A stretch of 64,000 bases of DNA from Sphagnum compactum (taxonomy: Eukaryota), in assembly GCA_965153455.1 (NCBI GenBank), contig OZ234493.1, positions 16,854,213 to 16,918,212 on the forward strand. Reading direction: 5' to 3'. Within the stretch, counting starts at the first letter, position 1, and every line of letters begins with the position of its first letter. Under the pieces are notes generated by a model. The model was not told where the DNA came from. It ran no database searches and saw nothing but the letters and a program-made list of their open reading frames with translations. Made by a program: the position numbers and the translations under genes. Positions 1 through 64,000 of this stretch are shown in pieces.

Positions 1-170
1 CATCAAGTGAGAGGAGCCTCAAAAAAAATTGACATCCATTTATCAACACTTAGGACTGATGTAAACTAGGACCTTGCTGTGTAGGATGTAGGGGGAACAG
101 AAACAGAAAGAAAATTTGTGGAAATGTGACCAGATCTGAATGTATGTAGGTATATATGTAGAGAGTGTAC

Positions 171-1407
171 CATCAAGGTGTTCGCGAAGATTTCCATTGG
201 GGACATACTCCATTACTAGTATATGCTCATGCTCTGCTTCCAAGTAGCCTATTAGCTTCACTAGATTCAGGTGGTCCACCTGTGAGAGCATGTCCAATTC
301 GGTCTTGAACTCAACTGACAGCCTTTTCTCAAACAGATCCTGTCCATGTTACCAAGACCAGTTTGTTAGCTCTTAAACTAGTGGCAGTTCCCTGAATTTT
401 TAGAACTCATTCATCCCTTCTTCATGAGATGTGTTCTTCTTTATTCTTCTTTAGAACACACTCAACAATGCAACATTGCAGTTCCAACTTCCAACAGTAG
501 ATAAAAAACAATGCATCTCCTTAAAACCAACTGTGCACTGACTAGTTGAGCTAAACATCTACTCTATAACTTGAGCAGAAACAAATGGAGAGCCTACTGG
601 CTGACAGAGGAGTATGCTGGAAAAGGCTTTCTCAGAGCCTCATACTACCTTAGTCTTTGAGGTTGTTTCACCTTGTTCCCAAAGTCTAGAAGTATTATAG
701 TTGGGGTGGAGGAGGAAATTTGTGGTTGAGGCCACCTAGACCCAAAACCTTCAATCACTTTGGGAAAATTTCCAGGTGTCCTACTCGGTGCACTACTGTG
801 AGGACCAAGACACTTTAAGCATGAGGAAAAAGTTGGGTCATTTCATGGGTGGGATGGGGTTCTTAGTGAAGCAAGAGTTAAAATCTTCCCTACACATCAA
901 CTTTCCATCAATGTTCAATTCTGCTTTGTTTTACCATGCATATCTCCTTCACTCTTTCTTTCCTTTCTAGCCCAATGTAACCACCAGTCCTCACAAATTT
1001 TTAGAATCAAAACATGAGTTACTTTTTTGCATTTACACTCCCAAATATTATGTATCTGCTTCAAACTCCTCCTTCTGGTGAAAGCTCTCTTTTTTTTTTT
1101 TGGCCTACGAGGAATACTTGAAGGTGCTGCATAATATGGATTAACACAAAGTAGTGTACCTTTTTGGCTCGTTTGATTGCAACAGTCCTACCATCCCTGA
1201 GCTTGCATCGATATACCAACCCAAACCCTCCTTGCCCAATTTTGTTTGACTGAGAAAAATCACCTGTCCCTTTGCTTAGCTCAGCCATCGTGAAAACACT
1301 TGCTCCAGTGGTCTTTTCTTGTAAACTGCTTTTGTACGGATAAGCTTCAGACGCATGTGAACTTGTTGACACAGACCCCAGGCCATGATCTGATACTTCA
1401 GAATGCC
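171..1407 (-). CDS. Calmodulin-binding receptor-like cytoplasmic kinase (CRCK-like RLCK), partial; exons 1407-1160 and 339-171, continues beyond the left edge
   Basis: Exons are bounded by canonical AG/GT. They translate to ...FTMAELSKGTGDFSQSNKIGQGGFGLVYRCKLRDGRTVAIKRAKK|DLFEKRLSVEFKTELDMLSQVDHLNLVKLIGYLEAEHEHILVMEYVPNGNLREHLDG (kinase subdomains I-V). VAIKRAKK and VPNGNLREHLDG are typical of CRCKs. Confidence 0.85.
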
Positions 1408-3293
1408 CTGCAAAAGAAAAAACAGAACTCATAAAAGCTAAAAATCATTCTATAAAATTTTCATCTAAAGCAGGCAATCAAGCAAATTTTGTGTTTTCAC
1501 CTATTGCCTCTTCTTCATCAATAGCACCTGTGTGAATCCTATTGTCATGATGTGGAGTGCGTATCTTGAAGGCTTTCGTGCTTACCTGGTACATCTGTGG
1601 TATGAGTATGCTGGCATGGGCATACCAATACACATCCCATCAGTATTGAAGTACCTCCAATATGTCACACCAATAATCCCTTTTGCCCTCTAAGTTACCA
1701 AAAACCAAAGCTGTGCACACTTCTGCCAGCATGAATGTACTTGCAGAAGTTACTCCAGATCAGAACACATTGTCAAGACTGCTTCCAGTTCAATTCATGA
1801 CTTGAAACCCACATTTGTTTCTCCTTGAGCTTACACCTGCGAAGAAGAATTTAGGTCAGTCCACTTATCAGCCTTCTAAATCAGTGAGTGCATGTAGATG
1901 CATTCTCATGTTGGTAGGCAACCTCTACATCACAGAATGTAGCAAAGGATTTAGGGTTCCCTGACCAAACTGAGGATTGCATGAACTTTGCAGCATATAC
2001 TCCAGAACTCAATTAGCAATCCAGTGCAAGGTTGAATACCTCAAAACCTGAGGAGCTCTGGAAGGACATCTGAATTAGGGTCTCCTTGTCTTCTTTTTTT
2101 CACTCACAGTCTCTATGAACACTCTGCTCTATTCTTCTTCTGTCCGTTGCCGGTAAGGATCCTAATAATAGGCCATCATCCCCTTAAGAATGATCTCTGC
2201 GTTTTGGAATCGGCACTGGAAATGAAGAGTTCATGTTGGCCGCATGCGATGTTAGCTCCAAACTACGCTGTAGTTGTGTCTTACATTCCTATGTCCTGAG
2301 CTGCAATTGGCGAAGCAGCCATCATCTGAGCTCTCATGATACCGGAATATTGCACAGCTCATAGTAGCAAATCTAATTGAAAAAACGAATGGCGCGCATG
2401 ACCACATTGGTAGCAGGCGAGAGGGATGGATGGATTGATCAATACCGATATGCAAGCAACACATATGTCCAAAACCAGTGCTATTACAAAAGAAAAACAA
2501 AGGAAAAGTTCTCCTCTCCAATACTACCTCCCCCACCCCCGCCCCCCGGCATGTCACGCGTCTCTCTCTCGATTCAAAAGCAAAATCTAGATTCTAGACC
2601 AAAGCCTCCACTAGTTCAAGCAGGTTAGAAAACATCGGCTTCTCCAGCAGGTATGCTTGTGTCACACGCACCAAAGCCAAGATCCTCAATACAAACGAAA
2701 TCCATCTTTTTACACCAAAAAACGAAAGAAAAGAAGCTGTCGGTATACATCTCCACAGACCAAATCCACGATCTGCCACATTTTCTCTACTCGAACGCAA
2801 CCAAGAAAAAAGCAGAAGAAAAAAAACTCCAGCCAGCCAGCCAGCCAGCCAAGGGATTCCTTCGTATCTCAAGACAACGAAATCCATCTTCCACCAAAAG
2901 AAGAAAGAAATTAAGAAACTTTCGGAAATTTCTTCATGTGCAGACTAAATTCACAAGCTGCCAATTCTCTAGTCGAACCGTGAAAATGCAACCAAAATTT
3001 TTTTTAAAAAAAAAAACTGCAGTCAGCGAACTAAGCACTTCCTTCGTACCGTTCTCATGACACACAAACACTTGAAACACCAGCCATCATCGCTTTGCAC
3101 AATCCCGCATACAAAGCTCTGCTCCATTCACAAAACTGAATCTTCTGTCAACTGCAATGGCCAGCGCCAGAAAAAATCCATTTCGAAATTTTATTTTTTT
3201 TGGCGAATTCGTGTCGAGAATGAGTCGCTGCTCCAGCAACCCAAATCTGCAATCGATTGTTCGAAATTCCCAAAAAAATTGACAAGAATTTGG

Positions 3294-3387
3294 TGCCAAA
3301 TTCATGCAGAGAGTGAAGAAGAAGAAGAAGACGCCAGACTTGCCAAATTCATGCAGAGAGTGAAGCAGAAGAAGAAGACGCCAGACT
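3294..3387. repeat. 47-bp tandem duplication
   Basis: tgccaaattcatgcagagagtgaag(a/c)agaagaagaagacgccagact occurs twice in tandem, upstream of the kinase. Confidence 0.9.
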
Positions 3388-6300
3388 TCGCAACTAGTGC
3401 TGCAGCAAACAGAACGCTAAATCTGCGGACTTTTCTGGTTTCAGTACAGTGCTGTGATGGCGAGCCCACTTGCCCATTACTTGTAACCTTACCATTACCA
3501 AGGGTCACAAAGGGACCCGGTCTATGGGGCTGGGGCCATCCATCATCATCATCATTATTTGGGGGTCAGACTTGGGGGAGGGAATGTGGGCATTTGAACA
3601 ATTCCTATGCAACCAAGAAAAAAGAAAATTAAGCTCCCGCCCCCCCCCTACCCCCCTCCCAAGTGAGAATCAGTGAATATTTTTCAACAAATTTTGTTGT
3701 TGTTTTTTTTTTTTTTTTTGTTGGAATTCTTTTGGGTTGTTTCTTCCCCAAAGAAATGCCAATTGGGTGTGTACAGTGCTATAAGTCGATTAATGATTTG
3801 GTATAAGTTGATGGATTGTTTTGGCTTGTGTGTGAACCATGGTAAAATCCAGTGTTGTGCAGTCACTTGAATTTGCAAAGAACTGTCAGTTTCCAGTTTT
3901 TACATATTTCAGAATCAGAAAACTACAAGTTTGGTTCTTTAAAAAAATCAAAATTAGAGAATCGTCCATATAAATTCTTTCAAATACTTTGAAGAACCTG
4001 TTTTCATGAAAGAAATCATAAAAAAATAGTTATGTACTTTGTCCTTGTTTTCCAATACATCCTAATTAGCCTAGCCTTCTTCATGGCAAATGGTGTGGGG
4101 GCCAGCTTTGTGCTTCTGATTGGTTGTGATTGGCCTTCTAACCGGATTTAAGTTCCTTACCATCTTGATGCATGCAGTTAATATAGGGTTGATATTAACT
4201 AAGGTTCGATATGGTTGAATTTCGTTTCATATTGTTACATTTGGTCGTAGGCTTCCAATTGTGTTTGTAAGTTCTACGTGTTTTCAAGTTTTTGTTATAA
4301 TATTTGTTGAATTGAGTAGGTAAGGAGGTCACACTCCACAAGATTATTTTCCAATCGCGTGCTTACTTTATAGTTCAGACAAGCATTGCAATTTGAGGAT
4401 CTAATAAGAACCATGTGAAGTACGGTTGCACTTGATTTACTAAAATTAGACTTAAACTTGGCTTCAACCAAGTCTAGTTTAAAGACCTAAGCTTGTGTTT
4501 TCTAATGACCTGATTGGGAGGAAGGCCTAGGAAGAAGGTAAGTCGTATCTTGTGACATAAGAAAACCACATCCAAATGCAACAAGATCAGGTGGGGCCAA
4601 AACAGATTTTGACAACACATGTGTTTGAGGAACCTGTCTGGACATTCACTAAAAGGAAACACATCCCAAAAGAAATGTGGAAAAGAACGAATTAAAAGAA
4701 TGTTATATAACATGGTCAATTACCAAGGTAGACTCACTGGTTTGCACTTTGACTTGTGTTCACCCCTTTCATTCCTAATGCAAGTAAGGATCATGAAACA
4801 AATCACGGTCAAATTTTTAAATCAAGTGGCCAACCAAAAAACCCAATGCTACAATGATATAGCACCTAGGGGAGATCCTTACTGAAAACATAGGAATTGG
4901 AAGCAAACTAGATTTAAAAACTATTGTTGGTTTTTAAAGTTTTTCCCAAAGCTCAAAAATGTTTTCATCATTCATGTCCATAAATGTCGCCTAACATGGT
5001 GGACGTGTCCCCGAATATCACCTAGCATGATGCTAGTGCACTACCTACAATAGCCAACTCTAGTGATCACAAAAAATAAATGTGGGTACCTAATGGTCAA
5101 ACATGGGAGGAAGATTTGCTTAACAATGTTGAATTTCTATTATAATAGTCACAAATTGTCCACTTTCAAAACAGGCAATAGTCTAAGGTGAAAAAACACA
5201 CTCAATAATGTTCCATTTGGCAAGGTCTGCGTCTGTTTTCTTTGGCTCTATATTTAATGTATTTAGAGAAGGCACCTCAAGGGTGCATTCAGTCTCCCAC
5301 TCACTGAGGCAGGTTTTAAATTGTTGCAACTTGCTACCCCAGAGCCCACCTACAAAAGCAATATTGTAAAACAATTCCACCAGAACCTACTGAGATTGTG
5401 GTTCTGTGTGGTAGTAGCCCCGGGTCAAAGAATCATACCTATTCCATAAATTTAAGCCACAAATTACATACCTTATCAAAGCTCTCAAAAGTGAAAGTAC
5501 TGTTTTCTTCAGTGTAGAACTGGATGTTAGATTATTGGATAATTGCCCTCAAAGCTTGAGAGTTGAAGGATTTTTAAATTACATCTTTTGTGGTCATGAA
5601 TTAGGACTAGAACTAGACCCCCCCCCCCCCCCCCCCCATTGATGGACAATAAGATTTCAATTTTAAAGAGAGCTTCCAAGTTCCAAGTTCCAACCCTGTA
5701 ACTCCTTGCAAAATATTCTCCAATAGCTTAACAAATGATGTTGTAATAATGTTGCAATCACTTGTTCGTTATAGCATCTTGTCACCTTTAGAGCTATTCC
5801 AATGTCTACTAACTAGCTCTACCAATATCCATTACATAACTTGTTGATGATTAGGTTCTCCTTAACCCATGTACAAGACTTCAATTAAAAATAACAAAGT
5901 GCACAAGTAAGCAAGACACAAAACACCTTCCAATAGCTCAATTTTTGTGCCTTGTGTGGTTCTGCATAAAATTGTGCTGCACAATTTCGCTTCTTCCCCA
6001 TGTCCCCAAAAAAATTAATTAATTTCATTTTTTATTTTTTTTGTTATCTCACACATCAATTTTGAATTAGTATCACAAAAGAAAATGACAGTACCAACCA
6101 TCAACATAATTTTCACCATTAAATAGGAGCAGTCATAATTTTTATTTGACATAAAAAGAAGGTCAAAGTAGTAAAAAATATTCTTCACATCCAAGTTTAT
6201 TGGGCCCAGGACTATCGCATTCGATCCAACTTTTGGAAGTTTTACCTTATTAAAACTGGTGTCACATTTGGTGAAAGTGTTTAGACTGTATAAATTGGAA

Positions 6301-7139
6301 CAAATGTTTTTTTTGGTGTTCAAAGTGTGGACACAGTAGGTAGATGTACAACATCTTATTTATTGGCAGGACCAGCATGTTTGCGACGCCTTGTTTATTT
6401 ACTTTTTTGCTCTCTCACGCATGAAACTCGGACAATGAATTCCTGGAGGACTACTAAGAGCAAACCACCTGGACCAATCATTATGCGTCAATCAGAAACG
6501 CTGACCCGCAGTCAGCTCATATTTATTATTCCCTTTTCAGCGCCTTTTACTAGCCACCGCAACCTGCACAATTATGATGAGCCAAACCATTTTCATCACC
6601 CAAGACGGTATAGATATTTTGACGTTTCTTCATCCAATTTTACTGTGCAAATCACATACTAAGCACCTCTGGAGATGCTCTTACACATTGAACTACTAAC
6701 TTAGCTCACTCAAAATAACTGAGAAAACAAATTCAAATCACCAAATCTAGCATTCTCATTGGCTTGAAAAAAGAAAATCTTCAGACCTACCCACAACCCT
6801 ATCATATGCAACATTGAAAATAATGATCCCCTTTTATCATTTCCATTGGTCCTTTCCAAGTCTCAAAAACTTACCAAACCTTATTACACATTTAATTGTC
6901 AGTTCACTCAAGATAACTAAAAAAGTTTCAGACCACCAAATTTAGCAATTAAAACATTTTTTCTTTATACCTACACATAAGCTTATTCAACACCCTCCAT
7001 AGATTAGTACACTAATACTATGACCAGTGTCTGCTGTATGCAGACGGGGTAAAAAATCAAGGCAATCTGTTCTTCAAAGGCTGGAATGTTTTTAGTTTTG
7101 TGCATCTTATGTATGTTTCTCTGAAACAAGGATTCTGTG

Positions 7140-7197
7140 TCTCCCAGTCTCTGGGTCCCCTATCAGTCTCTCCCAGTCTCTGGGTCCCCTATCAGTC
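7140..7197. repeat. 29-bp tandem duplication specific to copy A
   Basis: tctcccagtctctgggtcccctatcagtc occurs twice here but once at about 30505 in copy B. Confidence 0.85.
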
Positions 7198-9499
7198 ATC
7201 GTCCTCTTGTATGACCAATTTTAACCCTTAAATGGCATAAACCCTAAACCCTAAATAGTCCAACCTTTGATTTTCAAAGGATCCCACTTTGAAAGAAGAA
7301 CCAGCCCTTACAAACCTCCAGAAAAGCCAATGCAAATGTTGGATTTTGGAAAATCCAACTTGGTAGAGTTGTATCTGACTTCAAGTGGGATTTTTCTGTT
7401 AAGAGAAGAAATGTACAACAGATGACTAAAAGATGAATGTGTCGGCCTGAGACTGGGATTCTTGCTGGAGTGGGACACAAAAAAGAGAAGGGGACTTGGT
7501 TGAGATTATGGAAAATCCCCATTGTTTGGGGTGGGGGAAGGGTGGGCCCCTTGTGACAAAGACGTCACAATTGTCAGTCATATGCCATACCTACCAAAAC
7601 CCCCTCCCAAGAATGGGCAGTTCCTACAACAATGTTCTACAACTTTTTTTAATGTGTCTAAGGCTCAAGCCTGATTAATGTAGGGTTGTTTTCATCAATT
7701 TTGGGTTGTTCTTAAAATGATCATTTTGTGTTGATGCCAAAAAAATCATGCATAGAGTTTTGCACACAAAGAGGTTCACATAAAAAATTTCACACAATGA
7801 AAAGAAAGAAAACCTTGCACATAAAGAGCTCACATATTATGTCTTTGCACATAGAAAACATACAAATAAAATGATTATGCTTTCATGATTCTCATCATTG
7901 AACCTTAAAATTGAGACAACATGAGATGAAGAAAATGAAATGAAACATCAATCAACTACCCATGGCCATGACTTGAAATGGACATTTGCAACCGCCACAA
8001 ACAAGACAAAAGAACTCCAAAATTCAAAGAACCAATGCTAGTGAGACAAAATATTGACAAGGAATTTTTTTTGTTAAATCTCCTCACCTAATCCACCCTT
8101 GTGTCATGGCATTGAATTTAAAGTTGATTTTTGCATAGGACATACATAAACATTGGAATTAAAGAATTGGACACATGTTGGAACCAAAATTGGAAACTAG
8201 AATTGTCATCTTGAAATTGGTTGATGATGGCAAATATGTGTCAACATTGTTCACTACAAAGAACAAATTCATGCCAACAACCAGGTGACACCACAATTTT
8301 GTGAGTTCCTCTTATTGACACAATTGCAATTACTCTCATGATTCTACCAAACTTAAAGCAATCTTACATATGGTGAAGATTGTTAAAGCTAACTAGTCCT
8401 CAAAAATCTTTGCCTTCTTCAAAGTCATTACCACCATGTTCATGATCACTTTCACTTGCATGTGCTCAACCTAATCCTTCAACACCTTTGTCTTCTAATC
8501 TTCCTTGCAACTTTATCACCTTGCAAGTGCTTTTCACCACCATCACTCAAGGATTCCACAATATGGAATCCACAATTTCTCATTCATCAAATTCCTCCAT
8601 TATATTAGTCACTAGATCTTGCACCTTATGGGAAGGCTTTTCTTTGAATCAATTCTTACATCAACCAATTTGGGCATGTTTTTCAAAAGTGACCAACAAT
8701 GAATGTATGTAAAAGAAGCTTTGGGTGCTTGAGCTTTTAGAAGTCCAAGGCTTTTTATAAAACATCCTCCAAAAATGTTTCAGACTCTTTCAAAATAAGC
8801 ATGGAACCACAACATGCAATGAATTTTCTATGTCAAATGCTTAATAATAATACCTCATTTTGTCTCGAGACTTCATGCAAGACAATCTCCATAAACTTGT
8901 TGCTTGTACTTCACAAAATGTACCTAAAATTGAATTGAATTGTACTTGCATTAATATCCACTCACACACCTACTCCAATTTGTTTCAATATTCCAACACA
9001 TGGAGCTAAAATTTTCACAAACATATTCAATACAAATCAAACATTCATCGTAGTCTAAACTATGAACATTGTTATAATAGCATACAACTAATAATTTCTA
9101 CCTTGCTGACTACACGTGGTTTGGCAAAACATGGTCAACATATTGTTGATTCAAAATCACATTGCATTATTAAAATCTAATATGTTTCATTTCACATACA
9201 ATTAGATCACCATATCTATTATTATGTGTCATGAACCCATCATATTAAGCATGTGTCATTAATGTCATTCAAATTAAATTGCTAGAATTAGCATAAACAA
9301 TACTTACACATTAAATGAGAACTACAATAAATTGCAATGAAAGGACCTTGGAATAAATATTTAAAAACTCTAGGTACCTACTACCCATAACAACCTCAGT
9401 CCACAAATTTTCCCACAAATTACAATCCCATAACAAATTTACTCCCAAAAGCATCTCATCAAAATATATTCAGTTTAAGTATGTATTCAAGCATGCTTT

Positions 9500-9690
9500 A
9501 TACTCCACCAATGACATTGAAATTGCAAGGGACTATTCATTGATGAAGATCCAAGGAGATGTGATATGAAAGGACAAATGAGAGAGTCAAAATTGGGAGA
9601 TTTGATTATGAGATTTGATTATCCCATGTCTAGCGTTCAAATACCAAAAGGCATTGCTACAAAACACTCTTCTTCCCTACCAAGCATACT
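9500..9690 (+). pseudogene. Degenerate type II DnaJ/Hsp40 C-terminal fragment (second copy about 32850-33030)
   Basis: TNDIEIARDYSL..KIQG....ESKLGDLIMRFDI(P)..KHQKALL resembles the DnaJ_C end motif GDLII.FDI.FP..L...QK.LL. It is frameshifted and short. Confidence 0.35.
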
Positions 9691-10519
9691 CTAGTGAGTG
9701 TACTAGGAGTTGGTACTTTAGCTCCTATTATTTAGCTAATTTGGAATTGTCATTAAGCTAATTCAATCATTATAGAAGACCCAATCCACCCATAGTTCAT
9801 GTTGATCACAATTTTTTCCAAAAGTCATGACATGTTTGACTATCCTCTACCTCTATAGAGTAGATATGCATAAGTTGGCATAATTTTTGAATTCATGTAA
9901 CCAAGGAAATGCAAGACTAAACCAACAAAAGTCATCCTTATTCAATTTCAATTCTGTGAATAATTATGGTCTTTGCAACTTGCATACCAATCTTGAATTG
10001 GAGAATTCAACATAAACTCCCAAAAAAATATCAGACTCAATTTATTTGGGGGAGTTAATCCATAACTCTGCAAGTAAATTTTAGCTTGAGCAATGGCAAC
10101 AGATTGCAGTGCTGATGTTGCTGTAAGCTTCTTTCCTTTCATTTCTTTATTCTGAGAATTAGATTCTTGTCGGTGATTAAAGAGAGTAGTAGGCTAGGTG
10201 GAAACCCAAAGAAACATGATATCAAAGAAGAAGGGAATGAATCAATTTCAAGAAAGTCCCAATTATCAATACACAGACTAACCTCAATAATGGTTTCATT
10301 TGTTAATGAGACTACTTGAAATTCTCATATGGTGCTCACCAATTGATTGCATAGCATCTGGGTCCTATTATGGGTTCACAATACAAATGGTAGTAATGTT
10401 TTGTATCCTCTAGAGAAAAATAATCATGAAATTTGTGTCAATCTCTGAGGTCGTTACACTTGTTCCATGTACATGACATGCCCATAATGAAAGTAGACAA
10501 CTCTTCAATAATGAAGTAT

Positions 10520-11060
10520 GAAATATTTTACAATCCTAGGTAACACCAAAAGAGACTAAGTATTGTATAAATGAGGATTTTATGGAAAATTTCAAAATTA
10601 ATTTGAGTTGATGATTTTGGTTAGGGAAACAATTCCACTATCCTAAGAAACACCAAGATAGACTAGGTCTTGATCCTTGTGTGTGAGGGGCTAGTTTTTG
10701 AACTTTTTGGAAACTTCAAAAATATTTTGAGCTGATAATCTTGGTTAGGGAAACAATTTAACAAATACCAAAAGAGACTAGGTGTTGTATCCTTTTTTCT
10801 GAGGGTGTTCTTTTGAAAATCTCAAAAATATTTTGAGGTGATGATTTTGGTTAGGGAAACAATTTCATAGTCTTAGGAAACACAAAAAGAGGCTAGGTCT
10901 TGTATCCTTGTTTCTGAGGGTTTTTTGGAGATTCAAATATTTTGAGCTGACAATTTGGTTAGGATAACATTTCACAACCCCTTAAATACCAAAAGAGACT
11001 AGAGGGCTATTTTGGAAACTTCAAAAGTCTTTTGTCTTGATGATTTTGGCTTGGGAATTG
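10520..11060. repeat. Degenerate ~92-124-bp minisatellite upstream of the SAXO-like gene
   Basis: The anchor gattttggttagggaaacaatt recurs at about 10619, 10743, 10849, 10956 and 11048. The caccaaaagagactaggt motif recurs with it. Confidence 0.85.
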
Positions 11061-11095
11061 GATTATAAGGAGCTTAGGTCTCCCCCCATCAAATT

Positions 11096-12004
11096 TTGTG
11101 GGTGAAGGGTGGGTTGGGTTTGGTGTTTTTATCTTGGAGTCTAAAAACAATTAAGAGTTTTGAAACATGGCAGGCAGCAAAACCATGCATATGTACAACA
11201 TGCTCTTGTGGGAAACACAAATGTGTGGAGACAACGTTGACAACAAAATACCAGAGCCTCGACATAAAAGAAACAGACAAGAAATTCCAAGGACCATCTG
11301 AATACATTGCTGAGTACGTCCCTAAACAATCCAATGCAGATCGGATCACAAAAGATGGGATTTCCCTTCTTGGTTGTGTTCCGACTGGGGCACAATACAA
11401 CAAACCTACACATACTGAATATTCAGGTTCATATAATGAAAAGCCCATATACCCAGCAAAGGCTAAAAAGGAGGCCAATTTGGACCCATATTCTTGCACT
11501 TTTAAAGGAAGAACAACATATGATGATTCATACTTGAGCTGGCCTGCAAACCCTAGATCTGGGTTTAAGCCACCTGGGTTTCATTCAAACCCAATGGCTT
11601 TGGAAGGCAAAACATCCTACACACATGATTACTGGGATAAATCAAGGCCTGTCCAACCATGGAGAAAATCCGAACATTGGCCACATACCTATTCTCTTTG
11701 TGAAACCCACCATCCTCATAAGTTGGAATCCATGCCTTCAAAGCCTCTAGACACGGCATCTCGAATAATACCATATAGCAAATTTGCTGAGAATACAACA
11801 TATTCTGATCATTATAGGAAGTGGAGAGTCCAAGATAGTGTAAGGAATGTGAAAGAGGTTAGATGGGGACCAAAAGTGGAGAAATTTGTAGGCCACACAA
11901 CCTACACACAAGATTACCGTAAGCGTTCAGTAGGGGGAAAATGCGATGTTTTGATGCGTCCTAAGCCAACAGTTTTGGTAAATGGCCACCAATGTTACCC
12001 ATGA
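11096..12004 (+). CDS. SAXO/FAM154-like (STOP/Mn-motif) stabilizer of axonemal microtubules; the true 5' end is probably spliced in at the CAG near 11173
   Basis: N-terminal CICTTCSCGKHKC matches the SAXO CICxxCxCGxHxC motif. Mn-like motifs recur (FQGPSEYIAEY, FKGRTTYDDSY, LEGKTSYTHDY, FAENTTYSDHY, FVGHTTYTQDY). The 302-codon frame is uninterrupted, but there is no in-frame ATG before the Cys motif. Confidence 0.8.
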   Translation: MWVKGGLGLVFLSWSLKTIKSFETWQAAKPCICTTCSCGKHKCVETTLTTKYQSLDIKETDKKFQGPSEYIAEYVPKQSNADRITKDGISLLGCVPTGAQYNKPTHTEYSGSYNEKPIYPAKAKKEANLDPYSCTFKGRTTYDDSYLSWPANPRSGFKPPGFHSNPMALEGKTSYTHDYWDKSRPVQPWRKSEHWPHTYSLCETHHPHKLESMPSKPLDTASRIIPYSKFAENTTYSDHYRKWRVQDSVRNVKEVRWGPKVEKFVGHTTYTQDYRKRSVGGKCDVLMRPKPTVLVNGHQCYP

Positions 12005-15000
12005 TAAGAATCAATATCTCCTTGACTAACCACCTTGACACGTGGAGAACTTATTATATTATATGCTAACTTTTAATGTGAAATTATTATTTTTGACCAC
12101 TATGTTTGCAAGTGTTTAAGCTTTGTGTATGGTCAATGCACCTCTTCATAGCCATATAATCCATAAAAACTTTAATTCAAACTCCTTTACAATCATAATG
12201 GTTTTTTTTTTAAGATCGAAATTTCTTCCAACATTTAAGTTTTCTGTGCACACTCATCAATCCTAAAAACATTAGTTTTCCACAAAAGTCTTCAAAACCT
12301 TGGTGAGGCTCTCAAGTTAACATTTATTATTTGGGGGGCAGTTTGCACAAACAGGTATACATCGACACTCCATTTGCTGCCCAAATATTGGGCAGGTCAA
12401 CTTGAATCAATGTGTCTGAAATATATAAAATTTCACAATACCTACTGTGTTGAATAATAAATATGAGTGTACATATATGGTCGTATTGGGTTGCATTTGT
12501 CATGTTTGTACATATTTCCAAAGTCCAAAAAGGTTAAGATTACATTTGGATCGAAGATATATCTATTTTGATGATGGATCTTTTGCAAAAGTCTTCTGTA
12601 GAGAAGAATTGTTATAATGCATGATTAAATTGAAAAACATGTGAAACTGCACCTTTTTCCCCAAGAGATTCATTTGAATGGATTTGCTGCTTGCTTATGG
12701 AATACCATTTGCTCGGGTATTTGCCAAGTTCACTTTACCTGTTTTTGTGATTTGTATAATCACATTGATGCGGTTGTAGTATATTATCCTTAGGATTGCT
12801 GCCTTGAAAACAGTCTGATGCACTGCTGAAGGAGGTCATGAACTCAACCTTGTTTGTTCACCTGTTAGGGATTAATCCACCTCACTTAAGCATGTGCCAA
12901 GCAAATGATGAACCAGTTATGTGCTGCTGTGTTGTCCAGCAGGGTTAAGATTCACTGTTGCAATTCTCAAGCACATAGAATCAGTTCATCATGTATAGTG
13001 CACTCATAGTATCTTCAAGCAAATTGTGCTAGTTTGCATGGGTTATGGATATGAAATGTATGTAAGAATTTTTCAACGTAATCACTTTTGCTACTGTTTA
13101 ATTCCTGTTTGAGCAGTAGCAACGAGACTTTTCCAGCAAGTGGTGATGTCAGCAGGTTTGTGTGGGGATTGCTCGATTACAGTGAGCAATGGCAAGTGGG
13201 TCGTCTGACAATGTGCAAATAAGGATATTCCCATGGTCAGTTCATATTCTTTCACATCTAGCATGCGGGCAGTGTCAGGTCTGCTGTGCAACCATGGAAG
13301 CATGTTGACGTCTGACCCTGTGATTTTCTTCTTCTCTAGGTTTTTTAGAAGTTCTCTGCCTTGGTGAACACTCATACAGAATAGAGATCTTGTTTGTGGA
13401 GGAATGTGTAGGTGTTGAGAAACTGTTGTGCTGGTTTGAGATGACATGAATTTACATGAACAGGGCAGGTCCAGAGAAGTATGCATCAATGTGGGCCTGT
13501 GCCTCCAAAGTAGTTCCTCTACAACAGGAGGCTTACCTGAATCCGAGGGAAAAAGAGATGAATAAGCATAATGCTAGAATTTGTGGCACACAGGATTGTC
13601 AAGATGCAAGAGGAAGTTTTTGATACATGTGAAGACAAAGCCGAAGAGTTTGGAAATGAAGATTTAGAGTTTGGACAAGAAGAAGATGCAGATTTCAAGG
13701 AGTTTGAAGATTTTTCAAGAAGAAGATCTGGAAGACTCAAAAGAATCAGAAGACTCTGCCAATTATGAAGGACTCGAAGCCATTGGGGGGCCAAGAGGCT
13801 CGACAGTTCCATCACAATACTAACAGGAAGCTTCAATCCAGATTGAAGCTCTCCTTGCTGAAATCTATGAAATTCTTGAGTCATGGGGTTTTATAACCAA
13901 GTGGAAGAAGCAGCCCACGCCAAATGATTCTGTGTTAGGCCATGAAGATCATCATGTTGTAGCATGGTATCACAAGGTGAGTATAGGACTTGTGGAATTT
14001 TATGCATGGTGTGACAATTATCAGAAAGTGAAGGCTATTGTGAAGTCCCACTTACAGGTGGTCACTCATTCATACATTCTGCAGGAAGCACAAGTCAAGC
14101 TCAAGCCAGATAATTAAGGAGTATAGGAAGAACTTGATCCTAACACATGATGGTAAGCAGAGATCACAGCATTTGGGTAAAAATCTGTTACTAATAGTCC
14201 AATCCATCCCAATTATTGACAGATCTTCTGTTTCCAAAAATGAGAAGGGACAGGTTGCCAAAGGGTGCACAGTTGAGGAATTCACGTCATAGAGACACCA
14301 CCAATTCAGTCTTCTTCCACAAATTTGATATTATACATCACCAGGACAGAGTTTGTTTAACCAGCTCAAGAGATGCAAGTTGTGCAATGAGTTTTTATGG
14401 GAAGAAAGAATTTAATGTCACATGCAATTGTCAAGGGTACTTAGTTACAGATTTCCAACTTAAGGGCAACTTTGTCAATGCAAATATGGACTGGGGAAGA
14501 AATCTCATCAAGAAACCCTATGGTCCTCCAAGAATGTGTAATCAGGTACATAATTTCCCAAATGTTTCAAGAGATTTTGGCACTTGAAATTCTAAGTAAG
14601 CCAATGCTGTTAGGGTCTAGGAGAAATTCAACTGGAAAACGGCTAAATCTCTTGTGCTGGAAGAATTATGTAGCTACACTTTCTGAAATGCATACTACAT
14701 TAACTGCAGATATAGCATCTCTATTGACGAGCTGAACCAAATTGAAAGCCTCTTTGGATAAAGTAAAGAGGAAGTGATGCTATCCAACATAAGTTTTTCT
14801 TTGATAATCAAGCCTCTGATTCAATTCGGAAGAAACTTTGAAGAGTAGTTCTTGTTTTTCAACAGATCAATTAAAACCAACTCGGTGGAGCTGCAAAGCC
14901 TTAGGAACCTGAAAAACTGACTATTGACAACTCCAATTCATACACAGTAGGAGTTCACGAAATCCAATCTACAGGGAGGCTCCAAGGCCACTTTTTCAGT

Positions 15001-15044
15001 GCTACTGCATCTGATAACAATGTTCAACAATGTTGGTGTAAATT

Positions 15045-15142
15045 TGTTGATGAGCCTGAATGCAATAGCTAATTTCTCACTATGGTGACACAAATGAAGT
15101 ACCTTTTCTTCTTCCTCAACATCATGCTGCAGAAGTTTAGTA
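15045..15142 (-). pseudogene. Detached N-terminal fragment of a PPR DYW domain
   Basis: TKLLQHDVEEEEKVLHLCHHSEKLAIAFRLI is the HDVEEEEK..HSEKLAIAFGLI motif. It is truncated before CxxCH/DYW. Confidence 0.85.
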
Positions 15143-16058
15143 TCATTGAAATGCTGTCCAAATTCTGTTGAACACATTTAAGTTGTTGGGAGTGTATAAA
15201 AATTCCTCTCCAGTTTTGAGGCAGACTGTCAAAAAGCTTCTCTGCTGGAATCTCAAGTGAAGGACCGTCATATTCAACATCCGCGTTCAATGTTAGAGAT
15301 TGCATCAATCCTGGTATGCGACTGTAGTTAGCTGTGGACCAATTTGGTCGGATCCTAGGAACTTCCTCCCATCGCTCTACCAAAATTCGCCGGTCTCTAC
15401 GGTTGACACTCAACACGATCACTATGCGAGTTCTCCCATCACTGTTGGTGATCCAAAAGGCAGCATTGCTACGCAACATAGCAAGTGACTCTGACAAACC
15501 AACTTCAATAACAAAACTTGGCCAGTCGTCTTCCAATCGACGAGAACGGGGTATGTAACTAATATTTGCTTCCTTTGATGTACCTCCAGGGCATCCAAAT
15601 CTACCAGCTCCAGTTGCTAAAAGTGATGCACGAACATCTAGACGCAGGAACTTTGCCTCGAACATTGAGGCAAATTCATGTGCTGCAACTTCATGCATCA
15701 CACCCACCCTAAGTTTGACGATTAAAATTTCTTCTCTCCCATCGTACAGAATGGTCATTCGTGGTAGCCAACCCCGTCTCTCCTCACGAACCCTATCAAT
15801 CTCATCAAGACTCTCTTTACTCACACTTGTAAATGCCAAGTATTGAGGTGTTTGTGTTCCCTCAACTAGTCTCTTGGAGCGTGCCAAGCAAATCCTCTTG
15901 AAAGCAACCAAGTTTCTGAAAGGAGCTGGGGAAATGTTAGGATATCCCATAAGCACTCCTTCCAAATCCGCATCCTCCCGTGTTGGACTCGGATCCCTCG
16001 AAGTTGGACAAGATGGCACAAACTCAACATCATTCTCCCCACCATGGTATAACACCAT
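15143..16058 (-). pseudogene. Damaged copy of the Uma2-like PD-(D/E)XK nuclease gene
   Basis: Paralogue of 42309-43232. KEPD is changed to KEAN. A 5-bp deletion near 15212 shifts the C-terminus. The upstream CAG acceptor has become GAG. Confidence 0.75.
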
Positions 16059-18641
16059 CTTGAAGATGCTGCCCCTCAACCGGCACACAATATATTTCGA
16101 CAGTTGGAAACAAACATTCAATCCATAAAACATTTGCATCAAGTCAATCTCAAAACACAAGAAAATTGACAGAGAGATACTATATTCACTTCCCTAAAAC
16201 TAAATGCAACCCTAATCAATCCCCTAGAACTAAACTAACAAAGTTTGAAAATCAGAAAAAAACAATGTCACAATACTGACGCAGTACCCGCTGGTATTGT
16301 GTGCTAGTGTTTGAAAATGAGAAAGAAAACAAAATATCACAATGCCGATGGCATTGTGCAGGTATTGAAAATCAGAAAAAAAGCTTGAATAGCACTACGA
16401 CTGCACTTAGATAACATATTCAACTTACTCGCTGGAACATGATGACGAGAAACACGCCACCAGAGCACGCCGCCGCCTCACAGTTTGTCAAAAAAAAAAA
16501 AAAAACAGAGAAGAGGAAAAAGTGACTCAAAAATTTGTTTGATCACATTACGTTGCGAAAAAAAACACACTCGTTTCGATCACTGCTGACGCCGCACCTT
16601 CCCGGAGCAGAATCTGCAAAGGCCTTCTCGCGAACGCATCTGCTGTGACAGACGACAAGGAAAACGTGTTCGCGTATGCTGCGACAGACGAGAAGGAAAA
16701 CGATCACTATTGAAGCCGCGGGCACCTTCCCGGAGCAGAACTTGCCCTCCTCGCGTGCGCGTCTGCTGCGACAGACAACAAGGACGCGGACAGAAGTCCG
16801 GACTTCAATGGATAAATCCTACTGGTCCTTCAGAATGGCTATATAAAGAAATTCCTAAAAAAAGACAAGGAAGATTTAGCCAGATCTAGCTATTAACGAG
16901 AAATAAGGTACAAATATTTAATCATATGTCTCTATATTTAGCTACACATTGAAAACCAAATATACAAATTTGGCGATTTTGATCCTTTTTTCCTCGGTTC
17001 TGACGACTGAAAACCTTCTATGTATCTGCCGGGCCTTCTATCTTCTTCCTCTCCTCTTTTTCTTTTGTCGACCTTGCTTTTTAACTTCCCAGCTTTTGAG
17101 CTTCTCTGTCTCTTCTCTTGTGTGTCTTTCTTTCTGTGGAACAACAAAAATGCCAAGAAGTTAGGAGCCTGGAGGTGGGTGGGATCTTTCCTTCATTCAT
17201 CCTTGCACACACTACAAGTTTGTGGTTTTTCTGACAGCAACAGCTGAAATGTGGTTTTGCTTTTTTTCTGTTGCCAGCTTCTGGATCTGATCTGTAGTTT
17301 TTTTTTTTTTTTCGGGTTCGGTGATTTGGTTTACACTTGCAGCAGATCAGAGCAAATCAGGGCAATGTAGACACGTCGTCGAGGAGCTGCAGGTGCTTGG
17401 ACGCCGCTGCACTCATAAGGAGCTGAGGGACTTGAAGAAGAAGAAGAAGAAGAAGCAAAAGAAGAGGACAGACAGATAGAGATAGAGAGGCGAAGGGAGT
17501 TGACCGTGAGCTTCTTGTCTGTACACCACTCGCTCGCTCAAGAGGAATCAGGAAGCAGTTCCTAGGGAGCAACTCTGCAGAAATCTGTGGTGCTCCAACT
17601 GCTAAGAAACTGATCAAATTCTCAAGCAACTGGGATCTTGCTCATCGCCTTCATCAGCAGGATCGTCGGCATCATCTCCGTATCAGCTTCTTCGACTAAC
17701 CCTTGGGTACTTACTTACTTGCTTCGCATTTTACGGGGTTTTCGACGGCACCCATCACTTGCAGCCTCTTCGCAAACCCATCGCCTGCAGCCTCTGATAC
17801 ACGTTTGCCTGACCCATCGCCTGCAGCCGCTAATACACCACCTGCAACCAGGATACACATTTGCTGGTGAAGAGCATCATGAAGCTTCTGAACGACAGGT
17901 AATGCTGTGGTTCACACTCTGATGACGAAGATCAGTAGCACAGTGACAGAGAGCGTTAAGTTAATGACCTTGTTCTTACGGTTACTGGCGACCTCACAAG
18001 TGGTTGTTGATTGTATTGAGTTCAAGAATTGTTTCTGATTAGAGATGTATGTAGAGCTGTGTGTGTATGAAAAATTGCATAATACTTTTGCATTTCACTG
18101 TCATAAGTCTTGAACCAGATACCATGACAAATATGGAAGGTGTTGAATATGTCTGCTTGCCTGACCACTGTAGACAGATTGTGACAGGTGCACAGGTAAA
18201 TGCTCTTTGAAAAGCCATGGGAGCATGCCACAGTTGACAGCCAACCCCACAACCATGGTACCACTGAGCACCGCCTTCTGTCTTTCCTTCTCCTTGTACG
18301 TCCCACTTCCTCTCATGAACACATCCCAGCCTAAATTTGTCTCCTTGTGGAAACAATGGCTGAGATTGCAGAAAATAGTCCACATTGTGCTCTTGATTGA
18401 AAAAAAACATTTCCAAGAGAAGTTCTGCACAGTTGAACATGTGTTGTTTTTCTGCTGCAACTTGATCAGTCGATCTCAGTTTCATTGTTTGAAAGAAATT
18501 TGTTCTTTAGAAGAAATAATGCATCTTGCTTTGCTCTCTTCTCCCCTTTTTTGATTTGTGCAAAGTGTGCACCTTCGCTGGAAAGGGTGGATAGGTCTAA
18601 AGATTGGACCCCCTGAAGGAAGTTCTTGCTGGAATGTACAG

Positions 18642-19129
18642 GATGGGGTGGTGAAACTTCTGCAGTCTCCTATGTCTCAGCTTGTTTATACAGGCTCCTT
18701 GGATGGGAAAGTTCGAGCATGGGATGGCTGCACAGGGAACTGTGAATGCACATATCAAGGACATAAAGACAGCATATTAGATATTGCCAGCACAAAGTGT
18801 GTCTTCCTTTCTCCCATGGCTTTTTCGTGCAGTGATGTAAAGGTCCCTTCAAAGAGTCAAGAACAGACTACTGTCCATTTTCGTTATGGGGGAAGTTAAG
18901 TTAACTTGACTTGTGACTGAATGGAAATAGCTTATGCCTGTCGGTCTACGTTCAGAATCAAAATTGCCAGGTTTCAAGAAAGAATTCAAGATGTAAAATT
19001 TCCAGTAGGCAGTGGTTATTCACAGGGATTGAGAGCTGCTTTTCAATACTCCTGTTCGCTTGCAGGGATGTGAGGTTTATTCTGTCAGGATCTGACGACA
19101 ACACTGCCAGGGCTTTTGAGGTGTTCTAG
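18642..19129 (+). pseudogene. Last two exons (18642-18796, 19066-19129) of a WD40 gene, AAMP/SQT1-like
   Basis: The spliced translation is DGVVKLLQSPMSQLVYTGSLDGKVRAWDGCTGNCECTYQGHKDSILDIASTK|DVRFILSGSDDNTARAFEVF*. AG/GT boundaries are present, but no intact 5' exons were found. Confidence 0.75.
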
Positions 19130-19297
19130 ACTCTTTTGTGGCTATTCCGTTGAAAGAGCAGCTTTGGAAATCCTAGTATTTACAGTACTGAGTGAGATTA
19201 GGGAGATCGTGAGCATGTCTCTATCTTTTGTGGTTGAAGCAGTCATGATGCTTCCAAGTAGAAGGGAGACCGTGTATACAGGTCCCTTACCTTCCAG

Positions 19298-19864
19298 GAT
19301 TCAGATGTCTTTGTAGGGAATAGCTTGGTGGACATGTATCCAAAATATGGGAGCATGGAGGATGCTTGGAGTTCAACAAAATGCCATCTCAAAATGTGGT
19401 CACTTGCAACACCATGATATTTGGACATGTGAACTGTGGGCAATGGCAGAAGGGGCACTCGAACTATTTAAAGAATGAAACAGGAAGGTGTGCAACCGAA
19501 CTCTATTACTTTTGTGGGGGTGTTAGATGCATGTGCCAGCATAGTTGCACTTGAGGAGGGCAGGTGCGTTCACGAGGAGATCATAGAAAGTGGATGGGAT
19601 TCAGATGTCTTTGTGGTGAATAGCTGGGTTGACATGTATGCAAAATGTGGGAGCATGGAGGATGCTCAGAGAGTGTTGAATGAGATGTCATCATAGGATG
19701 TGGTCTCTTGAACCACCATGGTTTTGGAACATGTGAAATGTGGGCAAGGGCAGAAGGCACTCGAACTATTTGAACAAATGCAACAGGAAGGTGTGTGCCC
19801 AGATGCTGTCACTTTTGTGGGGGTGGCAAATCCATCTGCCAGTTTAGTTGCAGGGTGTGTGCCA
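19298..19864 (+). pseudogene. PLS-class PPR pseudogene fragment
   Basis: DVFVVNSWVDMYAKCGSMEDA, EGVQPNSITFVGVLDACASIVALEEGRCVH and GQGQKALELFEQMQQEGV are present, broken by frameshifts and TAG/TGA stops. Confidence 0.92.
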
Positions 19865-20398
19865 GCAAGACTGATGCCACATCCCTCCCTTTCATACAAC
19901 AGATGTGAATTACTTGTTATCCTGACCAGGCAATCGAAATCTTTAGTCCTTGGTTCTTTCTGCATTTGTCAAGTGATCTAAACAGGATTTAGAGAGTCCA
20001 AACAACCCCACCACATTTTCAACTCACAAATACAGATCTTGAACCACCCCAAGAATTTTAGGTGAAAGATCAAGCCCATTATCTCTATAATTAGAGATAT
20101 CTGGACCTAAAGATGAAAAATAATTCCAAGCTACTTGTGAAGAAAACTGAAATCATCTAAGTATTGCAGGAAGATACTCCATCATTCAACGCCCTTCAGG
20201 GTGCCTTCCTAATACCTCAATTTAGGCAGCAGATTGTGATTAGATATCTGCTTTGGCTCAGCTGAAGCCACACACTCATTGCTGAGGTACATGTCTTGTA
20301 GGGCATTACAAGAGCAGGCAAGTGATATTCAAAAGGATCATTGTAATAGTCAGTACACTGATCATGTATGGCCCAAAGAACATGGCCCAAAAGACTAC

Positions 20399-22207
20399 CT
20401 GTACATATTATGTGCTGGTGTGTAGTGGGACCATGATACTTTTCGGAAAGACCAAAGTCAAATGATGTAGACCTGCAGAAATATGAATGGAGCATAGCAG
20501 GCTGCAGCATTTGATGATCCCTGATTTGAAGGTTTTGATGTTGGCACCACATTGAAAATAACAATAAATCTCTATCCACTAAAAGGTTCTTGCTAACCCA
20601 ATCCTGATGGGTCAAGGTAGTTGTTCTCACACCTGGTTAGCTCGTCTTCCAAGACTCTTGAGGAGATTGTCCAGTATGAAGAAAGCTCTTTGCATGCACA
20701 ATATTTCACTCTGTTGGATCTGCAACACAGATCTAGGTCAATCTAAAGCAATAAACATGAGCTCTCCTTTCCAACAACACAATAGTTTGTGGACTTTGGT
20801 ATTCATGCTAGGTTCCAAGCAAAACTCACATGAAGGTCTTGTCAAAGGACTGAAATGTAAGGGACAAGATGTAAATCCAGTTCATTAATCTAACAGTCAG
20901 CAACCCAGATTTTATGAATCATAAAGTTCCAAATTACTCCTTATCCAGTGATAAGAGTGATAAGCCTGGAGGCATGCATAGAGACAAATGCACACATCCT
21001 AAACCTTAGGAGCTAGAGCAACCAGAAAATGGTCATTCCAGCCAAGCAGTGGCCATGCCTTGCACTCCACAAAACAACCTGCTGCCTGAAAGGGATATAG
21101 TGGCACTTAGTCAGGAACCTAACCAAGGCCTCAGTCAAATTTTTGACCTCATGGAGCCTTGCAATTTAAGTGGATCAATGTATGCACAGAACCACAACCT
21201 ACTGTTAGCCAATTGGGCGCAAATTTTGTAGGAAGGTGACTACTGCCCTTATCACTACCTAAAATCTCCTCAAAAGAAATGAAAAACCTAACAAACAAAC
21301 AAATTCCTACAGAAACATATACTGTGATGAGCGGCATGAGTTGAAATCCAACTGGTGTGCAACTCTTATCATCATATTTCTGATCCTAATGTAAGACTGG
21401 CCACTTCCAATTCACCAACAGTGCGAACCCTCAGCACAAGTCAAAAGAGCTGAATAAATAGAATCTTAACATCATGGGAGCCATGATTGGATAGATACCC
21501 CAGGAGTTGCCAACATAGTGCAAGGCCCAAGAGCCAAATTGTCTTGAAATTTCGCAGGGTGTTGACAATTGATGTATTCATACAATAGCATCTAGAAGCA
21601 GGTCAGAGAGGCAGTCTACATAGAAGTTTTGGGTACAAACCTAGCTGGCCTGCAAGCATTAGGACTGTCTTCAAGGAGAGCTTCTGGCTGCGGATGTTCA
21701 AGAGATGTTTGAGACTCAGTCCCAATAAATCAAGCACCAGAACATTGTAGTCCCTCAGTGTGAAACTATCTGATATTTGCAATCCCAGCCGCACAAAGAA
21801 AAATAGTCATGTTCCAGGAATCCAGTGGTGCAGCCAAAAAGGGGCACAAATCAGGTAAGCACAGATTCAGTGACTCCTTACTTCCCTCCCTGAACAATGC
21901 TATCCAGCTTCAATTCATATAGCAACTGTAGATGCCTAATCTTGACACTCTCCTGCACAGCAGGGGATTAGCTTTCAAAGAAACACATTATCAGCCATCA
22001 CAATGCCACTCCCCTTACAAAGTGATACTTCCATGAGACTGCAATCAATTAACAACCAGCTCTTCATGAAAACTTCCCATTTTGGGAGGTAATTCAAATG
22101 AAAGCTGGGACAAATCTCGCAACACTTTCCAATTACTTCAACACACAAGGAGCAAAGTCAACATACCAGCTTGATGCCAACTTCCTCATTGGTTTGAACA
22201 TTAGTCC
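20399..22207 (-). pseudogene. Casein kinase I (CK1/CKL) pseudogene, intron-containing and truncated at both ends
   Basis: Exons occur in order: TNVQTNEEVGIKL (22207-22167), ESVKIRHLQLLYELKLDSIVQGG (21952-21882), [27 protein letters not shown] (~21757-21642), a decayed INRVEYVHAKSFLH..LGRRANQ lacking RDIKP (~20718-20632), and VYII/DFGLSEKY with a frameshift (~20472-20399). Confidence 0.9.
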
Positions 22208-22213
22208 ATACAG

Positions 22214-23381
22214 TTGACTGTGCACAACACCCCAAAATGTTGTTGGCAATGGTGCACAAGGTTGTTAAAGAAGGATGAAGATTGTACATGGGAATCTGTA
22301 CATTCAAGATTTGAGCAACTCAAATGGCAAGATCTAAGTAATAATGAACAGTTTTGGAATGCACACATTGCAGAGCTTCAACAACAACCAATGAGTGGAC
22401 TTACTGGTGATTCTAAAACAAGAGCAAAGATCAAGCTTGCAGATTATCTCCAAAAAAGGGTTCAAAGTGTTATGAGTACCAACAACCCACAAAAGGGTCC
22501 ACTTTCGTGGTTTCTTTGACCACCAATTGGAAACACAGCTAGGAAATTTTTTGGGACTAGGCACATTTGGAGCAGTTTCTGAATGCACATGGTTTGGGAT
22601 GGTATGTGCTAAAAAATCCTTTAATCCTTTTGTTAATGGGGATCAAGAGCGTGATTTTGCTAATGAAGTTGGAATCATGGCTAACCTAAATATCCACATA
22701 TTGTGCAATTGATATGCAACCATCAAGAATATTCTACCAATTGTTCAATTTTGATGGAGCTTATGCCCACAAATCTAGAGAGGCACATCAAGGAACAAAA
22801 GGTTTCACGCCGTTATCCATTCACACCTCAAGTAGCCATTGACATTATGTTACAAATTGCTTGAGGTATGGAATACTTGCATGGACAAGATGTTGTACAT
22901 CGTGACCTCAAACCTAATAACATCTTGGTTTGTCCCAACACAAACCTTGAATTATCTGTAGCTGGGTATGTAGAGGTGAAGTTGGCAAATTTTCGATTGG
23001 CAAAGACAATGGTCAATGCCTCTGCATCAATGTCCTAATCCCAGATTTGTGGAGCAGCTCCATGGAGGGCACCAGAAGCTTTTGGGGAAAATTATTCTGC
23101 ACAAAAGGTTGATGTTCATAGCTTTGGAATCATGTGCTCACAAATTTTATCTGGAAGTCTTACACCCTTTCGGTAACCCCCCAGTAAGAGTGCTTGAAAG
23201 AATTAGTTCCCCACAACATGAAAGGCCGTCTTTGCCTTCCAACAATAGTGACCTTGCACAATTACTCTCCTTGATCAAGGAATGTTGGGCACCTAATCCA
23301 CATGAACGCCCAAAATTCTCAATTATTTGTAGGCGTCTCAAAGAATTTAGACTTGATCTTTTGGTGTGCAATGAATTGTGA
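22214..23381 (+). pseudogene. Intronless TKL-type Ser/Thr kinase pseudogene (bryophyte-expanded 'light-sensor kinase'-like type)
   Basis: LGLGTFGAV, CAKK, FANEVGIM, IMLQIA*GMEYLH..VVHRDLKPNNILV, VKLANFRLAK (DFG lost), WRAPE, DVHSFG and CWAPNPHERPKF are spread across frameshifts and stops. Confidence 0.9.
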
Positions 23382-24203
23382 ATTAAAATTAACCTAATGC
23401 ACAAATAATTTTTCATTTTGTAGGCATGTATGGATGCAAATGAAAATTCACACAAAGCTTAATGCTAATGTGTTCAACATGATCCATGAGCTAAAAAACA
23501 TGTTGTGAGTGTTTCTCTGTGAAGCCTTGTCTACAATTGTTCGCATTGTCTATGGACTATGTTTAGATTGTGTCACTACCTCAACACTAGAATTTTCAAA
23601 ATAGTATACAGAGGATCATCAAATGCTTTCAAATAATTTTTTTTGTGTCTTTTTTTGTTTTCATGTTTTGAAGGAAAACATAAGGTACCATTAGAAGTAA
23701 AATCTCCGCAAGTGATTGATCCACCATGGCTTAATGTAACATTGCCTTGCAAGAAATAGTTCTAACATTCCAAAGCCAAGTCATGAAATCCTCAGTTCCT
23801 ACTAATATTATTGTACTCCTTGGATGCCACTTGACCCACTATCCAACCACATACCAACAATTCTTAAATGTTATGATACAAATGGGCCATTGCTACATTA
23901 CATTATGGAGCTTGCAATTATATCCTTTAATGATTATATATGCACCTCCATATCAACAAAATATAATTAAAAAAGAAGAGAACCACAATGCTAGAGAGTT
24001 CAAATTTTGGAAAATACGAATTTTAATTTTTAAGGAATTTTTTTAAAGAGTTTGATCTTGACTCCACAAAATAGATATTCAACCCCAAGAGGTTGAATTG
24101 TGGATGTGAATGCAATAGTGCATCCACATCTATAAGATTGTAAAGAAAACACCATAACAATTATTGGGAGATACCAATTGTGCTAGTCCTCGTAAAATTC
24201 AAA

Positions 24204-27200
24204 CATTAATAGAAAACCCCCCCTTTTACAACTATGTCTTCAACTAATGCTCAACTACAAACCAAGTCGAAAACTTCACATATAGTTGCAACTTGTTTTT
24301 TGCGACTGGGAAATATTTTTTACAACTATTAACTAGTAATGTCGACAAGTACAATTTAAGAATGAAATTACAATCGAAAGTGTATGTCATGTGTCAACAC
24401 CACAACAATAACCATTACATGCCACTACTTGTCAATTTAGTTGAAAATTGTTCTATCAATCTAGTCAAGGGATGTTGTCAACTAGATTGGACTAATAGAT
24501 GAACTTCGTCCATTGACTAGGTATCACGTCATCCAAAAATATAATTACAATTTCAATTAGGTTGCAACTATGTAAGTTGAACATTTGGCCATTTGTCTCG
24601 TGACGTGTGGCATAATCATAATGTTAATACATGGCATATTCACAAATTTTGGGGTCAACAAATAGTTAAATGACATGTGGCATGTTCATAAAGGTCAACA
24701 AATAGTAAAATGACATGTGGTATGCTCACAAAATTTGGGGTCAACAAATAGTTAAAAGACACATGGCACATCCACATCAATAGGCTAGCCCACATGGTGC
24801 CTAAGCATAGGTTACATCGAAACCAAGGCATTTAAGCTAAACTTAAGCATAAGCCATTTAATTTAGGCTTAAGTTAGGGCTAGACCTAAACACCTATGTT
24901 AGCCCTAGACCCAGGCCATCTTGCAATTAATAAATGAAATTTTATTTCTTTTGGTTTAACCTTCACAGTTGAACCTTTTTTATTGCTTCATCCCAAATGG
25001 CTATTTACATTTTCATGTTTATTGTGTTCTTTAACAATCATAATTCACTCCTTTATATAGTTTAGATTCTTAGAATGGAAGCCAAAAAATATGGAATAAA
25101 AAATTTAGTTGTAACCTAATTATAATCTAGTTGCAACCTAATTACAACTTAAATAGTTGTAATTTAATTATATAAGCTAGTCTAAGTTTAGTTAGGCCTA
25201 GACGTAAACTAATAATCTACTTACCCTACATTTAGCTACTTACTTTAATTACTTATAGTATTTATTTATCGACTATTTTAATAGTATAATTTTTTAAAAT
25301 AAACATATTATCATCATTTATTAAATAATATGGCGATTAGTTATTTTTTTAAAAATAAATAATCAAATGTAATCATCTATTAATTAATTAATTATTACTT
25401 ATTACTAAATTTTTTTAGAATTCCAAATCCTTTATAATTTTTTATTAACATTTCATAAAACAATGAATTAACTCAAATATTAATATTAAATATTAATATG
25501 TAAATGATATTTAAATTAAATATTTTATTAAATTATAATGATAATTAATAATTGGCTATAAATACAACAACAACATTAATAATAATATTGTAGCTAGTAG
25601 TTAGGTTAGGCTAGTTATCTAATTATTATTATTCATATTTTTATCTAACTTGTTGGAACTTTTATGAACTAGTATAATAGATATTATATAAGAAAAAAAT
25701 ATATATATAATATCCTCAGAATATATGTAGTGTTAAATGAAAATAATCTCTAAAACTATATAATAATTTAGTAAATATATTTGCTAATTATTCCAATCAT
25801 TATTATAATTTAATCATAAATAACTAAAATAATAATAATATAATGATAATAAAATGAAAAAATGAAGAATTTATTGGAACTAATAGCCAACATTAGAATA
25901 AAAATTAAATTCTCTTAAAAATATCAATTATGTATCATTACATGATATGTTGTAAATTTAAATTAATCCACATGGGAAATAATAAATTACAAATGTATTG
26001 AACATATTCCAAAAAAAAATTAATTAAATATCATTATTTGACATGTTGTAAACTAAAATTGAACTTACATAAAAATAATAAATTATGCATGTATTGGACA
26101 TACACATTATTAAGTTGACTTATATTTCAAAAAAAAATTAAAATTTATTTTCAAATTAAAGTGTAATATTTATACGCACAAAAATATATATCATACATAA
26201 CCAATGAACCATTCATGTATAGAAAAAACATTTACATGTACCTGAATAATTAATGGTTTTTATTATAATTTTAAAAATATATTAAGACATCATATGTATA
26301 AAAATGAATAAACATTAAAGTTCCGGAAATTATTAATTATGTATAATTACTTGATATTTTGTATACTTACATGTGATTTACAAATAACTAATTAAGTACA
26401 TATATTGAACATACGTTATTACAAACTCGTATTTCAGAATTTTCTTGAATTTTATTTTGAAATCAAAGTTTATTATTTATATGCACAAAAAAAATTGCAT
26501 CATAAAGAACCATTCATTTGATACAAAAAAAAAGAAAATGATTTGATCTATTTATGAACGTAGTTACGTAATTTTGTTTTGTTTTATCATGCTGAAATTG
26601 CCCAAACCAAATTGCTTCATGCAATGCTATTAATGTATTTGAAAACTTAACAATGAGTAGGGGTGTATTGATTTGGGTTGAGAATTTTTGGAACTACAAT
26701 GCAAAGGTTATTGATTATTGAATCATTTTCTTACATTAGTAAATCATAAATAAAAATTGTATTCGAATCCAAAGGTGTATTTGGTGTTGTTGGAAAGTAG
26801 TTGCCAAGTCAAATTTAATGAAGTTTATTTCATAATTTTCATATTTAAAGTGTGGAGGATATTGAATTTTGTCGTTGAATATTCAAACAAATTACAAAAA
26901 TTTGGGATTAAAACGAAAAATGAGCTGATTGGGTTCACACTTGTGACCAACAACACATGTTATGTTATCTATCCATGAAGGAAGGTAATTTGTTTTGTTT
27001 TGTCATAATGATATCTCCCAAACCATAATGTTTTAGGTTATGCTATGGGACTTATCATCAAAATGATCTCAATGAATAGGGGTGCATTAACTTGGTTCAG
27101 AATGTTTGGAGTTATGGTGTGGACTCTATCGATTATTGAACCATTTTTTCATTGAATTATAAAAAACCAAGATTAAAAACTTTATTGGATTATGGGGGCA

Positions 27201-28970
27201 TTTTTGGTATTATTAGAAAACCTTCACCAAGTTTGATTTAACAACATTGATTCTATAATTTTGAGACCTAAAATGTGAACAAGATTATTGAAATATTAGC
27301 GGGTATTGTTATTGGAAATTCAAAAAAATTGCAAAAAAAGGTTTGGAAGGAAATATAATTGAATGCATTCAAATTTGGGCCATCAACATAGGGTACATTA
27401 ATGTTTAATGAATTTTTATCATAATTTTAAACAAATATTAATATATCATGTGTATAAAAATGAATAAACATTAAATTTGCACAATATTATTAATTATGCA
27501 TCATTTTTTAATATGTTATAATGATCTACATAAAAATAATAAATTACATGTATATTGAACATAAACATTATTAGTAACATATATTTTAGATTTTCTTTAA
27601 TGAACATCATTTGCTTGAAATTTCACGTATTCATAGTTGATTTTCTAAGTGATTGCTTCCATTACGTGATCACCCAAATTTATGAGACAAGCCAATTCTT
27701 GATAGTAGTCCATCAATTGCTTCCATTTCTTAGGTTCAACTTGAACTCAATTTACCACATGGTTTGGAATAGTTTCCAATAGTATTTTTTTGGGGGTGGT
27801 ACCACTTTGAACCACCTTGCCAAAATCATAGGAAAGTTGGACCCAATTTTTAAAAATAAAATTCCATCTACTTATACATTGGTTTATTTGATTGGATTAG
27901 GTGGGCTATGTTTTCCCCACCTATGCACACATTCGTGAAAAATAATGAACACCCAAAAACCTATAATATGCATTAACATTTTGAATCATAAACCATTCTT
28001 GACCTAATTTTTGATTTTTTTAAAAAAATGTCCTTACATTTACACATTAAATATTTTTCTTGTTTATTTAGTACATGCACAAGGGAATGATCCAAACTAA
28101 TCATTAAAACAACAAAAGGTGAAAATACTTATCATTTGTGTTCTTGACATCAACGGCCATTTAAGACTTCACAATTTTGACTTCAAAAATTCATAATTAA
28201 ATGAAAATTGATTCAATCAATTATCTATAAAAGACATCGAGTAAGTTGACATTTGAAGCATTTAAAAAAATAAACATCCAAAAAAACTTCTCAAAAAATA
28301 TATTTTTTCTATGTTCCTAATAATATATCCCTTTTGTGACATTCCTAAAACTTTTTCCTTATGCATTCATTTTTCTGCATCAAAACACATTTTTTTGTAA
28401 ATTTAATTAGAGTTTTGAATTCTACATGACTTGGGTAACCTTTTGATAAAAAAAGTTGGAACGAAAAGCTTTCTTTATATGAGTCCTATGTCGTTCTAAA
28501 GTTGAATGGGTTTCATAAATTTCATGTGTGCCATTCTTAGTGGTAACACCCAAGGATAAGTTTGTCATTCCATGCGCATCATATTGGTTTGTTAGAGATC
28601 GCGATCTGATGCCGATGATAATACTCTTGATAATCATATTCTAATCAACAATATTATTTTAAAGCATAGAGTCACATGTAGCCTACTTCAAATTTTAGTA
28701 CCCCATACCCCTATGGTTGGTGGTACTGAATATAATAGTAGATTGTGCTGTAAGCTCAAAACTCCCTCCATTTTAAATCCTCAATAGCCCACATAGCTAG
28801 AAATTGTTGATATATCGATCCCTGGAACAAATAAGGTCAACAAGGATTAATGAAAAGTTTACATTCAAAAAGATCAGGATTTTGTTCTCAGCTTGGACCA
28901 ATCAACCTCCTTTTGATTCAACAAATCAAAAGAACACTAGCTTTGCTATTGCAGAAAAAATGTAAATAAG
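24204..28970 (+). mobile_element. Left end of a putative CACTA-like DNA transposon (AT-rich arm)
   Basis: It begins CATTAATAGAAAA (one C>T from a CACTA...AGAAAA terminus). Repeated ttgcaact/ttgcgact motifs and tandem tgacatgtggca units follow (24597-24770). Positions 25290-28970 have an inverted copy at 60271-64000. Confidence 0.5.
25290..28970 (+). repeat. Left arm of a long inverted repeat (pairs with 60271-64000)
   Basis: Reverse-complement match throughout, e.g. ORF 27555-27782 vs 61494-61763. Also aagaacactagc..tgtaaataag (28970) vs cttgtttaca..gctagtgttctt (60271). Confidence 0.93.
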
Positions 28971-31900
28971 ACCGACTAATTGATGGACAATAAGATTTCA
29001 ATTTTAAAGAGAGCTTCCAAGTTCCAACCCCATAGCTCCTTGCAAAATATCCTCCAATAGCATAACAAATGATGTTGTAATAATGTCGTAATCACTTGTT
29101 GGTTTATAGGGTCTTGTTCCCTTTAGAGCTATTCCAACATCTATTAACTAGCTCTACCAATATCCATTACATAACTTGTCGGCAATTAGGTTCTCCTTCA
29201 ACCATGTACAAGACGTCAATTAAAAATAACAAAATGCACAAGTAAGCGAGACACGAAACACCTCCCAATAGCTCAACCTAATCTTTTTATGCCTTGTGTG
29301 GTTCTGCATAAAATTGTGCTGCACAATTTCGCTTCTTCTGCATGTTCCCAAAAAAATTAATTCATTTCATTTTTTAAAAAATTTGTTATCTCACACATCA
29401 ATTTTGAAGTAGCATCACAAAAGAAAATGACAGTACCAATCAACAACATAATTTTTACCATTACATAGGATCAGTCATAATGTTTATTTGACATAAAAAG
29501 AGCGTCAAAGTATTCAAAAATATTCTTCACATCCAAGTTTATTGGGCCCCGGACTAACGCATTCGATCCAACTTTTGGAAGTTTTACCTTATTAAAACTG
29601 GTTTCACATTTGATGAACCCGTTTCTTTGTTGAAAGTGTTTAGATTGTTTAAATTGAAACAAATGTTTTTCTGGCGTTCAGAGTGTGGACATAGTAGGTA
29701 GATGTACAACATCTTTTTTATTGGCAGGGCTCGTGTGTTTGTGACGCCTTCTTTATTTACTTTTTTTTGCTATCACACCCATGAAACTCCGACAATAAAT
29801 AGTGGAGGACTACTAATAACAAACCACCTGGACCAATCATTAAGTCAATCAGAAACGCTGCACTGAAGTCAGATCATATTTATTATATCCTTTTCGCCGC
29901 CTTTTACTAGCCACCGCAACCTGCACAATTACGATGAGCCAAACAATTTTCATGACCCTAGCCGGTAGAGATATTTTAACTTTTCCTCATCCAATTTTAC
30001 TGTGCAAATCCCACACTAAATACCTCTGAAGATGCTCCTACACATTGAACTACTAACTTAGCTCACTCAAAATAACTGAGAAAACAAATTCAAATCACCA
30101 AATCCAGCATTCTCATTCGCTTCGAAAAATAAAATCTTCAGACCTACCCACAACCCTATCATCCTGAACATTGAAAACAATGATCCCCTTTTATCATTTC
30201 CATTGGTCCTTTTGAAGTCTCAAAAACTTACCAAACCTTATTACACATTTAATTGTCAGTTCACTCAAGATAACTAAAAAAATTCATACCACCAAATTTA
30301 ATAATTTTATAGGTCGAAACATTTTTTCTTCATACCTACACATAAGCTTATTCAACACCCTCCACAGATTAGTACACTAATACTATGACCAGTGTCTGCT
30401 GTATACAGACGGGGTAAAAACTCAAGGCAATCTGTTCTTCAAAGGCTGGAATGTTTTTCGTTTTGTGCATCTTATGTATGTTTCTCTGAAAGAAGGATTC
30501 GGTCTCTCCCAGTCTCTGGGTGTCCCCTATTAGTCATTGTTCTCTTGTATGACCAATTTTAACCCTTAAATGGCATAAACCCTAAACCCTAAATAGTCCA
30601 ACTTTGGTTTTCAAAGGGTCCCACTTTGAAAGAAGAACCAGCCCTTACAAACCTCCAGAAAAGCCATGTCAAATGTCGGATTTTGGAAAATCCATCTTGG
30701 TAGAGTTCTATCTGACTTCAAGTGGGATTTTTCTGTTAAAACAAGAAACTTACAACAGGTGACTAAAAGATCAATGTGTCGGCCTGAGACTGGCATAGGC
30801 CGACTGGCATTCTTGATGGAGTGGCACACAAAAAGGAGAGGGGGACTTGGTTGAGATATGGAAAATCCCCATTGTTTGGGGTGGGGGAAGGGTGAGCCCC
30901 TTGTGACAAAGAAGTCACAATTGTCAGTCATAGGCCATACCTACCAAACCCCCTCCCAAAAATGGGCAGTTCCTACAACAATGTTCTCCAACTTTTTTTA
31001 ATGTGTCTAAGGCTCAAGCCTGATTGAACGTAGGGTTGTTCTCATCAATTTTGCGTTGTTCTTCAAATGATCATTTTGTGTTGATGCCAAAAAATTCATG
31101 CATAGAGTTTTGCACACAAAGAGGTTCACATAAAAAAAATTCACACAATGAAAAGAAAGAAAACCCTGCACATAAAGAGCTCACATATTATGTCTTTGCA
31201 CATAGAAAACAGCCACATAAAATGATTATGCTTTCACGATTCTCGTCATTGAACCTTAAATTTTAGACAACATGAGCCAAGGAAAATGAAATGGAACATC
31301 AATCAACTGCCCATGGCCATGACTTGAAATGGACATTTGCAACCCCTCCCCCTCCCCACCCCCCCAAAGATAACAGAACTCCAAAATTCAAAGAACCAAT
31401 GTTATTGAGACAAAATGTTGACAAAGACATTTTTTTTATAAATCTCCTCACTTAATCCACCCTTGTGTCATCGCATTGAATTCAAAGTTGATTTTGCATA
31501 GGACATACATAAACATTGGAATTAAAGAATAGGACACATGTGTGCACCAAAATTGGAATCTAGAATTGTCATCTTGAAATTGGTTGATGATGCCAAACAT
31601 GTGTCAACATTGTTCGCTACAAAGACCAAATTCATGCCAACAACCAGGTGACACCAGAAATTTGCAAGTTCCTCTTATTGACACCATTGCAATTACTCTC
31701 ATTATTCTACCAAACTTAAAGCAATCTTACATATGGTCAAGATTGTTAAGGCTAACTAGTCCTCAAATATCTTTGCCTTCTTCAAAGTCATTACCATCAT
31801 GTTCATGATCACTTTCACTTGCATGTGCTCAACATAATCCTTCGACACCTTTCTCTTCTGATCTTCCTTTACAGCTTTATCACCTTGCAAGTGCTTTTCA

Positions 31901-33879
31901 CCACCATCACTCAAGGATTCCACAAGTTTTCATTCCTCAAATTCCTCCATTATATTAGTCACTAGATTCTTTACCTTACGGCAAGGCCTTTCATTGAATC
32001 AAATCTTACATCAACCAATTTGGGCATGTTTTTCAAAAGTGACCAACAATGAATGTATGTAAAAGAAGCTTTGGGTGCTTGAGCTTTTAGAAGTCCTTGC
32101 TTTTTGTAAAACATCCTCCAAAAATGTTTCAGAGTCATTCAAAATAAGCACGGAACCACAACAGGCAATGAATTTTCTATGTCAAATGCTTAATAGTAAT
32201 ACCTCTTTTTATCTCTAGACTTCATGCAAGACAATGTCCATAATTTTGTTGCTTGTACTTCACAAAATGTACCTAAAATTGAATTGAATTATACTCGCAC
32301 TAATATCCACTCACACACCTACTCCAATTTGTTTCAATATTCCAACACATGGAGCTAAAATTTTCACAAACATATTCAATACAAATCAAACATTCATCAT
32401 AGTCTAAACTATGGACATTGTTATATTAGCATACAACCAATAATTTCTACCTTGCCCAGTACACGTGGTTTGGTAAAATATGGTCAACACATTGTTGATT
32501 CAAAATCACATTGCATTATTAAAATCTAATATGTTTCATTTCACATACAATTAGATCACCATATCTATTATTATGTGTCATGAACCCATCATATTAAGCA
32601 TGTGTCATTAATGTCATTCAAACTAAATTGCTAGAATTAGCATAAACAATAATTACACATTAAATGAGAATTACAAGAAATTGCAATGAAAGGACCTTGG
32701 AATAAATATTTAAAAACTCTAGGTACCTACTACCCATAACAACGTCAATCCACAAATTTTCCCACAAATTACAATCCCATAACAAATTTACTCCCAAAAG
32801 CATCTCATCAAAATATATTCAGTTTAAGTATGTATTCAAGCATGCTTTATACTCCACCAATGACATTGAAATTGCAAGGGACTATTCACTGATGAAGATC
32901 CAAGGAGATGTGATATGAAAGGACAAATGAGCGAGTCAAAATTGGGAGATTTGATTATGAGATTTGATATCCCGTGTCTAGTGTTCAAACACCAAAAGGC
33001 ATTGCTACAAAACACTCCGCTTCCCTACCAAGCATACTCTAGTGAGTGTACTAGGAGTTGCTCCTATAGCTCCTATTATACTAATTTGGAATTGTCATTA
33101 AGTTAATCCAATCATTATAGAAGACCCAATCCACCCATAGTTCATGTTGACCACAATGCATTTGTTTTTTTCCAAAAGTCATGACATGTTTCACTATCCT
33201 CCACCTCTATAGAGTATATATGCATAAGTTGGCATGATTTTTGAATTCATGTAACCAAGCAAGGGCAAGAGTAAACCAACAAAAGTCATCCTTATTTTAT
33301 TTTGATTCTGTGAATAATTATGGTCTTTGCAACTTGCACACCAATCCTGAATTGGAGAATTCAACATAAACTCTCAAAAAATATCAGACTCAATTTATTT
33401 GGGGGAGTTAATCCATACCTCTGCAAGTAAATTTTAGCTTGAGCAATGGCGACAGATTGCAGTGCTCATGTTGCTGTAAGGTTCTTTCCTTTCATTTCTT
33501 TATTCTGGGAATTAGATTCTTGTCGGTGATTAAGGAGAGTAGTAGGCCAGGTGGAAACCCAAAGAAACATGATATCAAAGAGGAAGGGAATGCATCAATT
33601 TGAAGAAAATCCCAATTATCAATACACACACTAACCGAACAATAATGGTTTCATTTGTTTAATGAGACTACTTGAAATTCTCATATGGTGCTCACCAATT
33701 GATTGCATAGCATCTGGGTCCCATTACCGGTTCACAATACAAATGGTAGTAATGTTTTGTATCCTCTAGAGAAAAATAATCATGAAGTTTGTGTCAATCT
33801 CCTGAGGTGGTTACACTTGTTCCATGTACATGACATGCCCATGATGAGACTAGACAACTCTTCAATAATGAAGTATGAA

Positions 33880-34300
33880 ATATTTCACAATCCTACGTGG
33901 CACCAAAAGAGACTAGGTATTGTATCCTCATTTATGAGGGTTTTATAGAAATTTCAAAATTAATTTCAGTTGATGATTTTGGTTAGGGAAACGATTCAAC
34001 AAACACCAAAAGAGACAAGGTCTTGTATCCTTTTTTCTGAGGGTGTTCTTTTGAAAATCTCAGGAATATTTTGAGCTGATGATTTTGGTTAGGGAAACAA
34101 TTTCATACTCCTAGGAAACACAAAACGAGGATAAGTCTTGTATCCTTGTTTATGAGGGTTTTTTGGATATTCAAATATTTTGAGCTGACAATTTGGTTAG
34201 GAAAACATTTCACAACCCTAGGAAACAACAAAAGAGACTAGAGGGGTTATTTGGAAACTTCAAAAGTATTTTGTCTTCATGATTTTGGCTTGGCAATTGG
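33880..34300. repeat. Copy-B minisatellite, one unit shorter than in copy A
   Basis: Anchors at about 33981, 34087, 34195 and 34287 (four, versus five in copy A). Confidence 0.8.
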
Positions 34301-34333
34301 ATTATAAGGAGCTTAGGTCACCACCATCAAATT

Positions 34334-35241
34334 TTGTGGGTGAAGGGTGCGTTGGGTTCGGTATTTTTATCTTGGAGTCTAGAAACAATTTTGAGTTTTG
34401 AAACATGGCAGGCAGCAAAACCATGCATATGTACAACATTCTCTTCTGGAAAACACAAATGTGCGGAGACAACCTCCACAACAACATACCACAGCCTTGA
34501 CATAAAAGAAACAGACAAGAGATTTTGAGGACCATCTGAATACATTGCTGAGTACTTCCCTAAACAATCCAATGCACATCGGATCACAAAAGATGGGATT
34601 TCCCTTCTTGGTTGTGTTCCAACTGGGGCACAATACAAGAAACCTGCACAACTGAATATTCAGGTTCATATAATGAAAAGCCTATATTCCCAGCACAGCC
34701 TAAAAAGGAGGCCAATTTGGACCCATATTCTTGCACTTTTAGAGGAAGAACAACATATGATGATTCATACGTGAGCTGGCCTGCAAACCCTAGATCTGGG
34801 TTTAAGCCACCTGGGTTTCATTCAAACCCAAAGGCTTTGGAAGGCAAAACATCCTACACACATGATTACTGGGATAAATCAAGGCCTGTCCAAACCTGGA
34901 GAAAATCCGAACATTGGCCACATACCTATTCTCTTTGTGAAACCCACCATCCTCATAAGTTGGAATCCATGCCTTCAAAGCCTCTAGACACGGCATCTCG
35001 AATAATACCATATAGCAAATTTGCTGAAAATACAACATATTCTGATCATTATAGGAAGTGGAGAGTCCAAGATAGTGTAAGGAATGTGAAAGAGGTTAGA
35101 TGGGGACCAGAAGTAGAGAAATATGTAGGCCACACAACCTACACACAAGGTTTCCGTAAATGTTCAGTAGGGGAAAAATGCAATGTTTTGATGCATCCTA
35201 AGCCAACGGTTTTGGTAAATGGCCACCAATGTTACCCATGA
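34334..35241 (+). pseudogene. SAXO-like pseudogene
   Basis: TGA at 34526-34528 (CAA in copy A), a 1-bp deletion near 34650, and the Cys motif degraded to CICTTFSSGKHKC. Confidence 0.85.
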
Positions 35242-38209
35242 AAAGAATCAATATCTCCTTCACCAAATACCTTGACATGTGGAGAACTTATTCTATTCTA
35301 TGCTAACTTTTAATGTGAAATTATTATTTTTGACCACTATGTTTGCAAGTGTTTAACCTTTGTGTATGGTCAATGCACCTCTTCATAGCCATATAATCCA
35401 TAAAAACTATAATTTCAAACTCCTTTACAATCATATTAGTTTTTTTTTTAATTGAAATTTCTTTCAACATTTAAGTTTTCTGTGCACACTCATGAATCCT
35501 AAAAACATTAGTTTTCCTCAAAAGTCTTCAAAACCTTGGTGAAGCTCTCAAGTCAACATTTATTATTCGGGGGGCAGTTTGCACAAACAGGTATGCATTG
35601 ACGCCCCATTTGCTGCCCAAATATTGGGCAGGGCAACTTCAATCAATGTGTCTGAAATATATAAAATTTCACAATACCTACTGTATTGAATAATAAATAT
35701 GAGTGTACATATATGGTCATATTGGGTTGCATTTGTCATGTTTGTACATATTTCCAAAGTCCAAAAAGGTTAAGATTACATTTGGATCGAAGATATATCT
35801 ATTTTGATGATGGATCTTTTTCAAAAGTCTTCTGTAGAGAACAATTGTTCTGGTATAATGCATTATAAAATTGAAAAACATGTGAAACTGCACCTTCTTC
35901 CCCAAGAGATTCATTTGAATGGATTTGCTGTTCGCTTATGGAATACCATTTGCTCGGGTATTTGCCAAGTTCACTTTACCTGTTTCTGTGATTTGTATAA
36001 TCACATTGATGCCGCTGTAGTTCACCTGTTAGGGATTAATCCACCTCACTTAAGCATGTGCCAAGCAAATGATGAACCAGTTATGTGCTGCTGTGTTGTC
36101 CAGCAGGGTTAAGATTCACTGTTGCAATTCTCAAGCACATAGAATCAGTTCATCATGTATAGTGCACTCATAGTATCTTCAAGCAAGTTGTGCTAGTTTG
36201 CATGGGTTATGGATACGAAAGGTATGTAAGAATTTTTCAAACCGTAATCACTTTTGCTACTGTTTAATTCCTGTTTGAGCAGTAGCAACGAGACTTTTCC
36301 AGCAAGTTGTGATGTCAGCAGGTTTGTGTGGGGATTGCTCGATTACAGTGAGCAATGGCAAGTGGGTCGTCTGACAATGTGCAAATAAGGATATTCCCAT
36401 GGTCAGTTCATATTCTTTCACATCTAGCATGCGGGCAGTGTCAGGTCTGCTGTGCAACCATGGAAGCATGTTGACGTCTGACCCTGTGATTTTCTTCTTC
36501 TCTAGGTTTTTTAGAAGTTCTCTGCCTTGGTGAACACTCATACAGAATAGAGATCTTGTTTGTGGAGGAATGTGTAGGTGTTGAGAAACTCTTGTCCTGG
36601 TTTGAAATGACATGAATTTACATGAACAGGGCAGGTCCAGAGAAGTATGCATCAATGTGGCCTGTGCCTCCAAAGTAGTTCCTCTACAACAGGAGGCTTA
36701 CCTAAATCTGAGGGAAAAAGAGATGAATAAGCATAATGCTAGAATTTGTGGCATAAAGGATTGTCAAGATGCAAGAGGAAGTTTTTGATACATGTGAAGG
36801 CAAAGGCGAAGAGTTTGGAGATGAAGATTTAGAGTTTGGACAAGAAGAAGATGCAGATTTCAATGAGTTTGAAGATTTTTCAAGAAGAAGATCTGGAAGA
36901 TTCAGAAGAATCAGAAGACTCTGACAACTATGAAGGACTTGAAGCCTTTGGAGGGCCAAGAGGCTTTTCAGTTCCATCACAATACTGACAGGAAGCTTCA
37001 ATCCAGATTGAAGCTCCCGTTGCTGAAATCTATGAAATTCTTGAGTCATGGGGTTTTATAACCAAGAGGAAGAAGCAACCCATGCCAAATGATTCTGTGT
37101 TAGGCCATGAAGATCATCATGTTGTAGCATGGTATCACAAGGTGAGTATAGGACTTGTGGAATTTTATGCATGGTGTGACAATTATCAGAAAGTGAAGGC
37201 TATTGTGAACTACCCACTTACGGTGGTCACTCATTCATACATTCTGCAAGAAGCACAAGTCAAGCTCAAGCCAGATAATTAAGGAATATAGGAAGAACTT
37301 GATCACAACACATGATGGTAAGCAGAGATCACAGCATTTGGGAAAAAATCTGTTACTAATAGTCCAATCCATCCCAATTATTGACAGATCTTCTGTTTCC
37401 AAAAATGAGAAGGGACAGGTTGCCAAAGGGTGCACAGTTGAGGAATTCATGTCATAGAGACACCACCAATTCAGTCTTCTTCCACAAATTTGATATTATA
37501 CATCACCAGGACACAGTATGTTTAACCAGCTCAAGAGGTGCAAATTGGGCAATGAGTTTTTACAGGAAGAAAGCATTTAATGTCACATGCAATTGTCAAG
37601 GGGACTCACTTACAGATTTCCAACTTAAGGGCAGCTTCGTCAATTCAAATATGTACTTGGGAAGAAATCTCATCAAGAAACCCTATGGTTGGAGCCTCCA
37701 ATAATGTGCAATCAGGTACACAATTTCTCATATGTTTCAAGAGATTTTGGCACTTGAAATTCCAAGTAAGCCAACTCTGTTAGGGTCTAGGAGAAATTCA
37801 ACTGGAAATCCGCTAAATCTCTTGTGCTGAAAGAATTATATAGCTACACTTTCTTAAACGCATATTACATTAAGTACAGATATAGCATCTCTATTGACAA
37901 GCTGAACCAAATTGAAAGCCTCTTTGGATAAAATAAGGAGGAAGTGATGCTATCCAACATAAGTTTTTCTTTGATAATCAAGCCTCTGATTCAATTCCGA
38001 AGAAACTTTGAAAAGTAGTTCTTGTTCTTCAACAGATCAATTAAACCAAACTCGGTGGAGCTGCAAAGCCTTAGGAACCTGAAAAACTGACTATTGACAA
38101 CTCCAATTCATACACAGTAGGAGTTCAGGAAATCCAATCTACAGGGAGGCTCCAAGGCCACTTTTTCAGTGCTACTGCATCTGATAACAGTGTTCAACAA
38201 TGGTGGTGT

Positions 38210-38880
38210 AAATTTGTTGATGAGCCTGAATGCAATAGCTGATTTCTTACTATGGTGGCACAAATGAAGTACCTTTTCTTCTTCCTCAACATCATGCTGC
38301 AGAAGTTTAGTACATGGCACATACCCTGCAACTAAACTGGGAGATGGATTTGCCACCCCCACAAAAGTGACAGCATCTGGTCACACACCGTCCTGTTGCA
38401 TTTGTTCAAATAGTTCGAGTGCCTTCTGCCCTTGCCCACATTTCACATGTTCCAAAACCATGGTGGTTCAAGAGACCACATCCTGTGATGACATCTCATT
38501 CAACACTCTCCAAGCATCCTCCATGCTCCCACATTTTGCATACATGTCAACCAAGCTATTCACCACAAAGACATCTGAATCCCATCCACTTTCTATGATC
38601 TCCTCATGAACACACCTGCCCTCCTCAAGTGCAACTATGCTGGCACATGCATTTAACACCCCCACAAAAGTAATAGAGTTTGGTTGTACACCTTCCTGTT
38701 TCATTCTTTAAATAGTTCTAGTGCCCCTTCTGCCATTGCCCACAGTTCACATGTCCAAATATCATGGAGTTCCAAGTGACCACATTTTGAGATGGCATTT
38801 TGTTGAACTCCAAGCATCCTCCATGCTCCCACATTTTGCATACATGTCCATCAAGCTATTCCCTACAAAGATATCTGAAT
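38210..38880 (-). pseudogene. PLS PPR-DYW pseudogene with an internal deletion
   Basis: PLS motifs run on into ...DAVTFVGVANPSPSLVAGYVPCTKLLQHDVEEEEKVLHLCHHSKKSAIAF. Stops and frameshifts are present, HSE has become HSK, and DYW is truncated. Confidence 0.9.
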
Positions 38881-39049
38881 TGTGGAAAAAAAGTGACCTG
38901 TATATATGATCTCCCTTCTACTTGGCAACATCATGACTGCTTCAACCACAAAAGATAGAGACATGCTCATGACCTCCCTAATCTCACTCAGTACTGTACA
39001 TACTAGGATTTCCAAAGTTGCTCTTCCACCTGAATAGCCACAAAAGAGT

Positions 39050-39532
39050 CTAGAACACCTCAAAAGCCCTGGCAGTGTTGTTGTCAGATCCTGACAAAAT
39101 AAACCGAACATCCCTGCAAGCGAACATGAGCATTGAAAAGCAGCTCTCAATCCCTGTGAATAACCACTGCCTACTGGAAACTTTACGTGTTGAATTCTTT
39201 CTTGAAACCTGGCAATTTTGATTCTGAACCTAGCCTAACAGGCATAAGCTATTTCCATTCAGTCGCAAGTCAACTTAACTTCCCCCATAATGAAAATGGA
39301 CAGTAGTCTGTTCTTGACTCTTTGAAGGAACCTTTACATCAATGCATGAAAAAGCCATGGGAGAAAGGAAGACACACTTTGTGCTGGCAATATCTAATAT
39401 GATGTCTTTATGTCCTTGATATGTGCATTCACAGTTCCCTGTGCAGCCATCCCATGCTCTAACTTTCCCATCCAAGGAGCCTGTATAAACAAGTTGAGAC
39501 ATAGGAGACTGCAGAAGTTTCACCACCCCATC
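39050..39532 (-). pseudogene. WD40 AAMP/SQT1-like terminal exons, copy B
   Basis: ORF 39275-39571 contains VYTGSLDGKVRAWD..YQGHKDIILDIA and is the paralogue of 18642-19129. Confidence 0.75.
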
Positions 39533-41535
39533 CTCTACATTTCCAGCAAGAACTTCCTTCAGGGGGTCCAATCTTTAAACCTATCCACCCTTTCCAGTGA
39601 AGGTGCACACTTTGCACAAATCAAAAAAGGGGAGAAGAGAGCAAAGCAAGATGCATTATTTCTTCTAAAGAACAAATTTCTTTCAAACAATGAAACTGAG
39701 ATCAACTGATCAAGTTGCAGCAGAAAAACAACACATGTTCAACTGTGCAGAACTTCTCTGGAAATGTTTTTTTTCAATCAAGAGCACAATGTGGACTATT
39801 TTCTGCAATCTCAGCCATTGTTTCCAGCAAGGAGACAAATTTAGGCTGGGATGTGTTCATGAGAGGAAGTGGGACGTATAAGGAGAAGGAAAGACAGAAG
39901 GGGGTGCTCAGTGGTACCATGGTTGTGGGGTCGGCTGTCAACTGTGGCATGCTCCCATGGCTTTTCAAAGAGCATTTGCCTGTGCACCTGTCACAATCTG
40001 TTTACAGTGGCCAGGCAAGCAGACATATCCAACACCTTCCATATTTGTAATGGTATCTGCTTCAAGACTTATGACAATGAAACACAAAAGTGTTGTGCAA
40101 TTTTTCATACACATACAGCTCTACATACATCTCCAATCAGAAGCGATTCTTGAACTCAATACAATCAACAACCACTTGTGAGGTCGCCAGTAACCCTAAG
40201 TACAAGGTTATTAACTTAATGCTCTCTGTTGTTGTGCTACTGATCTTCGTCATCAGAGTGTGAACCACAGCATTACTTGCCATTCAGAAGCTTCATGATG
40301 CTCTTCACCACTATGAAAGACTTTTCTACTTCTGCGAAGACTCTTTGGAAGGAAAGCTATATGGGGTTCTGTACCATAAACTAAGAAAACGCCATGCATT
40401 TTTTGCTTTATTTTGCCTAAGAAAATGCAAAGCAAAACAAGCGATAATATATATTACCGCTTTTTATGCTTTGCATTTGCCACTTTCTTATGCCTTCTCC
40501 AACTGTTCTTTTACTATGTGTATCATGGTTGCAGGGGATGTGTATTAGAGGCTGCAGGCGATGGGTCAGGCAAATGTGTATCAGAGGCTGCAGGAGATGG
40601 TTTGCGAAGAGGCTGCAAGTGATGGGTGCCGTCGGAAACCCCGTGAAATGCGAAGCAAGTAAGTAAGTACCCAAGTGCTAGTCGAAGAAGCTGATACCTG
40701 AGATGATGCCGATGATCCTGCTGATGAAGGCGATGAGCAAGATCCCAGTTGCTTGAGAAATTGATCAGTTTCTTAGCAGTTGCAGCAGCACAGATTTCTG
40801 TAGAGTTGCTCCTTAGGAACTGCTTCCTGATTCCTCTTGAGCGAGCGGGTGGTGTACAGACAAGAAGCTCACGGTCAACTCCCGTTGCCTCTCTATCTCT
40901 GTCTTTCTGTCCTCTTCTTTTTCTTCTTCTTCTTCTTCAAGTCCATCAGCTCCTTATGAGTGCAGCGGCGTCCCAGCACCTGCAGCTCCTCGTCGACGTG
41001 TCTACATTGCCCTGATTTGCTCTGATCCGATGCAAGTGTGAACCAAAGGACCGAACCCGAAATGAAAAAAAAACTAAAAACCACAACACTACAGATCAGA
41101 TCCAGAAGCTGACAGCAGGAAAAACCAAAACCATATTTCAGCTGTTGCTGTAAGAAAAACCACAAACTTGTAGTGTGTGCAATTATGAATGAAGGAAAGA
41201 TCCCACCCACCTCCAGGCTCCAAACTTCTTGGCTTGTTCGTTGTTCCACAGAAAGAAAGACACACCAGAGAAGAGACAGAGAAGCTCAAAAGCTGGGAAG
41301 TTGAAAAGCAAGGTCGACAAAAGAAAAAGAGGAGAGCAAGAAGATGGAAGGCCCGGCAGATACATAGAAGGTTTTCAGTCGTCAGAACCGAGGGAAAAAA
41401 GATCAAAATCGCCAAATTTTCATATTTGGTTTTCATTGTGTAGCCAAATATAGAGACATATGATTAAATATTTGTACCTTATTTCTCGTTAATAGCTAGA
41501 TTTGGCTAAATCTTCCTTGTCTGTTTTTAGGAATT

Positions 41536-42308
41536 TCTTTATATAGCCAGTCTGAAGGACCGGTAGGATTCATCCATTGAAGTCCGGACTTCTGTCCGCG
41601 TCCTTGTTGCCTGTCGCAGCAGACGCGAACGCGAGGAGGCCAAGTTCTGCTCCGAGAAGGTGCGCGCGACTTCTACAGTGATTGTTTTCCTTCTTGTCTG
41701 TCGCAGCATACGCGAACACGTTTTCCTTATCGTCTGTCGCAGCAGATGCGTTCGCGAAAAGGCCTTTGAAGATTCTGCTCCGGGAAGGTGCGGCATCAGC
41801 AGTGATCGAAACGAGTGTGTGTTTTTTTTCGCAAGGTATTGTGATGAAACAAATTTCTGAGCCAGTTTTTCCTCTTCTCTTTTTTTTTTTTTGACGGACT
41901 GTGAGGCGGCGGTGTGCTCTGGTGGCGTGTTTCTTGTCGTCATGTTCCAGCGAGTAAGTTGAAAATGTTATCTAAGTGCAGTCGTAGTGCTATTCAAGGT
42001 TTTTTTCTGATTTTCAATACCTGCACAATGCCATTGTGATATTTTGTTTTCTTTCTCATTTTCAAACACTAGCACACAATACCAACGGGTTAGTATTGTG
42101 ACATTTTTTTTTCTGATTTTCAAACTTGGTTAGTTTAGTTTTCGGGGATTGATTAGGGTTGCATTTAGTTTGAGGGAAGTGAATATAGTATCTCTCTATC
42201 AATTTTCTTGCGATTTGAGATCACTTGATGCAATTGTTTTTTGGATTGAATGTTTGTTTCCAAGTGTTAAAATATATTGTGTGTTGGTTCAGGGGCAGCA
42301 TCTTCAAA
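41536..42308 (+). promoter_or_regulatory. Putative TATA box, CpG-rich 5'UTR exon and 5'UTR intron (41954-42292) of the nuclease gene
   Basis: TTTATATAG near 41538, followed by a CpG-rich pyrimidine-rich stretch. Donor GTAAGT at 41954, a T-rich intron, acceptor TTCAG ending at 42292, and AAAATG at 42309. Confidence 0.55.
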
Positions 42309-43232
42309 ATGATGTTATACCATGGTGGGGAGAATGATGTTGAGTTTGTGCCATCTTGTTCAACTTCAAGGGATCCGAGTCCAACTCCAGAGGATGTGGA
42401 TTTGGAAGAAGTGCTTATGGGATATCCTAACATTTCCCAAGTTCCTTTCACAAACTTGGTTGCTTTCAAGAGGATTTGCTTTGCACGCTCCAAGAGACTA
42501 GTTGAGAGAACACAAACACCTCAATACTTGGCATTTACAAGTGTGAGTCAAGAGAGTCTTGATGAGATTGATAGGATTCGTGATGAGAGACGGGGTCGGC
42601 TACCACGAATGACCATTCTGTACGATGGGAGAGAAGAAATTTTGATCCTCAAACTTATGGTTGGTGTGATGCATGAAGGTGTAGCACGTGAATTTGCCTC
42701 AATGTTCGAAATGAAGTTGCTGCTTCTAGACTTTCGTGCATCACTTGCAGCAACTGGATCTGCTAGATTTGGATGCCCTGCAGGTAGATCAAAGGAACCA
42801 GATGTTGGTTACAAACCCATTTCTCGTGAAATGCAAGACGGATGGCCAAGTTTTGTTATTGAAGTTGGTGTGTCGCAGTCACTTGCTATGTTGCGTAGAG
42901 ATGCTGCATTTTGGATCACCAACAGTGATCAGAGAACTCGCATAGTGATCGTGTTGAGCATCAACCGGAGGGATCGACGAATTTTGGTAGAGCGATGGGA
43001 GGAAGTTCCTAGGAGACGACCAAATCAGTCCACTGCTAACTACAGTCGCATACCAGGATTGATGCAATCTCTAACATTGAACGCGGATGTTGAATATGAC
43101 GGTCCTTCCCTTGAGATTCCAGCAGAGAAGCTTTTTGACGGTATGCCTCAAAACATTCCTGGAGGGGAATTTTTATTCACTCCCCACAACTTAAATGCGT
43201 TCAATAGAACCATTTGGATTGCATACCAATAA
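42309..43232 (+). CDS. Intronless PD-(D/E)XK restriction-endonuclease-fold protein (Uma2-like), 307 aa, resembling fungal hypothetical proteins
   Basis: Intact ORF with YDGREEILILKLMVGVMHE, SKEPD, WPSFVIEVGVSQSLAMLRRDAAFW and RIVIVLSIN..ILVERWE. This is the HE...PD...(I)EV.S pattern of Uma2-type nucleases. Confidence 0.8.
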   Translation: MMLYHGGENDVEFVPSCSTSRDPSPTPEDVDLEEVLMGYPNISQVPFTNLVAFKRICFARSKRLVERTQTPQYLAFTSVSQESLDEIDRIRDERRGRLPRMTILYDGREEILILKLMVGVMHEGVAREFASMFEMKLLLLDFRASLAATGSARFGCPAGRSKEPDVGYKPISREMQDGWPSFVIEVGVSQSLAMLRRDAAFWITNSDQRTRIVIVLSINRRDRRILVERWEEVPRRRPNQSTANYSRIPGLMQSLTLNADVEYDGPSLEIPAEKLFDGMPQNIPGGEFLFTPHNLNAFNRTIWIAYQ

Positions 43233-44395
43233 CGCTTGCAATGAGCTGCCCTTACTTTGTTGGTTAGTAGTTAAATCCCTTTTTGGACTGTGTTTCTAAC
43301 ATCTGTTATATGTGGCTTTTATTCTGGCTTTTATTCTAAATCTGATGTGTACCATTCATCAGCTGGGAAGAGCTTCATACAACTCGACCAGCCTGGAATA
43401 TAGTAGATTGTGTGATAATATTAATACTCCAGTGAATAGTTGTCCTTGGATTCTGATATGAAACACAAGTCCAGTTGGTTGTACCTACAAGTCATATTGT
43501 TCCAACACAAGCTGTCAAAATTTTGCAAAAAACCAGATTCAAATGATATTTTTATGTCTTAAGAAGCATCTTCATGCTTATTAATGTGATACTTTTGAAC
43601 TATGAATGGGTGATGACCTTCAAACGCCATATGAATTCTATTTTCTTTTCTATCTTTAATGATAGTTGGGTTCAGCTTGGACATGTCCAAGTAAACCTTA
43701 TTGTTAGATCAGCTCACAGGTTGACTTCAAATCTTTAGCATGGAAAAGCTCTTGTCGAAGAACAATGTTCATACATTTCAATGATAGAACATTGCCCCCA
43801 GTATTCCTTGAAAATATCAGAGCAGTGAAGGTGAACTTCTCTATTTGTCAACAACTTTTTCAAAAAGCTTCCAAACCTAAATAACAGGTGATGTATAAGG
43901 TCCATCTGCAATTTGCAACAGCAGCTTATTCAGTATTTATAATTCCAAGGGAACTATTACGGTTTGTTAAATAAAGTGGCCTCTGCTATGGAGGTCTGCT
44001 CCCCAAAGTTGTTCCTCAGAAGTTAGGCCCCAAAACTACAAAACCCTTTCTGCAGTTGAATCTCTAGACACAGGTGAAGAAGATTTCAGCTTCTAAATCT
44101 AAAGCTCATATTGTACAAACTCAAAGTATCTTAAAGAAATCAAGAAAGGTGTTCCCTGTGTGAAAGAGCAGTTACCAATTGCTGTAACCTGTTGACATCA
44201 ATGTTTCTAAGCTGGAGCTCCACATGGGCTTTGGCAAGTCCTAACTTTGCATAGTGCAACTCCTGAAAACATCGACAAAGACCTGAATCCACTTGGGACT
44301 ATCCCAGTTGGTACCACCGTATTTGGGACCCCACGAAAAACTCTGAAATCCTCCAAAACCCCCACCCTGTAACATATGGACTCCGGTTGCAAGTG

Positions 44396-47300
44396 TCAGC
44401 ACCCCATAATTAACAGCCCCAAGAAGTTCTTCAAAGTTCCATGTGTTGCAACCCTACTCTCATCATCATTTTCTGGAAGTAGCCTCTTTCTGGAGGCATT
44501 TAGTGTTGAATTCATCAATGAGGCATCTCCAAAGTCCCTGTTCTGCGGTTGTGGTACAGTGGGTGTTGTGAAATTCACCATCTTGCGCACTTGAATTTCA
44601 ACCCTCTTGCTACTGTTGTCCAGTGTTCCGAGGCAACTGTCTTTTGTGGAAAACCAAATGAGTCCTAAAGACAAACAGAGCACACAGATGTAACTCTGTA
44701 TCTTAATCCCAGCCACATTACCAAACATAATGGTCAGCTATTACAGGTTCATCTCATACTCAAACTTATTTTTCTGAACAGAATTTTGTGAATTGTATAT
44801 CATCACAAAGGGTAGTGAAACAGAATAGGGTTTAGACAAACAAAATACCATGGCATGAAAGCCCTCTAACTGCTCAAATGCAGAATCTGCTTCCTCCCTG
44901 CTCTTGAAAACAGCATATGTGGAGCCTGTCTTGTGTTGACTTTTCACAGTAATTTCCTGTCAACATGAGATTCACAAACACAAGTTCATTACCCCCTTCA
45001 ATTATATATCATCTAAAGCTGTATAACAATTTGTCTACTGCAAAAGTGAGGAGATTTGAGCAAAATTAGGCCCTGTATATTGAACTTCAATGCTAAATTC
45101 CCCTGATGCCAAGAACAAAGCCCAGTCCTTGCCACAAACCATATACAATTAACAATAACAAACACCCAATTATCCAGCCCATGAGAAAGGTAGGAAATAG
45201 AAACAACCTGGATTTCACAAGGAAACTCTATTGTGAACAAAGTCTGTAAGTCTGTGACTGTCAAGAAATTGGGCAGCTTGTGCAAAAAGAGCTTGGACAC
45301 TGATTCTTGCTTCACCTGTGATCAGCAACACCACATTATGACGCACTGATATTTAACCAGTAAGAGTCCAAGAAAATTTCTGGGCTCCTTAGACCCATTG
45401 GAATATCTAGCATGCCCTGACTGAAAACACCCACAAAAAAAAAAGAAGAAAGAACAAGAGCCAGACACTGGAAAAGTTAAGAATCTAGAGGGCTTCTGAG
45501 CTTTGCTGGAAAAGTCACAACTTACCCTCTCGGACTGAGTAATATCAGACTCCTCCAGGCCATGTTCAAGCCTATGCAAGACCAAGCGCATGGGAACAAT
45601 AGCATCATCCAAACAGTTGTGAGGCTTTCCTTCCACCCTGAAATCATATCGTAATACAGCCTGTTTTCCCCCAAAGGAATTTGAGAATGATCAACATAAC
45701 AAAGTCACATAAAAGAATACAGTGAATCTACTGACAAGAAAAGTCCTGACAGACCCCAACTCATTTCTAGAACAATCAAGAAGAGATCATGTGTCTTGCA
45801 TGTCTATTGAGAGATCCAAAATTCCAACTGTAAACTTGTGCCATAGAATTCAGTCAGAAAAATTCAGAATGTACCTTACAGAGGTTGACAAGGCTGGGCA
45901 AGTGAGTCAATGCACAAGTCCTCAGTTGGAATATATATGTTGTGTCAATCACCTGTTGGTGATCAATTTTCAAAACTGACCACCAAAGCAAACACCATAA
46001 TTAGATGTAGTAGGCATGCATACAAATAACCCTCATCACACTAATGTAGATCTGAAGTGGTCTTTCCCTTTTTCCTGTTTAAGACCATAACCCTAAACCC
46101 CATCAACCCTAAACCTGGGCAATTCTCACAGCATCAACAACCTTCCGTCAGACACCAACTGAGAACCATTCAATGGTATATGTGTTCAGAATTCTCATAC
46201 AAGAGACCAGTGACTCCTAGTCTGTGGCAAGAGGCAAGAGTAATTGTACCACTTAAGTCGTGGTCCAAGCTATGGCCCACAAGAATAGTGCCTGGACTCA
46301 GTAGCTTCTTCACCATCTCTGCAACTCAGAAACAGCTCTCTTTAATTACAAAATCTATATTTGCACTCTCCATCAGATTGAAGTTGCCCAAACCCTGGAA
46401 CACAAATGCTGGAAAATGACCTGGGCACCTCTTAAATAAGACAGAAACCTCTCTTAGATCCTCAACAGACCATAAATCCTAAATTGGTGCTGACAACAGA
46501 CCTGAACAGCTTCTTGGGTAAGAGAGACTCCTTCTAGATCCTCAGCCTTCACTCCTGTGATGTGTGTGAGGTAATCCACCACCTTCTTATTTGGCAAGAC
46601 AAGCTCGTCAATCAATATCTGCATGCCACACCCAATGCCACCATAATTAAGTCTACTGTAAGCTTCCTATCCAAACATAGTGCATGCTTTAAAACTAGAA
46701 GATGGAATTTGACTGAGAATCTTGACCCAGATCAGTACCAGACTGTGAAGCAGGGGAAAAACAGCAACTTCTGAGATTACATGCTTACATCACAGTTACG
46801 GTCAACAGCAAAGATTTTCACAATCTGGGCTTCACCCCCTTCACAGTCCACCATTTCACAATCACGAGCAATGAGCCTTTCTGGAACATCGATTTTCCTT
46901 TCTCTCTTTGAAATGATCCATCCCTGACAACCACACCCAGTAGACAAGTTTTCAAATAGGGTTAGATTAAACTGACAATTCCACCCATTTCAATGATGTG
47001 AGCCTATACCAAATTAAATGTGTTTCCAGGAAAAGAACCATGGAAGTCTAGCTACAAAAGGTTACTGTTGACTCCACTGGCCAGTTCCCTCCACCCTCTT
47101 TTCCCTCCATTCAGCAAGGGGATGGTTTTCCATCATACTCTTCCATGTTACAAGTTGTTGCTTGTGTGAATATTAACACAAAGAGTACTGTTTCCAGTTA
47201 AGAATGTGAGAGAACCTTCTGGTAGGAAGGGAAAGTGTATGAGCAAGGAAACTGAATATGTGCTTGAGTTAACTCCACCAGCTCCTGAAAACCCACCAGC

Positions 47301-48460
47301 TCTTTCAGCACACCTCATAAAGTAAGCTAATCAAGGAGCCAAAGATAATCAAATGTTTCGTGCTTTCTTAATTGAAGCCCGCATAACCAGCAAGCTGATT
47401 ACCCAGGAAAATGCAAATGACATATCAAAAATAAATTTTAAAATCCTTTCTCTCTCCATTCCAGTTTTTCTTTTATGTTGCTGCACAATAGGAGCTTGCT
47501 CGTGCTTTGTCAGCACTTGGCAGCCTCCTTTTTGCTTTGGCCAGAAGAGCCTTTTAGGAGGAGAAAGCGAGCAAAGCATGATGTTCATAAAGCAAAAAAT
47601 ATGTCTTTGCATTTTGGTTGGACTCGTGGTGCAAATAAAGTGGTCTTTGGTGAAAACAAAACATTGAGCTTATTTCACTGGGTCGTCACTCAGGATCAAT
47701 GTCATTCCAGATTGCATTGTATAATCATGATACACCCAATTGGCTTTTCATTCTCAATTGCACACCTGTTCAGGAGTTTTTGGCCATGGATGAGTTGCAT
47801 TCAAGAGCTTCTCTGGCTTATGACAATGAGCCCACTTGCGGATCCTCTTTACTGTCTCCATGGACATTGTTCCAGAAAGCAAAGCACACTATTTTGACCA
47901 TAACAAGTGTCTTCACACAGAGACTAGGTACTTGAAGAAGCATATTTAAAACCATTGGTATACTGTATTTCACATCTGGGTATTTCATTATGCCCTTTGT
48001 ACGAAACTCCCATCTCCCAGCTAACATTTTTTCAATGTAATTAAATTCTTATGCCAATCCCCAACTTGCATATCTTTCAAACCGTTTCTCTGGACATTAT
48101 CTCATTTCCTTGAACCCAGCCAAAACTTCAAAAACAGATAACTTCCACAAATTGATGTTCCACAATTTGAAAAATAGCTTTCAGTCTTCACTATTCATCC
48201 TAGTATCCTTACATGTGAGGTGAATGCCTGCATACAATTCAGCAAGATGCAGTTGTAAACATTATTAAGGAACTAAACTGAATATCTTCATCATTAGCGA
48301 AGGTCTTCACAAATGCAGCAAGGACATCAAAGGGATGTCTCGCAGGGTCAGTCTCTGAACCACTGCTCTCTGCATTGATGGATGAAACAAACTCCAACCA
48401 GCTGCCCATTTGCCCCTTATTCCACTGTGCCAGTGCAGTCCTTACTATCATGATCAGGAC
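44396..48460 (-). CDS. Small RNA degrading nuclease (SDN/REXO-type DEDDh exonuclease with RRM-like C-terminus), multi-exon; may be a young pseudogene
   Basis: Exons encode DPARHPFDVLAAFVKTF, ELVELTQAH..TFPSY, LIARDCEMVDCEGG, VVDYLTHITGV, ILVGHSLDHDL, LKIDHQQVIDT..PSLVNLCK, PHNCLDDAIVPMRLV, KLFLHKLP and TYAVFKSREEADSAFEQLEG. The catalytic motifs are intact, but two splice sites are irregular. Confidence 0.8.
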
Positions 48461-49429
48461 CTGTAAAAAAAATCAACAAAAGCAGCTGTATGATCATGTC
48501 CCAACTTCAAGCATCACATTTTCCCCTGAGATGAAAAGCCTGAATTCTGGCACTTCTAGGTTTTAGGGAAAGTGCTGTTTGGTGCAGCTGACTGGTCAGA
48601 AATACCCAATGGTGCCAGTCCAAAGTCAACACTGTGGACAGAAAAGAAAACGAAAGAGAATGGAGGTTCATGATAAAGGTTCTCACGTTCATGTCTGTTT
48701 CCTTGAAGCCTGTCAGATACTTTGAGCTGTCCATGACTCCTTTCCCATTCTGCTTTGCCATCCAAAGCAAAGTGGAAACCACAATTCTTAGATACAAGCC
48801 TTAGACTTTGACAAGACCACAATATAGGGGGAAATGTTGCTTGCATCCTGAGCAGTATTATCTGTAGGAAAGCACTATTATTCTCTTGGACTGAGCAAGA
48901 ACAAAAACAGTTGCTAAAAGGACATGGATAGAAAATATACATCTTCATTGCTTTCCTTGGAGCTTATCCAAGGTTTGGAGCCGAGCATAACTGCCCCAGT
49001 CATCTGGTTGAGAATTCACCACAAATAAGACTCAGATTAGTTAAGATGAGATGATGAGCAGGAAGTTATCCTCCAGCATGCAAAGATCACATAATCTGTC
49101 TACTCTGGGTTTAGGGTTTAGGATCTACACCACAGGATAGAAAATTATTAATATCATTTTTTCCCAAGGAAAATGAGTACAACTGTGCTGGACGTGATCA
49201 AATAGTCATTGAGCAAAGAACCCTCCAGGAATAAAAAACTTGGGGAAATCATCAGAGAAAAGAAGTCAAGGAATGTACAGCAGTCTCAGTTTTCACCAGG
49301 CTCGGGAAAGTCTTTGAGCACTCCTCACTGTTCATGGATATCTCATTCAAAAGATCCACACAAGATATTAACGTCATAAGCTGGAACCTCTCAGCATCTC
49401 CAAGTGTGCTTCTATTTTTCTTTCATACA

Positions 49430-52400
49430 AAACAGCTCAATGGATAGACCCAAGAGCTGGAATCCTTAAACTTAGCCAGTGTATCCTTGTTGATTCAGGA
49501 AGGGTCTGATTGAAAATGTACAAGATGGCTGAAGCACATACAACTAGTTAGGTCTTGATCAATACATATCATCTGTGGGAGAGGTAGGAGACCATTGGAA
49601 CTATAACCCTGAAATTTCAAACAGAAAAAATTAGGCCTGGTATCTTCCAAAACTTTGAAGCATACCAACCAACCTGCATTTTGCCCAGAAACAACACTGC
49701 ACAACGCCAACATTTGTACCTTGTCCAGAAGAGGAACAACACAGCTAGAGGCACCATGCTCAAGATGATGCCAAACCAAGCGCATTGGCAAGATAGCATC
49801 ATCCATGCAACTGTTCAATCCTTCCTTCTGGAATCCTGTTTTCCACACAGCCTCAATTCCCACAAGTAAAGGCATTAGTTGATGTTTTACAACCCATGAA
49901 CTTGAGCTTGAACCAACTACACGTTAAGTTGACTGATGTCTCAACAAGCTTTTCATTAATTTAATGTAAAGAGTAACCATCAAAGTCATTACACCAGTGG
50001 CTAGGACTCATCATGGTCCCTTGAAAGTGGTTTTGGGTTGAATTCACTACACAGTTGTGCTAAATGATGGACATGATCACATGGACATATGAAGGTCACT
50101 GGTAAACAGGTCATCAAAAAAGTACAAAAGGGTTTAGGGTTTACGGGATAGGGGTTTGAGGGAAGAAAGAGCAAACATGATTGCACCCATTATGGTGGTT
50201 AAAAAGGGTACACCTTCAAAGAGATTCCCTTAGGGTGAAGAGACAATACACCACATGTGATCTGCAAAGAGTACAATTGGCTAACCTTGCACAAGTTGAC
50301 AATGGTGGGCAGTGGCCCAGTATGTGAACCACTATTGTGAAACAATAATCCTGTGTCAATCACCTGCTTGTGATTGATTTTCAAAACTGCAATAGCCCAC
50401 AAAGAGGAAAGGTCATATATTCATTCACCCATAAGCTTCAAGGAGCCACTTCAAACTTTGGGGCTTTAGCAGGCAAAAAAACCCGACATGGTTGCTCATA
50501 CTGTCCTTGAGTCCTTGAATAGTGGAGAGAGTAGGGGAGAGAGCATACTAGCCAAAGCATGATTTAAGCTGTGGCCAACAAGAATGCTTCCTGGAGTCAA
50601 CAACTTCTTCACAAGCTTCTGCAATGCACAATGCAACAATAGAATGACTACTACCATGGCGAGTAAGAATAAATTCTATGTGTGTAACCATAGCATCCTG
50701 CAGGCTCTTCTCTCTCTCTCACTGCAATCTTGGTTGCTTTCATTGAATAATTTTCCATGAACAGATGCCGGGCATACCTGGGTAACAGCAACCTGTTCAA
50801 GATCCTTAACTTTGACTTCTGTAATACTTGTGATACAATCTTCAACATTGGTGGCTGGCAGAACCAGCTGATTAATCAGCACCTGCATCCAAGCAAAGAA
50901 AACTGCATGGTTGCCTGTGATCCAAGCTAAAATGTCACATGTGGGCAGAAAGAAAAGAAAACCATCTTCACAATATTTACTAAAGAAATGATACCTATTT
51001 ATGAGATTGAGGATAAAACTCCACAACAACACTTTGAAGGTAACACAAAATTGCATAAGAAAAGAGAGTTTCCTGAATCAAATCACAATTCTTGAACCCA
51101 GCTTGCAATCACAATTAACTGCACAAATATGGACAACTTCAGTGTGATGTCTTGCACATTGCACCAACTCACAGCCAAGTGACACAAGTCTTTCTGGATT
51201 GCTTGCCTCCTTTGCTATTTTTAATATTTTCCATCCCTGTAAAGCCATTACAAAATTTGGGACGAAGTAAGAAAAACACACAATGTATGCACTGTGGATG
51301 GGAATGCAACCCGCAGCAGACAAAAAGGGTGATTGCAAAAACAACAGAACTGGGGAGATACGTAAAAACAGCTACCATCTGTGTTCTTTTTAGCACCATA
51401 TAAGTAACTTGAACAAGAACACCTATGTAGCAAAATTGGAGGCAGGATGGTGATTCCACAATCTACATCACAAGGTGAGGTTGCAAAGCTAACTCTTCTA
51501 TTTCACTGATGAAACAGAAAAAAAGAAACTGGGACGACTGTGGCCCTCCTTGCTTCCCAAGAAAAAAGTGAACAGAAACCTCGTGGTAGGAAGGAAAATT
51601 GTAGAGGTGTTGGAACAAGGGATGCACTTGTGTTAATTCCACCAGCTCCTGCACCACCATTGGCATGTCAACAATTCAATACACATACATCGTTGATTAG
51701 ATTTCACCTCTATTTCAACTAGGAAGCTGTCGTCCGTCAGTCCCATGCCTATAGATTTTATTTCAACACAAAACAACCACCAGAAAATCAATGAGTAATG
51801 GTTATTTTGCTAAAGAGGAACATCTATACTTGCATGCTTGATGCACCAACCAAACTACAAAGTTCCTACTTTGTATGCTGATTTCTTTCCTTGCCTTGCT
51901 CGTTCTTTCTTCGTGTCCTAAATTGCACACACCTGTTCTGGACATTTTGGCCCTGGCTGGGTCTCACCCAACAGTTTCAAATTTTCCATGCATTGAGCCC
52001 ACTTCTGGGCCCTTTTCACCATCTGCATGCTCATCATGGAAAACAATAATAGGCACAGTTACAAGCCCATGGTGCATTCCAACAAAGAGTTCTTCATCGT
52101 TGTTTGCTCCTTTAAGGCTTAGTTTCCCTGATCTCTAAAACCCTAAAGTTGCTATTCTAAAATGTATTCATCAAGCATCCCAGAAACTACAATCCACCTG
52201 AACTGATTCTTCTCCCAGACTTCTTCAATTCAACCTGCCTCTTATCCAAATCCAGGCAAATTCATAGCCTTAAACATCCAATAACCAATCCGCAAGATCC
52301 ACCTGACCTGATTCTTCTCCCAGACTTTCTTCAATCACAACTGCTTCTTCTGCATACATATCCAGCAATTGCAAGTCTTAAAGAATCTACAATCCTTGAG

Positions 52401-52978
52401 ATCCAGCTGAAGTAATTCTTCTCCCAGAGTTCTAAAATAAAATCTGCTTCTTCTCTATATGCACCAATTGGCAAACCCTAATTCTGATACAGTTTCTTCA
52501 ATCACTGACCCTTTTTCATAAAACAATTTGTGAGCCCGATCGAGAAGCTCTCACCGAGCCAAAGAAGTAGTAATTCAGAGAACTCAGGTCTTGCATACAA
52601 CAATTTTATTGAGTCAAGAAACGTCTGCACAAAGGAGACAAGCACATCCACAGGGTGCTTGGCGGGATCATTGTCAGAACCTCCCCTCTTCCTGTTGACA
52701 CTAGCTTCCAATCTCCTTTCCGCCCTTTGGTTTTCCTCCCCTGCGAGAGCTTCACTATCTTGACCAAAACCTGTGGTTTTTTCCCCATCCGTCGCATGCA
52801 CACTTATTGTTGTACCATCTTCTTCCTGTAAAACCCACCCACCCATCAAAAAAACTAACGTAAAAGCAGCAGCAGCCACCCTGCTAACGAAACCGAGAGA
52901 AGGAAGGACAATGCATACGTCTTTGGCCGTGTCCTTGAACCACGTCAAGTACTTACAACCTCCACCAATGACCGCCAT
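49430..52978 (-). pseudogene. Second tandem SDN-type exonuclease paralogue, pseudogene
   Basis: Same exon series as the first paralogue. There is a frameshift in the VLVKIVKL..DPAKHPVDVLVSF exon. DCEM has become GCEL, HDL has become HAL, and PHNCLDD has become LNSCMDD. Confidence 0.85.
52190..52450. repeat. ~105-bp-period intronic tandem repeat (3 units)
   Basis: atcca(c/g)ctga...attcttctcccaga recurs at about 52192, 52297 and 52401. Confidence 0.8.
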
Positions 52979-55900
52979 GGCGAAAAGCTTCGGATCGTTA
53001 AGAACGCAAAAAAGGAACAGGACCCAAAGCCTTCTTTCGCGTCTTACGACTTCCTCCATTCCGACTCTGATGTGCGTCTTTGGTTGCACGTTCTGCCAAA
53101 CCCTAAACCCTAAGAGCTCCGTGCTTGTAATTGAAGAAATGTGCACCCGATGGTGGTTATGAAGTTCCAAATCTTGAAGAATTGGCTATAACATGTGTTA
53201 TCCAGAAGTTGGAATCAATTCGAAATGAACAAGACCTTAGTTCGTGTTGAAAGCACATTCCATGAGGAGCTTTACACAACCAAGCTTGAGAAGTGACTGC
53301 AGACACTTGAAAGGGAGAGGGAGACATGGAGGATTGCACGTGAAATTGAGGGGCAGAGCACACGCAATGTTCATCTTGCGGAGCTTACCTCCTCCATCTC
53401 TTCCCAAAGGACAGCAACTCATCTATGTGAAATGCTTCTAGCAATTGTACCAGCATCTGTTTCTGACACCGGATTTCAAATCTGTTTAAAACCGTTGTAG
53501 AAAGTTTGCTCAAAGAGTTCGCGAGTTCTCATGTACTACAGAACCGGAAAAGAACCTTCATTTTCTTGTTTTAACACCAAAACATCTTGTTCCTCCTTGT
53601 GTTTCCACAGTGATGGTTGACATCTAGTGCAAGACAACTTCGGCCAGTTATTAGTCCTTGAATGGCACAAGAGGACTCTAGTGTAGAAGGACTCCATTCC
53701 ACGAAGAAGAGGATGTATTGACTGACAAAACTGCATGAACGTGTGTTAGTTCAAACATGATGGACGAGTATAAAGTAGAACTTGATGGAAATGAAATCAA
53801 AACAATAGTGCAGTTCAATTCAGGTGGGGGGAGTTTTGAGGTGAGAGTTTTTGGAAGATGAAATAACTTCAGAGATAATAAAGCTTTGGCAGGTAAACAA
53901 TGTGGTAGTGCTATTCTTTGTGACTAATTTTGGTGGGATTCTGAGTTTAGCAATGGAGTTAGGTTGATGGGAGTCATGTAGACCATTTCTTGTTGCTTTC
54001 TGGTCTGGGAACTTTGAGGCATCTGGGTGTTGTAAAAGCTTGTTTGTGTGTGTAGGCATCAATTAGGCAGCAATTCTTAGCTGTGGCCTCTCCACTTTTG
54101 GCGTTTATCTCACCTGTGTGGTGCCGTGAGGTTTGGGTGATGAGACTATAATGTGCAAGTTCTTGTACTTGTAGTCTCACCTAGTGTTAAGGTGTTGGTC
54201 TAGTGGTGGCACTGTATCGGCCTTACCCACCACGGCAAGGATTCTGTGTTTAGAGTATAGTAGCTTCAGGAATTTTGGCCCTAACGTAAAAGGTCTATTT
54301 TTATATGAGGATTTTTGAAAGATGATATTTTTGCTTGTATTAAAATTTGAGATTAGTTATATACTTATATCTTGAAGGATTTTGGTGTCTTTTAGAGGAT
54401 TTTTTGAAGATTATATTTTTGCATGGTGAAATATTTGAGTTTCCATAATTCTTCTTTTGCCTTAAGATACTTTTTAATGTAGAAGGCAAGGCCGCAGTGT
54501 GACACACCCCTTGTTTTGTACATGGTTTGTACATATTAATAGGTATGAGAATGGTTTAGGTATTACGCCATTCATCAACTTTACAGATTATTATGGTATG
54601 AGTATATTCAAATCGGGGTGGCTATGAGGGGTGTAGAGATTTGGGGGTAACACATGTTCAAGTTTGGGGATTGGGGTGTTGGGGTGTAAGTTTTAGTGTA
54701 GCGTTTGGGGTGTGGAGCTCTAACTTAGGGTGCAAAAATCTCATTTGGGGTGTGGAGTTTTTTTTAAGGTCACTTATTTATAAAAAGTTCACATGGACCC
54801 ACATTTATGCCTCCTACACAAATGTGACAATGATGTGGCACCTATGTGGCACTTACATGGTAGTTAAGAACACTTTGGGAACGTACATTCCTTTGTTTTG
54901 GAACTTTCCATGTTCTCACACGGGAACATGAGGAATGTGGGGAACCTGTGAACAGGCAAAATGAGGGGAATGGGGGAATGTGCAAACATGAGAACAAACA
55001 GTTCAGAACATTTTGGGGACATGGGAAATGAGAACTGAACAAACTAAAACATATGGGGCACATGGGAAAGTCACCTATTTATCCAACCTAGACAAACTAG
55101 GCCCATGTTCAAACCATGGTTAGTTGGGTGTAACCGCTAGTTCCTAGCTCATTAACAATTCAAAATCAAAGAATCACCAGTTGCAGTCATTTCAAAATCC
55201 TCAAATACTCACTAGGCCTAGTTTGCAATAAAGAATTGGCAATTTTTGTACCAGATTTTCGGCCTTATTAAATGTTTTTATTGACAATTATACAAAACCA
55301 AGTCCATCATTTTTCTTCTTCTAATTGCATTTTCTAATACCTTGCCAAACGTGGTTTAGAATTAAAGGCATAGGAGAAGGGTCCGAAAATAGACCCTTTC
55401 AGGTTTGAAATCTTGACCCAAAGCTAATAGGCCAAGGGAAATGAGTCAAAAATCTGGAAGGGTCTTTATTCAGACCTTCACCTACATAAAGGCCAGCCTG
55501 ATTTTTCTTTCTCCTTCCTTTTACAAATTCAGGTAATTTGTTTTTTTAAACGGAACAAAATGTAGATAAGTAAAAGATAAAGGAATGAGTTTGAAAACTT
55601 ACCTTCCAAAATGTGGAAGGTCCAGTACATTTCAAAATGTACAATGCAAAATTCAAGGCAGTGAGTGTCCTGGAAATAGAAAAGAAAAAATCAAGCTGAA
55701 ATTTACGGAATAGCAAAGGGATGGTTCATGGAACTTGCAGGAATAATTTCAAGTACACTTGCAAATATATTTTAAATGATAATGCTCATGGTACAAACTA
55801 TTTTTAAAGGTGATAACAATGTTTTTTTTCAATTCGTGATCTTGCTCAAGTGGTGATTGTCAATAAATATATTTAATAAAATTTGGCAATATTCAAAATT

Positions 55901-58900
55901 TGAAAGTATAAAATATTAAACCACCCTTTCACATATTGTAAGCACTTATGGTGAATTTTTGTGATTTTTTTGTAATTGAGAGAATTCTTAATAGATTTTT
56001 TTTTTGAAAATATTTTTCACAAAATGGCAAAAATTAACCCAAAGAAATCATTGGGTGGTAAGTTAGAATTTCACTAGCATGAAATTATATCTTGCAAAAC
56101 CGACTATTATTCCCAAATAAGTATGACTTTTTGCAATGAGTGATTTGCCTACCATGACACTGAAGATTTGAAACATTGGAAACAATTTTCAACTAATCAT
56201 CTAAATAGAAGCATGTGCAAAATTTTCACAACATGAAATCATGATGCATAAACATTATATACATAAAATTATCATCACATTATTAAAAAAACACATTAAA
56301 GCATCAACATGATCAAAAATTATTCATACCATCATATCATAGGCAAACATAAATTGTCATGTGACATAATATTTTCCATCACAAATTGTTGCATATCATT
56401 TTGGTGGGTATCAACTAGTTTCAAGATTTTAGAATTGTAGGTTGACCACCTGTCTCACAAATTATAGATAAATTTTTAATAAATTAAAATATGGAATCTA
56501 TATTAATGAAAATGGAAATGATTTCCTGGAAAACCTATAGGATCATAGTTTTATTTTAATATTTTAGAATTTAAGAACGAATGAAAATATATTAATATTT
56601 CATTCTTATATCAATTTGATAATCACTGGTAGCATAGAATAATGCAAAGTTAAAATAATTTAATTTTAGTGATGAAAATTCATTAAAGTTGCCATATTAG
56701 ATACCTTAATTTTGGCAAGACAACCTTAGATTTCATAATTTGTGATTCTAGAGGTTGTCATTTGAACTATTCCAAATTGGAATTTATTCTCAAATAAAGA
56801 AGCATAGAAAGAAATCTTTTTGGCTTTGTGCTTTTTCAAAAGTGTTTTTTTCAACATCATGCTCATCAACAAATTTTCAATACCTTTTCCACCAACATGC
56901 ATCCATATTTAAAATTTGAATTAAATTCAGTTTTAATTTAATTTATTGAATTGAATTAAAATTAAAATTCATTGAAATTTCAATTCAATGTATTTGAATG
57001 AATTTTTTTTATTCCATTTATTTTAAAATTTTGAATCCAATTCAATTCAAGTTCTATGCAATGTCATTTGATATTTTGATTCAGATGGAACTTACTTTCC
57101 ACAAAATCAAAATTTTAATCTATCAATTAATCACCCCTAGTAAGGCACAACGACATGGAGGCCAAGTTAATAATAATGCATTTTTTTGTCGCATTTGTTG
57201 GCCTTGCCTACCAATGCAAGGATATTGTGTTTGGATTCATTATAGGAATATAGTAGCTTGATCATCATAAGGAAAAAAACTCGAGGCTTCAAGACCTGAG
57301 GTGTTTGTTACGTGGGCAAGGAGAAAGTCGAAGGCCTTGAGCCCACGTTTGTTGAACATTTGAATAAAAAAAACCCAAGGCTTGCAAGCCTTGGTTGTTT
57401 CTTGTTTTGTCAAGAAGAAACTTGGGGGTGCAAGGCCCCCGATTGCTTAAGGAGAAGAAGAAAACAAATCCTAGGGCTTGAGACTCCAAGTGCTTTTGAA
57501 AGTTTGGGAAAAGCTTCAAAGAAAAGTTTTCCACACCCTAAAGAAAGCTTAAGAAAAGTTCCTAAACCTCAAGAAAGTAAATAAGAAAGAAACACAAAGG
57601 TTAAGGGAAGAAGAAACTTACCTCCTCATTAATGTGTATTTGGTTTGGGGAAACCTCCTCCTACAAAATGCAAAACACATCGATTTATGTATCACAAAAC
57701 CCTAAAGGAGCTCATTTTGGGAACATGTACATCACAAAACCTTAATAACAATTTTTTTCCAAAAAGGTTTCGACATAACTATTTTGGATGAAATGATAAA
57801 ATAGGGTTTGGAGATGTTCACTTCTTGGTTTCCAAGATGTACATTTGGAAAAGCAACTAATTAAAAACACCTTTTATGTACATGAAAAAAAAAATTGTCA
57901 CCACAAACGAGAATGTAAAGAAGGTTCATATTCCAAATGCAAGTTTTAGTAGTTCACTCATGTTTCCATGCCATCTAGCTCTTGTATCTCTCTAATGGTA
58001 AATAATCTTATTGTTCCTCCAATGGCTCTACTTCACACCTCTACTTGGGATTTGTCCACGTGAAATTGCTCCTCTTCCTCCCATGTGCCTTCCACCTTTC
58101 CTCCATGTTTTGGTTGTCATGCATCTATTTTCTATTGAATGATTGAATTCATTCGTCAACAACAACCCTTATATCAATTGATCTTGTTAATTTACCATTC
58201 ATTGTCCCTAAAAACATGTAATTTTAGGGTTTTAGCTCTTTAAATGTTACTGCCAATAATCCTTTGAACGACACCAAGATCCACCTTGTTCTATAATTAA
58301 TTTATTGTTGATAACAATATTAGCAACTCATAGTTTACTTTAAGTGTTGTTGGCTTTTACTTTCTACCATTGGCATTTATTGTGTTTCTTAACTCTCGAA
58401 ATGATAAATGTCATCTTTTACTTCACCAAATTTTCCACGCTAGGCAACAACCTTTTATTATCTATCCAAAGGAGTTTTAATCTTCAGAATTGTGCAAATA
58501 TAAATTCAACTAAATTTATTGAATAGGGAGATAATAAAATAATATATTGGCTTTCAAGATGGGTTGTATCACTTCCCCATATCAAGCAAGTTCCCAAACT
58601 TATCCAAGCATTTGACATCAAATATGTGTTCCACAAAATGTGAAGGACATGTCCTTTTTAACAACATATACTCTTTCCATACGTATATGCTTGAATTTGA
58701 TAATAGTTTACCATCCCAATGAAATGTATTTATGAAAAAAATAGTTAATCCAATCATTATAGTTATGATGTTATCAGATCTTTCAAGGAGGTTATCATTT
58801 ATCTTTGTAAAAAAATCTCAAGTACATGTTATTCTTTCTCACTAACACATACAATATATATCCAAACATTCATATATGGAAAAATACATTTCTTTCATAC

Positions 58901-59594
58901 ATATATGCTTCAAATAATTAATATTTCACCTTCCCAATAAGTTCATGAAGATGCAAGTACTTGGCATTCTTCAACATCAAAATTTCCAATTCCAAATGTT
59001 CATCTATAAAAATATCTTAGGTATGTCCTTAAAAACATCCTCATCAAATTTATACCTTATTTTGGAAGACAAGGCATTATTTTCCATGAAAACTACATTC
59101 CTTTCATAGTTATGTGTATGGTTACCATTATTTCAATAACATCTTTCATTAACGCAAATTTGTTAGGATGTTACATTTCCTTTTCTTTTCACATTGAAAT
59201 AAATCTATCAATCTCAAAATTATTATACTTAACAATTTAAATTGATTGTTTGTTGCATTCATCCAAAATAAATATCATTATATATGATAGATTTGATATT
59301 CCCGTCATTTTTATGTTGTGATAAATAAGTTTTTCAACTACTATTATTTTGCAAATAACAAACCACAATAATCAATTATTGTTCATTTTTGCCTCCTAAT
59401 ATTATTGTTTGTGTGCATAAAAATAGAAGGGAAATAATTGAAAGCAAGAAAATTCTTGGAAATATTGTCAATTGTGGTCATATTTTCCATTGTTGATGAC
59501 TAAAACCTGCAGGAACTCCATTTCTACGCTTATTGTTGTAAAAAATAACAAGAAATCAACCTCCTAATAAAATTTGTAAAATGTGAATATGGCT

Positions 59595-59741
59595 TTAAGG
59601 GTACACAAATTCAATTGCAACATTGCTTTTAGCTCAAATGGACATTTGTTGGCATTAGGAAGTCTTGATGGAGTAGTAAATGTGTGGGAGAGCTCCATTG
59701 ACAAATTGAGACACAAGCTAGAAGAACTTAATTGGAAATGA
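59595..59741 (+). pseudogene. Isolated WD40 repeat fragment (AAMP/SQT1-like N-terminal half)
   Basis: Translates as ..NIAFSSNGHLLALGSLDGVVNVWESSIDKLRHKLE.., matching the AFS.DG.LLASG.LDG.V..W....G.L...LEG pattern. Confidence 0.6.
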
Positions 59742-60270
59742 CTGTGAGGGCAAGATTCAAGAAACTAATGATGATTGGATAAATGTTTAATGGTTAGGTG
59801 TGCAGCTTATTATTGATTACAGGTTGCCCAAGCTAGTCTTTTACTAGCATGTTCCATTTTAAGGTGTTAGGGGGTCATCATTGTAAAACTTCTAGTATGC
59901 AAACTTTTATTTAAGTTTAGATCAAGCCTTGGAGCAATGGAAGGATGACTAATAAAAGGAAAAAAAAACAGAAACATAGAGGAATGGGAGAAAATAGTTG
60001 TTGATACGAGGGAGAGAAGAAGGATTAAATAATAATCCTATGATTAAGAAGTCATTAGTGACTTGATCTATAAACTATTAATAGCTAATAAGAGAGATCA
60101 AAAGACAAAAGAGTGAGCAAGTTGAACATAATTCATTCAAGGGATGAAAATAGACTATGATTCTATCAACCCCCCCCCCCCCCCCTCAACCCTTAAAGAG
60201 CAAAGTTCAAGCTAAATTCTAGATGAAATGGACAAAAGATAAAAGGATCCCATATGCCCCCTTAATTTTT

Positions 60271-63200
60271 CTTGTTTACATTTTTTTTGCAATGGTGAAG
60301 CTAGTGTTCTTTTGATTTGTTGAATCAAAAGGAGGTTGATTGGTCTAGGCTGAGAACAAAATCATGATCTTCTTGAATGTAAACTTTTCATTAGTCATTG
60401 TTATCCTTATTTGTTCCATGGATTAATATACCAACGATTTCTAGCTATGTGGGCTATTGAGGATTTAAAATGGAGGGAATTTTTAGCTTACATCACAATA
60501 TGTTATTATATTCAGTACCACCAACCACATGGGTATGGGGTATTAAAATTTGAGGTAGGTTGCATGGGATTCTACGTTTTAAAATATTGTTGCTGATTAG
60601 AGTATGACTATCAATAGTACTACCATCGGCATCATATCGCAACCTCTAGCAAACCAGCCTTTATTATGATGCGCATGGAACGACAAACTCATCATTGGGT
60701 GTTACCACTAGGAACGTCACCCCCCATTTGTGAGATAAAAAAGACAAAGGAGTGAGACCCATTCAACTTCGATACAACATAGGACTCACATAAAAAATAT
60801 TTTTCATTCCAAATTTTTTTAATCAAAAGGTTACCCAAGTCATGTAGAATTCACAATTTTAATTAAATTTAAGATGTGTTTTGATGTGGAAAATGAATGC
60901 ATAAGGAAAAAGTTTCAGGAATGTCACAAGAGGGAATTTTTTTATTAGGAACACAATAGGAATCTATTTTATGGGAATTTTTCTTGGATGTTAGTTTTTA
61001 AAAATACTTGTAATGCCAACCTACTTGATGACTTTTATAGATAATTTATTGAATCAATTTTCATTTAGTTATGAATTTTTGAATTCAAAATTGTGAAGTC
61101 TTAAATGGCCATTGATGTCAAGAACACAAATGATGACTATTTTCACCTTTTGTTGTATTAATGACTAGTTTGGATCATTCCCTTGTGCATGTACTAAATA
61201 AACAAGAAAAAATATCTAATGTGTAAGTGTAAGGACATTTAAAAGAAAAAAATCAGGAACTAGGTCAGGAATGGTCAAGAATGGTTCAAGAATCAAAATA
61301 TTTATGCATATTATAGGTTTTTGGGTGTTCATTATTTTTCATGAGTGTGTCCATAGGTGGGGAAAACATAGCCCACCTAGTTCAATCAAATAAACTAATG
61401 TATAAATTGATAAAATTTTATTTAAAAAACTGGGTCGAACTTTTTTGTGATTTTGGCAAGGTGGTTCCTAGTGGTACCACCCTAGGAAAAATGTTATTGG
61501 AAACTATTCCAAACCATGTGGCAAATCAAATTCAAGTTGAACGTAAGCAATGGAAATAATTGATGGACCATTGTCAAGAATTGGCTTGTCTCACATACTT
61601 GGGTGATCACGTAATGGAGGCAACCACTTGGAGAATTAACTATGAATACATGAAATTTCAAGCAAATGATGTTCATTAGGGAAAATCTAAAAATGCATTC
61701 AATAGAATTTTCCTTCCAAACCCTTTTTTGCAATTTGTTTGAATTTCCAATAACAATACCCATTAATACTTCAATAATATTGTTCGCATTTTAGGTTTCA
61801 AAATTACAGAGTCAATGTTGTTAAATCAAACTTGGTGAGGGCTTTCCAATAATACCAAGAATGCCCCCAATTAAAAAAATTATCTTGGTTTTTTTTTTTA
61901 AGTCAATAAAAAATGGTTCAATAATCAATAGAGTCCACACCATAAGTCCAAACATTATAAACCAAGTTAATGCACCCCTATTCATTGAGAACATTTTGAT
62001 GATAAGTCCCATAGCATAACCTAAAACACTATGGTTTGGGAAATATCATTATGAGAAAACAAAACAAATTACCTTCCTTCATGGATAGATAACGTAACAT
62101 CTATTGTTGGCCACAAGTGTGAACACACTCAACTCATTTTCCTTTCTAATCCCAATTTTTTGTAATTTGTTTGAATTTTTGACAACAAAATTCATTCAAA
62201 ATTCAATATCATCCACACCTTAAGTATGAAAATTATGAAATAAACTTCATTAAAATTGATTCGGCAACTATTTCCCAACAACACCATGTACACCTTTGGA
62301 TTCGAATACAATTTTTATTTATGATTTTATTAATGTTTACTAAGAAAATGGTTCAATAATCAATAGCCTTTGCATCAACGCACCCCTACTCATTGTTAGG
62401 TTTTCAAATACATCAATAGCATTGCATGAAGCAATTTCAACATGATAAAACAAAACAAGATTAAGTAACTACATTCATAAATAGATTACATTACATGTTT
62501 TTTTCTTGTATCAAATGCATGGTTATTTATGATGCAATTTTTTTTGTGCATATAAATAATAAAATTTGATTTTAAAATAAAATTTAAGAAAAATTTGAAC
62601 TATAAGTTTGTAATAATGTGCATGTTCAATACACTTAACTATTATTTATACGTAGACTGAATTTAAGTTTACAACATATCAAATAATGATACATAATCAA
62701 TACTTCTATGGAACTTTAATGTTTATTCATTTTTATTCAGATGATATTTGAATATTTTCTTTAAATTGTAATAAAATTTCATTAAATATTAAACTACATG
62801 TAAATTATATTTGTGTAAATGAATGGTTATGTATGATGCAAATATTATTTGTGCATATAAATATTAAATTTAATTTCAAAGTAAAATTTAAAGAAAATCT
62901 GAAATTTGAGTTTGTAATAATGTATGTTCAATATATGTAATTTATTATTTATTTTTATTCAAATCCTAGTATACAACAAATAAACTAATTATGCATAACT
63001 AATAATTTTGTGGAACCTTAATGTTTATTCAGTTTTATACATATAATGATGTCTTGATATATATTTTAGATTACAATAAAAAGTCATTCATTATTAATAT
63101 ACATGTAAACGTTTCTCTATACGTGAATGGTTCATTGGTTATGTATGATGGATTTTTTTTGGTGTGTAAAAATATTACACTTTAATTTGAAAATAAAATT

Positions 63201-64000
63201 TAAGGAAATTTTGAAATATAATTCAACTTAATAATGTTTATGTTCAATACATGCATAATTTAGTTTACAACAAATGCTTTTTGGAATAGGTTGAATACAT
63301 TTGTAATTATTATTTCCATGTAGATTAATTTTAGTTTGCAACACATCATGTAATGATACATAATTAATATTTTTTAGAAATTTATTTTTTATTCTAGTTT
63401 TGGCTATTAGTTCCAATAAGTTTTTCATTTTTCCATTTTATTATCAATATTTTATTATTTACTTAGTTATTTATGATTAAATTATAATAATGATTGGAAT
63501 AATTAGCAATATATATTTAGTCAATTATCATATAATTTTAGAGATTCTTTTCATTTAACATTACTATACTTTGAGATATATTTTTTATATATATTTCTTA
63601 TTTAATAGCTATTATACTAGTTCATAAAAGTTCCAACAAGTTAGATAAAAATATGAATAATAATAATTAAATAACTAGCCTAGCCTAACTACTCGCTACA
63701 ATTATTAATAATGTTTTTGTTGTATTTATAGCCAACTATTAATTGTCACAATATTTTAATAACTAATTTGATAAAAATATCATTTAAATTTGATTATTGA
63801 TTATTTAAATTTTAGTGAATTCATTGTTTTATGAAATGTTAATAAAAAGTTATAAGGGGTTTGGAATTTTTAAAAATTTCAGTAATCACTATTAATTAAT
63901 TAGTTAATAGATAATTACATTTAATTTCTGGTTTTCTTTAAAATTAACTAATCACCATATTATTTAATAAATGACGATAATATGTTAATTGTTTAAATCA
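60271..64000 (-). repeat. Right arm of the long inverted repeat, running off the window edge
   Basis: Reverse complement of 28970-25290. The match is still continuing at base 64000. Confidence 0.93.

Follow-up and report, generated by a model that had tools for sequence, protein, structure and literature searches.

The window analysed here, the whole stretch of 64,000 nucleotides from Sphagnum compactum, almost certainly contains a real and expressed nuclear gene of Sphagnum type, the product of which (P0001) has a Uma2-like fold. Taken together, the data tilt towards a family of Uma2-like nucleases which is probably derived from fungi and which evolves by birth and death of its copies in a conflict-like manner.

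Gene model and transcript

The stop-to-stop open frame spans positions 42225-43232 on the forward strand, with its first ATG at 42309, and codes for 307 aa followed by a stop. The intact frame and its HE, SKEPD and WPSFVIEVGVSQS motifs, as described in the initial annotation, were all found again. Only one of the 22 stop-to-stop frames with 130 aa or more in the 64-kb window is longer, namely the gene's own duplicate (15069-16193), referred to as copy B.

The gene had been described as intronless. This holds for the coding region, because homologues align over their full length without gaps, but not for the transcript, which carries an intron in its 5′ untranslated region (Table 1). A joint from 41827 to 42287, found in RNA contigs from runs X1 and X2, has five letters in between and is a shifted rendering of this intron, beside a T-run. 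The splice evidence consists of contig L018 and of the X1 and X2 RNA contigs, as the raw reads from the species itself (X24) are too sparse at this position to cover the joint. An alternative intron donor, GTAAGT near 41953, was discarded since the spliced contig L018 sets the donor at 41836.

RNA sequencing had been suggested as a check on expression, and the gene is indeed transcribed in sense. A total of 88 polyA-RNA reads align to it, 62 of them with at least 99% identity, and the first mate is always on the minus strand. Reads cover 42291-43424, and none lie in the flanks.

Table 1. Features of the gene, its product and its surroundings (positions in the 64-kb window; residues refer to P0001).
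Feature	Position	Strand	Basis or remark
Copy B (duplicate, damaged)	15146..16058	-	5-bp deletion in codons 282-284 (frameshift), 3-bp deletion in codon 301, D165N
DYW-deaminase fragment	38111-38380	-	
WD40 exon	39278-39574	-	
4.9-kb segment with the gene	38315..43230	.	inverted repeat at 15145-19864, 91-95% identity (window self-BLAST)
Exon 1 (5′UTR), at least	41588..41835	+	X1 RNA contig on 41588-41827; L018 aligned on 41589-41836, then jump to 42291
5′UTR intron, GT..AG, 457 nt	41836..42292	+	L018 spliced: ...CGCAAG joined to GGGCAGCATCTTCAAAATG (GGGCAGC...)
CDS of P0001, Uma2-like PD-(D/E)XK fold protein, 307 aa plus stop	42309..43232	+	ORF scan; fold model
H122-E123, start of helix alpha1 (120-139), candidate catalytic Glu	42672..42677	+	motif and model
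Hypervariable segment, residues 124-158 (remainder of alpha1 and next loop)	42678..42782	+	13 intact Sphagnum copies aligned
S161-K162-E163-P164-D165, candidate catalytic Lys and Asp	42789..42803	+	motif, conservation
W179-PSFVIEVGVSQS191, E185 as candidate catalytic Glu; strand 182-188 in model	42843..42881	+	motif, conservation
3′UTR, end approximate	43233..43424	+	polyA depth up to the 43344-43424 bin, about zero past 43505

Genomic setting and copies of the gene

The plant-type neighbours that had been noted earlier are confirmed by a DYW-deaminase fragment and a WD40 exon in the same window. The protein is fungal-like and its coding region is free of introns, as would be expected from fungal contamination or mis-assembly, but this explanation is effectively refuted. 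The gene's protein is recorded on a contig of 36.96 Mb, where the gene is flanked by the plant DYW and WD40 sequences; the same gene with its flanks occurs in several Sphagnum-type contigs, and the gene recurs in assemblies assigned by name to six Sphagnum species. In addition, the 5′UTR intron is spliced, and polyA-RNA reads bearing the same species label match at 99% identity or above. Integration into the moss nuclear genome is also seen from chromosome-scale contigs in both Sphagnum and Ceratodon and from syntenic copies.

The 4.9-kb segment which carries the gene is the end of a segmental duplication of about 14 kb, of which a further part (28979-38312) matches 5638-15142 in direct orientation. 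Copy B, which was missing from the initial annotation, codes for a protein 82% identical to P0001.

The earlier view of a lone gene, privately acquired, had to be given up. There are several family loci per Sphagnum genome, and Ceratodon purpureus has four paralogues on four chromosome-scale contigs. Metagenomes provided 40 related loci, of which 12 are intact and 23 damaged by stops, frame changes or rearrangements, and half of the sequence clusters (16 of 32) consist of damaged copies only. Sequencing-run shares were all small (0.13 at most) and thus do not point to a habitat. Transcription is not restricted to intact copies: L018 is spliced yet has three stops, and L020 is spliced onto a different first exon. 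These data fit a small birth-and-death family, with a recent 14-kb duplication in this window and roughly every second sampled copy damaged.

A unit of 1.25 kb, corresponding to 42167-43415 of the window, was found relocated to another genomic context, where its 3′ junction carries CCCTAAA repeats. The short relocated copies were considered as retrocopies, which could be ruled out because about 125 nt of the intron are retained and a single locus is seen in seven contigs. The relocated unit, the many copies (many of them dead), and the inversion of the 4.9-kb segment between the two copies in the window, with an edge only 2 bp from the stop codon, could also point to a mobile or selfish element spreading in Sphagnum genomes, with the gene as its cargo or its enzyme. 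We consider this very improbable. Most intact copies share kilobases of flanking sequence on both sides and are thus syntenic orthologues or homeologues, the duplicated segment also carries pieces of the host (WD40, DYW), and the relocated unit represents one locus rather than many insertions. Neither terminal repeats nor a transposase or reverse transcriptase were found adjoining the gene by self-BLAST of the window and comparison of ten frames to Pfam.

Predicted fold and candidate active site

At the sequence level, P0001 is hardly connected to known families. A Pfam search returned no family at E<=10, and hence neither a Uma2 nor a CRN-type match; comparison to PDB sequences and NCBIfam yielded no more than a chance match to TisB (E 0.051), and the family profile retrieved only bL27m (E 0.14) from the PDB sequences. 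The gathering threshold of Pfam Uma2 (PF05685), which is 27 bits, was not reached. Seven of 77 relatives match this model below threshold (best E 3.7e-4). The Lipomyces protein P0115 scores 13 bits against the cut-off of 27, its weak match lying over the region of the E185 strand. PADLOC had no match for P0001, P0133, P0115 and P0121, while the Aspergillus relative P0303 touches PDC-S17 (E 1e-5). As P0020 bears the UniRef label "Fungal-type protein kinase domain-containing", a kinase-fused family was considered, but none of ten longer members has a kinase domain; the sole extra domain in these ten is an N-terminal ubiquitin in P0187.

The predicted structure agrees with the Uma2/DUF820-type PD-(D/E)XK fold that had been proposed from motifs. 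The AlphaFold (AF2) model of P0001 has a pLDDT of 88.2 and a pTM of 0.84. In a Foldseek search against PDB, ranks 1 to 7 are all Uma2/DUF820 structures, with E-values from 9.4e-7 (1wdj_A) to 3.5e-3 and a probability of 1.00. VIA gave Z 13.8 and rmsd 2.8 for 1wdj_A, with 174 of 186 residues aligned, followed by 6okh_B (Z 12.7), 3ot2_A (12.5) and 9y1l (9.9). BpuSI, DrdV, Hjc and other restriction-like nucleases match at lower Z (Foldseek, VIA). The predicted model thus shares its fold with the solved structures of TT1808 (1wdj) and Ava_3926 (3ot2), and it shows the core order alpha-beta-beta-beta-alpha-beta (helix 120-139; strands 146-148, 160-162, 166-170 and 182-188; helix 192-205; strand 212-219). 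According to this model, P0001 would consist of an N-terminal alpha/beta extension (approximately residues 26-72) and a nuclease fold of Uma2/DUF820 type (approximately 73-300).

The candidate active-site residues are widely conserved. In 69 relatives from outside the mosses, E185 is found in 68, K162 in 66, D165 in 63, H122 in 61, E163 in 60 and E123 in 52 (with Asp in another 10). All 54 Sphagnum proteins have K162, E163 and P170, and all but one have E185, W202, E228 and W230, but position 165 is Asp in 43 and Asn in 11, and H122 is replaced by Tyr in 13. In three of the 13 intact Sphagnum copies, E123 is replaced by Cys or Gly. Intact copies can thus lack catalytic-type residues, so that the predicted catalysis is not kept universally. 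P0001 itself retains all residues near the presumed active site that are conserved in the wider family (H122, E123, K162, E163, D165, E185, S189).

The catalytic residues typical of the superfamily are a Glu in alpha1, an Asp on beta2 and (D/E)-X-K on beta3. E123, D165 and E185 are present in P0001, but the triad reads E185-V-G187 and thus has Gly187 at the classical Lys position. Because a Gly follows E185-V, K162 is proposed to substitute for the classical Lys. E123, D165 and E185 could act as metal ligands in a metal-dependent cleavage of phosphodiester bonds in nucleic acid, and target or partner specificity may reside on one face of alpha1 and the neighbouring loops. Whether P0001 is an active nuclease, as predicted, seems evenly balanced.

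Fungal relatives and origin of the family

The family is large, with 1355 representatives (50% identity clusters) at E<=1e-3, most of which lack an organism name. All named relatives outside the mosses are ascomycetes (Lipomyces, Aspergillus, Pseudogymnoascus), which corroborates the ascomycete affinity originally suspected. In the ESM Atlas, the closest clusters belong for the most part to Ascomycota, with one from Mucoromycota. When named fungal relatives were sought with a profile, only 12 proteins were retrieved. A word-index search gave 122 matches, 14 of them to rows named Sphagnum (six species) and six to rows named Lipomyces. Named plant members come from Sphagnum and Ceratodon only, in this insensitive word-index search and among the 30 of 150 listed representatives that were looked up, three of which were named. 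Sequence identity amounts to about 40% with the Ceratodon proteins and about 30% with the fungal ones.

In an unrooted tree of 58 rows, 42 of them without an organism name, Sphagnum and Ceratodon group together with 11 unnamed rows (UFBoot 99, SH-aLRT 90). This group lies inside another one that contains Lipomyces (99/96), and Aspergillus and Pseudogymnoascus are found across a branch with 100/97 support. A fungal origin of the family is the most likely reading because Sphagnum and Ceratodon form a single well-supported group in a family whose other named members are ascomycetes. With most relatives unnamed and the tree unrooted, transfer from a fungus to mosses is to be taken as likely rather than proven. 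As the family also occurs in Ceratodon, any such transfer must be old or must have occurred repeatedly.

It might be argued that there was no transfer from fungi, and that the gene is either an ancient eukaryotic one which was lost outside fungi and mosses or has moved from mosses to fungi. A root placed on the stem of the moss group would unite the fungi as one clade, and the unnamed majority of the family, including the 11 rows in the moss group, leaves room for this. We nevertheless judge it improbable. Despite the large number of representatives, the named plant members are confined to two genera of mosses, the closest clusters in the Atlas are fungal, and the internal branches between the moss group and the rows around Lipomyces are short. 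Vertical descent would demand loss in nearly all other plants and eukaryotes. On comparison of these sequences, we therefore favour a family of fungal origin that entered the mosses from a fungus.

Selection among intact copies

The gene had been proposed to be domesticated, but this was not borne out, as the global omega among 13 intact Sphagnum copies is 1.02. The pairwise omega has a median of 0.88 over 78 pairs and is 0.94 between copy A, the gene described here, and copy B, where the differences are spread evenly over the three codon positions (27/23/23). Taken alone, these values fit neutral decay. However, long invariant blocks are found next to hypervariable ones in the alignment of the intact copies, and a model with a single omega of 1 (lnL -4042.7) is far inferior to a mixture of omega classes on a fixed tree (lnL -3932.6). 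The gain for classes with omega above 1 is 2dlnL 160.7, with about 58% of the sites at omega 0.2-0.35. When synonymous rates were allowed to vary, the gain was 2dlnL 42.2 and twelve sites had P>0.95, six of them within 127-147 (P(beta>alpha) above 0.95 at 127, 131, 135, 138, 143 and 147). These figures are from custom scripts with fixed branch lengths, mixed orthologues and paralogues and a non-standard null; they are uncorrected for recombination or gene conversion, and metagenome contigs may contain errors.

Selection is a mosaic: the core evolves under purifying selection, whereas changes on the alpha1 face and in the loops outpace those at silent sites. Thus the dN/dS check that had been called for has a mixed outcome, with the purifying core and the omega above 1 on the alpha1 face on one side and an overall value near 1.0 on the other.

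These results bear on the suggestion that the gene is a functionless though expressed relic, an old foreign gene which drifts, is passively copied by segmental and whole-genome duplication and in the present copy has not yet been broken. Besides the omega values near 1, the damaged loci and damaged-only clusters, the transcribed pseudogenes (L018, L020) and the intact copies devoid of catalytic-type residues all speak for it. Against it stand the strong site heterogeneity, the invariant blocks, and the residues that are uniform or nearly so in the Sphagnum proteins, and the identity retained to Ceratodon and to fungi requires long-term constraint. We regard a drifting relic as a rather unlikely explanation, albeit one to be taken seriously.

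A conserved core, a fast-evolving alpha1 face with its loops, and the turnover of copies fit a conflict-type role better than a housekeeping role. Such a role, in defence, in self/non-self recognition or as a selfish toxin, is proposed tentatively. A more explicit version, unlikely as it stands, would be that a fungal Uma2-like nuclease was captured by mosses and became a fast-diversifying conflict gene, either a nuclease of innate immunity or self/non-self recognition or a selfish killer resembling Spok. Its specificity would reside on the alpha1 face and adjacent loops, with duplications creating new specificities and old ones ending as pseudogenes. If true, a function would for the first time be assigned to a eukaryotic Uma2-type protein, and plants would have an immune component obtained from fungi.

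Relation to known systems

To our knowledge, the large Uma2/DUF820 family, whose members are termed "putative restriction endonucleases", has solved structures and no known function. P0001 resembles the Uma2/DUF820/TT1808 proteins (PF05685; 1wdj, 3ot2, 6okh, 9y1l) in its fold over approximately residues 73-300, where one strand bears an Asp and the "EV..S" strand a Glu. It differs in being undetected by the Pfam model and in having an additional alpha/beta portion at the N-terminus, about 70 residues long. In addition, the moss copies have a hypervariable helix face, and the family described here is eukaryotic (fungi and mosses), whereas Uma2 has been described for bacteria, above all cyanobacteria, in the accessible parts of two papers (PMC3424549, PMC4102429), the first of which terms it a "predicted endonuclease". 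Activity data for any Uma2 protein were not found in the literature searched.

Fungus-derived genes of bryophytes, such as those for KP4 killer proteins and FB lectins or those in "fungi-derived genomic regions", are comparable to the family in that their relatives are fungal, introns in the coding region are scarce or absent, and their distribution in mosses is patchy. For 49 streptophytes, 1,809 HGT-derived families have been reported, many of unknown function, and defence-related examples are cited in the accessible text (PMC12513842). A Uma2-like or restriction-endonuclease-like gene among fungus-derived bryophyte genes was not found in the literature searched, but the supplementary lists of that study may already include the family. 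The present case, a moss gene probably derived from fungi, is interesting though not without precedent.

The Spok spore-killer proteins of Podospora also have a fungal domain of the PD-(D/E)XK superfamily and may serve as an analogy for a selfish or toxin nuclease. According to the accessible part of the description, this domain is involved in genetic conflict and killing depends on its catalytic Lys (PMC6660238). By the same description, the Spok domain is HsdR/RecB-like rather than Uma2-like and belongs to a large protein of several domains that includes a kinase antidote (PMC6660238), so that the likeness to P0001 is one by description only.

Significance

Uma2/DUF820 gains a large eukaryotic branch, which spans all of the representative clusters counted above, has ascomycetes and mosses as its named members, and is touched by Pfam weakly and in few relatives. 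If the moss genes should be a drifting relic, they would be a further entry in the already long list of HGT candidates in bryophytes. Peat mosses are keystone carbon-storing plants, and in this family they show a combination of gene turnover and site-specific selection that is typical of immunity genes or selfish toxin genes. If activity and role are confirmed, the family would provide an experimental handle on the function of Uma2-type proteins and represent a further case of mosses armed with fungal genes.

An intact, transcribed gene and its damaged duplicate

From its first ATG, the open frame of copy A encodes protein P0001, in which the three motifs named in the initial annotation, H122-E123, S161-KEPD-165 and W179-PSFVIEVGVSQS-191, are all present. 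The window has 22 stop-to-stop frames that reach 130 aa or more; this one ranks second in length, after that of the damaged duplicate, copy B. The neighbourhood of copy A is plant-type sequence, containing a DYW-deaminase fragment and a WD40 exon; a Pfam scan of eight further long window frames identified no family.

Transcription was examined in raw reads of one polyA RNA-seq run (X24; about 12% of the run sampled), which is filed under the species label shared by the best-matching records. A total of 88 reads fall on 41400-43800, 62 of them at ≥99% and 26 at 95-99% identity, all with the first mate on the minus strand. Read depth spans 42291-43424 and the outer bins are empty. Copy A is thus transcribed, as the initial annotation had asked to be checked. 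The reads at 95-99% identity and a loose end of nine reads at 43154 demonstrate transcription of a close paralogue or allele as well. In contig L018, window position 41835 is fused straight to 42293 (...CGCAAG joined to GGGCAGC...), which therefore reveals a 457-nt GT..AG intron in the 5′UTR. RNA contigs of runs X1 and X2 have the same skip, in a slightly shifted rendering beside a T-run. The intron is confined to the 5′UTR and the coding region is uninterrupted.

The protein of copy B is 82% identical to P0001 over residues 1-285. It has suffered a 5-bp deletion in codons 282-284 and a 3-bp deletion in codon 301, and it also carries D165N. Both copies are located in a segmental duplication of about 14 kb, which consists of a direct and an inverted part with junctions at 15142/15145 and 38312/38315; just 2 bp separate the edge of the inverted block from copy A's stop codon. 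The arrangement at copy A looks ancestral, because its downstream flank is also present in further contigs of Sphagnum type (L001, for instance, as far as window position 46000).

Other elements were noted in the window. Short DYW-deaminase (PPR editing factor) fragments, probably gene remnants, occur at the direct/inverted junction. A pair of direct repeats, about 80% identical, is found in both copies of the inverted block at its gene-distal end. A very AT-rich inverted repeat possibly represents two copies of a transposable element.

Features of the window surrounding copy A
Feature	Position	Strand or orientation	Remark
Copy A, open frame	42225-43232	+	
Copy A, from first ATG	42309-43232	+	307 residues (P0001)
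Copy B	15146-16058	-	damaged
DYW-deaminase fragment	38111-38380	-	PF14432, E 2.3e-6
DYW-deaminase fragment	14938-15177	-	
WD40 exon	39278-39574	-	E 1.2e-6
Segmental duplication, ~14 kb	5638-19864 and 28979-43230		90-96% identity
Direct part	5638-15142 vs 28979-38312	same	90-96% identity
Inverted part, 4.9 kb	15145-19864 vs 43230-38315	inverted	91-95% identity
Direct repeats, ~255 bp	38327-38580 / 38630-38880	direct	
Direct repeats, ~255 bp	19297-19549 / 19597-19852	direct	
Inverted repeat, ~3.7 kb	25293-28971 vs 60270-63997	inverted	81-85% identity, GC 0.21-0.33

Fold and candidate active site

P0001 matched no Pfam family at E≤10 and no PDB sequence, and a profile of 77 family sequences had no relevant match in PDB. 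The AlphaFold2 model, computed with the family alignment A1, has a pLDDT of 88.2 and a pTM of 0.84, with disorder only in residues 1-19. When searched with Foldseek, ranks 1-7 were all Uma2/DUF820 structures (1wdj with E 9.4e-7; also 3ot2, 6okh and 9y1l). VIA-align superimposed model residues 73-299 on 1wdj_A (Z 13.8, rmsd 2.8, 174/186 residues), followed by 6okh_B (Z 12.7) and 3ot2_A (Z 12.5), with further restriction-type nucleases at lower Z. Because sequence models fail while structure matches succeed, P0001 is, according to its predicted structure, Uma2-like in fold and outside Pfam's sequence definition of Uma2. The initial proposal of a Uma2-like restriction-endonuclease fold was therefore right at the structure level. 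Sub-threshold Uma2 matches were obtained for 7 of 77 relatives (best E 3.7e-4), and the Lipomyces relative P0115 has a weak match (13 bits, cut-off 27) spanning the SKEPD...EVGVS region. In contrast to the bacterial structures, P0001 has an extra alpha/beta part (residues ~26-72).

Seven residues are widely conserved among the 69 non-moss relatives in A1: H122 (61), E123 (52, with D in 10), K162 (66), E163 (60), D165 (63), E185 (68) and S189 (61). P0001 retains all seven. The position of the classical (D/E)XK lysine is occupied by Gly187, and K162 may substitute for it. In 54 near-full-length Sphagnum proteins, K162 and E163 are invariant, and E185, W202, E228 and W230 are each present in 53. 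D165 is replaced by N in 11 and H122 by Y in 13 of these proteins, and E123 is missing in 3 of 13 intact Sphagnum copies.

Some relatives have additional characteristics. In P0187 (372 aa) the Uma2-like domain is preceded by a fused ubiquitin domain at the N-terminus (PF00240, E 3.5e-22), the sole fused Pfam domain among 10 proteins scanned, nine of them longer relatives. P0303 from Aspergillus pseudocaelatus aligns over residues 35-155 with PDC-S17, a candidate defence model of PADLOC (E 1e-5); this weak lead might link the family to prokaryotic defence candidates. The Sphagnum jensenii paralogue P0020 is named 'Fungal-type protein kinase domain-containing' in UniRef; as neither P0020 nor nine longer relatives scanned contain a Pfam kinase domain, this label has probably been mis-propagated.

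The family in Sphagnum

A word-index search with P0001 gave 1535 candidates, of which 122 proteins scored E≤1e-3. Rows as far as P0114 are Sphagnum-type and mostly 53-89% identical, with P0112 (42%) ranked among them. Fourteen of the Sphagnum-type rows bear a species name (S. magellanicum, jensenii, balticum, troendelagicum, tenellum or fallax) and are spread over several chromosome-scale contigs per species.

The initial annotation saw a candidate domesticated acquisition; the picture of a single such gene gives way to that of a small moss family with gene turnover. Among 40 related loci from a metagenome contig scan, 23 are damaged by in-frame stops, frame changes or rearrangement (L039 being a debatable case), an undamaged frame over at least 286 residues is found in 12, and five more show no damage but are truncated at the end of their contig. 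Clustering of these loci and both window copies at 96.5% nucleotide identity resulted in 32 clusters, 13 with an intact copy, three with partial undamaged copies only and 16 with damaged copies only. Most intact copies are syntenic orthologues or homeologues, since kilobases of flank are common with copy A. Several members, including damaged ones, are represented by spliced transcripts, as L016, L018 and L020 lack intron sequence.

A damaged 1.25-kb unit (window 42167-43415) occurs in another genomic place, and seven contigs represent this same locus (L014, L015, L020, L021, L029, L030, L031); its 3′ junction lies in telomere-like CCCTAAA repeats. In L020 another first exon is joined to the relocated copy by splicing, which makes it a pseudogene that is transcribed from new surroundings. 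A paralogue lineage (L016, L017, L019) lacks window 42265-42370, including the usual start codon, and the frame of the spliced L016 transcript begins at residue 21/22. In this lineage LYC replaces MHE, so that H122 and E123 are lost; the frame is still open in L016 and L017.

Selection

Copies A and B differ with dN 0.091 and dS 0.097 (omega 0.94), and omega is 0.64 between copy A and L001. For the 13 intact copies (283 gap-free codons), the median pairwise omega is 0.88 (78 pairs, range 0.56-2.23) and the global omega (GY94+F3X4) is 1.02. This neutral-like average conceals a mosaic of selection. In an omega-class mixture (custom scripts, fixed IQ-TREE tree), lnL rose from -4012.97 with classes ≤1 to -3932.61 with free classes (2dlnL 160.7), about 58% of the sites having omega 0.2-0.35 and about 42% omega 1.5-6. 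A model that allows synonymous-rate variation among sites reduces 2dlnL to 42.2. These home-made tests use fixed branch lengths, a mixture of orthologues and paralogues, and a non-standard null distribution, they take no account of recombination or gene conversion, and the contigs may carry errors.

In the model with variable synonymous rates, P(beta>alpha) exceeds 0.95 at twelve sites (44, 127, 131, 135, 138, 143, 147, 171, 174, 208, 240, 304) and P(beta<alpha) exceeds 0.9 at 23. The helical spacing of sites 127, 131, 135 and 138 puts them on a single face of helix alpha1 that carries on from E123. In the alignment, residues 124-158 and 164-178 are hypervariable and stand beside invariant blocks, which include LPRMTILYDGREEILI, WPSF.IEVG.S.SLA.LR.DAAFWIT and ILVERWEEVP.

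Relatives outside Sphagnum and origin of the gene

An exhaustive search at E≤1e-3 yielded 1355 representatives, of which 455 also pass E≤1e-10 and 30 pass E≤1e-30; a look-up of 30 representatives gave organism names for three. The named relatives comprise Ceratodon purpureus (P0133, P0296, P0298, P0143; contigs of 16.7-29 Mb in named assemblies), Lipomyces spp. (six rows, 30-32% identity), Aspergillus pseudocaelatus and Pseudogymnoascus. In the ESM Atlas, the clusters adjoining P0001 and P0121 consist mainly of Ascomycota (scores 0.97-0.98), and ranks 15-17 are a Mucoromycota cluster with Uma2 in 23% of its members.

A quick tree of 116 rows (members of 230-420 aa from the 150 matches listed, plus chosen moss and fungal rows) united Sphagnum (100) with a clade that includes Ceratodon (99) in one 27-row group (SH-aLRT 89). 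A careful, unrooted tree was computed for 58 chosen rows: one group (99/90) contains six Sphagnum rows, four from Ceratodon and 11 rows without organism name. It is enclosed in a 44-row group to which Lipomyces also belongs (99/96); a 100/97 branch separates Aspergillus and Pseudogymnoascus from these. The simplest reading is a single old entry into mosses, but in an unrooted tree this grouping could also reflect several transfers or a root placed on the stem of the mosses. The fungus-to-bryophyte transfer suggested in the initial annotation is thus favoured by the fungal relatives and by the position of the mosses, and we consider a fungal origin of the gene likely.

TT1808/DUF820/Uma2 is described as a 'predicted endonuclease' of bacteria that has undergone multiple transfers (PMC3424549), and Uma2 is reported from just one of 137 fungal proteomes (PMC4102429). 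For 49 streptophytes, 1,809 HGT-derived families are reported, many of unknown function and several with defence roles (PMC12513842). Our literature searches turned up no description of a Uma2-like gene in bryophytes; the supplementary lists of PMC12513842 may include the family. In Spok, a group of meiotic drivers in fungi, killing is reported to be done by a PD-(D/E)XK domain (PMC6660238), which is HsdR-like and thus differs from the Uma2-like moss protein, so that the likeness is an analogy only.

In summary, the moss family is small and turning over; its catalytic-type core is conserved and its surface evolves fast, and copy A is among the members that retain every core residue. P0001 may have nuclease activity, and a conflict-type role of the family in mosses is conceivable.
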